Shown: in pieces, positions 1-64,000 of the stretch
Layout: each line of letters begins with the position of its first letter
Numbering within the stretch: position 1 is the first letter of the stretch
NCBI RefSeq assembly: GCF_000143415.4
Contig: NW_003314262.1
Span: 2,239,046 to 2,303,045, forward strand
Direction: 5' to 3'
Source: Selaginella moellendorffii
Taxonomy: Eukaryota; Plantae; Lycopodiophyta
Length of the DNA stretch: 64,000 bases
Notes under the pieces: generated by a model
Told to the model about the DNA's origin: nothing
Database searches by the model: none
The model's input: only the letters and a program-made list of their open reading frames with translations
Translations under genes and position numbers: made by a program

Positions 1-1226
1 TCTTTGAGGTAGTTTTAGGATCCAGAAAGCTTCGGACAGTATTCCACAGCAATCTAAACCCAGATCCGGCGTTCACGATATACATTCTGTGTAGAGTCTG
101 TGTGCAGAAATTGTACAAGATTGAGAAAAAATCAGAAATCGTTTAAGATTCACCTCAGGATAATTGTCGCCGTCAATTTTTTGCATCCTGATTATCAGCT
201 CTCGTGCAGTCTTATTGAAGTTTTTGAGACCCTGCAAAAGAACATGAGCATTATGTCGTAATTATAAGTGATGTAATCTCTTACCACACCAGCCACATCC
301 AGAATCGTAGTGGTAGAATCTATGTGCCGTTTTGCCGCAATCGAACAAGCAGGGAACTTCTTGTTGATGGTCCTCTCGAACTCACATATATGGTACTTCA
401 AATATCTATCGATGGTTGTGACGTTCATGAGCTTATTCGGTTCCACCTTGCCAAGACGCTCGATGTAAACAGGCCTTCCTTCTTTGTCCACGCCGTGATT
501 ACCATGGGGGTAATACTTCTTCACCTCTTCTAGTTCCTCGAATGCAAAAGACTGCAAAAAAGGACCTACATTTTACGGAACGAGGGACAAAACTTCAGCA
601 TACCTCTTCAATAGTGTCTACGTCGTTGTCTTTCCTCCATTGCAGCATCTCGATCCACATGTTCTTGGCCTTGTCATGATCAAACTTCCGAGCCTTCAAA
701 AATCTAGAGCCAGCAAGAGCGACTGTATGGATAACAGGGAGAGAGAAAAAAAGAAACGAGTATAGCACATACCTCAGCAGCGTATGGTAATCGTCATGCC
801 TGTCTGGAAGGAGATTCTCAGCTAGCAAAACCTGTCTAAAAGCATCCACGGCCTTTTGCTCCTCGGCGTCCCACACGTCCTCGATCAGCGATCTCTTTCT
901 CCGTCTCTTCCTCCGGAACGATGACCTCAGCTTCTTGGACGCAATGATAGCCTTGAAAGACGCGATCTTGTTCTTCCCCTTTCGATCTTCCTCCGAGTCC
1001 TTCTCAAAATCGTCTTGATTCGCCGCGTTGGACGAGAGGCAGTCTAGCAATCAACCGCATTTACCCGTGAGATCCACAGCAAGGGATGAACCAAATGATT
1101 ACCTATATGCACTAGGCTCGATAGCGCTCGGTCGGCTCTCCAAGATCCTCGCTCTGTCTTCCATGCCGATTCTCGCGCCTTGGACGATGATCTAGGAAGC
1201 GCCGAGGTGCTCACAGCCGTCTCCAT
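1..1226 (-). CDS. SEC14-like phosphatidylinositol/phosphatidylcholine transfer protein (SFH family), 5' part; multi-exon, continues beyond window start
   Basis: Exon translations include [43 protein letters not shown] and [25 protein letters not shown], typical of plant CRAL-TRIO/SEC14 proteins. An ATG at 1226 splices in frame to the exon starting near 1046; the true start is uncertain. Confidence 0.9.
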
Positions 1227-2455
1227 TCCCCCTAGGGTTTTGCGACAGCTCAGATCTACTACTTAGAATGCAAATCCAGCTCCCGCTGCAAGAATCTAAG
1301 CTCCCGACACGAGATTTCCATAGATTGCTGCCAGAGCCCCCTAGAATCACCTGACTAGCGCCAAGCCGCTGGCTTATTCGTCTGCTAACAGGAGAGATTT
1401 AGGGTTCTTGCCTCCCGCCGCTAAAGGGATTCGAACCTCCGCATTGGCCAGCTAAAATTCGCTGTGAAAGAGCACAAAGCGACGTGACACCATGATTGGA
1501 GGATAATTGGAAAGAAAAGTAAAAAACAAGCCTTTACCGCGTGGACGGCTGCTGTAAAGTTCCTCCCATGAAGAGCGTTGTCTCGAGATTCATACCATAG
1601 TTTTGTTCTTTTGATAACATAGAAAATCCTTTAAATCATTCACGTGGAAGCCCACCAAAGTTCCAGTTTTTTCTATCACACAGTACGAGATTAACAGTGA
1701 GCAAGTTGACTCCCACTTCCGTGTTCTTGGGGATCCCGCTCATCCATTTCGCGAGATTATTTTCTCTTCTTCGTCCATCACTTTCTTCTTCTTCCCGTGG
1801 ATCGATCGATCCTCTCCGCGCGTAGAAAATTCCAAGAGTGGCCAACAGCAAGCTCCAGCAAAGTTCCAACAATCACGATTATATCGTCAAGCTTCCACAG
1901 GGCTAACGTAGACCCTGTCCCCCAAACACACAGCACGGAACTCCCACTCTTTGTAGGCTAGCTAGAAGTAGAAGACTTAAAACACTAGACAAACAATCCA
2001 AGCTCTCTCTACTCATGCGTGATCTCTCACTTGGTCTCTAATCATCACGAAGAAACTTTTAGAGAGTACTTTGATGCTTCTCTTCGATCCGGAGAGCAAA
2101 GTCGCGTACTCTCTTTTTTTTTTCTTGGTTTGATCACTCGCTGGCTATGATTTGAAAGAACTATATAGTACATGCTTTGTGTTTGCTTTGCTATAGAGCT
2201 TACAAGAGCATCAAACTCGGCTCGTTTTGCCTCGTATCTTTCTCTTCTTCTTCTTCTTCCTTGTATTGTGTGTGTGTGTGGTTTTTTTTCCTCTTTTTGT
2301 TTGCTTCGATTCTTCGAAAGTGAAAGAAAAGAGAGGAGGATTTCCACTCCTTTGAGCAGAGACCCTGCTTTCGCGCTTTCGTTTGTATCGAGATGTTGCT
2401 GGGAAAAATGGTGTGCTCGGTTTTGGTGTCCATCGATATCCCATCTTGGAAAGTG

Positions 2456-4962
2456 TTAGCTGTTCTTGGGAAGCGTCTGGCCGGAGAGAAAAGTTTGGAA
2501 GAGTAGCAACGCTCGCGCGGGTTGAGCGTAAGGAACCATATGCGCTGCTCCTCGTATCGTCGCGTACGTGAGATTTCCATAAACTTGCGTCCATCCGGCA
2601 ACCTGGATTTGAAGAGGTTTTAGCCAATGATTTTGTCTAAACTATCTACATAGCCAGTGAACTTTTCACATCTTGAGCTCGTACTAAGCCTAGAGCTAAG
2701 ATAAAAAAGAGAAACAAAGTACCTGGCCTCCCAAGTACCAGGCAGTGTATGGGACTGTAGCTGGAAGATTGAGACTTTTGCCAAGCCCATTGATTATTGT
2801 CCGGGTTCCAGTCAATGGCACGACAGAGTCCTGATCGCCACTGCAAGAATCGCAAGCGAGTGACTGAGCAGCTGAGAAAGGAAATAAAAAAAAAGTAGAA
2901 AACATGGTGGACTTTCACGAGATGAAACGAAGAACACGAAGAACACACGCGAACGAAGAAAGAAGTTCAAGAAAAATGGAAAGAAAGCTTTCTTACCTGA
3001 AAACCCAGACACGAAGGCCGGTTTTGACGATGCTTTGGAGCAAGGGAACAATGTCGATGCTACCATCCTGGAGATAGTATTGGACGGGCCTGAAAGGTTT
3101 CGAGAAAAGTTTTGATAAGTTAGTGATCGAGCAAGAGAACTTTCGAGAGAAAACTCGAGAGAACTTAAGGAACAGCGTAGTTACCCGTCACACATTGTCC
3201 ATTTGTAGTTGAGTCCTGTAACGTTGGCATGAAGAGCTTGCTGTACTCTGTAGTCATTGAGATAGAGGTCTCTTTCGTCATCAATGCAAACATCAACTCC
3301 ATAGCTCTTCTGAGTGATCTGCTTGGCAGAACAAAAAATAAAACAACAAAAAACACGGCGAGCAATTAAATGAGTAAGATCACAGATGCCAGAGATGCGG
3401 ATCACCGGGAGATCACGGCAAGCGAGCAATCAATCAAACGCGCAAAGAAGAAAAAAAAGAAAAACACGAAAAAGAACAGCATCAAGCTCCAGGAATTCTC
3501 TAGCTTACTACTCACGTGTTGCTTCAGCCTGAGCTCCTGGAGGAACAGCGACGGCAGGCACACGTCGAGGATCACGTCGTAGTTATTGATGAAATCGCCC
3601 ACCTCGTCGTCGGACTTGCCCATGATCACGTCGCACTGGTTGGAAACGTTGTGCTGCTTCTCGGCCCCGAGCTCGTAGTCCTCGAAGTTGCAAGCTCCCT
3701 TGACGGCGGCGAAAGTATCATCGGAGATCAACCCGTGCGACCAAAAGTACTCGTACATGGCAGCGGTGTCTATCCCGAGATTGAGCAAGGGATTTCCGAT
3801 CTACACCACCACAAAGTTTGCAAAGAAGATCCATCAAGAAAAGTGGAAACCAAGAACACCACTTACTGCAATGCCTTTCAACCGGAGTTCTTCCTGGCGA
3901 TTGCGCTCATTGTGTCCAAGAATGACGGAAGCCAATTGTGGGACATAGTGTCCTGGACGAGGAGAAAAACCAAAAAAAAAAAAAACACGAAGGAGATGGT
4001 TAATACGGAATTTGGAGCCAAATACGAAAAAAGTATGATCAGACCTGCGTAGCTCTCGCCAGTGATGTAGAGGTCGGAACTTCTAAACTCTGGAAACTTT
4101 CTGAACCATCCCAGCAAGAACAGGAGCGTATCTTGAGCTGTAAAGCCACGCATTCCCAGAAAGCAAAGCTCAGTGACACTGGAAACGATGAAAAACCACT
4201 GCACGCTCTCGTCGTTCCGACCAAAACAAGCCAAGGAAAAAGAAAAGAGACCAAGAACAGGAGATAAAGAGGAAGAAAACAAAGATGGAGAAGGAGGCCA
4301 GAGACGAAAAGCATTTGTCCGGAGAAGAGAGGAAGGAAAAGATCATTGAATCATACCAGTTTTCTCATCGGTAACGTTGTCATAGTCGGAGCTGGTGTTG
4401 GAATACGACCATCCAACTCCAGCGGGCGAATCCAAGAACAAGAGATTGGAAACTAGAAAAGGAAGAAACCCACGTTTTAGAGATCTTCTCGATCGGGGAG
4501 AAAGCAAAAGCGAGATCATGGAAGAATTTAATCGGACCTTTGTTCCATGACTGTGGATTTCTCAGCAGTCCAGTGCCGGAAGCATTTGGATAGAATGGTC
4601 CCAGCTCCGTAAACGCACCGCATCCAATCGACGAGCATCCGGGACCTTTTTTTTTTGGTGCCAGACAAGAACTCTGTGTGAGTGACACTACTGGAAAAAA
4701 GCACGCACTAGGAGATCACAGTACCTCCATTGAGCCAAAGCGTGAGAGGCTTGGACTGTGGAGCACCGCCTTCCACCTCCACGAAATAGTAGAACAATGC
4801 TCGCCCCGCGGATGGATCCACCGTCACGTAGCCCGCGTACTGCCGGAATCGGACGCGCGGCTGGCCGGGGAGATTCGTGACGAGATCGCTGAGCGGGGCA
4901 GCCGCGGCAATGCAGCAGTGGAAGAGGAGAATGGCGAGAATCGCAGGTAGCGAGCAGCCCAT
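2456..4962 (-). CDS. Serine carboxypeptidase-like protein (S10, clade II), secreted, multi-exon
   Basis: Signal peptide, then [30 protein letters not shown], the catalytic Ser motif [18 protein letters not shown] (Asp) and [17 protein letters not shown] (His). Stop TAA at 2456-2458. Confidence 0.95.
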
Positions 4963-6899
4963 GGCCAAGGATTAGACGCGGAAACACTGGAGGATCGAGG
5001 TGGGACGAAGCCGTGAGTCTGGATTGGAATGGTGGGTCAATTCTCTCGAATCTGGGCGATGGCGAGAGGAGCGCGCGGGGAGAGAGCGGCGAAGAGGGTG
5101 CCCGGAACGCGCGCGCGATCTCGCAATTGGCGAGCGGTTCGCGAGCAATTTGTGTCGGAAGCTAGAAATGGGGCTTTGGCGCTTTCAAGGGATCCAAGAC
5201 CAAAACGACAATGAGGAAGAACAAGCGTGGGCGAGAGAAGGCGATAAGAAGAATCGAAGAAGACGAAGATAGTCAAAATCGCGGAGAAGAGAAGAAGATC
5301 AAGCAAGAGAATGAGAATTTCTTTGTCAAAGTGGAATGGAAGACCAAATGATTCGTCCCATGTCTAGAAATACCAGCAGCGTAGCGCAAGAGAGAGGGAA
5401 AGAATTCAACTCAAGGTTAAAAAAAAATGCTTGGAATATCAATCGAACGCTTCCAAGCAATCCCACGATTCACGGAGTGGGATCGAAAACTACCTTTCCA
5501 GTTTACTATACTATCAGCGCTGCGAGAGAGAGAGGGAGGGGTAAAAAGAAGATTGTTGTGGGGCGTTCAAGGATTGACTTGCTCTGTTTTATTGGACCTG
5601 GGCCGAGTAAATACGCTTGTTTTCTCTTACCCCGCTCTGTTTTTACGTGCTCGGCTGACCATGGCGGTGTCAACAGATAGAATGGTGACCTGGTGCGGTA
5701 AAAAATTAAATAAAAATTCGCCAACCAAGGACATTAAATGCAATGCGCAGTTGGCCGATTATCGCGCTAATCAGGTGGTCACACCTAATCACCTTTAACC
5801 AGCGCTTTACCCTAATATCATAAAGCCCTAGATAAAAGTCCGTCCAATTGGGAAGTAGATATCGATGATGAGACATATCATGTGGAGGTACTCTTTGCTC
5901 CTGAGAGAGTGCGCCAAATAAAAACCTTGGAGCTCGAAAAAAGAGAGCGAATTAATGCTTAAAAAACAAGAACAAACAAATCAAAAGAGAGTTCTAGTCT
6001 ATGTAGACGACGAACGAATGGAACCCTATACCTTACCTCCTCCTGCATGGGCGTTGTGGCCTAGATTACGTGCAGCGCATTGCCTGCCACCCTCTGGAAC
6101 CCTATTTTGTTTTTCTTAAATATCAGAACGCTGCAAAACCTACTGGTTGATTCTGGGACAACGACCACCCTCTCAAATTCAAACAAAAAGACCCAAACGT
6201 TGTTGCGTTGCTACTTAAATCTCCGCACAAATCAATCCCAATCGCCATCTCTCTGATCGCTCCCCACTGTCTCTCCCTGCTCGCTGGAAATCACTGCGCA
6301 CAAGCAAACAAAAGACACCCAGCCAGGAAAAATGCTAGGGTTCCAGCCCGGTCAAACCGAACGTTGAAGGGATTGACTTGACCGTCAAAGTGCATGCATT
6401 CGTCCTTGCTACTTGTTACCTGGAGCATTGAATTGGACGAAAAGAAATCGATCGTCGATTGGATTTGGATTCACAGCTCCAGTCAAGAATCGATCAGTTA
6501 GAGCGAATATCTCGCGTCGCGTTTGTTTGTTGTCAGTGGGGCCATCCAAGCCAAGATCATGGCATATTCTCCAGAAGTTTAGATTATTCTCCCTGGGCTG
6601 GGCAGAGACACGTAAGCTTCTGACACGCGAGGGTAAAGTAAAGGCGATAATACTGGTGTAGGTAAGTTGTGTGTGAATGAAATTAACCTGGAGTGCATTT
6701 AAAATGGGTGGCCATGCGAGTCTGTGACAGTGGTGTAAAGAAAAAAATGAAAAGATGGACGGACGCGGATTAATACCGCTGTCCCTGGGATTTGGAATCG
6801 ACGGCTCGTATTGAATTTGGCCACTAGCGGGCATTGAATTCAACTGGAAGAACTTTTTTGACCGGAGAAAAAGCTCGCTCGCATCGAAAAGACAAAGAG

Positions 6900-7704
6900 T
6901 AAGATCAAAATTCCTGTGGAAAGGAAGAGAATTCCAGATTTCTTCTCGAGATGCTGGAGCTAGAGCCTGACGATGGTGGCTCAATGGTGGCACTGCCCGT
7001 GAAAGATGCATTTTGGGCATTGTTATGTTACAGGTTACATTGATGGAGCGATTGTGATTTGGAAAGCCGCAAAGGAATGATCCGGGCCTGGTCATTGCGA
7101 TCAAAGTTTAGTGAGAGACTAGATCGGGCATCCGTTCGTAATTCCTCCTCGGAAACTTCCAAAACGACGTGCTGTTGGCTGTTGTACTTAAAACTCTGCA
7201 TGGATAGAAGATGCTCTCGCTAGAAAAATCTCGACCTTGGACCAACCAGAAAAGGAGAAAAAGTAGAGAAGACTCGCAGAGGGACAGAAGAAAAGAAACC
7301 AACAAAGGAAAAGATTTGAAGGGATGGAAAAGCTGCGTGAAAACAGTCAAAAGCAATCGGCTTTGTATCAACCTGGAAACTAGACAATGGAAACGAGACA
7401 AGGAAAAGAGAGAATCTCTTTCTCTAGAAGGAAGGTCATGGAAGTCCAAACTTGGACTAAATCCTGAGTACAAACTCAGTTGCTTGACAGCTCCCAAAGT
7501 GCGACGAACGNNNNNNNNNNNNNNNNNNNNNNNNNNNNNNNNNNNNNNNNNNNNNNNNNNNNNNNNNNNNNNNNNNNNNNNNNNNNNNNNNNNNNNNNNN
7601 NNNNNNNNNNCCACCACCATCAATTCCCACAGTGGTGAATTGATGGTGGGATTCTCGTTCGTCACGGTGGCGGTTACTGTCAAGTGTGACTGCTGCTTCT
7701 TCAT
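6900..7704 (-). pseudogene. Degraded phytocyanin paralogue, interrupted by an assembly gap
   Basis: Remnants MKKQQ, TLGAV, FKYNSQQHVVLEVSEE and IAMTRPGSFLCGFPNH are homologous to the intact gene at 31377-32027. It has frameshifts and has lost the HC..GQK ligand region. Confidence 0.7.
7511..7610. other. Assembly gap (100 N)
   Basis: Run of n characters; the true length is unknown. Confidence 1.
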
Positions 7705-7869
7705 GGTTGATGATCATCTTCAGCCTCACACACCAAGAAGTTCCAAAGTTCTGACGCGAATTCATGGTTCAGCTGGCCCCAGAAAACAGGAAAACTTGCA
7801 ACTCACCATGTGGAGGAAAGTTTTTAAAGAAAAATATAGTTTGCTGCATTTACATCAGATTTTGAAGTT

Positions 7870-10800
7870 CTAGTTAAAATGCTAAACATTTTAGTGTCTT
7901 TTCTCTGATGAAACAATTTGGAAAGCAAAATAAAGCTTTTGTTTTGATTTGCATCAAAAAAAATATTTTAATTCAAAAAAAAAGTTAAATAAAAGTTCTT
8001 AATATAAAAATAAAAAAATTTAATCACAAATTCTAATAATTCACAACTCAAAAATAGATAATATATCACTATATATATATATATATATAAATATATTCTC
8101 ACATTTATGATCCTAATTATCTGTCTCAATAATTTTTATTCAAATAATGTTTACCAATTGAGTGAAGTATATAAATTTTGAATGAAAAAAGAGTTTATTA
8201 TACATATGAAGTATATATATTGTTATTTTATTTTATCAATTACATTATCAAAAACTCTTTGAGATAAAATTATATTAATATATATTTTCTAATTTATAGT
8301 ACTATATCAGTTAAATTGTTAAACATAACTACAAAGAAAACAAATTTAAGTTATAATATATGATTTTTTAATATGTTTTTCATTACTATTTTATGTCATA
8401 AATATTTTTTATAATCCATTTTTCAGATACACTATATTAAATATATAATCTTAAATATAATAATTTTATTATTTTATATAAACCATATAAACCTACAAAT
8501 GATGAAACTAGTTGTGCTACTTGCTGAGATTACAATAGGAACATTTTTGGTTCTTTGGTAGAATAAATATAAATTATAAAGTAATGTATTATTATAATTA
8601 ATTAATTGTCATATTTGCTATAATAAAAAATTTGAAGTACTAATTAAAAATTTTATTTTCTTAAAAAATTATATATGTAAAGTCTATATATACATATATG
8701 TATAGACTGTATTTGTATCAATAGTCATGGAGGAAGACTAGTTTAGAAAATTTAAGGATCAACACAATTATTTTGTTAAAGGTGGCAACATGTGATAAAA
8801 ATTTGATATGCTGATTGATATTCTTGACAATGATTATGAAATTACTCTTTCTCAGGCTTTTTAATATTTTTATATCCCCACATAAGTGGAAGTGAGGGAT
8901 AAAACTTTTTGACAAGATCCTTGGCTGTATTCAAGATTTTTCTACTTAATTTATTCTCCCGTTCTTTCCATGAAATTTAGCTTTTCCATATTGTCTAGAT
9001 AATTGATATTATAGAGCTAATGCACTAATAATACTCTAATTCTTAGAATCTCAAATGGAGTGAGACCACCAGTCATTTACAACTTCTCTATTTTTGTCTT
9101 CTTTTCAAGCTTTCATTACATTTGCTTTTTTTATCATGCCACCTTATACTAGATTGAACAGTGTATTATTGAAGGTTATTGATGATGTGTTAATGTTTTG
9201 ATCCAACAACATTATTCCTCCTACTTTGTTTTCTCCAGATTGAGCTTTATTGCTATTGGGCTTGATTTTGTTGGTGTTACACCCTTTGATGTGTTGTTCT
9301 TGATTTTTTATGGCATTTAAATTATAGAGTTTTGATATTCTTGGTGTGTTGCTATCTTTATTGTTATAGAGCATAATTTCAATTAAAGAGTTATGGATTA
9401 TATAATTTGGTTCTTGGAGGATGATTAAGTATTGAGTCAGGATGATGTTTAGAAGTTTAAGTGGATTTCTAATGATGAGGAATTTCATTATTTCAAGAAT
9501 AACTTTACAGATAACTTGAAAATGAGTTGGAGATTTCATAAGATAGGTAATCTTTAAAATTTGAAATATAACCATTTCTCTTAGTCTTCTGCTCTTTTTT
9601 TACCCTTTTTTACATCATAACATTTTTGCTTTATTTCCCCTCTCATCTATAGTATTTTCTTCTTTTGACATGTTAATTACTTCTGACTCTTATAAGTTTT
9701 ATTCTTAATTCAGTTCAGTGTTTATTATACTCTTCAAATTGATTTGAATTTTAAAATTGTATGTCTCACTGAGATTTTGCATTATATCTTATGCAGAATT
9801 ATTGATTGTTCATTTGGAGTTTAGTTTTAAGTATTCTTATGTTTCCTAAGGTTAAGTTACTTTGTGGTTTGTGATGGTAGTCAATAAACCTAGAATATGC
9901 TAGAATATTCTACCATTTAACGGTTATTATTCATTTAGATTAATCTTGTATTTATAATTTATAAATATATTTATAATTTATAAACATGTTTATAATTTAT
10001 AAACTTGGTTAAACACTTTCTAGTATATTCTTTTTCATTCTACCATCTAATGGTTGATATGCAATAAGATTAATCTTGTTTTTGTATATTATAAACTTTT
10101 ATTTGATCAATTAGATTCATAAATAAAAATAATACTACTATTAAACAAACCAAGCATTACTACATGCAACACATGGCAAATTTTTCTAATATTTTGAATT
10201 GAATGAATTTTCGATGATTCCTTTGTTTGTGAGTGCTATTGAAAGTTTTTATTTCATTGTTATTGTTAAAGAGTTTTCTTATTCTCAAAGTTTTTTTTCC
10301 TTTGTGGAGAGGATATGATGAATCTGACCTCTAATGTGCCTAAACGAAGTCAAAAACCAAACCTTTTATATTTTATTATTAGTTATAAGTCTGAGTTAAT
10401 ATTGATCTTGGAAGTTAAACAGAGGGAAGACGCAGAAATAAGTTTATCATTTGCTATATAGTGTTTTATGGAGTACAGTGGCCCTAATGTCTTAGCTTTA
10501 GTTCCATATTATAGATTTAGGTTTTTATTATAGTTGTCAACTATTATATCAATGGTTTTATAGGACCTTCAAGTTCTTATAGCTGTCTACACCCAAGAAA
10601 ATCATCAGATATTTCATTTGACTTAGTTTCATCCTCTAAGGTTATATATATATCAAAGCATTATATAAAGATTAATTAAAATTGAATTTGGTCATTCTAT
10701 TTTTTGTATGAAAATAATAATAATTAAGAATATGTATATGAACAATGTAACGAAAGAATTACATTTAAGCATTATAGATATTTTAATAAATAAAATAATG

Positions 10801-11100
10801 AAACATAAAAAATATATTGTAGCATTTTGTTTTTTCAAAAACTGTAAAGAGATTTTTAACCTTTGAACTAAACATATAGATTTTTGAAAATCAAAGAATG
10901 TAAGAAAATCAATTGCCACCATATAATTGAGGTGACACGTCTTGTCTTTTCAAAACATGCATGGGATACTATAAATTTTGATAGTCGAAAAAAAAAAACA
11001 AATTACTCGAAAGAATTTCACCCATTAATGAGAAATGTTTTTGAGAATTCTTACTTGCAGTTGCCATGAGAAGTAAGTTCCAATGCATCATTTTTCGATA
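7870..11100. repeat. Very AT-rich tract, probably decayed transposon or dispersed-repeat DNA
   Basis: No credible ORF. A ~120-bp segment at about 9890-10040 recurs in reverse complement at about 12887-13000. Confidence 0.45.
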
Positions 11101-11539
11101 GCACATAATTGACAATGTGAGGAGATACTTTCTGTTCAAAACGAATCTCCAAAATCTTGCAAGACTTCACCACAACAAAAAAGAATCAAACCAAAGTTGT
11201 GATCATCAACCTGACAGATACAGCAAACAAATAATTAACACGTGCTTATTGTTCTATGTAATAGAAATTTTTAGTGGTGGCTCCAAGGTGAATAACATGA
11301 ACCAAAATTCCAGTACTATTTGTGGAATATCAGCCCTGAGCCACTTGTTAAAATTTGAGTGTACCACCCAATGGGGAAGAAGCATCCAAGTTCAGATTGA
11401 AGTCGAGAGCTGGCAGGAAACCAGAGATGCCAGGGAACTGAAGGCTATGCTTACTTTGCAAGCCACATTTTGTGACAAGCAACTTGACTTTACAATTAAC
11501 TCCTGAGCATATTAAAACCACTCCTCCAAGTTTTTTGAA

Positions 11540-12393
11540 ATGTCAAGTCGGACGTCTTGCGTGGGCCCTGATGACCTCAAACCACTTCCGAAACTGGATG
11601 AAGTTCAAAGGGCTGACTGTCGACTCCGAATTGATCGTGGCCTGGAGAAGGCGGCGAGTTCGTATAAAGAGTGCTCAGGCACAGGGAAGGGCCCTTTTCT
11701 AGTGGCAGACGATGTATTCTACTTTAGCTTTGAGAAATGGAGTTCCAACTTTGAAGACTGCTGGAGGCCGGCCTTCCTCGAGGGAGAAGAGGGCTCAGTG
11801 TCTACATATTTGACGATCCCAGTAACGTCCACGACGAGACGAAACAGTGGTTCTTCCACAAGTTATGGACAGCAAGTGGAGAGGCACTTGATGCTCACGA
11901 GCCCCGAGCTGGACATCCGCTCCTTCGTCCGGGTCCTGAGATCATCTAGGTTTGCGCTTGTTAACGGGAGAAAGGAGCCAGACGCCTCTTTCTCCACGGC
12001 CTCGCCGAAGCATCCATTCCCTTGAGTAGTCCTTGAAGTGGCCTACAAGAACGAGGCTTTTGAGGTATTCGTCAGGGAACTTAAACACTGGGTTCGCTCG
12101 GGCTGTCAGCTCGCAATCGGGATACAAATCTCGTATGCCACCCTCTGCAACTGTTGTGGGTGCAGGAGGAAGCTACACAGATTATAGATTTTAGTCCTAG
12201 CGTTTGCACTTTGGAAACAAAGGAGGATTTCTTGGTGCGGTTCCTGTTCAGTATGCTTTCCAGCGATGTTCCAGACTGTCATGACATCCTACTCACGTTT
12301 GACCTGTATCAGCTCCAGTCGACGATCAAGGAGCTGGTGCAGGAAGAGTTTGATCTGTATCAGCTACAGTCGACGATCAAGGAGATGGTATAG
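11540..12393 (+). pseudogene. PD-(D/E)XK nuclease-like gene, copy 1 (disrupted)
   Basis: Colinear with 22026-22841 and 30381-31181 from about 11633. It has frameshifting deletions and an in-frame TGA at 12023-12025 where the other copies have CGA. Confidence 0.85.
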
Positions 12394-12520
12394 GAAGAGT
12401 TGGAGCAACCTTGTGAAGAATATGTCTCGCTCCTTAAATGAGGAACATCTTCAGTGGTTCTTGCTCCCAACTTAATCTTCAAGATGATTGAAGATTAGAA
12501 TTAGTAAAATCTTTAGAAGC

Positions 12521-12830
12521 TTAGATCATTGAAACGATAAAGAGCAAGGTCGAAATTCCTGCTATTGCTGCTGCTGCCGTGAAAGTTTCCAAATCTTTTC
12601 TCGAGATGCTACTGCCGGCGGCGCTGCTGGAGCTGGAGCTTGACGATGGCGGAGTGGTGCCGCTGCCTGTGAGCGATGCATTTTGGGGCAGTGATTTGGA
12701 AAGCCGCGGAAGAAGTACCATGATCCGGGCCTGGTCATTGCGATCGAAGTGTCACCGTTGTTGAAAGATTGGATCGGTGAGGCGCTGGAGCATCGGTCGT
12801 AGTCATCCTCGGACACTTCCAAAACGTCGT
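12521..12830 (-). pseudogene. Phytocyanin exon-2 remnant (exon 1 absent, internal deletions)
   Basis: EVSEDDYDRCSSASPIQSFNNGDTSIAMTRPGSWYFFRGFPNHC: the Cu-ligand Cys is changed to Arg, GQKLSIDV is deleted and there is a frameshift. Confidence 0.85.
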
Positions 12831-13869
12831 GGCATATAGAAGATGCTCCCGTTAGAAAACTATCGAGCAGGACAGGAAGAAATCAATGTAAAAAAGAATA
12901 TACTAGAAAGCGTTTAGGAAAGTGTATAAATTATAAATTATACATTAATATAAATGATTAACAACCATTAGATAGTAGAATATTCAAGCATTTTCTAGAA
13001 CTACCAGAAAAAAGAAAAGAAAAGAGAATTGTAATTTTGCTTTAACAAGCAGCAGATAGTTTTTGGAATTTAAAAAATCAGGCCTTTAACTAGTTTGTAA
13101 TCAAATTTAATATTAATAATTAAATATTTAGAACTGGCTAATGAGATAGTCTATGTTACCGAAATTGCCTTGAAAATCTCTATTTTCAAGCTACCTTTAT
13201 TGGTCACAAATAGATTAGACATATTAAACTACAGAACTCCATTGACTAAATTAGAGCTCCTTGAGCTCTTCCGAGAATTTCCAAACTGTGCGCACCAATT
13301 CGAGACAATCATTCCACAGAATTACGTCTTCACAGACACACAGTCAAAAGGGTCCTTTAGATGTCGTCTTGAGCAATAGATCATCAATAACTTTGCTCTT
13401 CTTTTTTATTTGGATGCTTAGCTAGGGTACCATGTAACTGTATTGTTTTCAAATATATAAGTCTCAATCCTGTATGTGCCAGGGGTGGAGGCAAATTAAA
13501 ACATGCATTTTAAACCTAATAGATACCATTGGTGGCAATAGCTTCAAGTGGCAAGGAACATAATTTAGATACGGGAGGAATTTCGGGAGCTGGAAGTCAA
13601 GAGAAGACTGAGTGGGTGGGTCTCATGCCTCCATTGTAATTTATAATAATTTCCTTAATCATTAAAATTATTCTAAATTGGCCAATGTGATACACCGGGC
13701 ATTTCCATAAAATGCCAGCTTTAGTGTTTTAGCAAAACAAAACAAATGTGTGTAGTGGGCATTTGGTCTACTGGTACGATTCTTGCTTCAGGTGTGAGAG
13801 GTACCTAATAATTGTCTGTGCACTAGACGTTTGTATGTAATATCCAAATTTTATTCTTGCCAAAATTGT

Positions 13870-14883
13870 TCACACCTTGGAGGCCAGCACAAGACCAGCA
13901 ACTCCAAAGGTGAGAGCAACGCTTCCTCCATACTTCCTTCCAAACTCAGCAATGTTGGTGAAGGAATCGATGGCAGCATAGCCCTTTGCGTAGATTTCCT
14001 TGCCGACGATATTGTAGATGGCGCGAACTGGAGCAAGCACGGCCTGGTATGCGTATGGCAGGTACTCGGTTGCGCCGACAGCATCAAATATGGAGTCCAA
14101 GAACCACTCGCTGTGAGTCGATGCTAGAACATTGTTCACCATGATGCTGCCGGAGAGAGTGAGCGGGTTGTAGAGGCCTACCTTCTCAACCTTTTGTATT
14201 TCTGGAAAAGTAGCACAGAATCGTTAAATTCGAAACATCCCACCAATATATATGCTTTTTGCTTTCCTTACCAATGATTTGAGATGATTCCCACAGGGAA
14301 TCTCCAACCTTGAGGTCCTCGGCTCTCTTGTACACGAGCTTCCCATTGACAGCAACGGGAACAAAGTGGCCTGCAGTGAGTTCCAACATGTTTGAAGCGC
14401 TGTGCACTTGGAAAAACTTGGACATGGCATCAGCATCCTTGTGGCCGAAGGCATACACATCTGAATAGATATTCTTCCCCACTGCAACCTGTGGAAAAGT
14501 TATACTTGGACAAGATTTATGTGAAAGTATTCAACCTTGTCTCCAACATTAAGCTCCCTCACGAACTTAATTTCTCCATTATACATCTGAACAGTTGCAT
14601 CTCCTATAATAGCTTGAAAATTGTATGAAAGAAAAAAACGTGAATTCATATGAACCCTACCTGGGAAGCATCCTGGAGTGGCTGGAGTGGCTGGAGGGGG
14701 TGGAGTGCCTGGAGGAGGAGTGGCTGGAGGGGGTGGAGTGCCTGGAGGGGGTCTAGTGCCTGGAGGAGGAGTGGCTGGAGGAGGAGTGGCTGGAGGAGGA
14801 GGAGTTGGAGTTTGTGCCACTGCAACGCTTGCAGCGAAGGCAATGAAAGAAGTCAGGAAGATTAGAGCACTGGTATGAGCCAT
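13870..14883 (-). CDS. Secreted Pro/Thr-rich peptide fused to a Hedgehog-type Hint/Hog domain, copy 1 (279 aa)
   Basis: Exons 14883-14661, 14603-14536, 14488-14272 and 14201-13870 (840 nt, all GT-AG, open frame). Signal peptide; Pro-rich repeat; G|CFPGDATV; VRELNVGDKV; LELTAGHFV (TxxH); RAEDLKVGD; GLYNPLTLSGSIMVNNVLAS; then an SRR-like tail with a hydrophobic C-terminus. Confidence 0.93.
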
Positions 14884-16200
14884 TTCAAAACTGCTGGTCG
14901 CTAACACTCTAGGAGCAACCCATTTTATAGCAGAATGTAAGCATCTAATGTTTGGTTTCGTGCACCAAAAATTCAAACACAGGGGACATGTAACTAGTGA
15001 ATGGTGGTCCTAATTAAAAATATTGAATCCTTCTTATTTTGGTGAGAACCTAAATACCATCCATGGAGAAACTAAAGAGGAAAGTGTTTTTATTAAAATA
15101 AATTTGTGAGGGCCAAGTGTACAGCTATAATATCATATATTAATATTAGCATAGTGGGATTTTAGTAGCTGTTAAATTGGTTTCAATCAAGATTACTCGT
15201 TCTTGTATATAAATTAGGGTTTTTGGGCTAATTTATATGCACATTTCTATATTCCCTTTCTATATTCCAAACATTCACATTGGTGGAGATGAGGGGCACT
15301 TTTAATTGTCCCTAAGGAGTGTTTGGATTTAGAATTTTGGTTTAGATTTATCTTTTGCATCGTCTAGATCTAGGTTTTTCCATTTCCTTTCTTTTGTTCT
15401 TTCCTTTTAGGATTTTGGTTTGGATAGCTTTTTGCATTGTCTAGATCTACCATTTCTTTCTAGCTTTTTGTCATTTCTCTTTTTTTGCTCTTTCTTTTTC
15501 ATTCGTCTTCATGGCAAATCAGTAATCTCCTCCTTTAACTCTAGAGTAGTAGTTGGTACAATTGCTTGATGCTATGCACTTGCAATTGAACAATTAAACT
15601 CAATTGATGGTGGCATTCACGGCACGTGGTCCAACTCTTCTTGCTCTTCGTGCCAATCCTCACGTTCTGCTAAAGTTCTTTCATGGGAATCCTAGGGATG
15701 ATGTGTACCATTGGTTCAATCACTTCACAGTGATTGCCACATATCATTTTTGGGATGATGCTCGATGTTTATGTGAGTTTCCCACATGTCTCCAAGGGAC
15801 GGCATTGTAATGGTACAATGGTTTGAGTGCAACCACTCGTGGAGATTAGAGTGTTCTCCTAGATGTCTTTAAACGCGCCTTCGGACATGCCGATGACTAT
15901 GATGATGCCTTTCAACAATTGCATCGTCTTCGCCAAGGGCCATCTGAGATAGTGATGCAATTTGGCATTCATTTCCGAAGTCTTTTGCTTTGTGCGGATC
16001 CAAATATGTCGGAGCGGATCAAACTAGGAATGTTGTGGCTAGCACTTCGTCAAGATCTTGTCGGACTTGTGCATGCACTTGCTCCTGCCACCCTTGACAA
16101 TGCTCTTCGCTTGGCACAACGTTATAAGACGTCACCTCTTCCACTTCTCGCTGCACGTCCTTTAGCTCCACTTCCTATAGATGGTGGTCCTGTTTCAATG

Positions 16201-16803
16201 TGTAAGCTCCTGAGTTTAGACTTCTCGGGAGGTCACCCAATCTAGTACTATTCAAACCCAAGGACACTTAACCCCAAATATCCTAAGACTCTTAACCAAT
16301 TGGAAAAGGGGGTGCACTCTTATTCATAGGCCCTTTCCCTCTATATTTGAACCCTATAGACCATCTCTCAAGTCGTTCTCTTTGGTTGCTTACAATCCAC
16401 CACGCTTCCCTACAAGTTCACGCCCTCGTGAATGGAAGTTGAGAGCCGCAGCTCTCTCTCGAGCCCTGCTCTCTTGACACCCTACCCCTCGGGTCGAGCC
16501 CAGCGGGAGCAAACTGGACCAGCCAGATGTCAATCAATGTCAATCAACATGTGGTGCAATTCCCTTAGCCAACCAACAGAGTCAGACCCGAGACCGTTCT
16601 GATACCAAATGTAAGCTCTTGAGTTTGGACTTCTCGGGAGGTCACCCAACCCAGTACTATTCAAACCCAAGGACACTTAACCCCAGATATCCCAAGACCC
16701 TTAACCGATTGGAAAAGGGGGTGCACTCTTATTCATGGGCCCTTTCCCTCTATATTTAAACCCCATGGACCGTCTTTAAGGTCGTTCTCTTTAGTTGCTT
16801 ACA
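16201..16803 (-). mobile_element. Cassandra-like TRIM with 5S rRNA-derived sequence in both LTRs, nested in gag of element A
   Basis: 194-bp LTRs at 16201-16394 and 16610-16803, a 215-bp non-coding interior, TSD CAATG and an iMet-type PBS TGGTATCAG on the minus strand. The LTR minus strand reads GGTTAAGTGTCCTTGGG..TAGTACTAGATTGGGTGACCTCCCGAGAAGTC, resembling the 5S A-box/IE/C-box region. Confidence 0.9.
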
Positions 16804-18526
16804 CAATGGAGGTTGATGCTGTTGCTGCTTGAGTCCAAGGACAAGGGCGAGGAAGTGGTCGTGGCCGTGATGTTCGCTGTTGGGCATGTGATGAAGTTGA
16901 TCATACTTATTGGCATTATCGGCGTTTTCCGGATTGGCGACCTCCATTTCCTAGGTGGAGACTTTGGCATTAGCAACGTCCCGTTGGTGCTGCTGCAGTG
17001 GACAGTTTGAACACTGCGATACATCTAGGAAATGAGGAGTCGCATGAGTAACGGAGGGACCTTATGCGAATAAGTTAGTGACCCCTCCATCTTTCTTTCG
17101 GAAGTATCATCAAGGGGTTCACTCGGCACTGGTTCATTCAGTGTTTACTTTCCAAGCTCATTTTTATAACAAGAGGTCTGCTATTATTCTCTCCGTGTTG
17201 GTTGATATAGGTTCGAGTTTATCTTCTATTGCTCGACCTGTTGCCACAAGTTGTCATCTACACTTGCGTCATGTGGCAGATCCGATTTTCATTCTTTATG
17301 GCAACGGCCGTACACATGCATGTGCATAAGATGAGGTGGACCTGGTTGTGCATGTAGGCGATCTCGAGCTTGAGTTGTAGTCGTTGCAGGTGGTGCCGAG
17401 TCAAGCTTTTGACCTCATTCTTGGTATAGATTGGTTGCAGCACAATCATACCAAGTGTGATTTTGAGGCTTCTCCTCTTTGTCTCATACTTTCTTATGTT
17501 TCATCCATTCCTCTCACTTCCGTACCTTTTCGTCCCTTTACTTCTACCTCTGCTTCCATTACTTTTGTTTCCCCACTATTTCCTCCTATGTTTCCATCTT
17601 ATTCTACTCTTCCCTTTTCCGATCCCTCCGACGATATTTGTGTTGTAGCGGTGGACTGACTCATGAAGGAGTATTCTGATCTCTTTGAATTTGACTTATC
17701 ATCTGGGGCCAAGATTGCCACACGTCATCCAATTCCAACCAAGGATGCTTGTCCAATCAAGGTTCCCGTTCGTCTTCAGTCACTCCGCGACTTTTGAATA
17801 ACACCCTTCTCCAACATCTCTTGGATATTTGCCCGTAAAATCTTGATCTCCTTGGGTCCTTGGGCATTTGAACCTCATCTTGTGACAAAGCCTGATGGGA
17901 GTATTCATTTCTGTATCGACTATTGTCCGTTAAACTAAGTGACGATCCCAGATGTATACCCTATTCCTCACACTGCTAATCTCTTGGATCGTCTGGGGCG
18001 AAGTCGCTGGTTCACCAAGCTCGATTTTGCTTCTGGGTACTGGCAAGTACCAATGGCCGAAGTAGATATTCCTAAGACTGCTTTTCATACACCATTTGGT
18101 TTGTATGACTTCTTGGTGATGTTGTTTGGTTTGAACAATACTCTAACAACTTTCTAGCGGATGATGTATGAGGTTCTTTGCGATATGCCAAAGGTGACTA
18201 CTGAATTCATTGATGATGTCTTGATCCACTCGGAGGGGACGTGGGAGGACCACATTTATGATGTTTGTAAAGTGTTGGATCAGCTACGCGATGTTGGTTT
18301 AAAGCTGAAGCAGTCGAAGTGCATGTTTGGGTCCAAGGACACAACTTATCTTGTGTACCGTATTTCTCGTGAGGGTTTGCAAGTTGATCATAACAAACTT
18401 GTGGCTGTTCTAAAGTTCCCTACTCCGAAGTGTGTGAATGATGTGCAGCGCTTTTTGGGCAAGGTGCAGTATCTCGGTCATTTTGTGGATCATCTTTTTG
18501 ATCGCACTGCACCGTTGCGAGCGTTG

Positions 18527-19679
18527 TGTAAGCCACAAATTTTTCCTTTCTAATTTGCCAGCTTACCTCGTTTATCTGGCCAACTCTGCCTTGGCTTGTG
18601 CTAAGTTCCCTCGCCAAGGTTCTCGCCCATGGTACCAGCTCCTACTTGGTTCTACTTGGTTTCAGCTACTCACTGCATGAGCAACGGAGTGTTAGCCATC
18701 CATCTACAAAATCCCAAATCTCTCCCAATCCCCCTCCCCGAGTTAGACTGGACTTAAGGTTCGGCTACACTCCCCGCAGGCACAAGCAACCAAGCACACC
18801 AAACCTCCAGATTCCTAACACCCCTTGGTACCACAAGACTTGATCATGGGACCCTCTAAATCCCAAGCCTTGGGTGCAACACTTGCTTCGGGACGTCGGG
18901 GCGAAACACCATGGCCTAACGGCCCGGTATGGGTACCTCTACGCCCCCACTTCTCTCCCAAAGGGAAGGCCCAAGCCCCTAGGAAGGGCGAGGACCAATG
19001 AGCCACAAGGTACTCAAGTGGGGCACCACTCCACATGAGCCGGGAGCACCTTAGTCGGTTTCCCTTTCGGGAGTGGGAGCTGCTCTTGAGCACTTCCCTG
19101 GGTGGCCCCTCCGGCACCACCCAAGCCCATGCTCACTCCCACCCAAGGCCCCTCGGCCCCAATCTCAACCTCAAGTCAGTTTGGAAGCACTACTGGAGAG
19201 TTCCTTCAAGAATGGTTCCTAGACCTCACTATCCCTACTATACTTTTGGAACCCCCTGCAGCCCCCCCCCCTCCCCCCCTGGGAGATGCACACTTTGGGC
19301 TTTCACCCCTTGAGCTATATTAGTATTTGGACTTAGTCTCAGAATCGATCTCGGACTCGATCTCGGACCCGACTTCGGACTCGGTCTCAGACTCAATTTC
19401 AGACTCGATCTCGGACCCGATCTCGGACTCGACTTCGGACTCGACCTCGGACTCCGTCTTGGACCCGATTTGGATCTCAGACTTTGTCTCGAACTCGGTC
19501 TCGAACTCGGTCTCCGATTCGGCCTCGGCTCGATCCCGGACTCTATCTCGAACTCGGTCTCTGAGTCGGTCTTGGACTCGATCTTCAACTCGGTCCCATC
19601 CAATGAACTCTTTTTGTCATTTCGGTCATGCTTTCGGGGATCTTTAGCCTACGATATCTCGGGGAGTCGGTTCCTTACA
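18527..19679. mobile_element. 1153-bp solo-LTR-like insertion in pol of element A
   Basis: Ends TGTAAG..CTTACA with TSD CGTTG. Element B shows the empty site (GCGTTGCTGAAG). Confidence 0.88.
19327..19600. repeat. Degenerate 12-bp tandem array (about GACTCGATCTCG) inside the solo LTR
   Basis: About 20 imperfect units, visible directly. Confidence 0.85.
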
Positions 19680-22025
19680 CGTTGCTGAAGTCATCAATAT
19701 CATCTTTCACATGGTCTCCAGATTATGAGCAGATGTTTAAGGATCTCAAAGAGCTATTAACGACTCCTCCGGTTTTGGCATATCCTGACTACACTTGACC
19801 TTTTATTTTGCACATGGATGCTTCTGATATTGGTTTTGGAGATGTGTTGATGCAAGAGAGCTCGAGTGTGCTTGGTCAGCACCATCCCATTGCGTATATA
19901 AACCGTACATTACAACTAGCCGAAATGAACTACTCCACGACAAAGAAAGAGTGTTTAGCAGCAGTTTGGGGTTTCGAGAAACTTCATGTATATCTACATG
20001 GTTCTCGGATGTTACTTGAAGGTGATCATGCTATTGTTACTTCATTATTGAAGCGGAAGAACTTAGTTGGTTATACTGCTCAATGGGCTTTGAAGCTTTA
20101 GATATATGATTTTGATGTTGTTCATTGCCCAGGGAGTTCTTTGGCTGATGCTAATGCCCTTTCTCGAGCTCGTCTTCTTTCTCCATTTTCTTTTCATGTT
20201 TCTAATGAGCTTGTTGTTCCAGCCTCTGTGGATTTTCTAGACGAGGATTCTGTGCCGTCGGCGGTTGTTGTACTTGACGTTCAGTGTCCACAAGGCGCCG
20301 AGCAAGATCTACCTTCTCTTGATGAGGTTCACGAGGCTCAAAAGATTGAGCTGTGGATTCGAAGGCTTTGAGATGGGTTTGAGAATGTTGCATCACTTGT
20401 TGATGACTTGCCTTTCCGGCATTTACATTCTCAATATCACCTCGAAGACGGCCTTATTTATTTTGTGGGGACGAATCCTGACGATCATTTACAATTGGTG
20501 GTGCCTTCTATCTTTATTCCGCGGTTTCTCCATGCCTATCATGATTCTCCTATTCTAGATGGGCATATGGGACATCGTCGTATAATTGAGAAGTTGTGCA
20601 GGTTTTTCTATTAGTTGGAGATGCGACGTGATATTATCTGGTATGTGCGTCGCTACATTTGATGCCAAGCTTGTAATACTCCCCTTCAGGCTGCGGAAGG
20701 ACTGTTGGAGTCAATTGCAATTTCCCATCCATTTGAGTTGGTGGCATTTGATCTTATGGGACCTTTTCCACGGTCGACTGTTGGCAATGAGTATGTTATT
20801 ATTATTTCTGACTACTTGACTTAATTGGGTGGAAGTTGGTGCTCTTGCTAGCGCCTCTGCAACTTCTATTGGATACTTCCTCCTCAATCGAGTGGTGTTT
20901 TAGCATTCTTGTCCAAAGCAGATTCTTTCAGATAATGGTCCTGCATTTATGGCTGAGGCATTTCATGTTTTGACGTCTCGGCTAGGGATACGCCACACTT
21001 TCACGAGTGCTTATCATTCACAATCAGATGGTCTGGTGGAATGGCTCATTCAGACATTCAAAGGAATGATTGCGAAGTATGTGAACTTTCAGCATTCTGA
21101 TTGGGATGGTTATTTGCATCTCTTCGGTATGCATATATCACAGGGGTATAGAGTTTTGTTGGTGCTTCACCATATAAACTTCTATATGGTCATGATCCAA
21201 TATTACCAACGGAGCTGGGTTTACCTTCGCGATTGCCACGAGCTGTGGATGTTAAGTCGTGGGACTAGTATTTGACGAGCATTCTTCCATTTGTCTGAGC
21301 AGAGTCTACTGAACACTTAGGCCATGTATAAGTGGGACAACAACGGTGCTATAACTCCCATCATCGTCCACCTGCGGAGTACAAAGTGGATGATTTGGTG
21401 CTAGTCTGTTTTCCCCATCTTATAGTATGTGGTTTATCTAAGGGGCTCCTTGCGTAGTGGAAAGGACCGTATTGAGTGTTGCGGCAAGTTGGACCACAAG
21501 TTTATTAGGTTCGGCATGACGTCCAGCAGATCGATCCTCAAGAGATTGTGCATGTGCAACGGTTGAAACGCTTCATACAAAGGGATCAGGAGCAGTTAAT
21601 ACCACCTATAAATTTGTTAATGCCTCCTCCTAACGTTCCTCCAAATCTTGGCCTGTTTACAAGAGAACCCTGATAGTTTTCTATTATTTCGAGAGGAGGG
21701 GATGATGTGAGGGCCAAGTGTACGGCTACGATGCCGTATATTAATATTAGTATAGTGGGATTTTGGTAGCTATCGGATTGGTTTCAATCTGGACCACTCG
21801 TTCCTGTATATAAGCTAGGGTTTTTAAGCTAATTTATATGCACATTTTTGTATTCCCTTTCCATATTCCAAACACTCACAAATTAAGATTAGTTTAAAGT
21901 TGTTTTACATTTATTTCTCACACTACTAATTTTGGGTTAAAAGCTTGAAAACTTCAAAAGGTTGATTTATTCCTTTAAATACCGTACCAACTGAATTTAT
22001 TTATTCCTTTAAATACCCTAATCCA

Positions 22026-22841
22026 ATGTCGAAGGAGAGACTGGATCATGGCCTGGAGAAGGCGGTGAGTTTGTACAAAGAGTGCTCAGGCACAGGGAAG
22101 GGCCGTTTTCTAGTGGCAGACGATGTGATCTACTCTAGCTTTGAGAAATGGAGTTCCAACAATGAAGACTGCTGGAGGCTGGCCTTCCTCGAGGGAGAAG
22201 CGGGATCCGGCGTTGGCAGTGTCTACATATTTGGCGATCCCAGTAACGTCCACAACGAGACGAAGCAGTGGTTCTTCCACAAGCTATGCCGGCAAGTGGA
22301 GAGGCACTTGATGCTCACGAGCCCTGAGCTGGACATCCGCTCCTTCGTCCGGGTCCTGGGATCATCGAGGTTTGCGCTTGGTAACGGGAGCAAGGAGCCA
22401 GGCGCCTCTTTCTCCACGGCCTCGCAGAAGCATCCATTCCCTCGAGTTGTCCTTGAAGTGGCCTACAAGAACGAGTCTTTTGAGGTACTCGTCAGGGAAC
22501 TTAACCACTGGGTTCACTCGGGCTGTAAGCTCGCAATCAGGATACAAATCTCGTATGCCACCCTCAGCACTAGCAGCAGCAGCCTGCAACTGTTGTGGGT
22601 GCAGGAGGAAGCTGGCAAAGGTACACAGATTATAAATTTTAGTCCTAGCGTTTGCACCTTGGAAACAAAGGAGGATTTCTTGGTGTGGTTCCCGTTCAGC
22701 ATGCTTTCCAGCGATGTTCCAGACTGCCATGACATCCCACTCACGTTTGATCTGTATCAGCTCCAGTCGACGATCAAGGAGCTGGTGCAGGAAGAGTTTG
22801 ATATGTATCAGCTACAGTCGGTGATCAAGGAGATGGTATAG
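22026..22841 (+). CDS. Intronless PD-(D/E)XK (Uma2/Crinkler-REase-like) nuclease, copy 2; predicted catalytic Asp changed to Gly
   Basis: 271-aa ORF with PSNVHNE, GSSRF, KEPGASF (KEPDASF in the other copies), PRVVLEVAYKNES and LAIRIQI. Confidence 0.75.
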   Translation: MSKERLDHGLEKAVSLYKECSGTGKGRFLVADDVIYSSFEKWSSNNEDCWRLAFLEGEAGSGVGSVYIFGDPSNVHNETKQWFFHKLCRQVERHLMLTSPELDIRSFVRVLGSSRFALGNGSKEPGASFSTASQKHPFPRVVLEVAYKNESFEVLVRELNHWVHSGCKLAIRIQISYATLSTSSSSLQLLWVQEEAGKGTQIINFSPSVCTLETKEDFLVWFPFSMLSSDVPDCHDIPLTFDLYQLQSTIKELVQEEFDMYQLQSVIKEMV

Positions 22842-22984
22842 GAAGAGTTGGAGCAACCTTGTGAAGAATATGTCCTGCTCCTTAAATGAGGAACATCTTC
22901 AGTGGTTCTTTCTCCCAACTTAATCTTCAAGATGATTGAAGATTAGAATTAGTAAAATCTCTTGATTTAAATTTTATTAAGAAT

Positions 22985-23372
22985 TCAACGAAGATAACGC
23001 TGCTCACATTGAAACTCTAAAGAGCAAGATCGAAATTTCTGCTGTTGCTGCTGCTGCCGTGAGAGTGTCCAAATCTTTTCTCGAGATGCTACTGCCAGCG
23101 GTGCTGCTGGAGCTGGAGCTGCTGGAGCTTGACGATGGTGGAGTGGCAACGCTATCTGTGAGCGATGCATTTTGGACATCGATGGACAGCTTTTGGCCCC
23201 CTTGGCAGTGATTTGGAAAGCCACAGAGGAAGTACCATGATCCGGGGGCCTAGTCATTGCGATCGAAGTGTCACCGTTGTTGAAAGACTGGATCGGTGAG
23301 GCGCTGGAGCATCGGTCCCAGTCATCCTCGGACACTTCCAGAACGTCGTGCCGTTGGCTGTTGTACTTGAAA
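22985..23372 (-). pseudogene. Phytocyanin exon-2 remnant (exon 1 absent, frameshift after MTRP)
   Basis: Near-identical to exon 2 of 31377-32027 but shifts frame before the Cys/His ligands. Upstream homology stops inside the intron. Confidence 0.85.
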
Positions 23373-24336
23373 CCTTGCATGCATAGAAGATGCTCCCGTT
23401 AGAAAACTATCGAGTAGGACAGGAAGAAATCAATCAACAAAGCAAAAAACAGAAAAGGAAAAAGAAAAGAAAAGAGAACGGGACACAATAGTTTTTCCTT
23501 AACTAGTTTGTAATTAAATTTAATGTTAATAATTAAATACTTAGAACTGGCTAATGAGATTATTCGAGATTCTAGCAAATTTAGTAAGATTGCCTATTTC
23601 AAGCTACCTTTATTGGTCACAAATATATTACTCCATTGACTAAATTAGAAGCTCTTCCGAGCATTTCCAAACTGTGTTCACCGATTGGAGACAATCATTC
23701 CACAGAATTACGTCTTCACAGACACATTCCCTTTTTAGCCGTCTTGAGCAATAGATCATCAAGGTGGAGGCAAATTAAAACATGCATTTTAAACCTAATA
23801 AATACCATTGATGGCAATAGCTTCAAGTGGCCCACTAGATTAAAGGAACATACTTTAGATACTACTTGCCACCAAAAGTCTATGAATTTGGGAGGAATTT
23901 CGGGAGAAGACTGAGTGAGTGGGGGTGGGGCATATTTGCCGGGCGCTAATGACCCTATAAATATGTATTAATAACAATAATCATTGTGTGAGTGCCTGGA
24001 ATATGGAAAGGGAATACAGAAATGTGCATCCCAATTAGCCCAAAAACCCTAGCTTATATATAGGAGCGAGTGGTCCGGATTGAAACCAATCCGACGGCTA
24101 CCAAAATCCACTACGCTAATATTAGTATACGGCATCATAGCCGTACACTTGGCCCTCACATCATCCCCTCCTCTCAGAATAATGGAAGGCCATCAGGGTT
24201 CTCTTGTAGACGGGCCAGGATCTGGAGGAACGTCAGGAGGAGGCATCGGCGGATCTGTAGACGGTATTAACTGCTCCTGATCCCTTTGTATGAAGCGTTT
24301 TAACCGCTGCACATGCACAATCTCCGGAGGATCGGC

Positions 24337-27300
24337 CTACTGAATGTCGTGCCGAACCTCATAAACTTGCGGTCCAACTTGCCGCAACACCTGATACGGT
24401 CCTTTCCACTGCGCAAGGAGCCCCTTAGATAAACCATGTACCGTAAGATGGGGAAAACGGACTAACACCAAATCATCCACTTTGTACTCCGCAGATGAAC
24501 GATGATGGGAGTTGTAGCGCCGTTGTTGTCCCACTTGTACGTGGCCTAAGTGTTCAGCAGACTCTGCTCGGACAAGTGGAAGAATGCTTGTCAAATACTG
24601 ATCCCATGACCTAGCATCAGGAGCTTGTGGCAATCGCGAAGGTAAACCCAGCTCTGTTGGTAATATTGGATCATGACCATATAGAAGTTTATATGGTGAA
24701 GCACCAACAAAACTCTGCACCCCTATGACATAGGCATACCGAAGAGACGGCAAATAACCATCCCAATCCGAATGCTGAAAGTTCACATACTTCGCAATCA
24801 TCCCTTTGAATGTCCGAACAAGCCGTTCCACCAGACTGTCTGATTGTGGATGATAAGCACTCATAAAAGTGTGGCGTATCCCCAACCGAGATGTCAAAAC
24901 ATGAAATACCTCAGCCATAAATGCAGGACCATTATCCGAAAGAATCCGCTCTGGACAAGAATGTTGGAACACCACTCGATTGAGGAGGAAGTATCCAACA
25001 GCAGTTGCAGAGGCGCTAGCAAGAGAACCAACTTCCACCCAACGAGTCAAGTAGTCAGAAGCAATAATAACATACTCATTGCCAGCAGTCGATCGTGGAA
25101 AAGGTCCCATAAGATCAAATGCCACCAACTCAAACGGACGGGAAATTGCAATTGACTCCAACCGTCCTTCCGTAGCACAAGGGGGAGTATTACGAGCTTG
25201 GCACCAAACGCAGCTACGCACATACCGGATAATATCACGTCGCATCTCCGGCCAATAGAAAGACCTACGCAGCTTCTCGGTGATACGACGGTGTCCCATA
25301 TGCCCACCTAGAACAGGAGAATCATGGTAGGCATGGAGAAACCGCGGAATAAACACTGAAGGCACCACCAACCGTAAATGATCATCAAGATCTGTCCCCA
25401 CAAAATAAATAAGGCCATCTTTAAGGCGATATTGAGAATGTAAATGCCGGAAAGGCAAGTCATCAGCAAGTGATGCAGGATTCTCAAACCCATCTTGAAG
25501 CCTTCGAATCCATGGCTCAATCTTTTGAGCTTCGCGAACCTCATCAAGAGAAGGTAGATCTTGCTCTACGCCCTGTGGACACTGAACGTCAAGGACAGCA
25601 ACCGCCGACAGCACAGAATCCTCATCTAGAAAATCCACAAACGCTGGAACAACAGGTTCGTCAGAAACATGAGAAGTGAGTGGAGAAGGAAGAGGAGCTC
25701 GAGAAAGGGCATCAGCATCAGCCATAGAACTCCCTGGGCGATGAACAACATCGAAATTATATATCTGAAGCTTCAAAGCCCATCGAGCCGTACGACCAAC
25801 CAGGTTCTTCCGCTTCAATAATGAAGTAACAGCAGCATGGTCACCTTCAAGTAACGTCCGAGAACCATGTAGATATGCATGAAGTTTCTCGAAACCCCAG
25901 ACTGCTGCTAAACACTCCTTCTCTGTCGTGGAGTAGTTCATCTCCGCTGGTTGTAATGTACGGCTTATGTATGCAATGGGATGGCGCTGACCAGGCACAC
26001 TCAAGCTCTCTTGCATCAACACACCTCCAAGACCAATGTCAGAAGCATCCACGCGCAAAATAAAAGGTCGAGTGTAGTCAGGATATGCCAAAACCGGAGG
26101 AGTCGTCAATAGCTCTTTGAGATCCACGAACGCCCGCTCACAATCCGGAGACCAGATGAAAGATGACGTTGATGACTTCAGCAACGCTCGCAATGGTGTA
26201 GTGCGATCGGAAAGATGATCCACAAAACGACCGAGATACTGCACCTTACCCAAAAAACGCTGCACATCATTCACACATTTCGGAGTAGGGAACTTTAGAA
26301 CAGCCACAAGTTTGTCAGGATCAATTTGCAAACCCTCACGAGAAATACGGTACCCAAGATAAGTTGTGTCCTTGGACCCAAATACGCACTTTGACAGCTT
26401 CAGCTTTAAACCAACATCACGTAGCCAATCCAACACTTTACAAACATCACGAACGTGCTCCTCCCACGTCCCCTCCGAGTGGATCAAGACATCATCAATG
26501 AAGTCAGCAGTCACTTCCGGCATATCGCAAAGAACCTCGTCCATCATCCGCTGGAAAGTTGCGGGAGCATTGTTCAAACCAAACGGCATCACCAAGAACT
26601 CATATAAACCAAATGGTGTACGAAAAGCAGTCTTAGGAATATCTTCTTCGGCCATTGGTACTTGCCAATACCCAGAAGCAAGATCTAGCTTGGTGAACCA
26701 ACGACTTCGCCCCAGACGATCTAAGAGATCAGCAGTGTGAGGAAGAGGATACACATCTGGGATCGTCACTTCGTTTAACGGGCGATAGTCGATGCAGAAA
26801 CGAATACTCCCATCAGGCTTTGTCACAAGATGAGGTTCACATGCCCAAGGACTCCACGACTTCCGAATAACACCCTTCTCCAGCATTTCCTTGACGTTGG
26901 CTCATAAATCTTGATCTCCTTAGGTGACTGACGACGAACAGGAACCTTGATTGGACGAGCATCCCCGGTTGGAATCGGATGACGTGTGGCAATCTTGGCT
27001 CCAGACGATAGGTCAAATTCAAAGAGATCAGAATACTCCTTCATGAGCCGGTCAACTGCTGCAACACAAAGATCGTCGGAGGGATCGGAAAAGGGAAAAG
27101 CAGAACAAGATGGAAACACAGAAGGAAAGAGTGGGGGAACAAAAGTAATGGAAGCAGAGGTAGAAGTAGAGGGATGAAGAGGTATGGAAGTGAGAGGAAT
27201 GGATGAAACATAAGGAAGTATGAGACAAGGGGGAGAAGCCTCAAAGTCACACTTGGCATGATTGCGCTGCAACCAATCCATACCAAGAATGAGGTCAAAA

Positions 27301-27680
27301 GCTTGACTCGGCACCACCCGCAACGACTGCAACTCAAGTTCGAGATCGCCCACATGCACAACTAGGTCCACCTCATCCCGTGCACATGCATGTGTACGGC
27401 CGTTGCCATAAAGAATGAAAACTGGTTCCGCCGCACGACGCAAGTGTAGACGACAACGTGTGGTAACAGGTCGAGCAACAGAAGATAAACTCGAACCTGT
27501 ATCAACCAACACGGAGAGAATAATAGGAGACCTCTTGTTATAAAAACGAGCTTGGAAAGTAAACACGGGATGAACCGGTGCCGAGTGAACCCCTTGATGA
27601 TACTCCCGAAAGAAAGATGGAGGGGTTACTGATTTATTCGCGCAAGGTCCCTCCATTACTCGTGCGACTCCTCGTTTCTC
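24337..27680 (-). pseudogene. Pol of element B (protease-RT-RNaseH-integrase) with a 1-bp frameshift near 26905 and a premature TAG at 24337
   Basis: VLVDTGSS, FIDDVLI, RVDASDIG, HHCC and DDE integrase, WKGPY; no chromodomain. Comparison with element A shows the frameshift and the stop are lesions. Confidence 0.9.
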
Positions 27681-28588
27681 GGATGCATCTCGGTGTCCAG
27701 ACCTTCCACTGCAGCAGCACCCATGGGACGTTGCTGACGCCAAGGTCTCCACCCAGGAAATGGAGGTCGCCAATCCGGAAAACAACGGCAACGCCGATAA
27801 GTATGACTAACTTCATCACACGCCCAGCAGCGAACATCACGGCCACGACTACGTCCTCGTGCTTGTCCTTGGACTCGAGCAGCAGCAGCATCAACCTCCA
27901 TTGGAACAGGACCATCACCCATAGGAAGGGGAGCGGAAGGACGTGCAGCAAGAAGTGGAAGAGGCGACGTCTCATAACGTTGTGCCAAGCGAAGAGCATC
28001 ATCAAGGGTGGCAGGAGCAAGTGCATGCACAAGTCCGACAAGATCTTGACGAAGTGCTAGCCACAACATTCCTAGCTTGATCTGCTCCGACATATTTGGC
28101 TCCGCACGAAGCAAAAGACTTCGGAAACGAACGCTAAATTGCATCACCGACTCAGATGGCCCTTGGCGAAGACGATGCAATTGTTGGAAAGCATCATCAC
28201 AATCATCGGCATGGCCGAAGGCGCGTTTGAAGACGTCCAGGAGAACACTCCAATCCCCACGAGTGGCTGCGCTCAAACCATTGTACCACTGCAACGCCGT
28301 CCCTTGGAGACATGTGGGAAACTCACGCAAACGTCGAGCATCATCCCAAGAATGATATGTGGCAATCACCGTGAAGTGATCGAACCAATGGTACACATCA
28401 TCCCCAGGATTCCCGCGAAAGAACTCCGGCCGAACGCGAGGATTGGCACCAAGAGTAGGAGGAGTTGGACCACATGCCGTGAATGCCGCCATCAATTGAG
28501 TTTGGTTGTTCAATTGCAAGCGCATAGCATCAAGCAATTGGACCAACTGCTGCTCGAGAGTCAAAGGAGGAGAGTACTGATCTGCCAT
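27656..28588 (-). CDS. Gag of element B
   Basis: MADQYSPP..., retrotransposon gag motifs (LRQGPSESVMQF, GPVPMEVD) and a zinc knuckle CWACDEVSHTYRRC. Confidence 0.9.
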   Translation of the reverse strand: MADQYSPPLTLEQQLVQLLDAMRLQLNNQTQLMAAFTACGPTPPTLGANPRVRPEFFRGNPGDDVYHWFDHFTVIATYHSWDDARRLREFPTCLQGTALQWYNGLSAATRGDWSVLLDVFKRAFGHADDCDDAFQQLHRLRQGPSESVMQFSVRFRSLLLRAEPNMSEQIKLGMLWLALRQDLVGLVHALAPATLDDALRLAQRYETSPLPLLAARPSAPLPMGDGPVPMEVDAAAARVQGQARGRSRGRDVRCWACDEVSHTYRRCRCFPDWRPPFPGWRPWRQQRPMGAAAVEGLDTEMHPRNEESHE

Positions 28589-29050
28589 GGAGAATGAAAA
28601 AGAAAGAGCAAAAGAAAATGACAAAAAGCTAGAAGGAAATGGTAGATCTAGACAATGCAAAAAGCTAGATCTAAACCAAAATCCTGAAAAGAAAAAAAAG
28701 AAGGAAATGGAAAAAGCTAGATCTAGACAATGCAAAAGTTAGATCTAAACCAAAATCCCAAATCCAAGCACTCCTCAAGGGCAATCAAACGTGCCCCTCA
28801 CCTCCACCAATGTGAATGCTTGGAATATGGAAAGGGAATACAGAAATGTGCATCCCAATTAGCCCAAAAACCCTAGCTTATATACAGGAGCGAGTGGTCA
28901 GGATTGAAACTAATCCGACGGCTACCAAAATCCACTACGCTAATATTAGTATACAGCATCATAGCCGTACACTTGGCCCTCACAATTGTAATTTATAATA
29001 ATATCCTTAACGATTAAAATTATCTAAATTAGAATTCTTGCCCAAATTGT

Positions 29051-30060
29051 TTACACCTTGGAGGCCAGCACAAGACCAGCAATTCCAAAGGTGAGAGCAA
29101 CGCTTCCTCCATACTTTGTTCCAAACTCAGCAATGTTGGTGAAGGAATCGATGGCAGCATAGCCCTTTGCGTAGATTTCCTTGCCCACGATGTTGTAGAT
29201 GGCGCGAACTGGAGCAAGCACGGCCTGGTATGCGTATGGCAGGTACTCGGTTGCGCCGACAGCATCAAATATGGAGTCCAAGAACCACTCGCTGTGAGTG
29301 GATGCTAGAACATTGTTCACCATGATGCTGCCGGAGAGAGTGAGCGGGTTGTAGAGGCCTACCTTCTCAACCTTTTGTATTTCTGGAAAAGTAGCACAGA
29401 ATCGTTAAATTCGAAACATCCCACCAATATATATGCTTTTTGCTTTCCTTACCAGTGATTTGAGATGATTCCCACAGGGAATCTCCAACCTTGAGGTCCT
29501 CGGCTCTCTTGTACACGAGCTTCCCATTGACAGCAACGGGAACAAAGTGGCCTGCACTGAGTTCCAACATGTTTGAAGCGCTGTGCACTTGGAAAAACTT
29601 GGACATGGCATCAGCATCCTTGTGGCCGAATGCATACACATCTGAATAGATATTCTTCCCCACTGCAACCTGTGGAAAAGTTATACTTGGACAAGATTTA
29701 TGTGAAAGTATTCAACCTTGTCTCCAACATTAAGCTCCCTCACGAACTTAATTTCTCCATTATACATCTGAACAGTTGCATCTCCTATAATAGCTTGAAA
29801 ATTGTATGAAGAAAAAAACGTGAATTCACATGAACCCTACCTGGGAAGCATCCTGGAGTGCCTGGAGGGGGTGGAGGAGTGGCTGGAGGGGGTGGAGGAG
29901 TGGCTGGAGGGGGTGGAGTGGCTGGAGGGGGTGGAGTGCCTGGAGGGGGTCTAGTGGCTGGAGGAGGAGTGGTGGGAGGGGGTGGACTTTGTGCCACTGC
30001 AACGCTTGCAGCGAAGGCAATGAAAAAAGTCAGGAAGATTAGAGCACTGGTATGAGCCAT
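29051..30060 (-). CDS. Secreted Pro/Thr-rich peptide fused to a Hedgehog-type Hint/Hog domain, copy 2 (278 aa)
   Basis: Exons 30060-29841, 29784-29717, 29669-29453 and 29382-29051 (837 nt, open). Same motifs as copy 1 except LELSAGHF. Confidence 0.93.
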
Positions 30061-30380
30061 TAGCTAGCTCGAAACTGCTGGTTGCTAACACTCTAGGAGC
30101 AAGCCATTTTATAGCAGAATGTAAGCATCTAATGTTTGGTTTCGTGCACCAAAAATTCAAACACGAATGGTGGTCCTAATTAAGAACATTGAATCCTTCT
30201 CACTGATTTTGGTGAGAACCTAAATACGAGAAACTATTTTTATTAAAATAAATTAAAAATATTTTAAAGTTGTCGTTTTACATTTATTTCTCACACTACT
30301 AATTTTGGGTTAAAAGCTTGAAAACTTGAAAAGGTTGATTTATTCCTTTAAATACCGTACCAACTAAAAACCCTAATCCA

Positions 30381-31181
30381 ATGTCGAAGGAGAGACTGGA
30401 TCGTGGCCTGGAGAAGGCGGTGAGTTTGTACAAAGAGTGCTCAGGCACAGGGAAGGGCCCTTTTCTAGTGGCAGACAATGTGATCTACTCTAGCTTTGAG
30501 AAATGGAGTTCCAACAATGAAGACTGCTGGAGGCTGGCCTTCCTCAAGGGAGAAGCGGGCTCCGGCGTTGGCAGTGTCTACATATTTGGTGATCCCAGTA
30601 ATGTCCACGACGAGACGAAGCAGTGGTTCTTCCACAAGCTATGCCGGCAAGTGGAGAGGCACTTGACGCTCACGAGCCCCGAGCTGGACATCCGCTCCTT
30701 CGTCCGGGTCCTGGGATCATCAAGGTTTGCGCTTGGTAACGGGAGCAAGGAGCCAGACGCCTCTTTCTCCACAGCCTCGCAGAAGCATCCATTCCCTCGA
30801 GTTGTCCTTGAAGTGGCCTACAAGAACGAGCCTTTTGAGGTACTCGTCAGGGAACTTAACCACTGGGTTCGCTCGGGCTGTAAGCTCGCAATCGGGATAC
30901 AAATCTCGTATGCCACCCTCAGCACTAGCAACAGCAGCCTGCAACTGTTGTGGGTGCAGGAGGAAGCTGGCAAAGGTACACAGATTATAGATTTTAGCCC
31001 TGGCATTTGCACTTTGGACACAAAGGAGGATTTCTTGGTGTGGTTCCCGTTCAGCATGCTTTCCAGCGATGTTCCAGACTGCCATGACATCCCACTCACG
31101 TTTGATCTGTATCAGCTCCAGTCGACGATCAAGGAGCTGGTGCAGGAAGAGCTATATCAGAAAGAGCTATATCACGTTTGA
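30381..31181 (+). CDS. Intronless PD-(D/E)XK (Uma2/Crinkler-REase-like) nuclease, copy 3; motifs intact
   Basis: 266-aa ORF with PSNVHDE...KEPDASF...PRVVLEVAYKNE...LAIGIQI, matching the H..E / PD / EVA pattern of Uma2-like restriction-endonuclease-fold proteins. Confidence 0.78.
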   Translation: MSKERLDRGLEKAVSLYKECSGTGKGPFLVADNVIYSSFEKWSSNNEDCWRLAFLKGEAGSGVGSVYIFGDPSNVHDETKQWFFHKLCRQVERHLTLTSPELDIRSFVRVLGSSRFALGNGSKEPDASFSTASQKHPFPRVVLEVAYKNEPFEVLVRELNHWVRSGCKLAIGIQISYATLSTSNSSLQLLWVQEEAGKGTQIIDFSPGICTLDTKEDFLVWFPFSMLSSDVPDCHDIPLTFDLYQLQSTIKELVQEELYQKELYHV

Positions 31182-31376
31182 TCTGTATCAGCTACAGGAG
31201 AGCAACCTTGTGAAGAATATGTCCCGCTCCTTAAATGAGGAACATCATCAGTGGTTCTTGCTCCCAACTTAATCTTCAAGATGATTGACGATTAGAATTA
31301 GTAAAATCTTTAGAAGCTTAGATCATTAAAAATATTGATTTAAATTTTATTAAGAATTCAACGAAGATAACGCTGC

Positions 31377-32027
31377 TCACATTGAAACGATAAAGAGCAG
31401 GATCGAAATTCCTGCTATTGCTGCTGCTGCCGTGAGTGTTTCCAAATCTTTTCTCGAGATGCTACTGCCGGCGGTGCTGCTGGAGCTGGAGCTGGAGCTG
31501 CTGGAGCTTGACGATGGTGGAGTGGCGGCGCTGCCTGTGAGCGATGCGTTTTGGACATCGATGGACAGCTTCTGGCCCCCTTGGCAGTGATTTGGAAAGC
31601 CGCAGAGGAAGTACCATGACCCGGGCCTGGTCATTGCGATCGAAGTGTCACCGTTGTTGAAAGACTGGATCGGCGAGGCGCTGGAGCATCGGTCGTAGTC
31701 ATCCTCGGACACTTCCAGAACGTCGTGCCGTTGGCTGTTGTACTTGAAACCTTGCATGCATAGAAGATGCTCTCGTTAGAAAACAAAGAGGATGAAAGCA
31801 CAAGAAAAGAAAACAAACTTACGGAGAGTGTCATTGACACGAACGTTTTGCTGCTTGGACCAATTCTCGTAAACGTCATCGTCGCCGTTGGGGGGCATTA
31901 TCCATTGAGTCGCGCCCCCGACTACAAACTCGGTTGCTTGAACAGCTCCCAGTGTCGCGAGCAAGAGAGCTACCAGAAACGAGAATCCCACCATCAATTC
32001 ACCACCACTCTGCTCTTGCTTCTTCAT
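31377..32027 (-). CDS. Phytocyanin (stellacyanin-type blue copper protein), secreted, probably GPI-anchored; 192 aa
   Basis: Exons 32027-31823 and 31750-31377. FVVGG..W, ligands H(DVLEV), C(GFPN)H(CQGG)Q, a disulfide Cys pair, a Ser-rich linker and a hydrophobic tail. Confidence 0.92.
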
Positions 32028-32319
32028 ACTCGTTTGGATGATGATCTTCCTTTCACTGCTTCTCTTTTTCTCGTGCCATATAAGTTCTAAAGCTCCAACC
32101 AAATTGATGGCTCACCTGGCCCCAAAAAAAGCTGAGAAAGCTCTTTCCTACAGGTGGAGGCCATAAACTATTCCTGGAAACAAAGACATAGTTTTGCATT
32201 GGACTTGAAAATCCTAGCCAAGAATTTAATAGTAAAAGCATAAAGCGAACATACATACCCAAGCAGTGTTGCTTTTTTTAATCCAGTTACTCGGTAACTC
32301 ACATCATAAGAAGTATACT

Positions 32320-32902
32320 TTAGAAGGTGGAACCATTCCATCCGAAAAAGCTTCTCTGAGAAGGATATGACCAAAGTGAAATAGAGAAGAACAAGAGCTT
32401 GCCAAAAAGTACCTGGACGTCGTAGAACTTAATGTAGAATCGAGATGGCGGAACCGATAACTTGGACTCCAAAATCTCGGACAAAGCTTCGCTCAGTTCT
32501 TTGTTGACGCTCGGCCCCAGCCCTCCAATTGAGATCACTTCTCCATACGCGGCGGGCTCCTCGGTGCCACCGAATGACATTGGAACACTATCTTTGAGCA
32601 CGATCATCACATACTGCGAAACCAGCAAATTGGAAATGAAAATCCAGTCCAATCGATCCGGCCGAGCGCTCTAGGAATCATCGCGCAATGAAATCTAGAT
32701 CTCGAGTGATAATCTAGACGAGAGAGCTGCAATGCCTGGAGATTTCTTGGCTATCGAATGCGCTACAACCTATCAATCGAGACGACGTTACCTGTTCGGG
32801 CTTTCCAATGATCCGAGAGACCGCCTTGCTCGCATCCTTGAGAATGTCGGAGCTCACGATCGAATCGGCGGGGACGTTCGTGGAGAGATTGAGCGTCGGC
32901 AT
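32320..32902 (-). CDS. MIF/D-dopachrome tautomerase-like protein (MDL family), 3 exons
   Basis: MPTLNLSTNV (catalytic Pro2), IIGKPEQYVM, MSFGGTEEPAAYGEVISIGG and FFGWNGSTF. Confidence 0.95.
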
Positions 32903-33052
32903 TCCTTCTAGCGCTAAAATCCCTAGTGCTTCCCTTCTAAAACCCGGAGTTTGTTCTTGTCGGATGGATAGATCTATGATCCAACGGCTGACATCGCTAC
33001 ACATGGCGGCATTCAAGGCGTGGGATTTTTTTCAAGGGCTTAGGGTTTGGGA

Positions 33053-36000
33053 ATGGCGCGCGGGCGAAGCCGCGAGGCGGGAGATGCCGCCGGGATCATC
33101 GCGCGCATCCGGGTGGAGAATTTCATGTGCCATTCCAACCTCTCGATCGATTTCGTTGACAACGTGAATTTCATCACGGGGCAGAATGGGAGTAAGTTCT
33201 CTGCTCCAAGATTTTGGGAAGAATGTAGGTTTTTTTGCCTCTTCGCAGGTGGGAAGAGCGCCATTCTCACGGCTCTGTGCATCGCATTTGGCATCAGAGC
33301 TCGCGGAACGCAACGAGCTACTTCGCTGAATGATTTTATCAAGACGGGATGCAGGTAGAGCTAAGTGTTAGATTTTAAAGCTCTTGATTGGAGTTTACAC
33401 TTACACTTTCTCATGTTTAGCTATGCGCTGGTCGTCGTGGAAATGAAGAATGAAGGCTGTGATTCCTACAAGCCGGAGAGGTACGGGAAAATGATTATAA
33501 TCGAGCGAAGGATTACTGCGACCGCTTCCACCACTGCGTTGAAAGACGAGCATGGCATGGATTTTTTTCCTTATTTCTTCGTGTTTTCATCCCTGAGTAT
33601 TTACATTGTTTCTTTCAGGTCGGAAGGTTTCGGCTAAAAAGGAAGACCTTCATGATATAATCGACCATTTCAATGTGAGTCTTCCGTAATATTTTTCCTG
33701 TTTACTGACTTGGATGCTTATAGATAGATGTCGAAAATCCTTGTGTGATCATGAGCCAAGACAAGAGCCGCGAGTTCCTGCATTCCGGAAATGACAAGGA
33801 AAAGTTTAAGGTACTTGGCTCTAATCCTTGTTGGGCTCATGACCTGCTTGTTTTTTGGGCATAGTTCTTTTACAAGGCAACTCTTTTGCAACACGTTTCG
33901 GAGCTTTTGGATGCTAACATCGGCAACATTGAATCATGCAAAGTCTATTTGAAGGCCAACGAGGAAACATTTCGGCCCTACGAGCAGAAGCTCAATAAAT
34001 TAGACTTGGAAATTCGGCGGGCAGAAAAGGTTGACGAGATGGCGCAGGAGGTCACCAACCTGCGGAAAAAACTGGCTTGGTCTCAGGTTTACGATATCGA
34101 TCGTAAAATTGAGAAGGCAGCAGGTTGCGCAGAAAAGCTTCGAGAGCGCATTCCAGTCTGCCAGGAAAGAATAGATGCACACAAGGTCAGTCTTAAGACG
34201 AGGTCATTTGTAAGGAATGTCTAATATCTCTATTACAGGCTATCCTGGGAGAGAAACGCGATGCTCATTCCAGGAAAAACACAAGCATTTCCGATCTGAT
34301 TTCTAGGAATGATAGAGCAAAGGAAGCACAGAAGAAACTATACCAAGATCTGACTGAGGTAATGGCTGTCGCCAAAAATGTGCCAGTAGTTGTAGCATTT
34401 TTTATTTGCAGGTGACACAGGAAAAGGTACAACTCGAAGAAACTCTTCGAAGTAAAGTAGCGACTTTGGAGCGGAAGCGCGGTAAAAAGCGCTCACTTGA
34501 AATGCACGTACGTGAAATGAAGGAAAAGTTCGAAGAGAACACCCAGGTGAGCTCATTCGGTGTCTGCTTTTCTTGTGATGTATTGAAAGTTGTCCAGGTG
34601 GAAGAAAATGAGAGGGTTGAAGCACTTCGAGCCCTTGAAAACGAGATCGATTTGCAAAAGGGAGAGCGAAGAAGGTAATATGTTCTTACCCAAACGCAAT
34701 GATGTAAATGTTTCCCTTTTTAAATAGAATGCAGGAAGAGGAAGAAGCGGCTTTGAGAAACTTAAACTCCGCCACTGATAGCATTTCAGAACGAAACAAA
34801 GAGGTATTGTTTATCTTTTAGATTATTAGTAAGTCGCCAATTTTCTTGTATCAGATTGAAGACCGTCGTGGAAAGGTCAGCGATTTGAATGGTTATATTA
34901 GGCGACTACAAAACCAGCAGCGTAATCGGGTGAGTGAGTTTCAAGTGTTTGACTCCTAAGCCCCTGTGGTAACATTTTCTGTAGCTTCATGCCTTTGGAG
35001 GTGAGGACGTTATAAAGCTGCTCCGGAGCATTGAAAATCATGAAAACTCTTTTACAAGACCTCCCATTGGTCCGATTGGAGCACATGTCGTGAGTTAACC
35101 AACGTTTTAAAGTTTTTTGGCATATAACTTTGTGATTTTAAGGCTCTGGCAGGAGATGATACGTGGGCGCTCGCTGTTGAAGTAGCTGTTGGAAGATTGC
35201 TAAACGCTTTTGTTGTGACCAACCACCAGGACATGCTTGCTCTTCGTAGACTTGCTCGTAACTGCAATTATACGAACCTACCGATTATAATCTACAACTT
35301 CGAACACCCACTGTATGTACCTCATGAATTTTTTGTTGTTCTTAGCCATTTTTCTTTTCTCATCTTTCAGGTTGAACCTGCCACCACGGATGCTTCCAAA
35401 TCCGGACCTCATCACTGTGATGTCGGTTCTCCAGTCTGAAAACCATATCGTCAAAAACGTCTTGGTCGATCATGTAAGGTATTCAGGCAGGTCTTACTTT
35501 TATCTGTTCTTTTTTATCTCTTCCAGGGATCTGTTGAGAGACAAGTCCTGGTTGAGAATTACCAGGAAGGCGTACGCGTGGTTTTCAACACGAGAGCGCC
35601 AAACGTGAAGGAGGCCTTTACGAGGTCCGGTGAGAAAATGTAAGGGTTGATACATGAGCCAGTTTTAGTCGTCTGAAGTGTGTATTGTCCAGGTTTATGA
35701 GAGCGGGAGGCCAAACAACACTCCCGAAAGACAGAAATATACGAGGTGGGCGACTGGAAGCGGGTATCGAGCAGCGAATTACAGAAGCGGAAAGTGACCT
35801 TTCAAGAGTTGTCGAAGAGCTCAGATTATTGGAATCACAAAAGCGAAGTGCTGAGGCCTCCCTTCAAGATTTAAGACGTCACCTCGAGAAATCCAGGGTA
35901 AACTTTGCTCCTCGTTATGCTTTAGAATTTGAAGTGGATGTATACAGAGAGCAAACGCGGAAGTCAGTCAAAGCATCTCAAGGAAAGAACTTCGATTGCG

Positions 36001-37664
36001 CGATCTAAAATTTCAAGCAGAACAAGCAGCAAGTGCAACTATGCCTAACACGGAAGAGCTTGAAACCGAAATTTTGGTACTTCAATCGTCTCATGCATGG
36101 AAGTTGATATATATTTTCTTAAATCAGGATACAGAAGCGGAAGCTCGAAAACTCGAGCGTGTGATTGAAGACCTCAGAAGTAAAGTCGTTGATGTCAATG
36201 CCAAACAGCAAGATGCCAAGTCCAAGCATGATAGCTTCTTGGGTAAGTTTTATCTGTATTGTGGCTTTTCCTCAGCTGTCGCAATCGCAGATTCCACCAA
36301 AGATGATGCCGAAGCTCTTAGAAAAGCTGCCGATGAGTTGCAAGCATTGCAAGAGGAAGCAGACGAGGCCGCTAACGTAAGGAGTTACTTTACAAAGTTT
36401 GTTTCTGATCCTCATTCCCACAGGCCGTTGCTCATTTCACAAAAATCATGAAAGACAGGGTGCTTCCTGAGTTGCAAATAGCAGAGGAAGAATTGAAACG
36501 CCTTCAAAGCGAGCGTGAGGTGGGTGTCTGCTTAGTTGCACTTTGGCTGCTAATGTTTGTTATCATGCTTTGCAGGAAAACGCGCAGAAAGCGTCACAGA
36601 TATGCCCAGAGGAAGAAGTCGAGAGGCTGGGCGGAGTGTCGGATTCCACAGTTAAACTGAACACAAGCTTAGAACGTCTTATGGACCAAGTGAGTCGTGA
36701 AGAAAGGTGGGCAGCATTTAAAGTTTTCGTGATTTGTTAGTCATTTCTCTCGGCTTTCCTGTTTAGGCACATCACCCCAGTGGACGAACTTCAGCGAAAG
36801 AAGTCGAAACTGGAAAAGAAGGTCTTCAAGAAGAAGCATCTTCACGTGGATCTGAAGCAAAGAATAGAGGTAGCATCGTTTGTGGCTTTCTCGTTGTTCA
36901 AGGCTTTTTTTTTTTTTTTTGCAGGCGATAGACGATGTGTATGCGTCGAGACGCTCCAAGTTTGAGCACAACACTGCTTACCTCAGTCGCCAATTGAGAT
37001 GGAGGTTTGATTGCCAACTCTTGTGCCACTGTTTAACGTCTTTTCTATTTTTCTTTGTAGGTTCAATGACCATCTTAAAAGGAAGGGGTTCAGTGGAAGA
37101 GTGAAAATCGACTATGAAGCCAAGACTTTGAAGCTTGAGGTATGATTATTTCCAAGTGTGGTTGATTTTAACTTGGCTTTACTGGCAGGTTCAAATGCCG
37201 CAAGATGCCTCAAACAGCGCAGTGAAAGATACAAGAGCCCTTTCTGGTAACTTTGATACTTCTCTAGGCATGAACGAGCAAGTTTTGTGCTTTTCTCTTG
37301 CAGGCGGAGAGAGATCTTTCTCCACTCTATGTTTCGCCTTGGCGCTCCACGAGATGACGGAGTCTCCATTTCGTGCAATGGACGAGTTCGACGTGTTCAT
37401 GGTAAGTTTCCTTCGTGTTCATGTACTTGCTTACGCTCTCGTCTGACAGGATGCGATCAGCCGGCGAATCAGCCTGGAAACCGTGGTGGATTTCGCGATC
37501 CAAGAAGGATCTCAGTGGATTTTCATCACGCCCAACGACATCAGGTACCTCTCTCGTTTAGATTTTTTTCTGGTGGATTTGAGCTTCTTGTTTCCTGGTT
37601 TTTTAGCTCCGTGAAGGATCACCCAAAGATAAAGAAGCAGCAAATGTCAGCTCCTCGTCTATAG
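33053..37664 (+). CDS. SMC6: Structural maintenance of chromosomes protein 6, copy A (many short introns)
   Basis: ENFMCHSNL, Walker [24 protein letters not shown], hinge PPIGPIG, signature LSGGERSF, Walker B/D-loop [11 protein letters not shown] and WIFITP. Confidence 0.95.
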
Positions 37665-37880
37665 ACGAAGAATTTTTCGTACCAACAGTAAAATGGTTTT
37701 AACTAGCAGTACAATTTTCCGCACGCGGGCTGATTTAACTGCTGCCAATAGAATCTGGGAGTATGAGATTCTAGGAATATTAATGAAAAGAAGCGGCGAA
37801 CTGGGGGATCCTGGGCCGTTAGATGCGCAAAGATCTAACGAGCCATTTTGAAATGGTTGTTTAGGGTTTTAGTTCTAGCT

Positions 37881-40800
37881 ATGTTGACGCTAACGTGGAG
37901 GGGCGAGGATCAGGGTGTCGCGGGTGTGATCTCGCGCATCAAGCTCGTCAATTTCTTATGCCACAGCAATCTTTCAATCGATCTCGGCGACAATGTCAAT
38001 TTCTTGACGGGGCAAAATGGAAGTAAGAGCGAGATTTTAGCTTGGATTTGAGTTTTCCCCATTCTTTTTGTTTTCTCAGGCGGCAAGAGCGCCATTCTGG
38101 CCGCGCTGTGCATCGCGTTTGGGAGCAAGGCGCGTGGGACGCAACGGTTTTCTTCTTGGAAGGATTTTATCAAAATTGGATCAAAGTAAGCAAAGTTCCC
38201 CTGTTTTTTATTCTGGACTAGCATTGTTTCTGTTCTAGGTCTGCTTTGGTAGTGGTAGAGTTAAAAAATGAAGGGTCAGATGCTTGTAAGCCAAATCTGT
38301 ATGGCAAGACGATAGTGATTGAGCGGAGAATCACTGCTGGAAGCAACACTATTGTCTTGAAAAATCACCGAGGTTGGTTTTCTATCGTGCAAGGGATTTA
38401 CTTCTTTCGTATTGTGCATTCCAGGTGAAAAACTTTCTTCAAACAAGCAGGATTTGTGCGATGTGATCGACCATTTCAGTGTAAGCTAAGATTGTATTTT
38501 TAAAATTTTCTACTTTCCTACTGTCACCTTTTTTTTGTAGATTGACACGGAAAACCCGTGTGTGATTATGTCTCAAGACATGAGTCGAGATTTTCTGAGT
38601 GCTGGTAGCGAGAAAGAGAAATTCAAGGTAACAATAGCTTTCGTTTCCAAGCTAAAGGTGGTCTGACATTTCCAAGCTAAAGGTGGTCTGACATATGCTT
38701 ATGCTGTAGTTTTACTTCAAGGCAACTCTTTTGGAGAAAGTCTTGAAATTGCTGGATATGAACGCAAAGACTATTCAAGTGTGTTGTGATTGCCTTCAAA
38801 AGGACAGGAAATCTTTTGAAGTGCTCGAACGGGATCTGGTGAAGATAGAAGAGAAACTTCTCCATGCGGAACAAGTGGATGAACTTGCCGAAGAAGTTTG
38901 CACCTTGCGAAAGAGATTGGCTTGGGCTGTAGTTTATGAGACAGACAAGAAACTCGAAGACATCCAAGCATTTGTAAGTGAACTCAAGCAGCTTATACTT
39001 CTAGCTGAAGAGGACATCAAGATGCAAACAGTGAGCAGTTTGGTCTTTTATTTGTTGGATGTCTGAGGTTTTTGCCTTGCAGCAATTACTTGCAGAGACA
39101 CGACTCTCTCATTCCCACCTAGAAGAAAACGTCTCTGATCTTGTAGCAAGGAAAGACAGAGCTGAGGAGACACGTACAAAACTCATGGAAGAGCTGGCTG
39201 AGGTGAAGTCCTTAAATTTTAGTTCAACGTATTTGATGTTGTAGTACAGATTTCAGTTGAGGAAGCGCAGCTGAAAGGGGGTGTTGAGAACAAGGAAAGT
39301 GTCTTGCATGCAAAACGAATTAGAAAGCAGTCTTTGGAGCAGCATGTCCAGGAGATGGAAGAGAATTTCGTACGATGTTCCCACGTAGGAAATGAGTTCT
39401 TGCTGGAAGTGCTTTCTTATAGTGTTTTCAGGAGGAGGAAACACAATGGCATGCATCCTTTCAAGCTACGCAAAGCGATGTGAATCATTTGAGAGATCAA
39501 CTTGAAAGGTATTTTATGCAACATGTCCATCTATGAGACTCTGGTGATCAAGTGTAGGCAACGAGAAGAGGAAGCGAATTTACGAAAGAGATGGGAAGAA
39601 CTTGAGGCCGCAATCGCAAGCATGAACAACGAGGTACATTTGCTTTGCATTCCGTCGTCAGTGCTGTGGATTTCTTCGATTTAGATGGGTGACAAGCGTC
39701 GAGAAATGCATGATTTGGAGGGACATATCAAGAGCCTTTCATCTCAGCAACGAAACAGGGTATGCATCAATCTCGAACTGTTTTCTAAAGGGTGATTGCC
39801 TTTCGCTTTTGTAGATTCACGCGTTCGGTGGAGAAAAAGTGATATATCTTCTGCAAGCTATTGAAAGGAATCAGAGCTTATTCACAAGACCACCTGTCGG
39901 CCCAATCGGGGCCCATCTCGTAAGTTTCCTCTTGTATTTCTTCCAACTCCTTTTTCTTTTCTATTCAAGGCTTTGATTGGAGGGAGTGCATGGGCAATAG
40001 CTGTGGAAGTCGCGATAGGAAGGTTGATGGAAGCTTTTATAGTGAACACTCACGAAGATTGTTTGGTTCTTCGCGGGCTTGCTCGTCAATGCGGTTTACA
40101 TCAGCTCCTGATTATAATTTACAACTTTGACATTCCACCGTGAGTATGATATATGTCTGTGCTCCTTACTAAACCCCGTGGTCCTTTCTCTTCCAAGGCT
40201 AAACCTTCCACACTGGAGCCTTCCCGATCATAACTTAGTGACTGTAATGTCGATTTTGGAAGCTGGCTGCACCACAGTCAAGAATGTGCTAATCGATCAT
40301 GTAAGTAGCTTCGGACGAGAAAATTGTGTATGACTGTCTTTGATGTAGGGAGGCATGGAACGACAGGTTTTGGTGGAGAATTATGCTGAAGCTGCAAGGC
40401 TAGCTGATTCTCGTCGGACTAACGTGAACGAGATTTTTCAGAAAGACGGAGTAAAATGGTATACTTCTTTTCTGGTGTTGGCATGTTTTGTAATTCTGTT
40501 CGGTTACAGGATTTTCAGAGCTGGTGCTCAGACTGTACTTCCAAAACATCGGAGTTTGCGAGGTGGTCGTCTACAAAACGATATTGGAGCAAATATTTGT
40601 CAATTCCGTGGTGACGTATCTCGACTAACAGCAGAGATAATCTCGATTGAAGCTCAGAAGAGAAATGCCGAGGATGAGATCCGAGAGATCAGGCGTGACC
40701 TTGACAGTTTTGTGGTGATCGTTGTTTCACTGATTGCAATTGTCTTCTTAACTATCCTACGTAAAATGTGCAGACGCAGCAAAGAGATACTCAGCGTCTT

Positions 40801-42520
40801 CTTTCCACTAAAGAGTTTTGTCTTCGTGACTTGAGGAGTCAGGCTGAGGTAGCTGCACGAGGAGCCATGCCAAACATTGGAGGGCTTGAAGACAATATAC
40901 TCGTAAGCTACAGATATTGAATCGGTCAAGATTTACCTTCTCAAGTTTCCAGGTTACGGAAGCTGAAGCCTTGGAACTGGAACGGGAGATTAGAGAACTC
41001 CGACTTAAACACGCCGGTGCTCGAGAAAGAAAAGAGCTTTCCTCGTCTCGACTTGATTCCTTTGAAGGTAGTTTACAGTCTTGTTTCCAACCAGTGCGTG
41101 AAAAAACTGCCATTTCCTCCAGATTCGGTTCGAGATGATGTAGAAGCTCTCGAAAACTCGGCGTCTGAGCTGCGGGCTTTGCAGGACAAGGCAGTAGATG
41201 TTTGTCAAGTAAGGACTGCATGACCAATGCTTCTCTAACTCTTCTTGCAGAGGTTGGAGGCCTTGAAAAGTAATCTAAAGAACAGTCACCAAGCGGTGAA
41301 TGATGCGAAAGAGAATGCGGCAAAGCTGCAAGAAATTAGGCAGGTGAGTAGCATACCAGTTTCGTTTCGAAGCTAATGTTCTTCTAATCAAAATCTGTAG
41401 GAAGACGCTTGCAAAGCTTTGGGGATTTGCAGTGAAGAGGAGTTGCAAGAAATTGGAGGTGTTGCCGACACAAGGAAGCGACTTCAAGCTCGTTACAACG
41501 CTCTTACTAGTCGATCAGTGCGAGAGTAATTGTCACCGATGCACTGTCGTTTCAACATTTTTTCTAACTTTGCCTTCTGTTTCTCTAGGAGTAACGTATC
41601 AGTGGATGAGCTTCAGCATCAGAGGCGCAAATTGATAAAGCAAATCTCGAGTAGGAAGCGGAAGAATTCTCAACTAGAGGAAAAAGTCGATGTAAGGCAA
41701 ATTGCTTGTTCATTCTCACCGAGCGAGCTTACCCTCGGGTGTTTTCGTTTATATTGACAGGATATAGCGACGCGGCACAAGAAACGGTGCGAGAAGTTTG
41801 AGACGAGCTCTAGCCTTCTGAAAAAACAACTTCAATGGGAGTAAGAATTTGAAATGCGAAGCGTTGATGGAGTTGATCATGTATGACATGTTTGGCGCAG
41901 ATTCAATGGTCATCTCAGGAGAAATCTTTTCCACGGTCGCGTTCAAGTGGATTACGAATCGAAGACGCTTAAACTAGAGGTGGATCATGTTCTTCTTTTT
42001 TCTTTTCTTCCTCCCTTGACTTATTGAAGAACAACTTACCAGGTTTGTGTGCCACATGACTCTAGCTCTGTCAAGGACATGCGGTCTCTATCAGGTATAG
42101 TTTTTTCGTCTCGTCGTGTTGATCTCACAGTTTTCTACAATCGCCACAGGGGGAGAGAGATCCTTTTGCACACTGAGCTTTGCGCTAGCTCTACACGGAA
42201 TGACAAACGCGTCGTTTCGTGCGATGGACGAGTTCGATGTGTTTATGGTGAGAACTCTCTCGTCTTCTTGGCTGCGTTTTCTTACAGCCCTCTTGACTTC
42301 CAGGACGATGTTTCGCGAAAAAGCAGCTTGGAAACGCTCGTAGCGTTTGCGATCGAGCAAGGCTCCCAGTGGATATTTATCACACCCAACGATATCAAGT
42401 ACGAGAGTTTTATATGCTTTGGAACTTGCTAATCCATTGGATTTAAGCAGTTTATTGCGAGCTCATCCTAAAGTCAAGATAATGGAGCTGCCATCACCGC
42501 GTCCAGTCGCGCGAGAATAG
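37881..42520 (+). CDS. SMC6: SMC6, tandem copy B (diverged; start uncertain)
   Basis: Same motif order and intron positions as copy A: [53 protein letters not shown]. No stop seen in the exons I spliced by eye. Confidence 0.9.
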
Positions 42521-43448
42521 TAAAAATTTCTAAAGGAAACTCTTCTCGACTTCTAACAAAACATTGCTTCGTTCCTAAAGATTATATTATAGAGGTAAAT
42601 ATTTCTATCTCGACTTCTAACAAATTTTTTGGATTGTCCCGCTTGAGGCTATATTATAGAGATTAGTGTGTATAGATTTAATCACAAGTGGACCACGGAA
42701 GGTCTTTCTAGCAACAAGGCTTACGTGCAAAGCATTAACATGGACAGGCTTGACGACGTGGAAGGAAATAAAAACAAACAAAACATGGTCAATGGTCTCG
42801 ACCACGAGACCTGGTATATTCCCCGCTCCATGAAGGGGATGTATTCAAAGCTTCTGCCTGGGCTGCGAGCTCGTGTGGTTTTGGCATTTTGGATGGATCT
42901 TTCTTAGCGCCTGGCAGGGATCAAGATTGGCGCGATCACGATCGCGATCGCAAGGCTTGGCGCGCGATCGCGATTTTCGGATTTTGTGCCAGTGCCGCGG
43001 AGCAGAGCAGCGCAGGGATCGGTCAGGCAGTCAGGTCGCTCTTCTTTGGATCGAGGCCGAGCGCAGCGCGAGTAGCGATTGTTTCTCGTCCTCGCGGCAG
43101 TAAATGCGTCGCTCGTAACGCTTGGCGATCCATTTACTGCTGGAGTCGGCTCCAATCGCTGGCTAGGGTTTGAGCAAGATCTCCTGCGAGCTCGAAATTC
43201 TTGTTCTTGGTGATCGTCCAGCTCGAAATATCGGCTCCAGAGCGAGAATCGCGAATTCTCCTCGCTGGTAACAGTGATCTAGGATGAGGCGCCGGCTCAA
43301 GGGAAAGGTCAGTGCCGGGTTCTCTGAAAGTGCTCGAGACCCGGTCTGAGTAGTCGCGGTCTTGGATTCCGGCTGCCACATTTTAATTCCACTCCATCGA
43401 TCTTTATTCCCCATGATCATGGCGTAGCTCGATCATAGGAAGCGAAGG

Positions 43449-45210
43449 ATGGATGGAGCTCTGGGATTGATACTTGGCATCTCAATTGGCCTAGGAATTG
43501 GGCTGCTCCTCGCCTGCGCGGTGTTTCTTTGCATCCGGGCGAACAGGCGGAGGATCGAGAGGAGGAATTGGAGCGAGCGGAGCACGGCGGTGCTGCCCAT
43601 CCGTGTGAATGGCGTCGACTCCAGCTCGGTGATGTCCGATTCGTCGACTGCGCCGCAAGCTCTAGCTTCCAAGGAGGCTGGCTTGTTTACTTCGTGGTTG
43701 GGTGGAAGAGGAAAACGCTTCACTGCCATCAATGCTGGGATCACAAGATTTTCATACAGGTATGGAGAAGAAAGGAGAGATCGACTTTAGTTTTTCTTCC
43801 AAGTTTCGCTAAGTTGTCGCTCTCTTTCAGGGAGTTGCAAAAGGCCACTAACAATTTTACGACGCTGTTGGGCCAGGGAGCGTTTGGCCCAGTGTACAGA
43901 GCAACGCAGCCTTCCGGGGTTGTGTTGGCCGTCAAGGTTTTGGCGTCAAACTCCAAACAAGGCGAGAGGGAGTTTGAGACTGAGGTAAGATTGACACACT
44001 TCTAGCAAGCTTAGAGTGATGGTTTTTCCTGGTTTTGTTTTCTCGCTTGGACCAACCAGGTGATCCTTATGGGACGATTGCATCACAGAAATCTAGTGAA
44101 TCTGGTGGGATATTGTACCGAGCGAGAGCACAGGATGCTTGTGTACGAGTACATGAGCAATGGCAGCCTTGCAGACCTTTTGAGCAGTGAGAGTGAAGTT
44201 TTTTCTTTCTACTTTTCAATGACCCTTCGCCTTCCCTTGCAGGCAAGGAGCCCCTGAAGTGGGACTGGAGAGTTCGGGTTTCCCAAGATATTGCCAGAGG
44301 GATCGAGTACCTGCACGACGGGGTAAGTGATTTCTATCATGTATCTTTGATTTGCCCTTGCACGCTAGTTTTCTTATTCTAACTCTCTCAGGCAGTACCG
44401 CCCGTGATCCACCGGGATATAAAATCCGCAAACGTTTTGCTGGATTACTCAATGCGAGCGCGCGTAAGCGAGGTGTTTTTTCTTTGATGACAGCGACTTA
44501 ACAAAAAAAAAAACTCTCGCGTTCCTCCAGGTTGCTGATTTTGGACTCTCGAAAGAGCTGAGTGACGACGTCGCCGTATCGGGCTTCAGGGGGACCTTCG
44601 GCTATATCGATCCGCAATTCATTGCCACGAAGACATTCACGGAGAAGAGCGACGTGTACAGCTTTGGCGTCCTGCTGTTCGAGATCATCACGGGACGAAG
44701 TCCACAACAGGGACTCATGGACTACGTCCAGTTGGTACGAGCACCAAACTCACTTAAACTTCTTCGCCGGTTGCTCACACGACATTCTCTTCAACGCTCT
44801 TGCAGGCAGCGATGGACAGCGACAGTGTGGGCTGGACGGAGCTGGCCGACATCCGGCTGGACGGGAAGTGTAACTTGGACGAAGTGGCGGCCATGGCCTC
44901 GATCGCCCACTCGTGCTTGGAACCTCTCCCGTCCAAGCGACCAAGGATGCGAGAGGTCGCACAGAGCCTCCAGCTGATCGGTAAGAAACGATTGCTCGTA
45001 ACAACAGATACAATAGACCAAGCTCTCGATCATCAACGCCACCATGATCATGGTCCGCAAGATCATCGTCACCAAGTTCCCTACGGTGCTCATCGCGGTC
45101 ACCAGCAGCAGCTAGAACTGGAAGCCGGTGTAAATGGAAATGGGCTTCCCAGAGGTGAATGGAGTAAACCATTCCACCAACAAGAGCACGAACCAACAGA
45201 CCAACAATAA
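43449..45210 (+). CDS. Membrane-anchored receptor-like kinase, CRLK1-like
   Basis: N-terminal TM GLILGISIGLGIGLLLA, then ELQKATNNFTTLLGQGAFGPVY, AVKVL, HRDIKSAN, DFGLS and GTFGYIDP. Confidence 0.92.
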
Positions 45211-45265
45211 CGAACAACTCAAAAGAAGTATTACCACTTCCTACTGTAAGATAAAAAAAATGCTT

Positions 45266-45350
45266 TGGGGTGAGAGAGGCTCGAACTCCCGACCTCAGGA
45301 TTTCCCAGAAGCTATGAGACCTACGCGCTAGCCAACTGCGCCACCACCCC
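45266..45350 (-). tRNA. tRNA-Met (elongator, CAT) with an 11-nt intron at 45302-45312
   Basis: GGGGTGGTGGCGCAGTTGGCTAGCGCGTAGGTCTCATA-[GCTTCTGGGAA]-ATCCTGAGGTCGGGAGTTCGAGCCTCTCTCACCCCA, followed by a T8 Pol III terminator. Confidence 0.96.
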
Positions 45351-45827
45351 TTAGTGATAATGTCCTATGATTAGGACGTAATTTTTTTGCTGGCGAAGGA
45401 TGACACTATAAATTACGTACGCAAAAGTCGAGCTATAAAACACGCGTCTTTCTACTTGTCAGTCATGCCGTACTTCCACGAAAGAAAACCAAATAGAAGG
45501 AGAATATGCTATCATGCCGGGAGAATATGCTTCCCGCGTCTATAGATCGCGTCAGCTGCGGGATTGAATGGTGGCCGTCCACGTGTCGTTTGCCCTGGAT
45601 AAAAGTTTGGGGGTTAAGTGTTTATATTTGAAAATCGTTTAATCGGGAGTTTGTAGCTAGGACGCATCGCGCCGGCGGCAGCAACGCTGCTAGGTCAGGG
45701 CGCGGGGCTGCCAGGTCGCCGGCATTTCTTCCCTGTGGATTCCTTGCGCCAGGGTTGTTCTCGCTTCGATAGATCCACAGGGTTTGGTTTTTTCGATTCT
45801 CCTTTTCTTCTCGTCTATCGATCGGCG

Positions 45828-47942
45828 ATGGAGCTGAGGAGCAGCGGCTGCCCCGGATTATGGACGCGGATTTTGGTGCTGTGCTCGCTCCTCGCGATTG
45901 TTTGCGGTGAGGCTCCCGCCGGCGCGGGAATTTTGCGGCTCACACATAGGTATTCCGACCGGGAAGGATCGAGCAGGGAGAGGGATGGGAGCGGCGGAGG
46001 GATGAGCAAGGAGCATTTCCAGCTGCTGCTGGATCACGACCGCGGGCGCAGGGGTCGATTCCTCGCCGAGGGGGTGGACTTTTCTCTCGGAGGCACGGCC
46101 GATCCTCTCTCGGGAGGGTAAGTTCTTCTTCACTGGGTTTTCTAATTTAGCAGCGCTAGAATTTTGACCGGTTTTTTAAATCCTCTTCCATTCCCAGGCT
46201 TTACTTCACGCAAGTCGGTCTTGGAAATCCCGTAAAGCACTACATTGTCCAAGTCGACACCGGCAGCGATGTCTTGTGGGTGAATTGTAGGCCGTGCTCG
46301 GGATGCCCACGAAAAAGTGCGCTCAACGTAAGTGGTCCTCGCACTTTTCTTCTTCGCTCTTTTGTTTCCATCTCTATCTTCTTACAAGGACTTTTGCGTC
46401 TAGATACCTTTGACGATGTATGATCCTCGAGAGTCATCGACGACGTCTTTGGTTTCGTGCTCCGATCCTCTGTGCGTGAGAGGGCGGCGATTTGCCGAAG
46501 CTCAGTGCTCGCAAGCCACCAACAATTGTGAGTATATATTTTCTTACGGGGACGGGAGCACGTCCGAAGGGTATTACGTGCGGGACGCGATGCAGTACAA
46601 TGTTATTAGTAGCAATGGATTGGCAAACACAACGTCGCAAGTCCTGTTCGGGTAACTCTTCTCTTTTTCCTCTGCTTTTTTTTGGCTGCAACTGTCTCGT
46701 TTTGTTTCTCATGGTTTTCAGTGCTCTCCAAACAGGTGTAGCATCAGGCAAACAGGCGATCTCTCGACGTCGCAACAGGCTGTTGATGGGATAATCGGGT
46801 TTGGCCAGCTTGAGCTATCCGTGCCAAATCAATTAGCGGCTCAGCAAAATATTCCTCGAGTGTTCTCACACTGTTTGGAGGGGGAGAAACGGGGAGGAGG
46901 CATTCTTGTCATTGGCGGCATCGCGGAACCTGGAATGACTTACACGCCTCTCGTTCCGGATTCGTAAGTTAGCACGATTTCTACTTCTTCCAAATTAATT
47001 CTTCCATCCCCAGGGTCCATTACAACGTCGTTTTACGTGGGATATCGGTGAATTCCAACAGGCTACCCATCGACGCAGAGGATTTCTCATCAACGAACGA
47101 TACTGGAGTGATCATGGATAGTGGAACTACTCTTGCGTATTTCCCTAGCGGTGCTTACAACGTCTTCGTCCAGGCAGTAAGTCCTGATAAACTTCACTGG
47201 TGTAGTTCATGGCTAACAATTCTATCACCCAGATTCGAGAGGCAACCTCCGCAACCCCGGTTCGTGTCCAAGGAATGGATACTCAATGCTTTCTCGTGTC
47301 CGGAAGGTACTGCAATCACGTTCAATAGTTGAAAAGTAACACTTGTCTCTCACTCTTTTTCTATTCAAATTCTTGATTCAGATTGAGCGACTTGTTTCCA
47401 AATGTCACTTTGAATTTCGAAGGAGGAGCCATGGAGTTGCAACCAGACAACTATCTTATGTGGGGAGGAACTGCAGTAAGCTACTTTCCTTTTGGAAAAG
47501 CTAGATAGATGGATAGACTAAATCTCTCTTCTTTCCACGCAGCCGACTGGAACAACGGACGTGTGGTGCATTGGGTGGCAATCATCGAGCTCCTCGGCTG
47601 GGCCCAAGGACGGAAGCCAGCTTACAATCCTAGGAGGTGTGCTGTTATTTCTCGATTGTCGCAAGCGCTAATGTTTCTCTTCCCAGATATCGTGTTGAAA
47701 GATAAGCTCGTCGTCTATGATCTGGACAACTCGCGCATTGGCTGGATGAGTTACAACTGTAAGTTTTTGTTTTTTTACTTGGCTCTTTACTTACACGCCA
47801 GAGATCAGGCTCGGACGAAGTAAAAGTTGCTGGTCATGCGGTCATAGCCTCGCATCTCGACTCCAACGCCGCCATTTGGACAAAACCATCCAGAGTTGTC
47901 ATATTCTTGCTTGTTTTCATCCTCTCGGTGTGTATACATTGA
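45828..47942 (+). CDS. A1-family atypical aspartic protease, secreted, with a possible GPI signal
   Basis: Signal peptide, VQVDTGSDVLWVNC, YGDGSTSEG, FSHCL, IMDSGTTLAY and ILGDIVLKDKLVVYDL. A hydrophobic last exon ends at 47942. Confidence 0.93.
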
Positions 47943-48147
47943 TTTCTCTTTGGGAAAAAGCATACACAGGCACCATACAATGGAGAGAATGTTTCTCCCA
48001 TTTTGGTACATTTGTAAAAGCAAGTGATTGATTGATTTCTAAACGAGAAAAAAATATGATTTTTTTTACCAAGCTATGGAGTAAAAGTTTTTAACATTCA
48101 TTCGACTTACATCCGATCAAAACTTATTACAATAGAAGATTGCTTCC

Positions 48148-49274
48148 TTAGGAACTAATGAGGTAGCCAATGAGTATGCCTAACAAGCCGACTAGAAAGA
48201 TGAGCCACAAAGAGAAGCCGGCGGATGGGCCATTTCTTTCCTTCAAGCTCGTTGCTTTGCTAGCCTGCAGCTCAAAAGCGCCGGATGAACAAGAGCACGC
48301 AATCACAAAACTTAAAAAAGAGGACTCACCAATTCCTGCTGCAGCCGTTGCGAGAGCTGGACGGCCGAGTCGCGCTCTTTCCTGATCGCGAAGAGCTCCT
48401 GGTTCACTTTGGCGAGATTTGCCTCGAGCTGCGAGGTGTCCTTCGTTGCCTGGGACGCACAAAACTAGACTTTAGTTGTGGTCGAAGGAAAGGATATCAA
48501 GGAGCGTGAGCTTACGGTTTGTTGGAACAAAGTGGAGTCACCGTTTTGCATCGCTTTCGGCGAGACGCCCTCTTCCTCGGGCGATTCGGCAACGGGCGAC
48601 GGGGGTTGAGGAGGAGACGTCAACACCACCCGCAACTTCGTGTCGTGGATATCGTGCCCGCTATCCTTGTTGAACTTTGCACAGGGAAAATCGGTACCAA
48701 AGAAGACAAATGAGGGGACGAAGGCAAATCGACTAGCAGCAAAGTACCATCTCAGGGACGTCTTTCACGGTTGTCTCGGCTGGAACCACAATGGTTTGCA
48801 CCAGGAACTTGTCCTTGCATTGCATGTCTAGCGGTGCTTCCTTTTGTGCTTGCATTGTCACTGCGAAGGCAAAACACAGGGAAGAGAAGATGATCAATCC
48901 ACAAAGTAGCCTTTAGAATAAATTTATACCTGTGACATCCGTGCTTCCTCGTGCCGGGACAATGCCGGTGTTTGGGCGCACGCAGTACTTCTTCGGTGAG
49001 GTAGTTTTCACCTAGAAAAACCAAAGAAGATAGATTCAAGAACGATCCATAGAGCGAGCGAAGAACGAAAAAAAAAGAGAGAAAAAAAAACTCGAGACCT
49101 TAAAGGCGATAGAATCATCGGTATTGTTGACGAGCCGCAAGGAACACGAGATTTGCTTCTTCAGCTCAACTGCGGCACACAGGCATTTCGCAAATCAGTG
49201 ATCCATTGCAATGGAAACGAGCGCTTACATGGAAATCTCAGCTCCCCGGGCTGTATGCTCACGCGCTCGGTCAT
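48148..49274 (-). CDS. Vesicle-associated protein (VAP27 family): MSP domain, coiled coil and C-terminal TM
   Basis: IQPGELRF, ELKKQISCSLRL, AFKVKTTSPKKYCVRPNTG, DMQCKDKFLVQ and a terminal TM helix. Confidence 0.93.
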
Positions 49275-49547
49275 TGCGACCCGCCGATTACCCCCTATCC
49301 CATGGATTTCCGCGAGATGAGAGGAGGGAGATCAAATACCAAGATCATACCTAGCGCCTGGAGCTGCGCGTCGCCCCAGATCCTCTCGGCGCACAGTCCA
49401 AACCCGCGCTTACCCTAGCTAGTTTTGTGAGACACGGGGTATATTCACGGAATTTACATGCTAATAGTGATCTAGGGTTCCGGGTTTAGGGCACTGGTGG
49501 GCGATCTCGCCAATTTGGAAAGAATTGTGGCGCCCGGGCGCCTGTGG

Positions 49548-51490
49548 ATGATCGCGGGGGGACGAGGTGCTGGATTAATGGGGGTTTCGTCCAGGAATGG
49601 CTCTGGATCGATCGAATTGCCGGATTTGCCATTGGAGCGGCAATCTTCGCGGCGGAAGGGCGTGGAGAAGAGCATCCTGGACGATATTATGGGCGATCCC
49701 GACGATTTCAAGGAGCTCGTGGATCCGGAGGAGGATGGAGGGCGATGGGAGGACACGGTGAAAGAGGCGTAAGTGAAATATCTTCTTGGCTTAGCTATTA
49801 ACGTAGGAAGTTTTTTGTTGTCATTGTACATGGCGTAGAGTACAGAGGTTTGTTTTTTGTTCCAGAGTCCTCGACTGTGATTCCCGGGCAGATTCTTTTT
49901 TATATGATGATCACTGCTGCTATTGATCCTCTTGGTGTCTTAGTAGTTTTGGTTTTGATTTCTAATTCTTTTCGAATTCATTTTTGAGGTGCTCCTTTCA
50001 GCCTTGATGCCGAGAATTTGACTGAAGCGCCTGCTCCATTGGAGGTAATTGCCAGAGCAAAGATTTGCGTATCCTTTACTGAAGTTTGAGTTTTACGTGC
50101 AAGGTGAAACGCTCCAAGAACCAAGGATCAGAGCGTAGAGGTGAGACCTTCTTCTTATATCAGCATCCACCTTACGTTTTCCTTCTTGGTTTTCTCAGGT
50201 TCTAAATCACATGGTACCAGATATTTCATAATTAAAAGCTTAAACCATCAGAATCTCTCCAAATCTGTTGAAAGAGGAGTTTGGGCTACACCAGCGGTGA
50301 ACGAAGACATCTTGAATGAAGCATTTCAGGTAGCTACGAAGTTCTTGTGTGTGTGTGTGTGTAGCTCTGACTTTTGTTCTTTCTTTTTAGACTTCAGAAC
50401 GTGTTGTTTTAGTGTTCAGCGTGAACATGAGTGGTCACTTCCAAGGCTATGCCGAAATGACATCTCGGCCTGGTCGACGAAAGGACAACCTTTGGAATGA
50501 CGCCAACGATGGCTCCAGTCCATGGGGCGGTGTTTTTTCGGTGGACTGGCTAAAGTTGCATGATCTCCCATTTCAGGAAACCTCCCATCTTAAAAATCCT
50601 CTCGATGATAATAAGCCCGTAAAAATCAGCAAGGATTGTCAGGTATTGTGTCTCTTATGTTCCCACGTCATTGTCATTCTCTTTTTCTTAGGAACTTCCT
50701 CGAGAAGTTGGGGAGTCTCTTTGTGCTTTGATCGATGAAGGAGCACAACGAGATGGACATGCAAAGAGGTTTTGTCGATTAGTTTGCCTGGCGTTTGCTA
50801 ACCTTAGAAAACACAGGAAAAAGCCGGATGAAGACGCTGCTGGAACTAAAAGATTACGTGGAGACGGTGGACAAAATGACAAGACTGAAAGATCTTCTCA
50901 GAAAATTGAAAAGCACACCTCAGACAAGCAGAAAGCACCGGAGAGAATTACCCCAGACAAAGACAAGGACAGAGAGCGAGACAAGCGATCAGAGAAGGAC
51001 AGAGCAACGAGTAAGGAAAGGGATCGTGATCTTCGAAAGAACAGGCTGCCAGAGGAAGATTTACTCAACATGGTAAGTGTCACACTTTACGTTTTCTAGT
51101 GGTTTTTCTTCAAACACATCACTGAGACATTTTGTTTGCTTAGACGTACGAGGAGTACCTTCGAAGGCACAACCGAACCTATCAACAGGTACATGAGTAT
51201 TTTGTGATGATTAATACCACAATACTAAACTAATGTGTACTTCTTTCAGTTTGGTCGTCCCGCAGCTCCTTATGTTGGACCGTGGATGGGTCCTGCTGGC
51301 CCTGGAATGCCTGATCCGTATGCATACTCCCTTCGTGATACTCGTGACTTACATCTGTAAACTGTTTTTCAGGTACGCGATGGCCGCTTGGTATGAACGG
51401 CGACCCGAACCGTTCTATGGGATTCCCCCAGTTCCTTACGGAGGCATGCATCCGTTTGATCCCACAAAATGGCGTGGCCATCCGCGCTAG
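49548..51490 (+). CDS. YTH-domain (YTHDC-type) m6A reader; start codon 49548 or 49578
   Basis: RYFIIKSLNHQNLSKSVERGVWAT, FSVNMSGHFQGYAEM and KPVKISKDCQEL, followed by an RD/RE-rich low-complexity tail. Confidence 0.88.
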
Positions 51491-51967
51491 GTGCGGAGCT
51501 GCTTTTTTTTTCTTTCTTGTTCTTTCGCGTCAACATTCACCAGTGGCTCGAGGACAATTGTAGCTGTAAGAAGATTGTATTCCAGTTTTAACGCTGACGA
51601 CTATTTTTTTTTATTTTTTTCATCCTGGGTGGATCACCCTGTGTGTGTTTCATAGCTTGCAGGCGGACTGTAAGAGTCCATGCTGCTTCATGGCAACTGT
51701 ACAAATCGTGCAAGAAATTATAAAGTTTGTTCGCTGTTTCTCCTTTGTTACAAGGTTGGTGGATGAGTTTGTGTCAGAGATTCAGGTATGCGATTTTATA
51801 TTCCTCCATGACGCTTTTATGGCTCGGGTCAAGCATGGGCAGCGTTGCATTCTGGTACTTTGATTACACTCCTGACTTAAGCTTCATTTATCAGTGTCCA
51901 CGTTCTAACGAGTCTTGATTGTATATAGGTGGATGCTGTGGAGAATGCCGGAGAAGCAGAGCGCAGT

Positions 51968-53191
51968 ATGAAGCTCTGGAGGTGGCTTGTTTTGAGCTAT
52001 TTTTTTCTCGCGGGTGATGCGAGCAAGGTTCCAGCTCTCTTTGTGTTTGGAGACTCAACGGTTGACACGGGTAATCTCAAGCAGCGGTCTTCGCTCTCGT
52101 TGCTGATGACCAACAGGCTTCCATATGGAAGGGACTTTGTGCCTCCTGGACCGACTGGACGAGCGTCCAACGGCAAGCTTTCAACCGACTTCCTTGGTAA
52201 GTGACGAACATATGTTTCGCTTCTTTAACCGTGGAATTCCGCACTGCAGCTGAGTTTCTAGAGCTTCCTTCGCCAGCCAACGGCTTTGAGGAACAAACGT
52301 CGGGAATCTTTCGCGGGCGAAATTTTGCTGCCGGTGGTTCTGGATATCTGAATGGCACTGGAGCCTTGTTCGTAAGCTCAAGTTTCCAACTTATGCATTT
52401 ACCTTTTCTTCTTCTTCTCAGAGAACGATCCCACTCTCCACGCAGCTCGACGCGTTCGAAAAGCTCGTGAAATCCACAGCTCAGTCTCTAGGAACGAAAG
52501 CAGCTTCGGAGCTCCTGGCCAAGTCCCTGTTCGTCGTAAGCACCGGAAACAACGACATGTTCGACTACATCTACAACATCCGGACCAGGTTCGACTACGA
52601 CCCGGAGTCGTACAACAAGCTCGTACTCTCGAAAGCTCTCCCGCAACTCGAGGTATACAGCACAGACATCTATCTCTCTCGGCTCTCAAGAGCATTCTAA
52701 CTTCAGAGCTTTTGCAGCGTCTCTACACCTTAGGCGCCCGCAAGATGGTCGTCCTCTCCGTAGGCCCTCTCGGGTGCACGCCGGCGGTGCTCACACTCTA
52801 CGACTCCACGGGCGAGTGCATGAGAGCCGTAAACGATCAAGTGGCGAGCTTCAACTCGGCCTTGAAGGCGTCGCTCGCGTCCCTGGCATCAAAGCTCCCG
52901 GCGCTCCACGCTATGTATGGAAACGCCTACGACTTGCTGCTGGACGCGGTGGAGCAGCCATCAAAGTATGGATTCAAGTATGGCAACGTTGCGTGCTGCG
53001 GGCTGGGGAGATTTGGAGGCTCGTCCGCGTGTAGCAACCTCAGCAACGTTTGCTTCTCGGCGGACGAGCACGTCTTTTGGGACCTCGTCCATCCCACCCA
53101 AGAAATGTATAGGCTGGTGTCGGACTCGCTCGTCTCGGGGCCACCTTCCATGGCCAGTCCGCTCAATATTAGCCAGTTGATCGCCTTCTAG
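51968..53191 (+). CDS. GDSL esterase/lipase
   Basis: Signal peptide, FVFGDSTVDTGN, PYGRDF..PTGRASNG, NFAAGGSG, GNND and FWDLVHPT. Confidence 0.96.
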
Positions 53192-53855
53192 GGATTCTTA
53201 AATCACTTCGTCCAAGATCTAAAATGGAATACAAAAAAGTAATATTTATATTGTTAATATGAAAAGCAATATAAAGATGGTTGTAAATTCAACATAGAAA
53301 GTTTAAATATTTCTATATATGAGATTCTTATTAAAAGTTATGGCAACTACATCTTTTATGTTAGTATATCTTAGACAAGCTTTGTCGGAGAAAGCTTGTC
53401 CCAAAGGTGTTGCTCCAGAGACCTTTGACCATAGACCAGAATATGGTCCACAAGGAAGCGTGTTTCTGAGCATGAGCTAGAGTTCGTCTTCCACCATCTT
53501 ATTGCGGAAGATGCTCGCTATGGAACCGTGATGGTAGAATCACCAGGAGGAATCCGAGGTATGTCCCGCTGCATCCCAACCTTGGTCAATTGCCAGGAGT
53601 GTCTAACACATATGAAGAATTTCATGGAAAAAACCGCTCCACTGTCACTGGGAGCGACCGTTTGCTCTCCGGCTAGCTTGTGCTACTTGCGCTATGAGAT
53701 GTATGATTTCTTCTAAGTTCTCTTCTGTTTAGCTTGTTTGATCGAGAACACACTGGCGGACAGCAGCAAAAACAATTAGCTCCAAAGTTTGGAAACTGGT
53801 GTTTCTAGTTAGAAATTCTTAGACGCCGGCGGTCCCTGGCGGCGATAGCGTCGCC

Positions 53856-54320
53856 ACGATTATGAGCACCTCCTAAGCGTACAGATGGAAAGCCGTAATT
53901 ATTAATATATCTGATCCGCCTTGCATTTCTGCATCCATCGGTCTCATGCTTCATAGTACCTCTGAACAGCATATAGATAGGCAGATAGATTTAAAATGTA
54001 ATTTGCAGCAAGCTCTTGAATAAAGAACAAAGAGTTTCGAAGACCAAGAAGAGGAAATCGAGAGAGCTATTCAAAAGATCCTGATTCGGAAAGCCGAGGA
54101 GAACAAAACTTTCCTCGAGCAGGTGTTTCCATGCTTTCAAGGCACGAAAGTCTCCAACATATTCTCGAGGAGATGAACGGAAAAACCAGTGAAGGACAAA
54201 GTATCGTTGGCTTGAAGAGAAGTACGTTCAGACTCTCCTGCAGGCAAACACTGCTGATCAAGGAGTGAAATGATAGAATTCGGGATCTGGAAGAGCTAAA
54301 GTGTCTCCATGAATTCAAGG
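53856..54320 (+). pseudogene. Inverted, decayed partial copy of the 3' exons and introns of the BRIZ/BRAP2 gene
   Basis: GAGCACCTCCTAAGCGTACAGATGGAAAGCC and CCTCGAGCAGGTGTTTCC match the reverse complement of about 58990-59540. The copy has stops and deletions. Confidence 0.8.
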
Positions 54321-54959
54321 TAGCTAGTATACTTGTTTCACAGATTGCCCTAGTTTCAATGGTGACGGTACTTCGCCTAAAAAATCTAGAAAAGAAATTA
54401 GTGGGAAAAACTTCACACTGAAACTCTTATGGCATTGGTTTTGCTTCAATTGATAATTATAATAGTTATCTTAAATATTTTTACTTCATTATAAAAATAA
54501 GATAAGTGTGAAGGGGAAATTTGAATAATGAACTATAGATCTCATAAAACTTTTGAATTATTAAATAGTTCTTACTGCAAATTTACAGCATAACCTTCCA
54601 TACAACTAAATTAAACAAAAAAAATCAAACAAGGCACAATTCATAAAATTAAATAAGTTTTATAATTATTGAATTTTCTGAAATTATGCTTTTTTAAGAC
54701 ATGAGAATTATTAAGCCAAATCCTAAATATTTTATTTCCCTTATTTTGGGATCAAAAACTTTAATTATTGCAATTACTCCAGTGTTATATCCAAATTTGA
54801 AACAAGCCATATGATAAAATATCTAAATTACATATTGAAGTACTTATATGGCATACTATAAATGTTTTCTCTCTAATATTAACTATGAAATTGCTCTGTG
54901 TTAGTAAAAATATAATAGTAGAATGTGTTATTAAAATTTTGCATTTTAATTTTAGTTAT

Positions 54960-57480
54960 TTTTTAAATAAATAGTTTCATTCTCTATATTTAGTGGATAG
55001 AACTTTTTAATAGTAATGTGAATTTCTGATTTTTACTATGGAAAGTTAAAGATTTAAATATTTTTAAGTGCACATTTAATAAGATCTAAAGCATTAAATT
55101 TTAAAATAAATAGCTAGGATTTATTTTATTAGTAATTTACTGCAAATTGAATGCAGTAACATTAATACATAATTTTTATTAATAGTAGTGCTAATTTTAT
55201 TAATTATTATTATTTAAATATAATTGAATTAAATATTAAAAGTTTGCTAAGTACATAGATACACCTATATCTTCAATTATCATATGCCAAAAAAAAATCT
55301 TAAGACTGTTCTAAATTTATATTAATTAATTATTTTTTATTATACCCGATAATGAAATTTTTGAATAATTATATAACTACATCTCTCTAAATAATAATTA
55401 TTATAAATGCTTCTAAATAGTGTTACCATTTAATTATTAGATAAGTTTTCTATGATATGAGTGCTTTTATAGTTCAACTTTATTCTTTCATATTTAACAG
55501 TGTTAGTGTTAGAGTATATATAAAAATTTATCTATAACATAATGTGAAATTTTATTTTAAATTTTTTTTTCTAAAACTCATTAAAAGTGTAAAAATGTGT
55601 TTATGTCAAAAGTTTGAATACATATAAACTATTAGGATAAAAAAATATACTCTTAAATTTTATAAATTATAAATTTAATATGGGTAGAATATCATAAAAT
55701 ATTCAAATGTATTTTAAAATTAGAAACTATAAAGTTTTTGGAAGTAGCACAAAGTTAATATAATCATTAGGTCCGGTAAAATCAAAACTGAGGTATGTAA
55801 TATAGTTTTTAACTCAAAGTTATTCATCACAAAAATAACTTTGGTAAAGAGTAATTTACAATATCTAGAGAAGCTCATTATATAGGACCATTTCTTCAAG
55901 TTGCACAAGTAAATTTTGCAAAAACATTTTTGTGTCCTTCTTTTGTGTTTCATATGAAAGGGTGAACTTTTGTCATCTTGAGTTTCGTGTCAAAAAAATC
56001 TTGAATGCCTTCTACGATTACATTCTCTGTGATTGCAAAGTATCTAGGTTAACAGCTTGTTAATCTTCAACAAAAAGTGAAAATGATTAGGAAGTTACAT
56101 AGTCTTTACCTTATTCCACATAAAAAGTCGTTAAACATAAGAAATGTTAACCTTCTTTTACTTGTAACATGCAAGATCCAAGATGAATCACTAGTCTCTT
56201 CTAGCGTTGAACAAAATGCGGCAGCTTAATGAATAAAGCTAAAAACACAAATACCACGAATTTACAAATTGCATTAGAAGCTTTTAAACCACAAACATTC
56301 CTTTTCATTTGGGAAATAAAAAACTTTTAACAACGAAAAACTACTCATATAAAGCATACCTTGTGTGCTTTTGCTCTCTAACTAAAAATGTCAAGAAGTG
56401 GTCACATACTTGATTAGATGTTTTTTTTAAGCTTCTCAGCTACCTGCAATGGCATTAAATAGCAAAACATCAAATGTCTAGAGTTTGGCCACCTAATTTG
56501 CAGATTTGGATAAACTAACAACCCAGAAAGGAAAAGTTACTATACAGATGGACAATGTGCCAAGGAAATCCTCTTCTTTGAGAAGAATACCACAATGACA
56601 TTACTCTAATGATCTTACAATAAACTCTAAAGAAAATAAAATATGCTAGAATATTTTTTGTAGTTATGGGTTGGATTGTTTTGTGTTTCTCTTTTATGAA
56701 GCCATCTTAGTGATCATCAACTTTAAACTTTTATCTTTTTTGTTTTTTTTTGAGTTATTTTGTGTTTTTTAGTGCTTGAGTTGCCCATAAAGACACTACC
56801 TTGTTGCATTTTAATGTGGTTAGAAATTTATTTCTATTGTGTTTTTATGAACACCACGAAATTTTAGATTTGCAAAGAGATGCACATTTTAAAGCTATGA
56901 AAAAAAATCTTGTGAAATGAAAAATGAAATTCATGACTTTATATGAGAAGATTTAATAAGATTTAACGCATTAGATTTTAAAATAAATGGCTAGGATTTC
57001 TTTTATTAGTAATTTACTACAAATTGCATACAATAACATTAATACTTAGTTTTATTAATGGTAGTGATATTTTTAATTAATTTTTATTAATTAATTATAA
57101 TTAAATTTAAAAATTTAAATTTGTCTAGGTATACAGATAGAGATATATCTTCAACTATTATATGCTAAAAAAAATACCTATGAAAATTCTAAATATATAC
57201 TAGTTAGTGACTTTATAATATACTTTATAATGAAAGTTTTTAATAATTATGTAAATGCCTCTCTTCTGAAGCAAAAAGTCAACATTTATAGCTGTAGAAA
57301 AGGAATCTCTAGATAATAGTTATTATGAATACTTTTAAATAGTGTTATTATTTAATCATTAGATAAGTTTTTTATAATATGAGTGCTTTCATAGTTCAAC
57401 TTTATTCTTTCATATCTAACAGTGTTAGAGTATATATAAAAATATATTTTATTTATTTATAACATAATATGAAATAAGGG
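54960..57480. repeat. AT-rich region with a diverged ~500-bp direct duplication (about 55075-55550 vs 56955-57475)
   Basis: Colinear shared blocks such as TAAAATAAAT.GCTAGGATT and ATAGTTCAACTTTATTCTTTCATAT. Confidence 0.7.
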
Positions 57481-58870
57481 ATTAAAGACTCATCAAAAGT
57501 ATGACATATAAGAATTAGTTTATTGTGATGTTATAAATCTTTCTATTTATAGTATCAACAAATACTCCCTTTTGACACCTTCAGGTTGCACACACCTTCA
57601 AGTCACTTGCATACCTTGCATCACCCGTTGTAGTCAACTCCAAGATTCAAGCATAGCCTAGCTCTTCATTTCTGGCACACTCCCTCACCAACCTTGCCTA
57701 TGGTGCTGCTCATACACCGCGTGCAAGCGAGTTGATCCTAAAAGGAGCTTGGATTGTGTGCTTGACTACCATTCTACTTGCCCCTGTTATCCCTGTGAGC
57801 ACCTCCTCCAAGAGCTTACAGACGCACAGACTCTCATGGGAATGCCCACACAACTGCGCAAGCAGAGTAGGTATGGAGCCCTAGGAGTGCATGGCATAGC
57901 AATTGTCACCACGCCCCCTTCCCTTCCCAGCCACATGTGCATCCTGCCCATTGGCCACCACAACATTGAGCTGATATTCCTACTAACCATGGCCACGAGC
58001 CCTAGCCCGAGCCTGAGGTGGCCTCCCCTTTCCAAGAACCATGGCTTTTGAGGCTGCCTTGGGCCCAAGATCGGACGACTGTGGGGGTCTAGGCCCTTTT
58101 TTTTTTATTATTATAGATTTCATAATTGAGAATTATATATTCATAATGATGGTATTGATGTTTGATGTTGAGACTTTTAACTTTCACCTTTAGCTGTAAT
58201 GCCCTTAAGTATGTTTTGGCTTATTTTGACCATGCATTTGTATAACTTTTGATCAAAACACATTTTTACACTTTAGATGAGTTTTATAAAAAAAAATTAA
58301 AAAATATATAAACTATTAGAATAAAAAAGAATACATTATAAATTTAAAATTGGTAAAATATCCTAAAACATTCCAACATATTTTAAAATTAAAATTTACA
58401 GGTTTTTTGGCAGCAGAAGAGAAAGTCACAAGTTCTCTCTCTACACCAAAACAAATAACACAATTTGCTAATCAGCAAACAACAAAAAGCATATTCCCAT
58501 ATGAAATCAACAATTCAATTTCTTTTAGACTTTGCATATGCAACCTGAGATTTAATGCAAGAATCAAAAAGATCTTAAGCTATAGTAATTAAAATTTGAA
58601 TATTCTCACAGATACATTTTTCCAAGTAACCATTCGCAAGGAAACGTGTTTGAGCATGAGCTAGACTTGTATTCAACCATCTGATTGCATATGATGTCTC
58701 GATGCATGCCAACCTTGGCCAATTGCAAGGAGGGAGACTTAAGGAATTCTGAGGGTAGCCCTCAACTCAGCTGATAATATCAAATCGAACTTGGTCGATC
58801 ATTACCTTTTCCTACAGAGTTCAAGTTCCTAGAAGTTGGTGTGATGTCTTACATTACGCACCAAAGGCTT

Positions 58871-60937
58871 TTATCTCTTTCGCCTGTTTCGAGCCACCTT
58901 GCGCTTCTCAGAGCTTGAGTCGCCCACAAGGACGTTGCCTTGTTGCATCTCACTGTGCTTAGAAATCGTCCTCTGTGCTTCTATGAACACCATGAAATCT
59001 CGGACCTGCAAGGAGGTGCACACCTTAAAGTCACGAGAGAAAGACGAGAAAGAAGCCTTACTTGCTCTTCCAGATCCTGAATTTTGTTGTCCCGCTCCTT
59101 GATCAGCAGTGCTTGGCTGCAAGAGAGAGCGTAGTTATGGCTTGTTCGCTAAACAAAAAACGTACTTCTCTTCTAGCTGACGATACTTTGTCCTCCATTC
59201 CTCTTGGTTTTTCCGGAGGCATTCGTTCATCTGCACAACGATATGTTAGACTTCCGCGCCTTGAAAGCAAGGAAACACCTGCTCGAGGAATGCTTTCTCC
59301 TCCTCTGCTTTCCGGATCGTATCTTGCATCGTTTGCAGTTTCAAGGAAACGCCTCTCTCAATTTCCTTTTCTCGGTCTTTGAAACTCTTCGCTCTTTCTT
59401 CTAGAGCTTGAGCCATTAAAAGTTCATGATGCTGCGAAACAAGATACATAAATTACCGAACCGCCAGAATCTATATGAATGAATAATTACCTGTCGCTGG
59501 CTTTCCATCTGTACGCTTAGGAGGTGCTCGTAATCGTACTTCGCCTGCAAGGTTCAACAAAGAAATTAGTCGAAAGCCTCATGCTGATACTCTTACTGCA
59601 TCGATTTTGCTCCGACTGATAGCTTCAGCAAAATCCATCCCGCCGCTGCACTCGCAACTGGCATTTGCGTCTTGACACGGAGCATTAAGCTCCACCAGCT
59701 TTCCATCAGTCTTGGATTGGATCAATCTGTGAACGTAGTTGTCTCCCACGTAGTCCCATACCCGCTGCGTTTCTAGTTCAAGTGAGTAACAATGTTGAGT
59801 TTCTCTCCAATGGTTTATAGCATGGCCCTCCTCGTATCTATGACAGAAAAATGACATTCGAGCGCAGGGGCTCTATAAAACGTCGTACCTTCCGCAACCA
59901 ACAAAGCCACATATAACACAGATCCAAAGATTGTCTGCAGTGGAGCAAACGGAGCACGTCGAGTTTTCATATTTCTCTTGACAGTATCGACAAACCTGCA
60001 ATGAATGCAAGCATTAAAATATTTGCGTTCATAAGTTGATCAAGTCATACCGGACATGTAGAATCGGTCCACTTGGAAATGCAAGATGTGTGGAACGAGT
60101 GATTGCAAACAGTCGTTAAGATTCCGCTGACATGTTGATCCAATCTCTCTGTCAAGGGAACGAACGTGACGCAGTTTCAGGATAAAACTACAGAAAAAAG
60201 GAGAGAAAGTCATCACTCACCTAGGCAGACAGCGCAGCTTGGAAGTTCAGTAAGCCCCGAAGGAGCAGAGGATGCATCCCCGCCGGCAGAAGTGTATTCC
60301 ACATCAGCTACAAAAAGAACATGGCAAATTTGTTCCTGAAGAAGAAGAAATTCAAGTCATGCGCCATCGATTTTATTTCTATCTCCTCACCTGAAGTGAT
60401 GAAAATGGTCGCCCGTTGAAATGCCTGAAGAACTCATCAGCAGAGATCTGATCCTCAAACTTCATCACAACACTGTATCTGTCCTTGCTTGTCTCGTTCC
60501 TGCTGACCAAAGAAAAAAAAAAAACCGAAAATTTTCATTAAGTCAGTGACTAGAACTTGTGACACTACCTGACGATCCGCATCTCTTTGATGCTTTGAAA
60601 GAACGAGCCCGTGAACTGACAAAGGTCAGCGCCAGTCATGAGGCTAGGCACTGCAAGGATACACAGTTGCTCATTTCTACCACTCTGTGCGTAGTCACAC
60701 GGAAATTATAGAAAGAGTCCCACGAAGCTCTAGAATCTCGTGGAAAATTTCACCAAAACTCACCGGCAATGCTCCGATCGCTCCTGGCTGGGCTGCCGTG
60801 TTGCGGAAGAGATGCATTTCGCCGCGTGTAGTCTCCACTCTGGGATTCCCGGAAGAAAACCTCAGGGTCTCGATCCAATCCGGCAACTCCGACGGCACCG
60901 AGTGATCCCCTATCTCGTGAACCTTGACGCTAAACAT
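58871..60937 (-). CDS. BRAP2/RING/ZnF-UBP E3 ligase (BRIZ family)
   Basis: [80 protein letters not shown] and a coiled-coil tail. Confidence 0.95.
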
Positions 60938-61322
60938 TGTGGCGATCGGCGCGCGAGCTCTCAAGAGCCCTGGAAATCAAGGCGCTAGCACAAGCCCTGG
61001 AAATATTTGATTGGCGCGCGAGCTCCCAAGAACCCTAGAAATCCTGGCAAAGCCCTGTGCTCGTCAAAGAATTCGAACCCTAAACCGGATTTAAAGAAAA
61101 GTATCTTGGGCCCAAACCTTAGTGCTAGTACTTTTCAAACGCGTCTCTGCCCGGCAGTGCGGCACGGCCATGGCGGCGAACAGGGCCAGGGGAATCCTCT
61201 TCTCGATCTCTGTGCGCTGATTTCCAGGCTACTTCGTCTCGGAGCGATCAGGAATTCGGGAATTTTCTACCGCGGAGCTTGGAGGCTGGATGGATGAGCA
61301 TTTTGCTCGATCTTGATTCTCC

Positions 61323-63014
61323 ATGGGAGGGGCGACGGAGAGGCAGGCGCTGGTGGCCGTGAAATCCATCACTGGCTGCGGCGCCGAGGATTGGAGCGAG
61401 GGCCGATTGCTGCCCGGGGATGTAATCGAGCAGGTCACGGCGGTGAAGCAAGAGGTCAATGTCTTTGCCAGCGCGCCTTTCAAGGACGGGAAGTATGGGT
61501 TGCAGCGCGAGCTCCGGAAGATCCACAAGGCGAACGAGACGGCACTGGCGAGAGTGAAGCGAAGAGGTACTAAGGTCGATTTGAGCGTGTGTGTTGTCTC
61601 GGAGGAAGCGATGATGCGCAAGAAGCTCTACTTGTTGGCGGATCCCGTCCAGAAGAACTACGTCGCACTACTCATGGATTCTACCGAGGAAGAATGCGTG
61701 GCTCTGCAAGGTACTACTTGGATTTTTTTCTTGCTCGACTGCCTAGAACAGTGTGATTTGATGGAACTTTACTTAGTTTTGCAGACCAGACTAGAAGGCT
61801 TATGGAAAAGCTCAAGAGGCCCGGCGTCTCCCAGCAAGTCTCCATAAAGGACCGGCTCATCTCGTATCCATGGCAATCCAAAATGCACCAGTTCCTTCCA
61901 TCGCCCAATTCTGCCATGGTTTTCTCGCTCATTTTGATGCCGTTCCAACGCGCCAACGAGGGTGGCGATGGCGATCTCGAGAACACAACAGCTAGAGCAA
62001 TGGCGTGGCTGTCGGCTTCGCAGAGCTCCGGCGTTCCAGTGATCTTCGTGAATATCCAGAGCGAGCCAATGTTTCTACAGGTATGCCAGTTCCTTCTCCT
62101 TTTTCTCTATCGTTTCAAAGCTGATCGCAAGATCTCTTGTATCAGTCCTCAACTTCGAAATACTTTGGATCGAGCAATCCCGAGGACCCTCTGGGGATGG
62201 TAAACTCGGGAATGTATCCATTGCATGAACTAGAAGGTACCGAAATTAATGTAACTCGGGCAATCAGGCTTTGGTACTCTCCACCGGAAGGAGAAATCGC
62301 GATCACACTCCAGCCCACCGATGGCGAAGCTCGGCTCGGTGTCAATATCACTTGCACAGAAGAGGTGCGTAGAAGTGATCTCCAACCGCGCTAAAGTTGA
62401 ACTTTTTCTCGCAGGGATTTTGCTATGTTTCATCGGTAGACATAGGAACAGCGGCCGATCGAGCGGGGATACGAAAGATCTACGACGCGGCATGCTCAGC
62501 AAACAAGCTTTTGGTCGTCTCCCGCGTTGCTGGCGAGAAGGTGACGCCGTGGTTCGTCTCGGCCTCGGGAGCCATCCGGTGCTTCAATGCTCACTCCATC
62601 AGCGAGAAGATCTCATCTCACAGGCAAGCTCGCGAGCCGATCGACTTCTACTTCATGGTCTGGACCGGCGGGACAAACGTGAAGCCAGCGTCGCCATCTC
62701 GCGCTCGCGCTCGCGATCGCCCTCGTCCCGCCGAGAACCTGGACCGATCCTCGAGCTCGCTGGAGGGACAGATGGTGAGCGTGACGAGCTCCAGGTACTC
62801 GCTCTCGAGCGAGAGCGATGGAAAGATGGATTCGTTCGGCAGTGGAGAGAAGATCGATGGAAGCTTGGAGCTGGCAATCTCTGACGATCTCGCAGTGGAG
62901 AGAACTTCTTCCACCAGGAGCTTCAACTTCCAGGACGATGTCCCATCACTTGGGAAGAACAAGGGCGACAAACTCACGACGAACGAGGAATTCACATTCA
63001 ACGCCACAGGATGA
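61323..63014 (+). CDS. Uncharacterised plant protein, 4 exons, possible PDZ-like segments
   Basis: Four long GC-rich ORFs joined by GT-AG introns. RLGVNI..EEGFCYVSSVDIGTAADRAGI looks PDZ-like (inference). Confidence 0.7.
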
Positions 63015-63181
63015 GGTGTACGCTTTGTAACATAGAATATTCTAATGGGCGGTAACGGTATATTCCCCCGCGCGGTGACGTCGCGCCCGTGATCCAGTAC
63101 TGTGGCTGGATCGTGTGGCGGTGGCGTCCTCTAGGTCAAACGCGTTGGGAGGGTTGTTCTAGGGTTTACGCACTCTCGGCG

Positions 63182-64000
63182 ATGGCGGAGCATCTCGCCT
63201 CCATCTTCGGCACAGAGAAGGATCGCGTTAACTGCCCCTTCTATTTCAAGATCGGCGCTTGCCGCCATGGCGACCGCTGCTCCAGGCTCCACAACAAGCC
63301 CACAATCAGCCCCACGCTGCTGCTCTCGAATATGTACCAGAGGCCGGATATGGCGACGCCGGGGATGGATCTGAATGGGCAGACGATGGATCAGAAGAAA
63401 ATCCAGGAGCATTTTGAGGTACTGGAGTGGTTTCTTGAGATTTGATTTGTGGGTCTCAATTTTTTCTTTTTTCGCTTGGCAGGACTTTTACGAGGATATG
63501 TTTGAGGAGCTCAGCAAGTATGGGGAGATTGAAAGCCTCAATGTGTGCGACAATCTTGCAGACCATATGGTAAGCCTTGTGTTTCTCATTTTTATTCTGA
63601 TGCTTTGTTTTTTTGTTTTTTGTTTTTTTTCGTTGTTTTCTTCGTTGCTTCCTTTCAGGTTGGAAATGTGTATGTGCAATTTAGGGAGGAGGAAGAAGCT
63701 GCTGCGGCTCTGAAGGCACTATCAGGACGTTTCTATGCAGGTTTGCGTGTTCCTCTTCTCTCCTGTTTTTTCAAAAATATTTTTCTTTGCAGGTCGACCC
63801 ATCATCGTTGATTTTTCGCCTGTGACCGATTTTCGAGAAGCTACATGTCGTCAGTACGAAGAAAACACTTGTAACCGTGGAGGCTACTGCAACTTCATGC
63901 ACTTGCGACGCATTGGAAGGTCTGTTCATCCAAAAACTGTTTTTTATTTTCTGACTCCTGTTCTTGTGACATTGTCTTTGCTGCAGAGAGTTACGGAGGC
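63182..64000 (+). CDS. U2AF35: Splicing factor U2AF small subunit (35 kDa); continues past window end
   Basis: [53 protein letters not shown] and [17 protein letters not shown]. Confidence 0.97.

What the first reader, a model, noticed from the sequence alone, without database searches (positions are those of the whole stretch)
13870..30060. Hedgehog-style autoprocessing precursor that would release a 47-48 aa Pro/Thr glycopeptide in a land plant (two intact copies)
Seen: both copies (13870-14883, 29051-30060) splice into open frames of signal peptide + (TPPP/ATPP/GTPP)n + Gly|Cys-Phe-Pro-Gly + complete Hint domain + a ~80-aa tail. Established: in Hedgehog proteins the Hint Cys1 attacks the preceding Gly and the sterol-recognition region delivers cholesterol to the new C-terminus. 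Angiosperms have no Hedgehog pathway. Inference: the only cargo here is an extensin/AGP-like hydroxyproline-rich peptide. The product could therefore be a sterol- or otherwise C-terminally-conjugated cell-surface glycopeptide, a non-GPI way to anchor or cross-link wall peptides. I recall Hog domains being noted in non-seed plants in comparative surveys, so the domain itself may be known. I know of no functional description of this cargo.
Basis: partly seen in the sequence, partly recalled or inferred. Interest (0 to 1): 0.92.

Follow-up and report, generated by a model that had tools for sequence, protein, structure and literature searches.

The report
Spikemoss Hedgehog-type self-cutting proteins, proline-rich cargo
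Two neighbouring, intact genes of the spikemoss Selaginella moellendorffii encode a membrane-anchored Hedgehog-type self-cutting domain behind a short proline/threonine-rich peptide; the domain family has been known in this plant since 2008, but nobody has tested what it does or what it attaches to the peptide.

Summary
Both minus-strand genes (13870-14883 and 29051-30060) splice through three GT-AG introns into open frames of 279 and 278 aa. Each frame has a signal peptide, a 48 or 47 aa Pro/Thr tract, a Gly71|Cys72-Phe-Pro-Gly junction, a Hint domain (Pfam PF01079, E 1e-26; best fold match Drosophila Hedgehog-C), a helical tail and a C-terminal membrane helix.

Copy A is RefSeq XP_024535844.1, "warthog protein 4". 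Bürglin (2008) already listed a Selaginella moellendorffii Hog paralogue and suggested sterol-like lipidation, so the domain is not new.

New here:
- The Pro/Thr cargo is a young tandem-repeat expansion, 29-70 aa long among paralogues.
- It is nested among sister genes that carry only 4-6 residues of cargo.
- The Hog part is under purifying selection (dN/dS about 0.2).
- The plant/algal clade has a near-invariant His where Hedgehog has its sterol-activating Asp46. An engineered D46H Hedgehog still works.
- The Cys143 position is variable in this clade, and a motif S-x-H-S-x-W-x-x-D is invariant.
- Most members have a C-terminal membrane anchor.

Self-cleavage at Gly|Cys is well supported by homology. 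A sterol adduct and glycosylation of the peptide are untested inferences. This is a moderately interesting member of a known but functionally unstudied family.

The parts
13870..14883 (-). Copy A gene (4 exons: 14883-14661, 14603-14536, 14488-14272, 14201-13870), 279 aa, = XP_024535844.1 'warthog protein 4'
   Evidence: Splice model. Identical to P0001. Pfam Hint E 1.1e-26.
29051..30060 (-). Copy B gene (4 exons: 30060-29841, 29784-29717, 29669-29453, 29382-29051), 278 aa
   Evidence: The Hog part differs from copy A at 4 residues. The older partial model P0181 matches it.
14815..14883 (-). Signal peptide, residues 1-23, ending A-V-A before Gln24
   Evidence: Read from the sequence: a short polar start, a hydrophobic core and small residues at -3/-1. 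AlphaFold puts a helix at 2-23. No signal-peptide predictor was available.
14671..14814 (-). Pro/Thr-rich cargo, residues 24-71 (48 aa), encoded by a tandem array of 15-18 nt units
   Evidence: Tandem Repeats Finder 14673-14805. Length is 29-70 aa among paralogues.
14659..14673 (-). Predicted cleavage junction Gly71|Cys72-Phe-Pro-Gly; the Gly75 codon is split by intron 1
   Evidence: Cys72 is present in 79 of 79 aligned relatives. It aligns to Cys1 of Hedgehog-C.
14441..14443 (-). His113 codon, at the position of Hedgehog general base Asp46
   Evidence: It aligns to the His of PDB 6TYY, the D46H mutant. His in 89 of 91 relatives.
14366..14377 (-). Thr135-Ala-Gly-His138, the TXXH motif of Hint domains
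   Evidence: Thr/Ser in 92 of 93, His in 92 of 93.
14095..14121 (-). Ser197-Thr198-His199-Ser200-Glu-Trp202-Phe-Leu-Asp205. Thr198 sits at the Hedgehog Cys143 position. S-x-H-S-x-W-x-x-D is near-invariant in this clade.
   Evidence: Position 198 is Ala 32, Ser 22, Cys 15, Thr 12, Val 12. S197 is kept in 92/94, H199 in 89/94, S200 in 90/94, W202 in 87/91 and D205 in 90/91.
14023..14061 (-). Leu217-Arg229, Bürglin's motif K (L-P-x-x-Y-Q-x-x-L-A-P-x-R), the start of the helical region after the Hint fold
   Evidence: P218, Y221, Q222, P227 and R229 near-invariant. PMC2362128 states that moss Hog domains keep motifs J and K. AlphaFold helices at 214-250.
13879..13923 (-). C-terminal hydrophobic segment, residues 263-277, followed only by Lys-Val: a likely membrane anchor
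   Evidence: (helix 253-278). Of 112 relatives, 77 have such a segment, mostly followed by Lys/Arg.
11633..31727 (.). Tandem duplication of a unit of about 3.7 kb that carries the gene, each copy later interrupted by a Ty3/gypsy element
   Evidence: Self-comparison. Pfam on the open frames.

Best explanation
Each gene encodes a secretory-pathway precursor of the Hog family (a Hint fold plus a helical C-terminal region). In this plant/algal clade a C-terminal transmembrane helix holds the precursor in the membrane.

Proposed mechanism, with the status of each step:
1. The signal peptide is removed. This is inferred from the sequence.
2. Cys72, helped by Thr135 and His138, converts the Gly71-Cys72 peptide bond into a thioester. 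This rests on homology with conserved catalytic residues.
3. A hydroxyl nucleophile resolves the thioester. It is probably activated by the clade-invariant His113, which occupies the place of Hedgehog's Asp46.
4. A membrane sterol is the most likely nucleophile. The domain sits against the membrane, and an engineered Asp46-to-His Hedgehog still transfers sterols. The identity of the nucleophile is inference only.
5. The product would be a 47-48 aa Pro/Thr-rich peptide, probably hydroxylated and O-glycosylated, released from the anchored Hog fragment and possibly carrying a C-terminal lipid ester.

The Pro/Thr tract is a recent, length-variable repeat expansion specific to one Selaginella subclade. 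The conserved, selected part of the protein is the Hog module.
For: Fold and family:
- Pfam Hint E 1.1e-26.
- AlphaFold model with pLDDT 96-98 over the Hint part.
- The best Foldseek matches are Drosophila Hedgehog-C: 6TYY (TM 0.83, rmsd 2.5) and 1AT0.
- phmmer hits only Hedgehog chains in the PDB.

Catalytic residues, over 94 relatives:
- Cys72 is kept in 79/79 and His138 in 92/93; Thr/Ser135 is kept in 92/93.
- His113 is kept in 89/91 and aligns with the His of the D46H mutant.
- D46H keeps autoprocessing and widens sterol tolerance (PMC8529194 citing Zhao 2019; PMC12054796 Fig. 1C).

Selection and expression:
- dN/dS is about 0.2 for the Hog part among three paralogues.
- Intron 3 is spliced in contigs of run X1.
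- ESTs of a paralogue are listed in PMC2362128.

Membrane anchor:
- A C-terminal hydrophobic helix followed by basic residues occurs in 77 of 112 relatives.

Prior suggestion:
Against: - No biochemistry exists for any plant Hog protein. Literature searches found none.
- Hedgehog's Cys143 is required in Sonic Hedgehog and forms a branched thioester. Here it is Thr, and in the clade it is often Ala or Val. The second step must therefore differ from the animal one.
- The Pfam Hint profile matches only to position 162 of 213. The sterol-recognition part is therefore not matched by sequence.
- Sister paralogues carry only 4-6 residues between signal peptide and Cys1. Releasing a cargo peptide may not be the conserved purpose.
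- Only one of the three introns was confirmed by reads. Three raw RNA runs held almost no reads.
Confidence: 0.6

Rival explanations
1. The same self-cleavage happens, but water resolves the thioester. The Hog module is then only a self-cutting release device. It frees an unmodified, soluble Pro/Thr glycopeptide from a membrane-anchored precursor.
For: - The Hedgehog Cys143 position is not conserved.
- The sterol-recognition part of the Pfam profile is not matched.
- Hint domains without the tail cleave hydrolytically. 1AT0 is such a fragment, and PMC7906309 describes it as a hydrolytic cleavage product.
Against: - The 80-aa helical region after the Hint fold, with motif K and the invariant S-x-H-S-x-W-x-x-D, is as conserved as the catalytic core. 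That conservation is unexplained if only hydrolysis is needed.
- His113 at the general-base position is near-invariant.
Confidence: 0.2
2. The Pro/Thr tract is not a functional product. It is a tolerated slippage expansion, or at most a glycosylated spacer. The conserved job of the membrane-anchored Hog module does not depend on cargo. That job might be sensing or consuming a membrane lipid, or exposing an N-terminal Cys.
For: - In the tree, the Pro/Thr clade (support 100/97) is nested inside paralogues whose cargo is only T-N-T-T-G or T-N-T-N-N-S.
- Cargo length is 29, 47, 48, 50 and 70 aa among close paralogues or alleles, while the Hog part is 93-99% identical.
- The tract is a 15-18 nt tandem array.
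- Hog dN/dS is 0.2.
Against: - Every expanded copy keeps the Pro/Thr/Ala/Gly make-up typical of hydroxyproline glycomodules.
- Relatives in mosses and algae carry clearly folded cargo: hevein PF00187 in P0021, Cys-rich modules in P0006, and a conserved region of about 230 aa. At the family level the module does serve cargo.
Confidence: 0.17
3. The two copies are decaying duplicates without function, next to retrotransposons.
For: Both copies abut Ty3/gypsy elements. One element lies 220 bp upstream of the copy A start codon. Three raw RNA runs held almost no reads.
Against: - Both frames are intact with canonical splice sites.
- dN/dS is 0.2.
- All catalytic residues are kept.
- Spliced contigs reach depths of 218-284 in run X1.
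Confidence: 0.03

Closest known systems
Animal Hedgehog C-terminal autoprocessing domain (HhC; Drosophila Hh 1AT0/6TYY, human SHH)
   Same: - Hint fold (TM 0.83 to 6TYY).
- Gly|Cys-Phe-Pro junction and TXXH motif.
- A helical region after the Hint fold that starts with the A-P-x-R motif.
- A signal peptide and a secretory route.
   Different: - Asp46 is His.
- The Cys143 position is Thr, and it is variable in the clade.
- There is an extra invariant S-x-H-S-x-W-x-x-D motif.
- A true C-terminal transmembrane helix is present.
- The cargo is a 48-aa low-complexity peptide, not the Hedge signalling domain.
- No Hedgehog pathway is known in plants.
Plant, algal and red-algal Hog proteins of Bürglin 2008 (pSm Hog, pPp Hog, pSl Hog; PMC2362128)
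   Same: The same family and the same species. pSm Hog is a paralogue, closest to P0154/P0160, with the same Hog part and hydrophobic tail. Bürglin already noted that the motif J cysteine is replaced by Ser, Thr or Asp.
   Different: pSm Hog has only T-N-T-S before Cys1. pPp and pSl carry a Cys-containing region of about 230 aa. The Pro/Thr-cargo paralogues, the His at the Asp46 position and the membrane anchor were not found described in the parts of that paper read and searched here.
Nematode Hog proteins (warthog, groundhog, quahog; Xiphinema 'Thog') and choanoflagellate Hoglet
   Same: A Hog module fused to non-Hedge cargo. Thog has about 70 residues of Thr/Ser, and Hoglet has a Thr stretch of about 200 residues. 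Low-complexity, O-glycosylatable cargo on a Hog domain therefore has precedent. RefSeq names the window's protein 'warthog protein 4' from this similarity.
   Different: There is no Wart domain here, so the RefSeq name reflects only the Hint domain. The cargo is Pro-dominated and resembles plant hydroxyproline glycomodules. The lineage is different, and the expansion is independent.
Arabinogalactan peptides, classical AGPs and extensins (hydroxyproline-rich glycoproteins)
   Same: A signal peptide followed by a tract that is 88% Pro+Ala+Ser+Thr. It has T-P/A-P dipeptides at both ends and contiguous Pro3-4 blocks. As in GPI-anchored AGPs, a C-terminal processing signal would be exchanged for a lipid.
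   Different: There is no GPI signal on the peptide. There is no Ser-Pro4, no Tyr cross-link motif and no Lys. The C-terminal processing module is a Hog domain. Hydroxylation and glycosylation are unproven.
Inteins and bacterial intein-like (BIL) domains
   Same: Hint fold with Foldseek hits at E 1e-7 to 1e-4. The first step is an N-to-S acyl shift at Cys1.
   Different: There is no C-terminal Asn plus +1 nucleophile and no C-extein. The sequence is closer to Hedgehog than to any intein.

Membership tests
Hog domain family (Hint fold plus C-terminal sterol/adduct recognition region) | Hint fold | tested here: met
   Pfam PF01079 E 1.1e-26. AlphaFold pLDDT 96-98. Foldseek top hits are 6TYY and 1AT0.
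Hog domain family (Hint fold plus C-terminal sterol/adduct recognition region) | Nucleophilic Cys1 after a small residue (Gly|Cys-Phe-Pro) | tested here: met
   Gly71|Cys72-Phe-Pro-Gly in both copies. Cys is kept in 79/79 relatives and the -1 residue is Gly, Ser or Ala in most.
Hog domain family (Hint fold plus C-terminal sterol/adduct recognition region) | TXXH motif | tested here: met
   Thr135-Ala-Gly-His138 aligns to TPAH of Drosophila Hh and is conserved.
Hog domain family (Hint fold plus C-terminal sterol/adduct recognition region) | Region after the Hint fold with Bürglin's motifs J and K | tested here: inconclusive
   A motif K-like L-P-x-x-Y-Q-x-x-L-A-P-x-R is near-invariant and helical. 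Bürglin states that moss Hogs have J and K. The Pfam profile beyond position 162 is not matched, and the phmmer alignment to SHH in that part is weak on its own (E 0.28).
Animal Hedgehog-type cholesterolysis | Asp46 general base | tested here: not met
   His113 occupies the position and is His in 89/91 relatives. An engineered D46H is active, so the function may be kept by another residue.
Animal Hedgehog-type cholesterolysis | Cys143 (branched thioester intermediate) | tested here: not met
   Thr198 here. The clade has Ala 32, Ser 22, Cys 15, Thr 12 and Val 12 at this position. C143A and C143D block SHH processing.
Animal Hedgehog-type cholesterolysis | Sterol esterified to the C-terminal Gly of the released fragment | not testable with these tools
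   This needs an in vitro cleavage assay with sterols and mass spectrometry.
Hedgehog ligands / nematode warthog proteins (the RefSeq name) | Hedge or Wart N-terminal domain | tested here: not met
   Residues 24-71 are a Pro/Thr repeat with no Pfam family.
Hydroxyproline-rich glycoproteins (AGP / AG peptide / extensin) | Signal peptide plus a tract rich in Pro, Ala, Ser and Thr with X-Pro glycomodules | tested here: met
   Of the 48 cargo residues, 42 are Pro, Ala or Thr (none is Ser). There are T-P-T-P and A-T-P-A-T-P ends and Pro3-4 blocks.
Hydroxyproline-rich glycoproteins (AGP / AG peptide / extensin) | Extensin Ser-Pro3-5 repeats and Tyr cross-link motifs | tested here: not met
   There is no Ser and no Tyr in the cargo of copy A.
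Hydroxyproline-rich glycoproteins (AGP / AG peptide / extensin) | Prolyl hydroxylation and O-glycosylation | not testable with these tools
   This needs a Hyp assay, glycan analysis or Yariv binding.

The most novel reading that the evidence does not exclude
These proteins would be the first case of Hog-mediated protein lipidation outside animals. A plant Hog module uses a natural His general base and a Cys143-independent second step. It esterifies a phytosterol, or another membrane alcohol, to the C-terminal Gly of a hydroxyproline-glycosylated peptide. The result would be a non-GPI, sterol-anchored cell-surface glycopeptide.
Probability: 0.2. Interest if true: 0.85.

Novelty: new member of a known kind. 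Interest (0 to 1): 0.45.

Why it matters
Covalent sterol attachment to proteins is described as unique to animal Hedgehog ligands (abstract of PMC7242414). It has been an open question since 2008 whether the widespread non-animal Hog proteins also lipidate their cargo.

The Selaginella genes are small (279 aa) and have a simple cargo that is easy to follow. They naturally carry the His-for-Asp general-base swap that was engineered in Drosophila Hedgehog. They also lack the cysteine recently shown to be essential in Sonic Hedgehog. This makes them a compact natural test case for how the second chemical step of Hog autoprocessing can vary.

For plant cell-surface biology, a positive result would add a new way, besides GPI, to tie a glycopeptide to the membrane. 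A negative result (plain hydrolysis) would define a self-cutting release module for secreted plant peptides.

Tried and rejected
- The first whole-protein homologue search was swamped by proline-rich words. It was repeated on residues 71-279.
- The look-up of encoding contigs had no record for P0001 or P0152. Only P0151 gave DNA, as locus L001.
- Raw RNA runs X21-X23 gave 0-2 reads each. Those reads had 5-6 differences and so come from another paralogue.
- Literature searches for any functional study of plant Hog or 'warthog' proteins found none. The absence is limited to the held library.
- The original D46H paper (PMC7106946) is not held. Its result is cited through PMC8529194 and PMC12054796.
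- The ESM Atlas look-up only repeated 'Hint domain'.
- A GPI-signal reading of the C-terminal tail was considered and judged less likely. There is no polar spacer between the small residues (Gly261-Gly262-Ser263) and the hydrophobic run. Relatives continue with Lys/Arg-rich cytosolic tails after the helix. No GPI or signal-peptide predictor was available.
- A protein-splicing (intein) reading was rejected, because there is no C-extein and no terminal Asn plus nucleophile.

Full report
**What is in the sequence**

Both claimed copies are real genes on the minus strand.
- Copy A has exons 14883-14661, 14603-14536, 14488-14272 and 14201-13870.
- Copy B has exons 30060-29841, 29784-29717, 29669-29453 and 29382-29051.
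- All six introns are 47-70 nt long and start GT and end AG.
- The frames are 279 and 278 aa. A tblastn of the copy A protein against the window finds only these two loci.
- My copy A model matches the database protein P0001 at 100% identity (residues 171-279 matched; same length, 279 aa). P0001 is XP_024535844.1, 'warthog protein 4' of Selaginella moellendorffii. That identifies the genome. Earlier scan notes had already called it a spikemoss.

**Protein layout (copy A numbering)**

- Residues 1-23 are a signal peptide ending A-V-A.
- Residues 24-71 are the cargo: 27 Pro, 10 Thr, 5 Ala, 4 Gly, 1 Arg and 1 Gln.
- The junction is Gly71|Cys72-Phe-Pro-Gly.
- The Hint fold runs to about residue 198.
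- An 81-residue tail follows. It is helical and ends in a hydrophobic segment (263-277) followed only by Lys-Val.
- The two copies differ at four residues in the Hog part and by in-frame insertions and deletions in the cargo.

**Is it a Hedgehog-type domain?**

Yes.
- Pfam Hint PF01079 matches residues 69-201 at E 1.1e-26 and 94 bits, against a cut-off of 29.7. The single exons hit the profile in colinear order.
- phmmer against all PDB sequences finds only Hedgehog chains.
- An AlphaFold model built on 94 relatives has pLDDT 96-98 over the Hint part and 90-96 over most of the tail.
- Its best Foldseek matches are Drosophila Hedgehog-C structures: 6TYY (TM 0.83, rmsd 2.5 A) and 1AT0. Inteins and BIL domains follow at much weaker E-values.

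**Active site**

The residue alignment to Hedgehog-C and column counts over 94 relatives give the following.
- Cys72 corresponds to Cys1 and is kept in 79/79.
- Thr135 and His138 correspond to the TXXH motif. They are kept in 92/93.
- His113 sits exactly where Hedgehog has Asp46, the general base that activates cholesterol. It is His in 89/91 relatives. It aligns with the His of 6TYY, which is the engineered D46H mutant.
- That mutant keeps autoprocessing and accepts a wider range of sterols (PMC8529194 summarising Zhao et al. 2019; PMC12054796 Fig. 1C).
- Thr198 sits where Hedgehog has Cys143. In Sonic Hedgehog, Cys143 forms a branched thioester, and C143A and C143D block processing.
- In this clade the position is Ala 32, Ser 22, Cys 15, Thr 12 and Val 12. 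It cannot be a conserved catalytic residue here.
- Instead the clade has a near-invariant S197-x-H199-S200-x-W202-x-x-D205 motif, and a motif K-like L-P-x-x-Y-Q-x-x-L-A-P-x-R.
- A separate first-reader note on this window said that both sterol-transfer residues are substituted. That is correct, but the His substitution is not evidence of lost function.

**Membrane anchor**

- Of 112 relatives with a complete tail, 77 have a C-terminal 17-residue window with mean Kyte-Doolittle hydropathy of 1.6 or more.
- In most of them Lys/Arg-rich residues follow it. This is the pattern of a type I transmembrane anchor with a short cytosolic tail.
- Animal Hedgehog-C has no such helix.
- In the Selaginella genes the tail after the helix is only 2-3 residues. 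A GPI signal cannot be excluded. The missing polar spacer and the relatives argue for a membrane helix.

**The family and its cargo**

- An exhaustive profile-free search with exon 4 found 470 proteins at E up to 1e-3.
- Named relatives come from S. moellendorffii (more than ten genes), the mosses Ceratodon and Physcomitrium, the liverwort Marchantia paleacea, and the green algae Coccomyxa and Gonium. No seed plant appears.
- Cargo is diverse:
  - a conserved Cys-containing region of about 230 aa in mosses, Marchantia, Coccomyxa and Selaginella P0175;
  - Cys-rich modules with weak, sub-threshold similarity to STIG1/CPL1 (P0006);
  - a hevein chitin-binding domain (P0021, PF00187);
  - small 4-5-Cys peptides (P0157, P0004);
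  - or almost nothing, as in T-N-T-S, T-N-T-T-G and T-N-T-N-N-S (P0160, P0153, P0154).
- Pure Pro/Thr cargo occurs only in one S. moellendorffii subclade: copies A and B here, plus P0151, P0152/P0185 and P0182 on another scaffold.

**Prior knowledge**

- Bürglin (BMC Genomics 2008, PMC2362128) reported Hog proteins in S. moellendorffii, S. lepidophylla and Physcomitrella.
- He noted that their motif J cysteine is replaced by Ser, Thr or Asp.
- His pSm Hog, built from ESTs, is the minimal-cargo paralogue.
- I found no functional study of any plant Hog protein in the held library.

**Evolution of the cargo**

- The Pro/Thr tract is encoded by a tandem array of 15-18 nt units at 14673-14805.
- Its length is 29, 47, 48, 50 and 70 aa among close paralogues or alleles whose Hog parts are 93-99% identical.
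- In a maximum-likelihood tree of Hog parts, all short Selaginella genes form one clade (100/100).
- The Cys-peptide types branch first. The Pro/Thr clade (100/97) is nested within the minimal-cargo types.
- The tract is therefore a young, derived expansion between the signal peptide and the Gly|Cys junction.
- The Hog part is under purifying selection: dN/dS is 0.20-0.23 among copy A, copy B and P0151 (using DNA of L001).
- The conserved, selected unit is thus the Hog module. A Hog module with only 4-6 residues of cargo has been maintained in the same genome.

**Expression**

- Contigs of run X1 skip exactly intron 3 (14202-14271) in two sequence variants, at depths of 284 and 218.
- One variant has the copy B-type junction. 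The other belongs to a further paralogue.
- Such intron-less contigs show cDNA.
- Introns 1 and 2 were not covered by the listed pieces. Three raw RNA-seq runs of the species held almost no reads.

**Genomic context**

- The two genes lie in a tandem duplication of a unit of about 3.7 kb.
- Each unit was later split by a Ty3/gypsy element.
- The degraded element at 15105-21880 begins 220 bp upstream of the copy A start codon.
- The element with intact gag, protease, RT-RNase H and integrase frames at 23987-28985 lies just 3' of copy B.

**Mechanism and verdict**

- Self-cleavage at Gly71|Cys72 by an N-to-S acyl shift is strongly supported by homology and conserved residues.
- The second step is inferred. 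The invariant His at the general-base position, the conserved tail and the membrane anchor favour transfer to a membrane alcohol such as a sterol.
- The loss of Cys143 and the unmatched sterol-recognition profile leave plain hydrolysis open.
- Hydroxylation and glycosylation of the peptide are plausible from composition only.
- Extensin-type cross-linking has no basis, because the peptide has no Tyr and no Ser-Pro4.
- The near cargo-less sister genes suggest that the Pro/Thr peptide may not be the reason the module is kept.

The finding is real and correctly read at the level of domains. It concerns an already annotated member of a family known in this species since 2008. Its value is as a compact test case for lipidation by Hog domains outside animals.

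Noticed in passing
window 14095-14121 (residues 197-205) and alignment A1: The plant/algal Hog clade has a near-invariant motif S-x-H-S-x-W-x-x-D right after the last Hint strand. It lies where animal Hedgehog has S-C-Y-A. It could supply the chemistry that Cys143 supplies in animals.
   Followed up: partly
window 23987-28985 (minus strand) and 15105-21880: There are two copies of one Ty3/gypsy LTR retrotransposon family, 88-89% alike and in opposite orientation. The first has intact gag, protease, RT-RNase H and integrase frames. The second is degraded and starts 220 bp upstream of the copy A start codon.
   Followed up: partly
window 22026-22841, 30381-31181 and 11540-12025 (plus strand): A repeated open frame of 161-271 aa with no Pfam match lies in the 'X' part of the duplicated unit of about 3.7 kb, next to each Hog gene.
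   Followed up: no
proteins P0153, P0154, P0155, P0160 (other scaffolds of the same genome): Sister Hog genes have only T-N-T-S, T-N-T-T-G or T-N-T-N-N-S between the signal peptide and Cys1. Each carries an N-glycosylation sequon. It is unexplained what a Hog module does with a cargo of 4-6 residues.
   Followed up: partly
protein P0021 (unnamed source, 309 aa): A relative carries a hevein-type chitin-binding domain (PF00187) as cargo and keeps Cys at the Cys143 position. It would be a chitin-binding protein released or lipidated by a Hog module.
   Followed up: no
window 8001-10000 and 54001-57000: Two stretches have very low G+C (0.23-0.32), against 0.42-0.51 elsewhere in the window.
   Followed up: no
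window 14604-14660: Intron 1 of copy A is 57 nt, a multiple of three and free of stops, so a retained intron would stay in frame. In copy B it is 56 nt. The older annotation P0183 of a paralogue partly reads into the homologous intron.
   Followed up: no

What the first reader, a model, noticed from the sequence alone, without database searches (positions are those of the whole stretch)
14100..14670. Non-canonical Hint active site: both Hedgehog sterol-transfer residues appear substituted
Seen: Cys1 and the block-B T/SxxH are retained. By eye-alignment to Hedgehog (YSEVxxFxDR and VLASCY), this protein has YSDVYAFGHK and VLASTH. The Asp that activates cholesterol appears to be His, and the second conserved Cys is Thr. 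Inference: N-S acyl shift is probably retained, but the acceptor may not be a sterol; it could be water, an amine or a wall polymer. There is no terminal Asn, so intein-like splicing is unlikely.
Basis: partly seen in the sequence, partly recalled or inferred. Interest (0 to 1): 0.7.

Follow-up and report, generated by a model that had tools for sequence, protein, structure and literature searches.

The report
Spikemoss Hog gene, histidine-type active site
This is an already annotated spikemoss gene, present twice in the window, for a secreted proline-rich peptide fused to a Hedgehog-type self-cleaving domain; its "odd" catalytic residues are the normal signature of a large non-animal branch of that family, and the histidine is a swap already shown to work in fly Hedgehog.

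Summary
A 4-exon minus-strand gene (13870-14883) encodes a 279-aa protein identical to RefSeq XP_024535844.1, named "warthog protein 4", of Selaginella moellendorffii. A second intact copy lies at 29051-30060.

HMMER and Foldseek alignments put His113 at the Hedgehog general-base Asp (D46/D303) and Thr198 at the second Cys (C143/C400). Cys1 and TxxH are kept, and there is no intein-type terminal Asn.

The site is not peculiar to this gene. Among the 150 closest cluster representatives:
- the general-base site is His in 125 of 128;
- the C143 site is free to vary (A41, S40, C31, V24, T12, P5);
- the next residue is His in 145 of 152, giving the motif S-x-H-S-x-W-x-L-D.

The engineered D46H Hedgehog keeps cholesterol transfer, and its crystal structure (6TYY) is the best PDB match here. 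Thr198 is not a conserved nucleophile. The acceptor remains untested; the C-terminal adduct region does not match the Hedgehog sterol region in Pfam.

The family, including its Cys replacement, was published in 2008. This scan has already reported the family on other DNA of the same genome. Interest is modest.

The parts
13870..14883 (-). Copy A of the Hog gene. Four exons: 14661-14883, 14536-14603, 14272-14488, 13870-14201, with GT..AG introns of 57, 47 and 70 nt. The product is 279 aa.
   Evidence: Sequence read. The four exon translations occur contiguously and in order in database protein P0005, which is XP_024535844.1 of S. moellendorffii. Pfam Hint scores 94.3 bits.
14671..14883 (-). Signal peptide (residues 1-23) followed by a 48-aa Pro/Thr-rich cargo that ends in Gly71.
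   Evidence: Translation. Paralogs carry other cargos: 3-6 aa, or a 4-Cys peptide.
14668..14670 (-). Cys72, the Hint Cys1 (G|CFP junction) that forms the thioester.
   Evidence: Codon TGC. Cys in 88/88 relatives.
14441..14443 (-). His113, at the position of the Hedgehog general base Asp (D46/D303).
   Evidence: Alignments. His in 125/128 relatives and invariant in A2.
14366..14377 (-). Block B T135-A-G-H138 (TxxH).
   Evidence: T81/S50 and His 130/133 in relatives.
14095..14121 (-). Motif J and the residues after it: S197-T198-H199-S200-E-W-F-L-D205. Thr198 sits at the Hedgehog C143/C400 position.
   Evidence: Alignments. The 198 site is A41/S40/C31/V24/T12/P5, His199 is 145/152, Ser197 150/153 and Ser200 150/151. 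Asp205 is invariant.
13873..14094 (-). C-terminal adduct-recognition-like region: predicted helices and a hydrophobic tail (GGSVALTFGVAGLVLASKV).
   Evidence: The AF2 model has helices at model residues 137-210. There is no Pfam match, and the Hint match stops at profile position 162 of 213.
29051..30060 (-). Copy B of the gene, intact, with the same splice sites (exons 29841-30060, 29717-29784, 29453-29669, 29051-29382). It has His113 and Thr198, block B is SAGH, and the cargo is 47 aa.
   Evidence: The DNA is 95.4% identical to copy A over 1154 nt.

Best explanation
This is an intact, annotated Selaginella moellendorffii gene for a secreted precursor, present as two tandem copies. The precursor has a signal peptide, a 48-aa Pro/Thr-rich peptide ending in Gly, and then a Hedgehog-type Hog autoprocessing domain. 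The domain belongs to a large non-metazoan 'histidine-type' Hog branch with the signature CFP ... Y-x-F-G-H ... T/S-x-x-H ... S-x-H-S-x-W-x-L-D. Shown here: the fold, the homology, the residue equivalences and their conservation. Inferred mechanism: in the ER, Thr135/His138 help Cys72 attack the Gly71 carbonyl (N-to-S acyl shift). His113 then takes the general-base role that Asp46 has in Hedgehog and activates a hydroxyl nucleophile, which attacks the thioester directly and releases the peptide with a modified or free C-terminal Gly. A branched intermediate on residue 198 is not required in this branch, because that site is freely A, V or P in relatives. For the acceptor I favour a membrane 3-beta-hydroxysterol or other lipid hydroxyl (about 45%) over water (about 35%) and other nucleophiles (about 20%). 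The reasons are that His is a proven working base for sterols, and that the C-terminal region is helical, hydrophobic and tail-anchored. This choice is untested.
For: Gene model and identity. Pfam Hint 94.3 bits against a cut-off of 29.7. Residue equivalence. Fold: AF2 pLDDT 91.9, with Foldseek top hits 6TYY (E 1.7e-11) and 1AT0. Conservation census. Lability of the 198 site: at least 29 state changes, 22 of them between nucleophilic (C/S/T) and non-nucleophilic (A/V/P) residues, on an 81-taxon ML tree on which His113 never changes. Paralogs in the same genome have A, S or V at the site. The published S. moellendorffii and Physcomitrella Hog sequences show YAFGHKD with S or A at the site (PMC2362128 supplement). 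D46H/D303H keeps structure, pKa and cholesterolysis (PMC9163320) and processes in 293T cells (PMC12054796).
Against: No Hog of this branch has been assayed, so cleavage itself is inferred. In Hedgehog, C143A and C143D abolish processing (PMC12054796), so a domain without that Cys might need a compensating feature that I could not identify. The C-terminal 84 aa have no detectable similarity to the Hedgehog sterol-recognition region, which weakens the sterol guess. Between the two copies there are only 4 synonymous and 5 non-synonymous differences, too few to show selection.
Confidence: 0.72

Rival explanations
1. One reading: the two substitutions mark a change of acceptor away from sterol, so that the thioester is resolved by water, an amine or a wall polymer.
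For: The C-terminal adduct region does not match the Hedgehog sterol-recognition part of PF01079, and the last 84 aa hit no Pfam family. Burglin 2008 named such regions ARR because the adduct is unknown. The cargo is an extensin/AGP-like Pro-rich peptide that could plausibly be wall-directed.
Against: His at this site supports sterol transfer in fly and human Hedgehog, so the substitution itself is no evidence. Thr198 is not conserved. The hydrophobic C-terminal helices and tail place the domain at a membrane.
Confidence: 0.3
2. Thr198 replaces C143 as the nucleophile of an oxyester branched intermediate, as Ser/Thr +1 residues do in inteins.
For: C143 forms a branched thioester in Hedgehog and is equated with the intein +1 residue (PMC12054796). 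Thr is a possible nucleophile. C, S or T occupy the site in 83 of 153 relatives.
Against: A, V or P occupy the site in 70 of 153 relatives. These include the sister paralog P0007 (V), the tiny-cargo paralog P0179 (A) and the published Physcomitrella Hog (A). There are 22 switches between nucleophilic and non-nucleophilic residues on the tree.
Confidence: 0.12
3. The domain is a catalytically dead relic that is kept for folding or binding only.
For: Two Hedgehog catalytic residues differ, and in Hedgehog C143A is dead.
Against: Cys1, TxxH and His113 are invariant or nearly so across more than 120 cluster representatives. Both copies are intact with their splice sites preserved. Decayed copies are said to exist elsewhere in the genome (scan notes, which I did not check), which would suggest that unused copies do decay.
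Confidence: 0.06

Closest known systems
Drosophila Hedgehog autoprocessing domain, engineered D46H (D303H) variant, PDB 6TYY (Zhao et al. 2019, as summarised in PMC9163320)
   Same: Same Hint fold, with Cys1, TxxH and His at the general-base site. It is the best sequence match and the best structure match in the PDB. It shows that His can serve as the general base for sterol attack.
   Different: 6TYY keeps Cys143-Tyr144 and the Hedgehog sterol-recognition region, whereas this protein has Thr198-His199 and an unrelated-looking C-terminal region. Here the His is natural and family-wide, not engineered.
Plant Hog proteins pSm Hog (S. moellendorffii EST) and pPp Hog (Physcomitrella), Burglin 2008, PMC2362128
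   Same: Same family and, for pSm Hog, the same genome: CFPGDATV..., YAFGHKD, xHSEWFLD, motif K and a hydrophobic tail. The paper already states that the motif J Cys is replaced by Ser, Thr or Asp in moss and red-algal Hogs.
   Different: pSm Hog has a 3-4 aa cargo and Ser at the site, and pPp Hog has a 230-aa cargo and Ala. This paralog has a 48-aa Pro/Thr cargo and Thr. The main text of the paper never uses the word histidine, so the general-base His is not discussed there.
Wild-type metazoan Hedgehog HhC (1AT0; SHH)
   Same: The Hint fold, the G|CF junction, TxxH, a secretory-pathway precursor and a C-terminal helical extension.
   Different: Hedgehog has Asp46 and Cys143, where C143A/D are dead and a branched thioester has been reported (PMC12054796). 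It also has sterol-recognition motifs, which Pfam does not detect here.
Class 1 inteins and bacterial intein-like (BIL) domains
   Same: The Hint fold and block A/B chemistry. They appear as weaker Foldseek hits, for example the gp41-1, DnaB and BIL2 entries.
   Different: There is no C-terminal His-Asn, no +1 extein nucleophile and no C-extein, and the domain is not inserted in a host protein.

Membership tests
Hedgehog-type Hog / Hint module (Pfam PF01079) | Profile score above the curated cut-off | tested here: met
   94.3 bits against a cut-off of 29.7, residues 69-201 on profile positions 10-162 of 213. The exon pieces hit collinearly.
Hedgehog-type Hog / Hint module (Pfam PF01079) | Hint beta fold | tested here: met
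   AF2 model with pLDDT 91.9 and pTM 0.88. Foldseek top hits are 6TYY and 1AT0, TM-score 0.79-0.80 by target length.
Hedgehog-type Hog / Hint module (Pfam PF01079) | Gly|Cys-Phe junction with the nucleophilic Cys1 | tested here: met
   G71|C72-F-P. Cys in 88/88 relatives.
Hedgehog-type Hog / Hint module (Pfam PF01079) | Block B T/SxxH | tested here: met
   T135-A-G-H138 in copy A and SAGH in copy B.
Hedgehog HhC proper (cholesterol-transferring) | General-base Asp (D46/D303) | tested here: not met
   His113 aligns there. A functional equivalent is known from the D46H variant.
Hedgehog HhC proper (cholesterol-transferring) | Second catalytic Cys (C143/C400) | tested here: not met
   Thr198 aligns there, and the site varies in relatives.
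Hedgehog HhC proper (cholesterol-transferring) | Sterol-recognition region (motifs K and L) | tested here: inconclusive
   The Pfam match ends at profile position 162 of 213, and the last 84 aa hit nothing. The profile-to-PDB alignments with full-length Hh and SHH stop at motif J. Burglin 2008 reports motif K in moss and lycophyte Hogs. The model predicts six helices there.
Hedgehog HhC proper (cholesterol-transferring) | Sterol esterification of the released N-terminal product | not testable with these tools
   This needs biochemistry or mass spectrometry.
Plant / non-metazoan Hog family (Burglin 2008) | Close similarity to pSm and pPp Hog, with the YAFGHKD and xHSEWFLD signatures, a signal peptide and a hydrophobic C-terminal tail | tested here: met
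   Identity to S. moellendorffii paralogs is 55-95%.
Intein (class 1) | C-terminal His-Asn followed by a Cys/Ser/Thr +1 residue of a C-extein, with the domain inserted in a host protein | tested here: not met
   The protein ends ...LVLASKV, motif J is ASTHS, and nothing follows the Hog domain.
C. elegans warthog proteins (the RefSeq name of this gene) | An N-terminal Wart domain ahead of the Hog domain | tested here: not met
   After the signal peptide the N-terminal part is only a 48-aa Pro/Thr repeat without Cys. Pfam finds only Hint-type families. The name comes from homology transfer through the Hog domain.

The most novel reading that the evidence does not exclude
Histidine-type Hogs are a natural, ancient version of the D46H swap that transfers the cargo to a sterol or other membrane lipid without the C143 branched intermediate. 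Alternatively, the intermediate has moved to the nearly invariant His199-Ser200 pair of the S-x-H-S motif. In this gene the result would be a lipid-anchored hydroxyproline-rich glycopeptide in a land plant. That would make protein sterylation far older and wider than animal Hedgehog signalling.
Probability: 0.15. Interest if true: 0.75.

Novelty: already known. Interest (0 to 1): 0.33.

Why it matters
Hedgehog enzymology treats Asp46 and Cys143 as conserved and essential, and a 2025 paper makes the C143 branched thioester an obligatory step. The census here shows a large natural branch of the same domain, in green algae, mosses, lycophytes and many unnamed eukaryotic sequences. In that branch the base is always His and the C143 site can be Ala, Val or Pro. 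That gives a ready-made natural test of whether the branched step is universal. It also shows what His does as a native general base. The gene itself and its family are known, and no function is shown, so this is context and a testable lead rather than a discovery.

Tried and rejected
1. Spliced model. I searched the gene exon by exon, by reference, and did not build or submit a joined model. The big search returned database protein P0005, which holds the four exon translations contiguously, and I used that id afterwards.

2. The word search with exon 4 could only see proteins of 60-190 aa and returned fragmentary S. moellendorffii models. I therefore used the exhaustive search once, with a profile of the exon pieces and those hits.

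3. The Asp of H-K-D as the real base: rejected. No alignment shifts to it, and it is only 86/128 conserved.

4. Thr198 as an essential nucleophile: rejected on conservation and the tree.

5. Selection between copies A and B: pN/pS is 0.37 but rests on 9 differences, so it is uninformative.

6. Covariation. The three sequences with Asp just before the His (F-D-H) are the only ones with Tyr or Phe in place of His199. They may form one small clade, so I take this only as a hint that His199 lies near the base.

8. The primary D46H paper (JACS 2019) is not held. I relied on the review PMC9163320 and on PMC12054796.

9. The OCR of Burglin's alignment supplement has shifted row labels. I used only the sequence list (file 5), not the alignment rows.

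10. The tools do not expose model coordinates, so I could not measure distances between Cys72, His113, Thr198, His199 and Ser200.

Full report
WHAT IS THERE

My model has four exons: 14661-14883, 14536-14603, 14272-14488 and 13870-14201.

The three Hint-bearing exons hit Pfam Hint (PF01079) collinearly, on profile positions 17-38, 46-91 and 132-162. The exhaustive protein search later returned a 279-aa database protein, P0005. It contains the four exon translations contiguously and in order. P0005 is RefSeq XP_024535844.1, "warthog protein 4" of Selaginella moellendorffii. The model is therefore the annotated one, and the window is spikemoss DNA.

The protein has three parts:
- a signal peptide, residues 1-23;
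- a 48-aa Pro/Thr-rich peptide ending in Gly71;
- a Hog domain from Cys72 to the end.

A second intact copy lies at 29051-30060 on the same strand. It has the same splice sites, a 47-aa cargo, 98-100% identical Hog exons, and SAGH instead of TAGH in block B. The DNA of the two copies is 95.4% identical. Two Ty3/gypsy retroelements lie between them in inverted orientation.

THE OBSERVATION

The eye alignment is correct.
- phmmer of exon 3 against PDB sequences aligns YSDVYAFGHKD to YSEVILFM(D/H)RN of fly Hedgehog without a gap. The best hit is 6TYY, the D46H mutant, ahead of wild-type 1AT0.
- Exon 4 aligns VLASTHS to VLASCYA of human SHH.
- A profile of 81 relatives aligns to 6TYY over 144 residues with a single 1-residue gap (E 2.9e-33). 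It puts the family His on residue 46, the variable site on Cys143 and the family His199 on Tyr144.
- An AlphaFold2 model of residues 69-279 is confident (pLDDT 91.9, pTM 0.88). It shows a beta Hint core followed by six helices. Its best Foldseek matches in the PDB are 6TYY (E 1.7e-11) and 1AT0, then BIL domains and inteins.

No method produced it, and that Asp is only 86/128 conserved.

HOW SPECIAL IS IT?

It is not special to this gene. The exhaustive search found 3049 relatives. I aligned the 150 best cluster representatives to a family HMM and read the key columns.

| Site | Residues in relatives |
|---|---|
| Cys1 | C 88/88 |
| General-base site (His113) | H 125/128, E 2, D 1 |
| Block B first residue | T 81, S 50 |
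| Block B His | H 130/133 |
| C143-equivalent site (Thr198) | A 41, S 40, C 31, V 24, T 12, P 5 |
| Next residue (His199) | H 145/152 |
| Flanking Ser residues (197, 200) | S 150/153 and S 150/151 |

In an 81-domain MAFFT alignment the invariant columns are Cys72, Phe73, His113, His138, Gly178, Ser200 and Asp205. The domain thus belongs to a large "histidine-type" Hog branch with the motif S-x-H-S-x-W-x-L-D.

On a maximum-likelihood tree of the 81 domains, the C143-equivalent site needs at least 29 changes. Of these, 22 are between nucleophilic (C/S/T) and non-nucleophilic (A/V/P) residues. His113 never changes.

Within S. moellendorffii, Thr occurs in the Pro-rich-cargo paralogs. The tiny-cargo and 4-Cys-cargo paralogs have A, S or V, and all have His. 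Named relatives come from S. moellendorffii, the lycophyte Diphasiastrum, the moss Ceratodon and the green alga Gonium. Many others come from unnamed metagenomes and metatranscriptomes.

WHAT IS ALREADY PUBLISHED

Burglin 2008 (PMC2362128) described Hog proteins in Selaginella and Physcomitrella. [quoted passage not shown] Its sequence list gives:
- pSm Hog with YAFGHKD and EASSHSEW;
- pPp Hog with YAFGHKD and AASAHSEW.

The His is visible there, but the word histidine does not occur in the paper's main text, so it is not discussed.

The D303H (D46H) variant of fly Hedgehog keeps its structure (RMSD 0.4 A), pKa and cholesterolysis efficiency. It gains activity on coprostanol and epicoprostanol (review PMC9163320). 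D46H SHH also autoprocesses in 293T cells, while C1A, C143A and C143D do not (PMC12054796). The same paper proposes that C143 carries a branched thioester equivalent to the intein +1 step.

I found no paper testing any plant or algal Hog.

HOW IT MOST LIKELY WORKS

Shown here: the fold, the homology, the residue equivalences and the conservation.

Inferred:
- Thr135/His138 assist Cys72 in the N-to-S acyl shift at Gly71.
- His113 acts as the general base for an incoming hydroxyl nucleophile.
- The thioester is resolved directly. A nucleophile at residue 198 cannot be essential in a branch where Ala, Val and Pro are common.

The acceptor is open.
- For a sterol or membrane lipid: His is a proven base for sterols, and the C-terminal region is helical with a hydrophobic tail.
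- Against: this region does not match the sterol-recognition part of PF01079 (the match ends at 162 of 213), and the last 84 residues hit no family.

My odds are about 45% sterol or lipid, 35% water and 20% something else.

The nearly invariant His199/Ser200 and the invariant Asp205 are the conserved features after motif J, and they are unexplained. One small covariation hints that His199 sits near the base. The three sequences with F-D-H instead of F-G-H are the only ones with Tyr or Phe at the 199 position. They may represent a single evolutionary event.

However, neither substitution is evidence about the acceptor, and the pattern is the family norm rather than a peculiarity.

NOVELTY

The gene is annotated and the family is published, including the Cys replacement. 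Earlier notes of this scan already reported the family on other DNA of the same genome.

LIMITS

- The primary D46H paper is not held.

Noticed in passing
window 15090-21883 (+) and 23983-29001 (-): Two copies of a Ty3/gypsy LTR retroelement, about 89% identical, lie in inverted orientation between the two Hog copies. The minus-strand copy has long gag, protease and RT-RNaseH-integrase ORFs (24337-28735). The plus-strand copy has no long ORFs.
   Followed up: partly
window 11633-13340, 21880-23407, 30250-31784: A 1.5-1.7 kb unit is repeated three times at 82-92% identity, next to the Hog copies and the retroelements. It carries ORFs of 161-271 aa (for example 22026-22841 and 30381-31181) with no Pfam match.
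   Followed up: partly
L001:1080-1964 and 6001-6691 (S. moellendorffii GL377687.1): Another tandem pair of Hog genes in the same species has a cargo of only about 6 residues (TNTNNS) between the signal peptide and Cys1. Other paralogs carry a 4-Cys peptide. With almost no cargo, the product that matters may not be the released peptide.
   Followed up: partly
P0111, P0137, P0140 (unnamed relatives): These three relatives have F-D-H instead of F-G-H at the base, and they alone have Tyr or Phe instead of the family His after the C143-equivalent site. This is a possible coupled change, like the Hedgehog 'CY' state.
   Followed up: partly
P0018 (Logan contig, 309 aa): This relative has a chitin-binding (hevein, PF00187) Cys-rich domain as cargo ahead of the Hog domain, and Cys at the C143-equivalent site.
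   Followed up: no
window 45266-45350 (-): An 85-nt tRNA with anticodon CAT. ARAGORN could not name the isotype, and Rfam tRNA scores 46.7 bits. It may contain an intron.
   Followed up: no
window 8001-10000 and 54001-56000: Two very AT-rich stretches (23-25% G+C) in a window that otherwise has 42-51% G+C. The second lies next to internal repeats at 54075-57475.
   Followed up: no
P0005 / XP_024535844.1: The RefSeq name 'warthog protein 4' is a homology-transfer misnomer. The protein shares only the Hog domain with nematode warthogs and has no Wart domain.
   Followed up: yes
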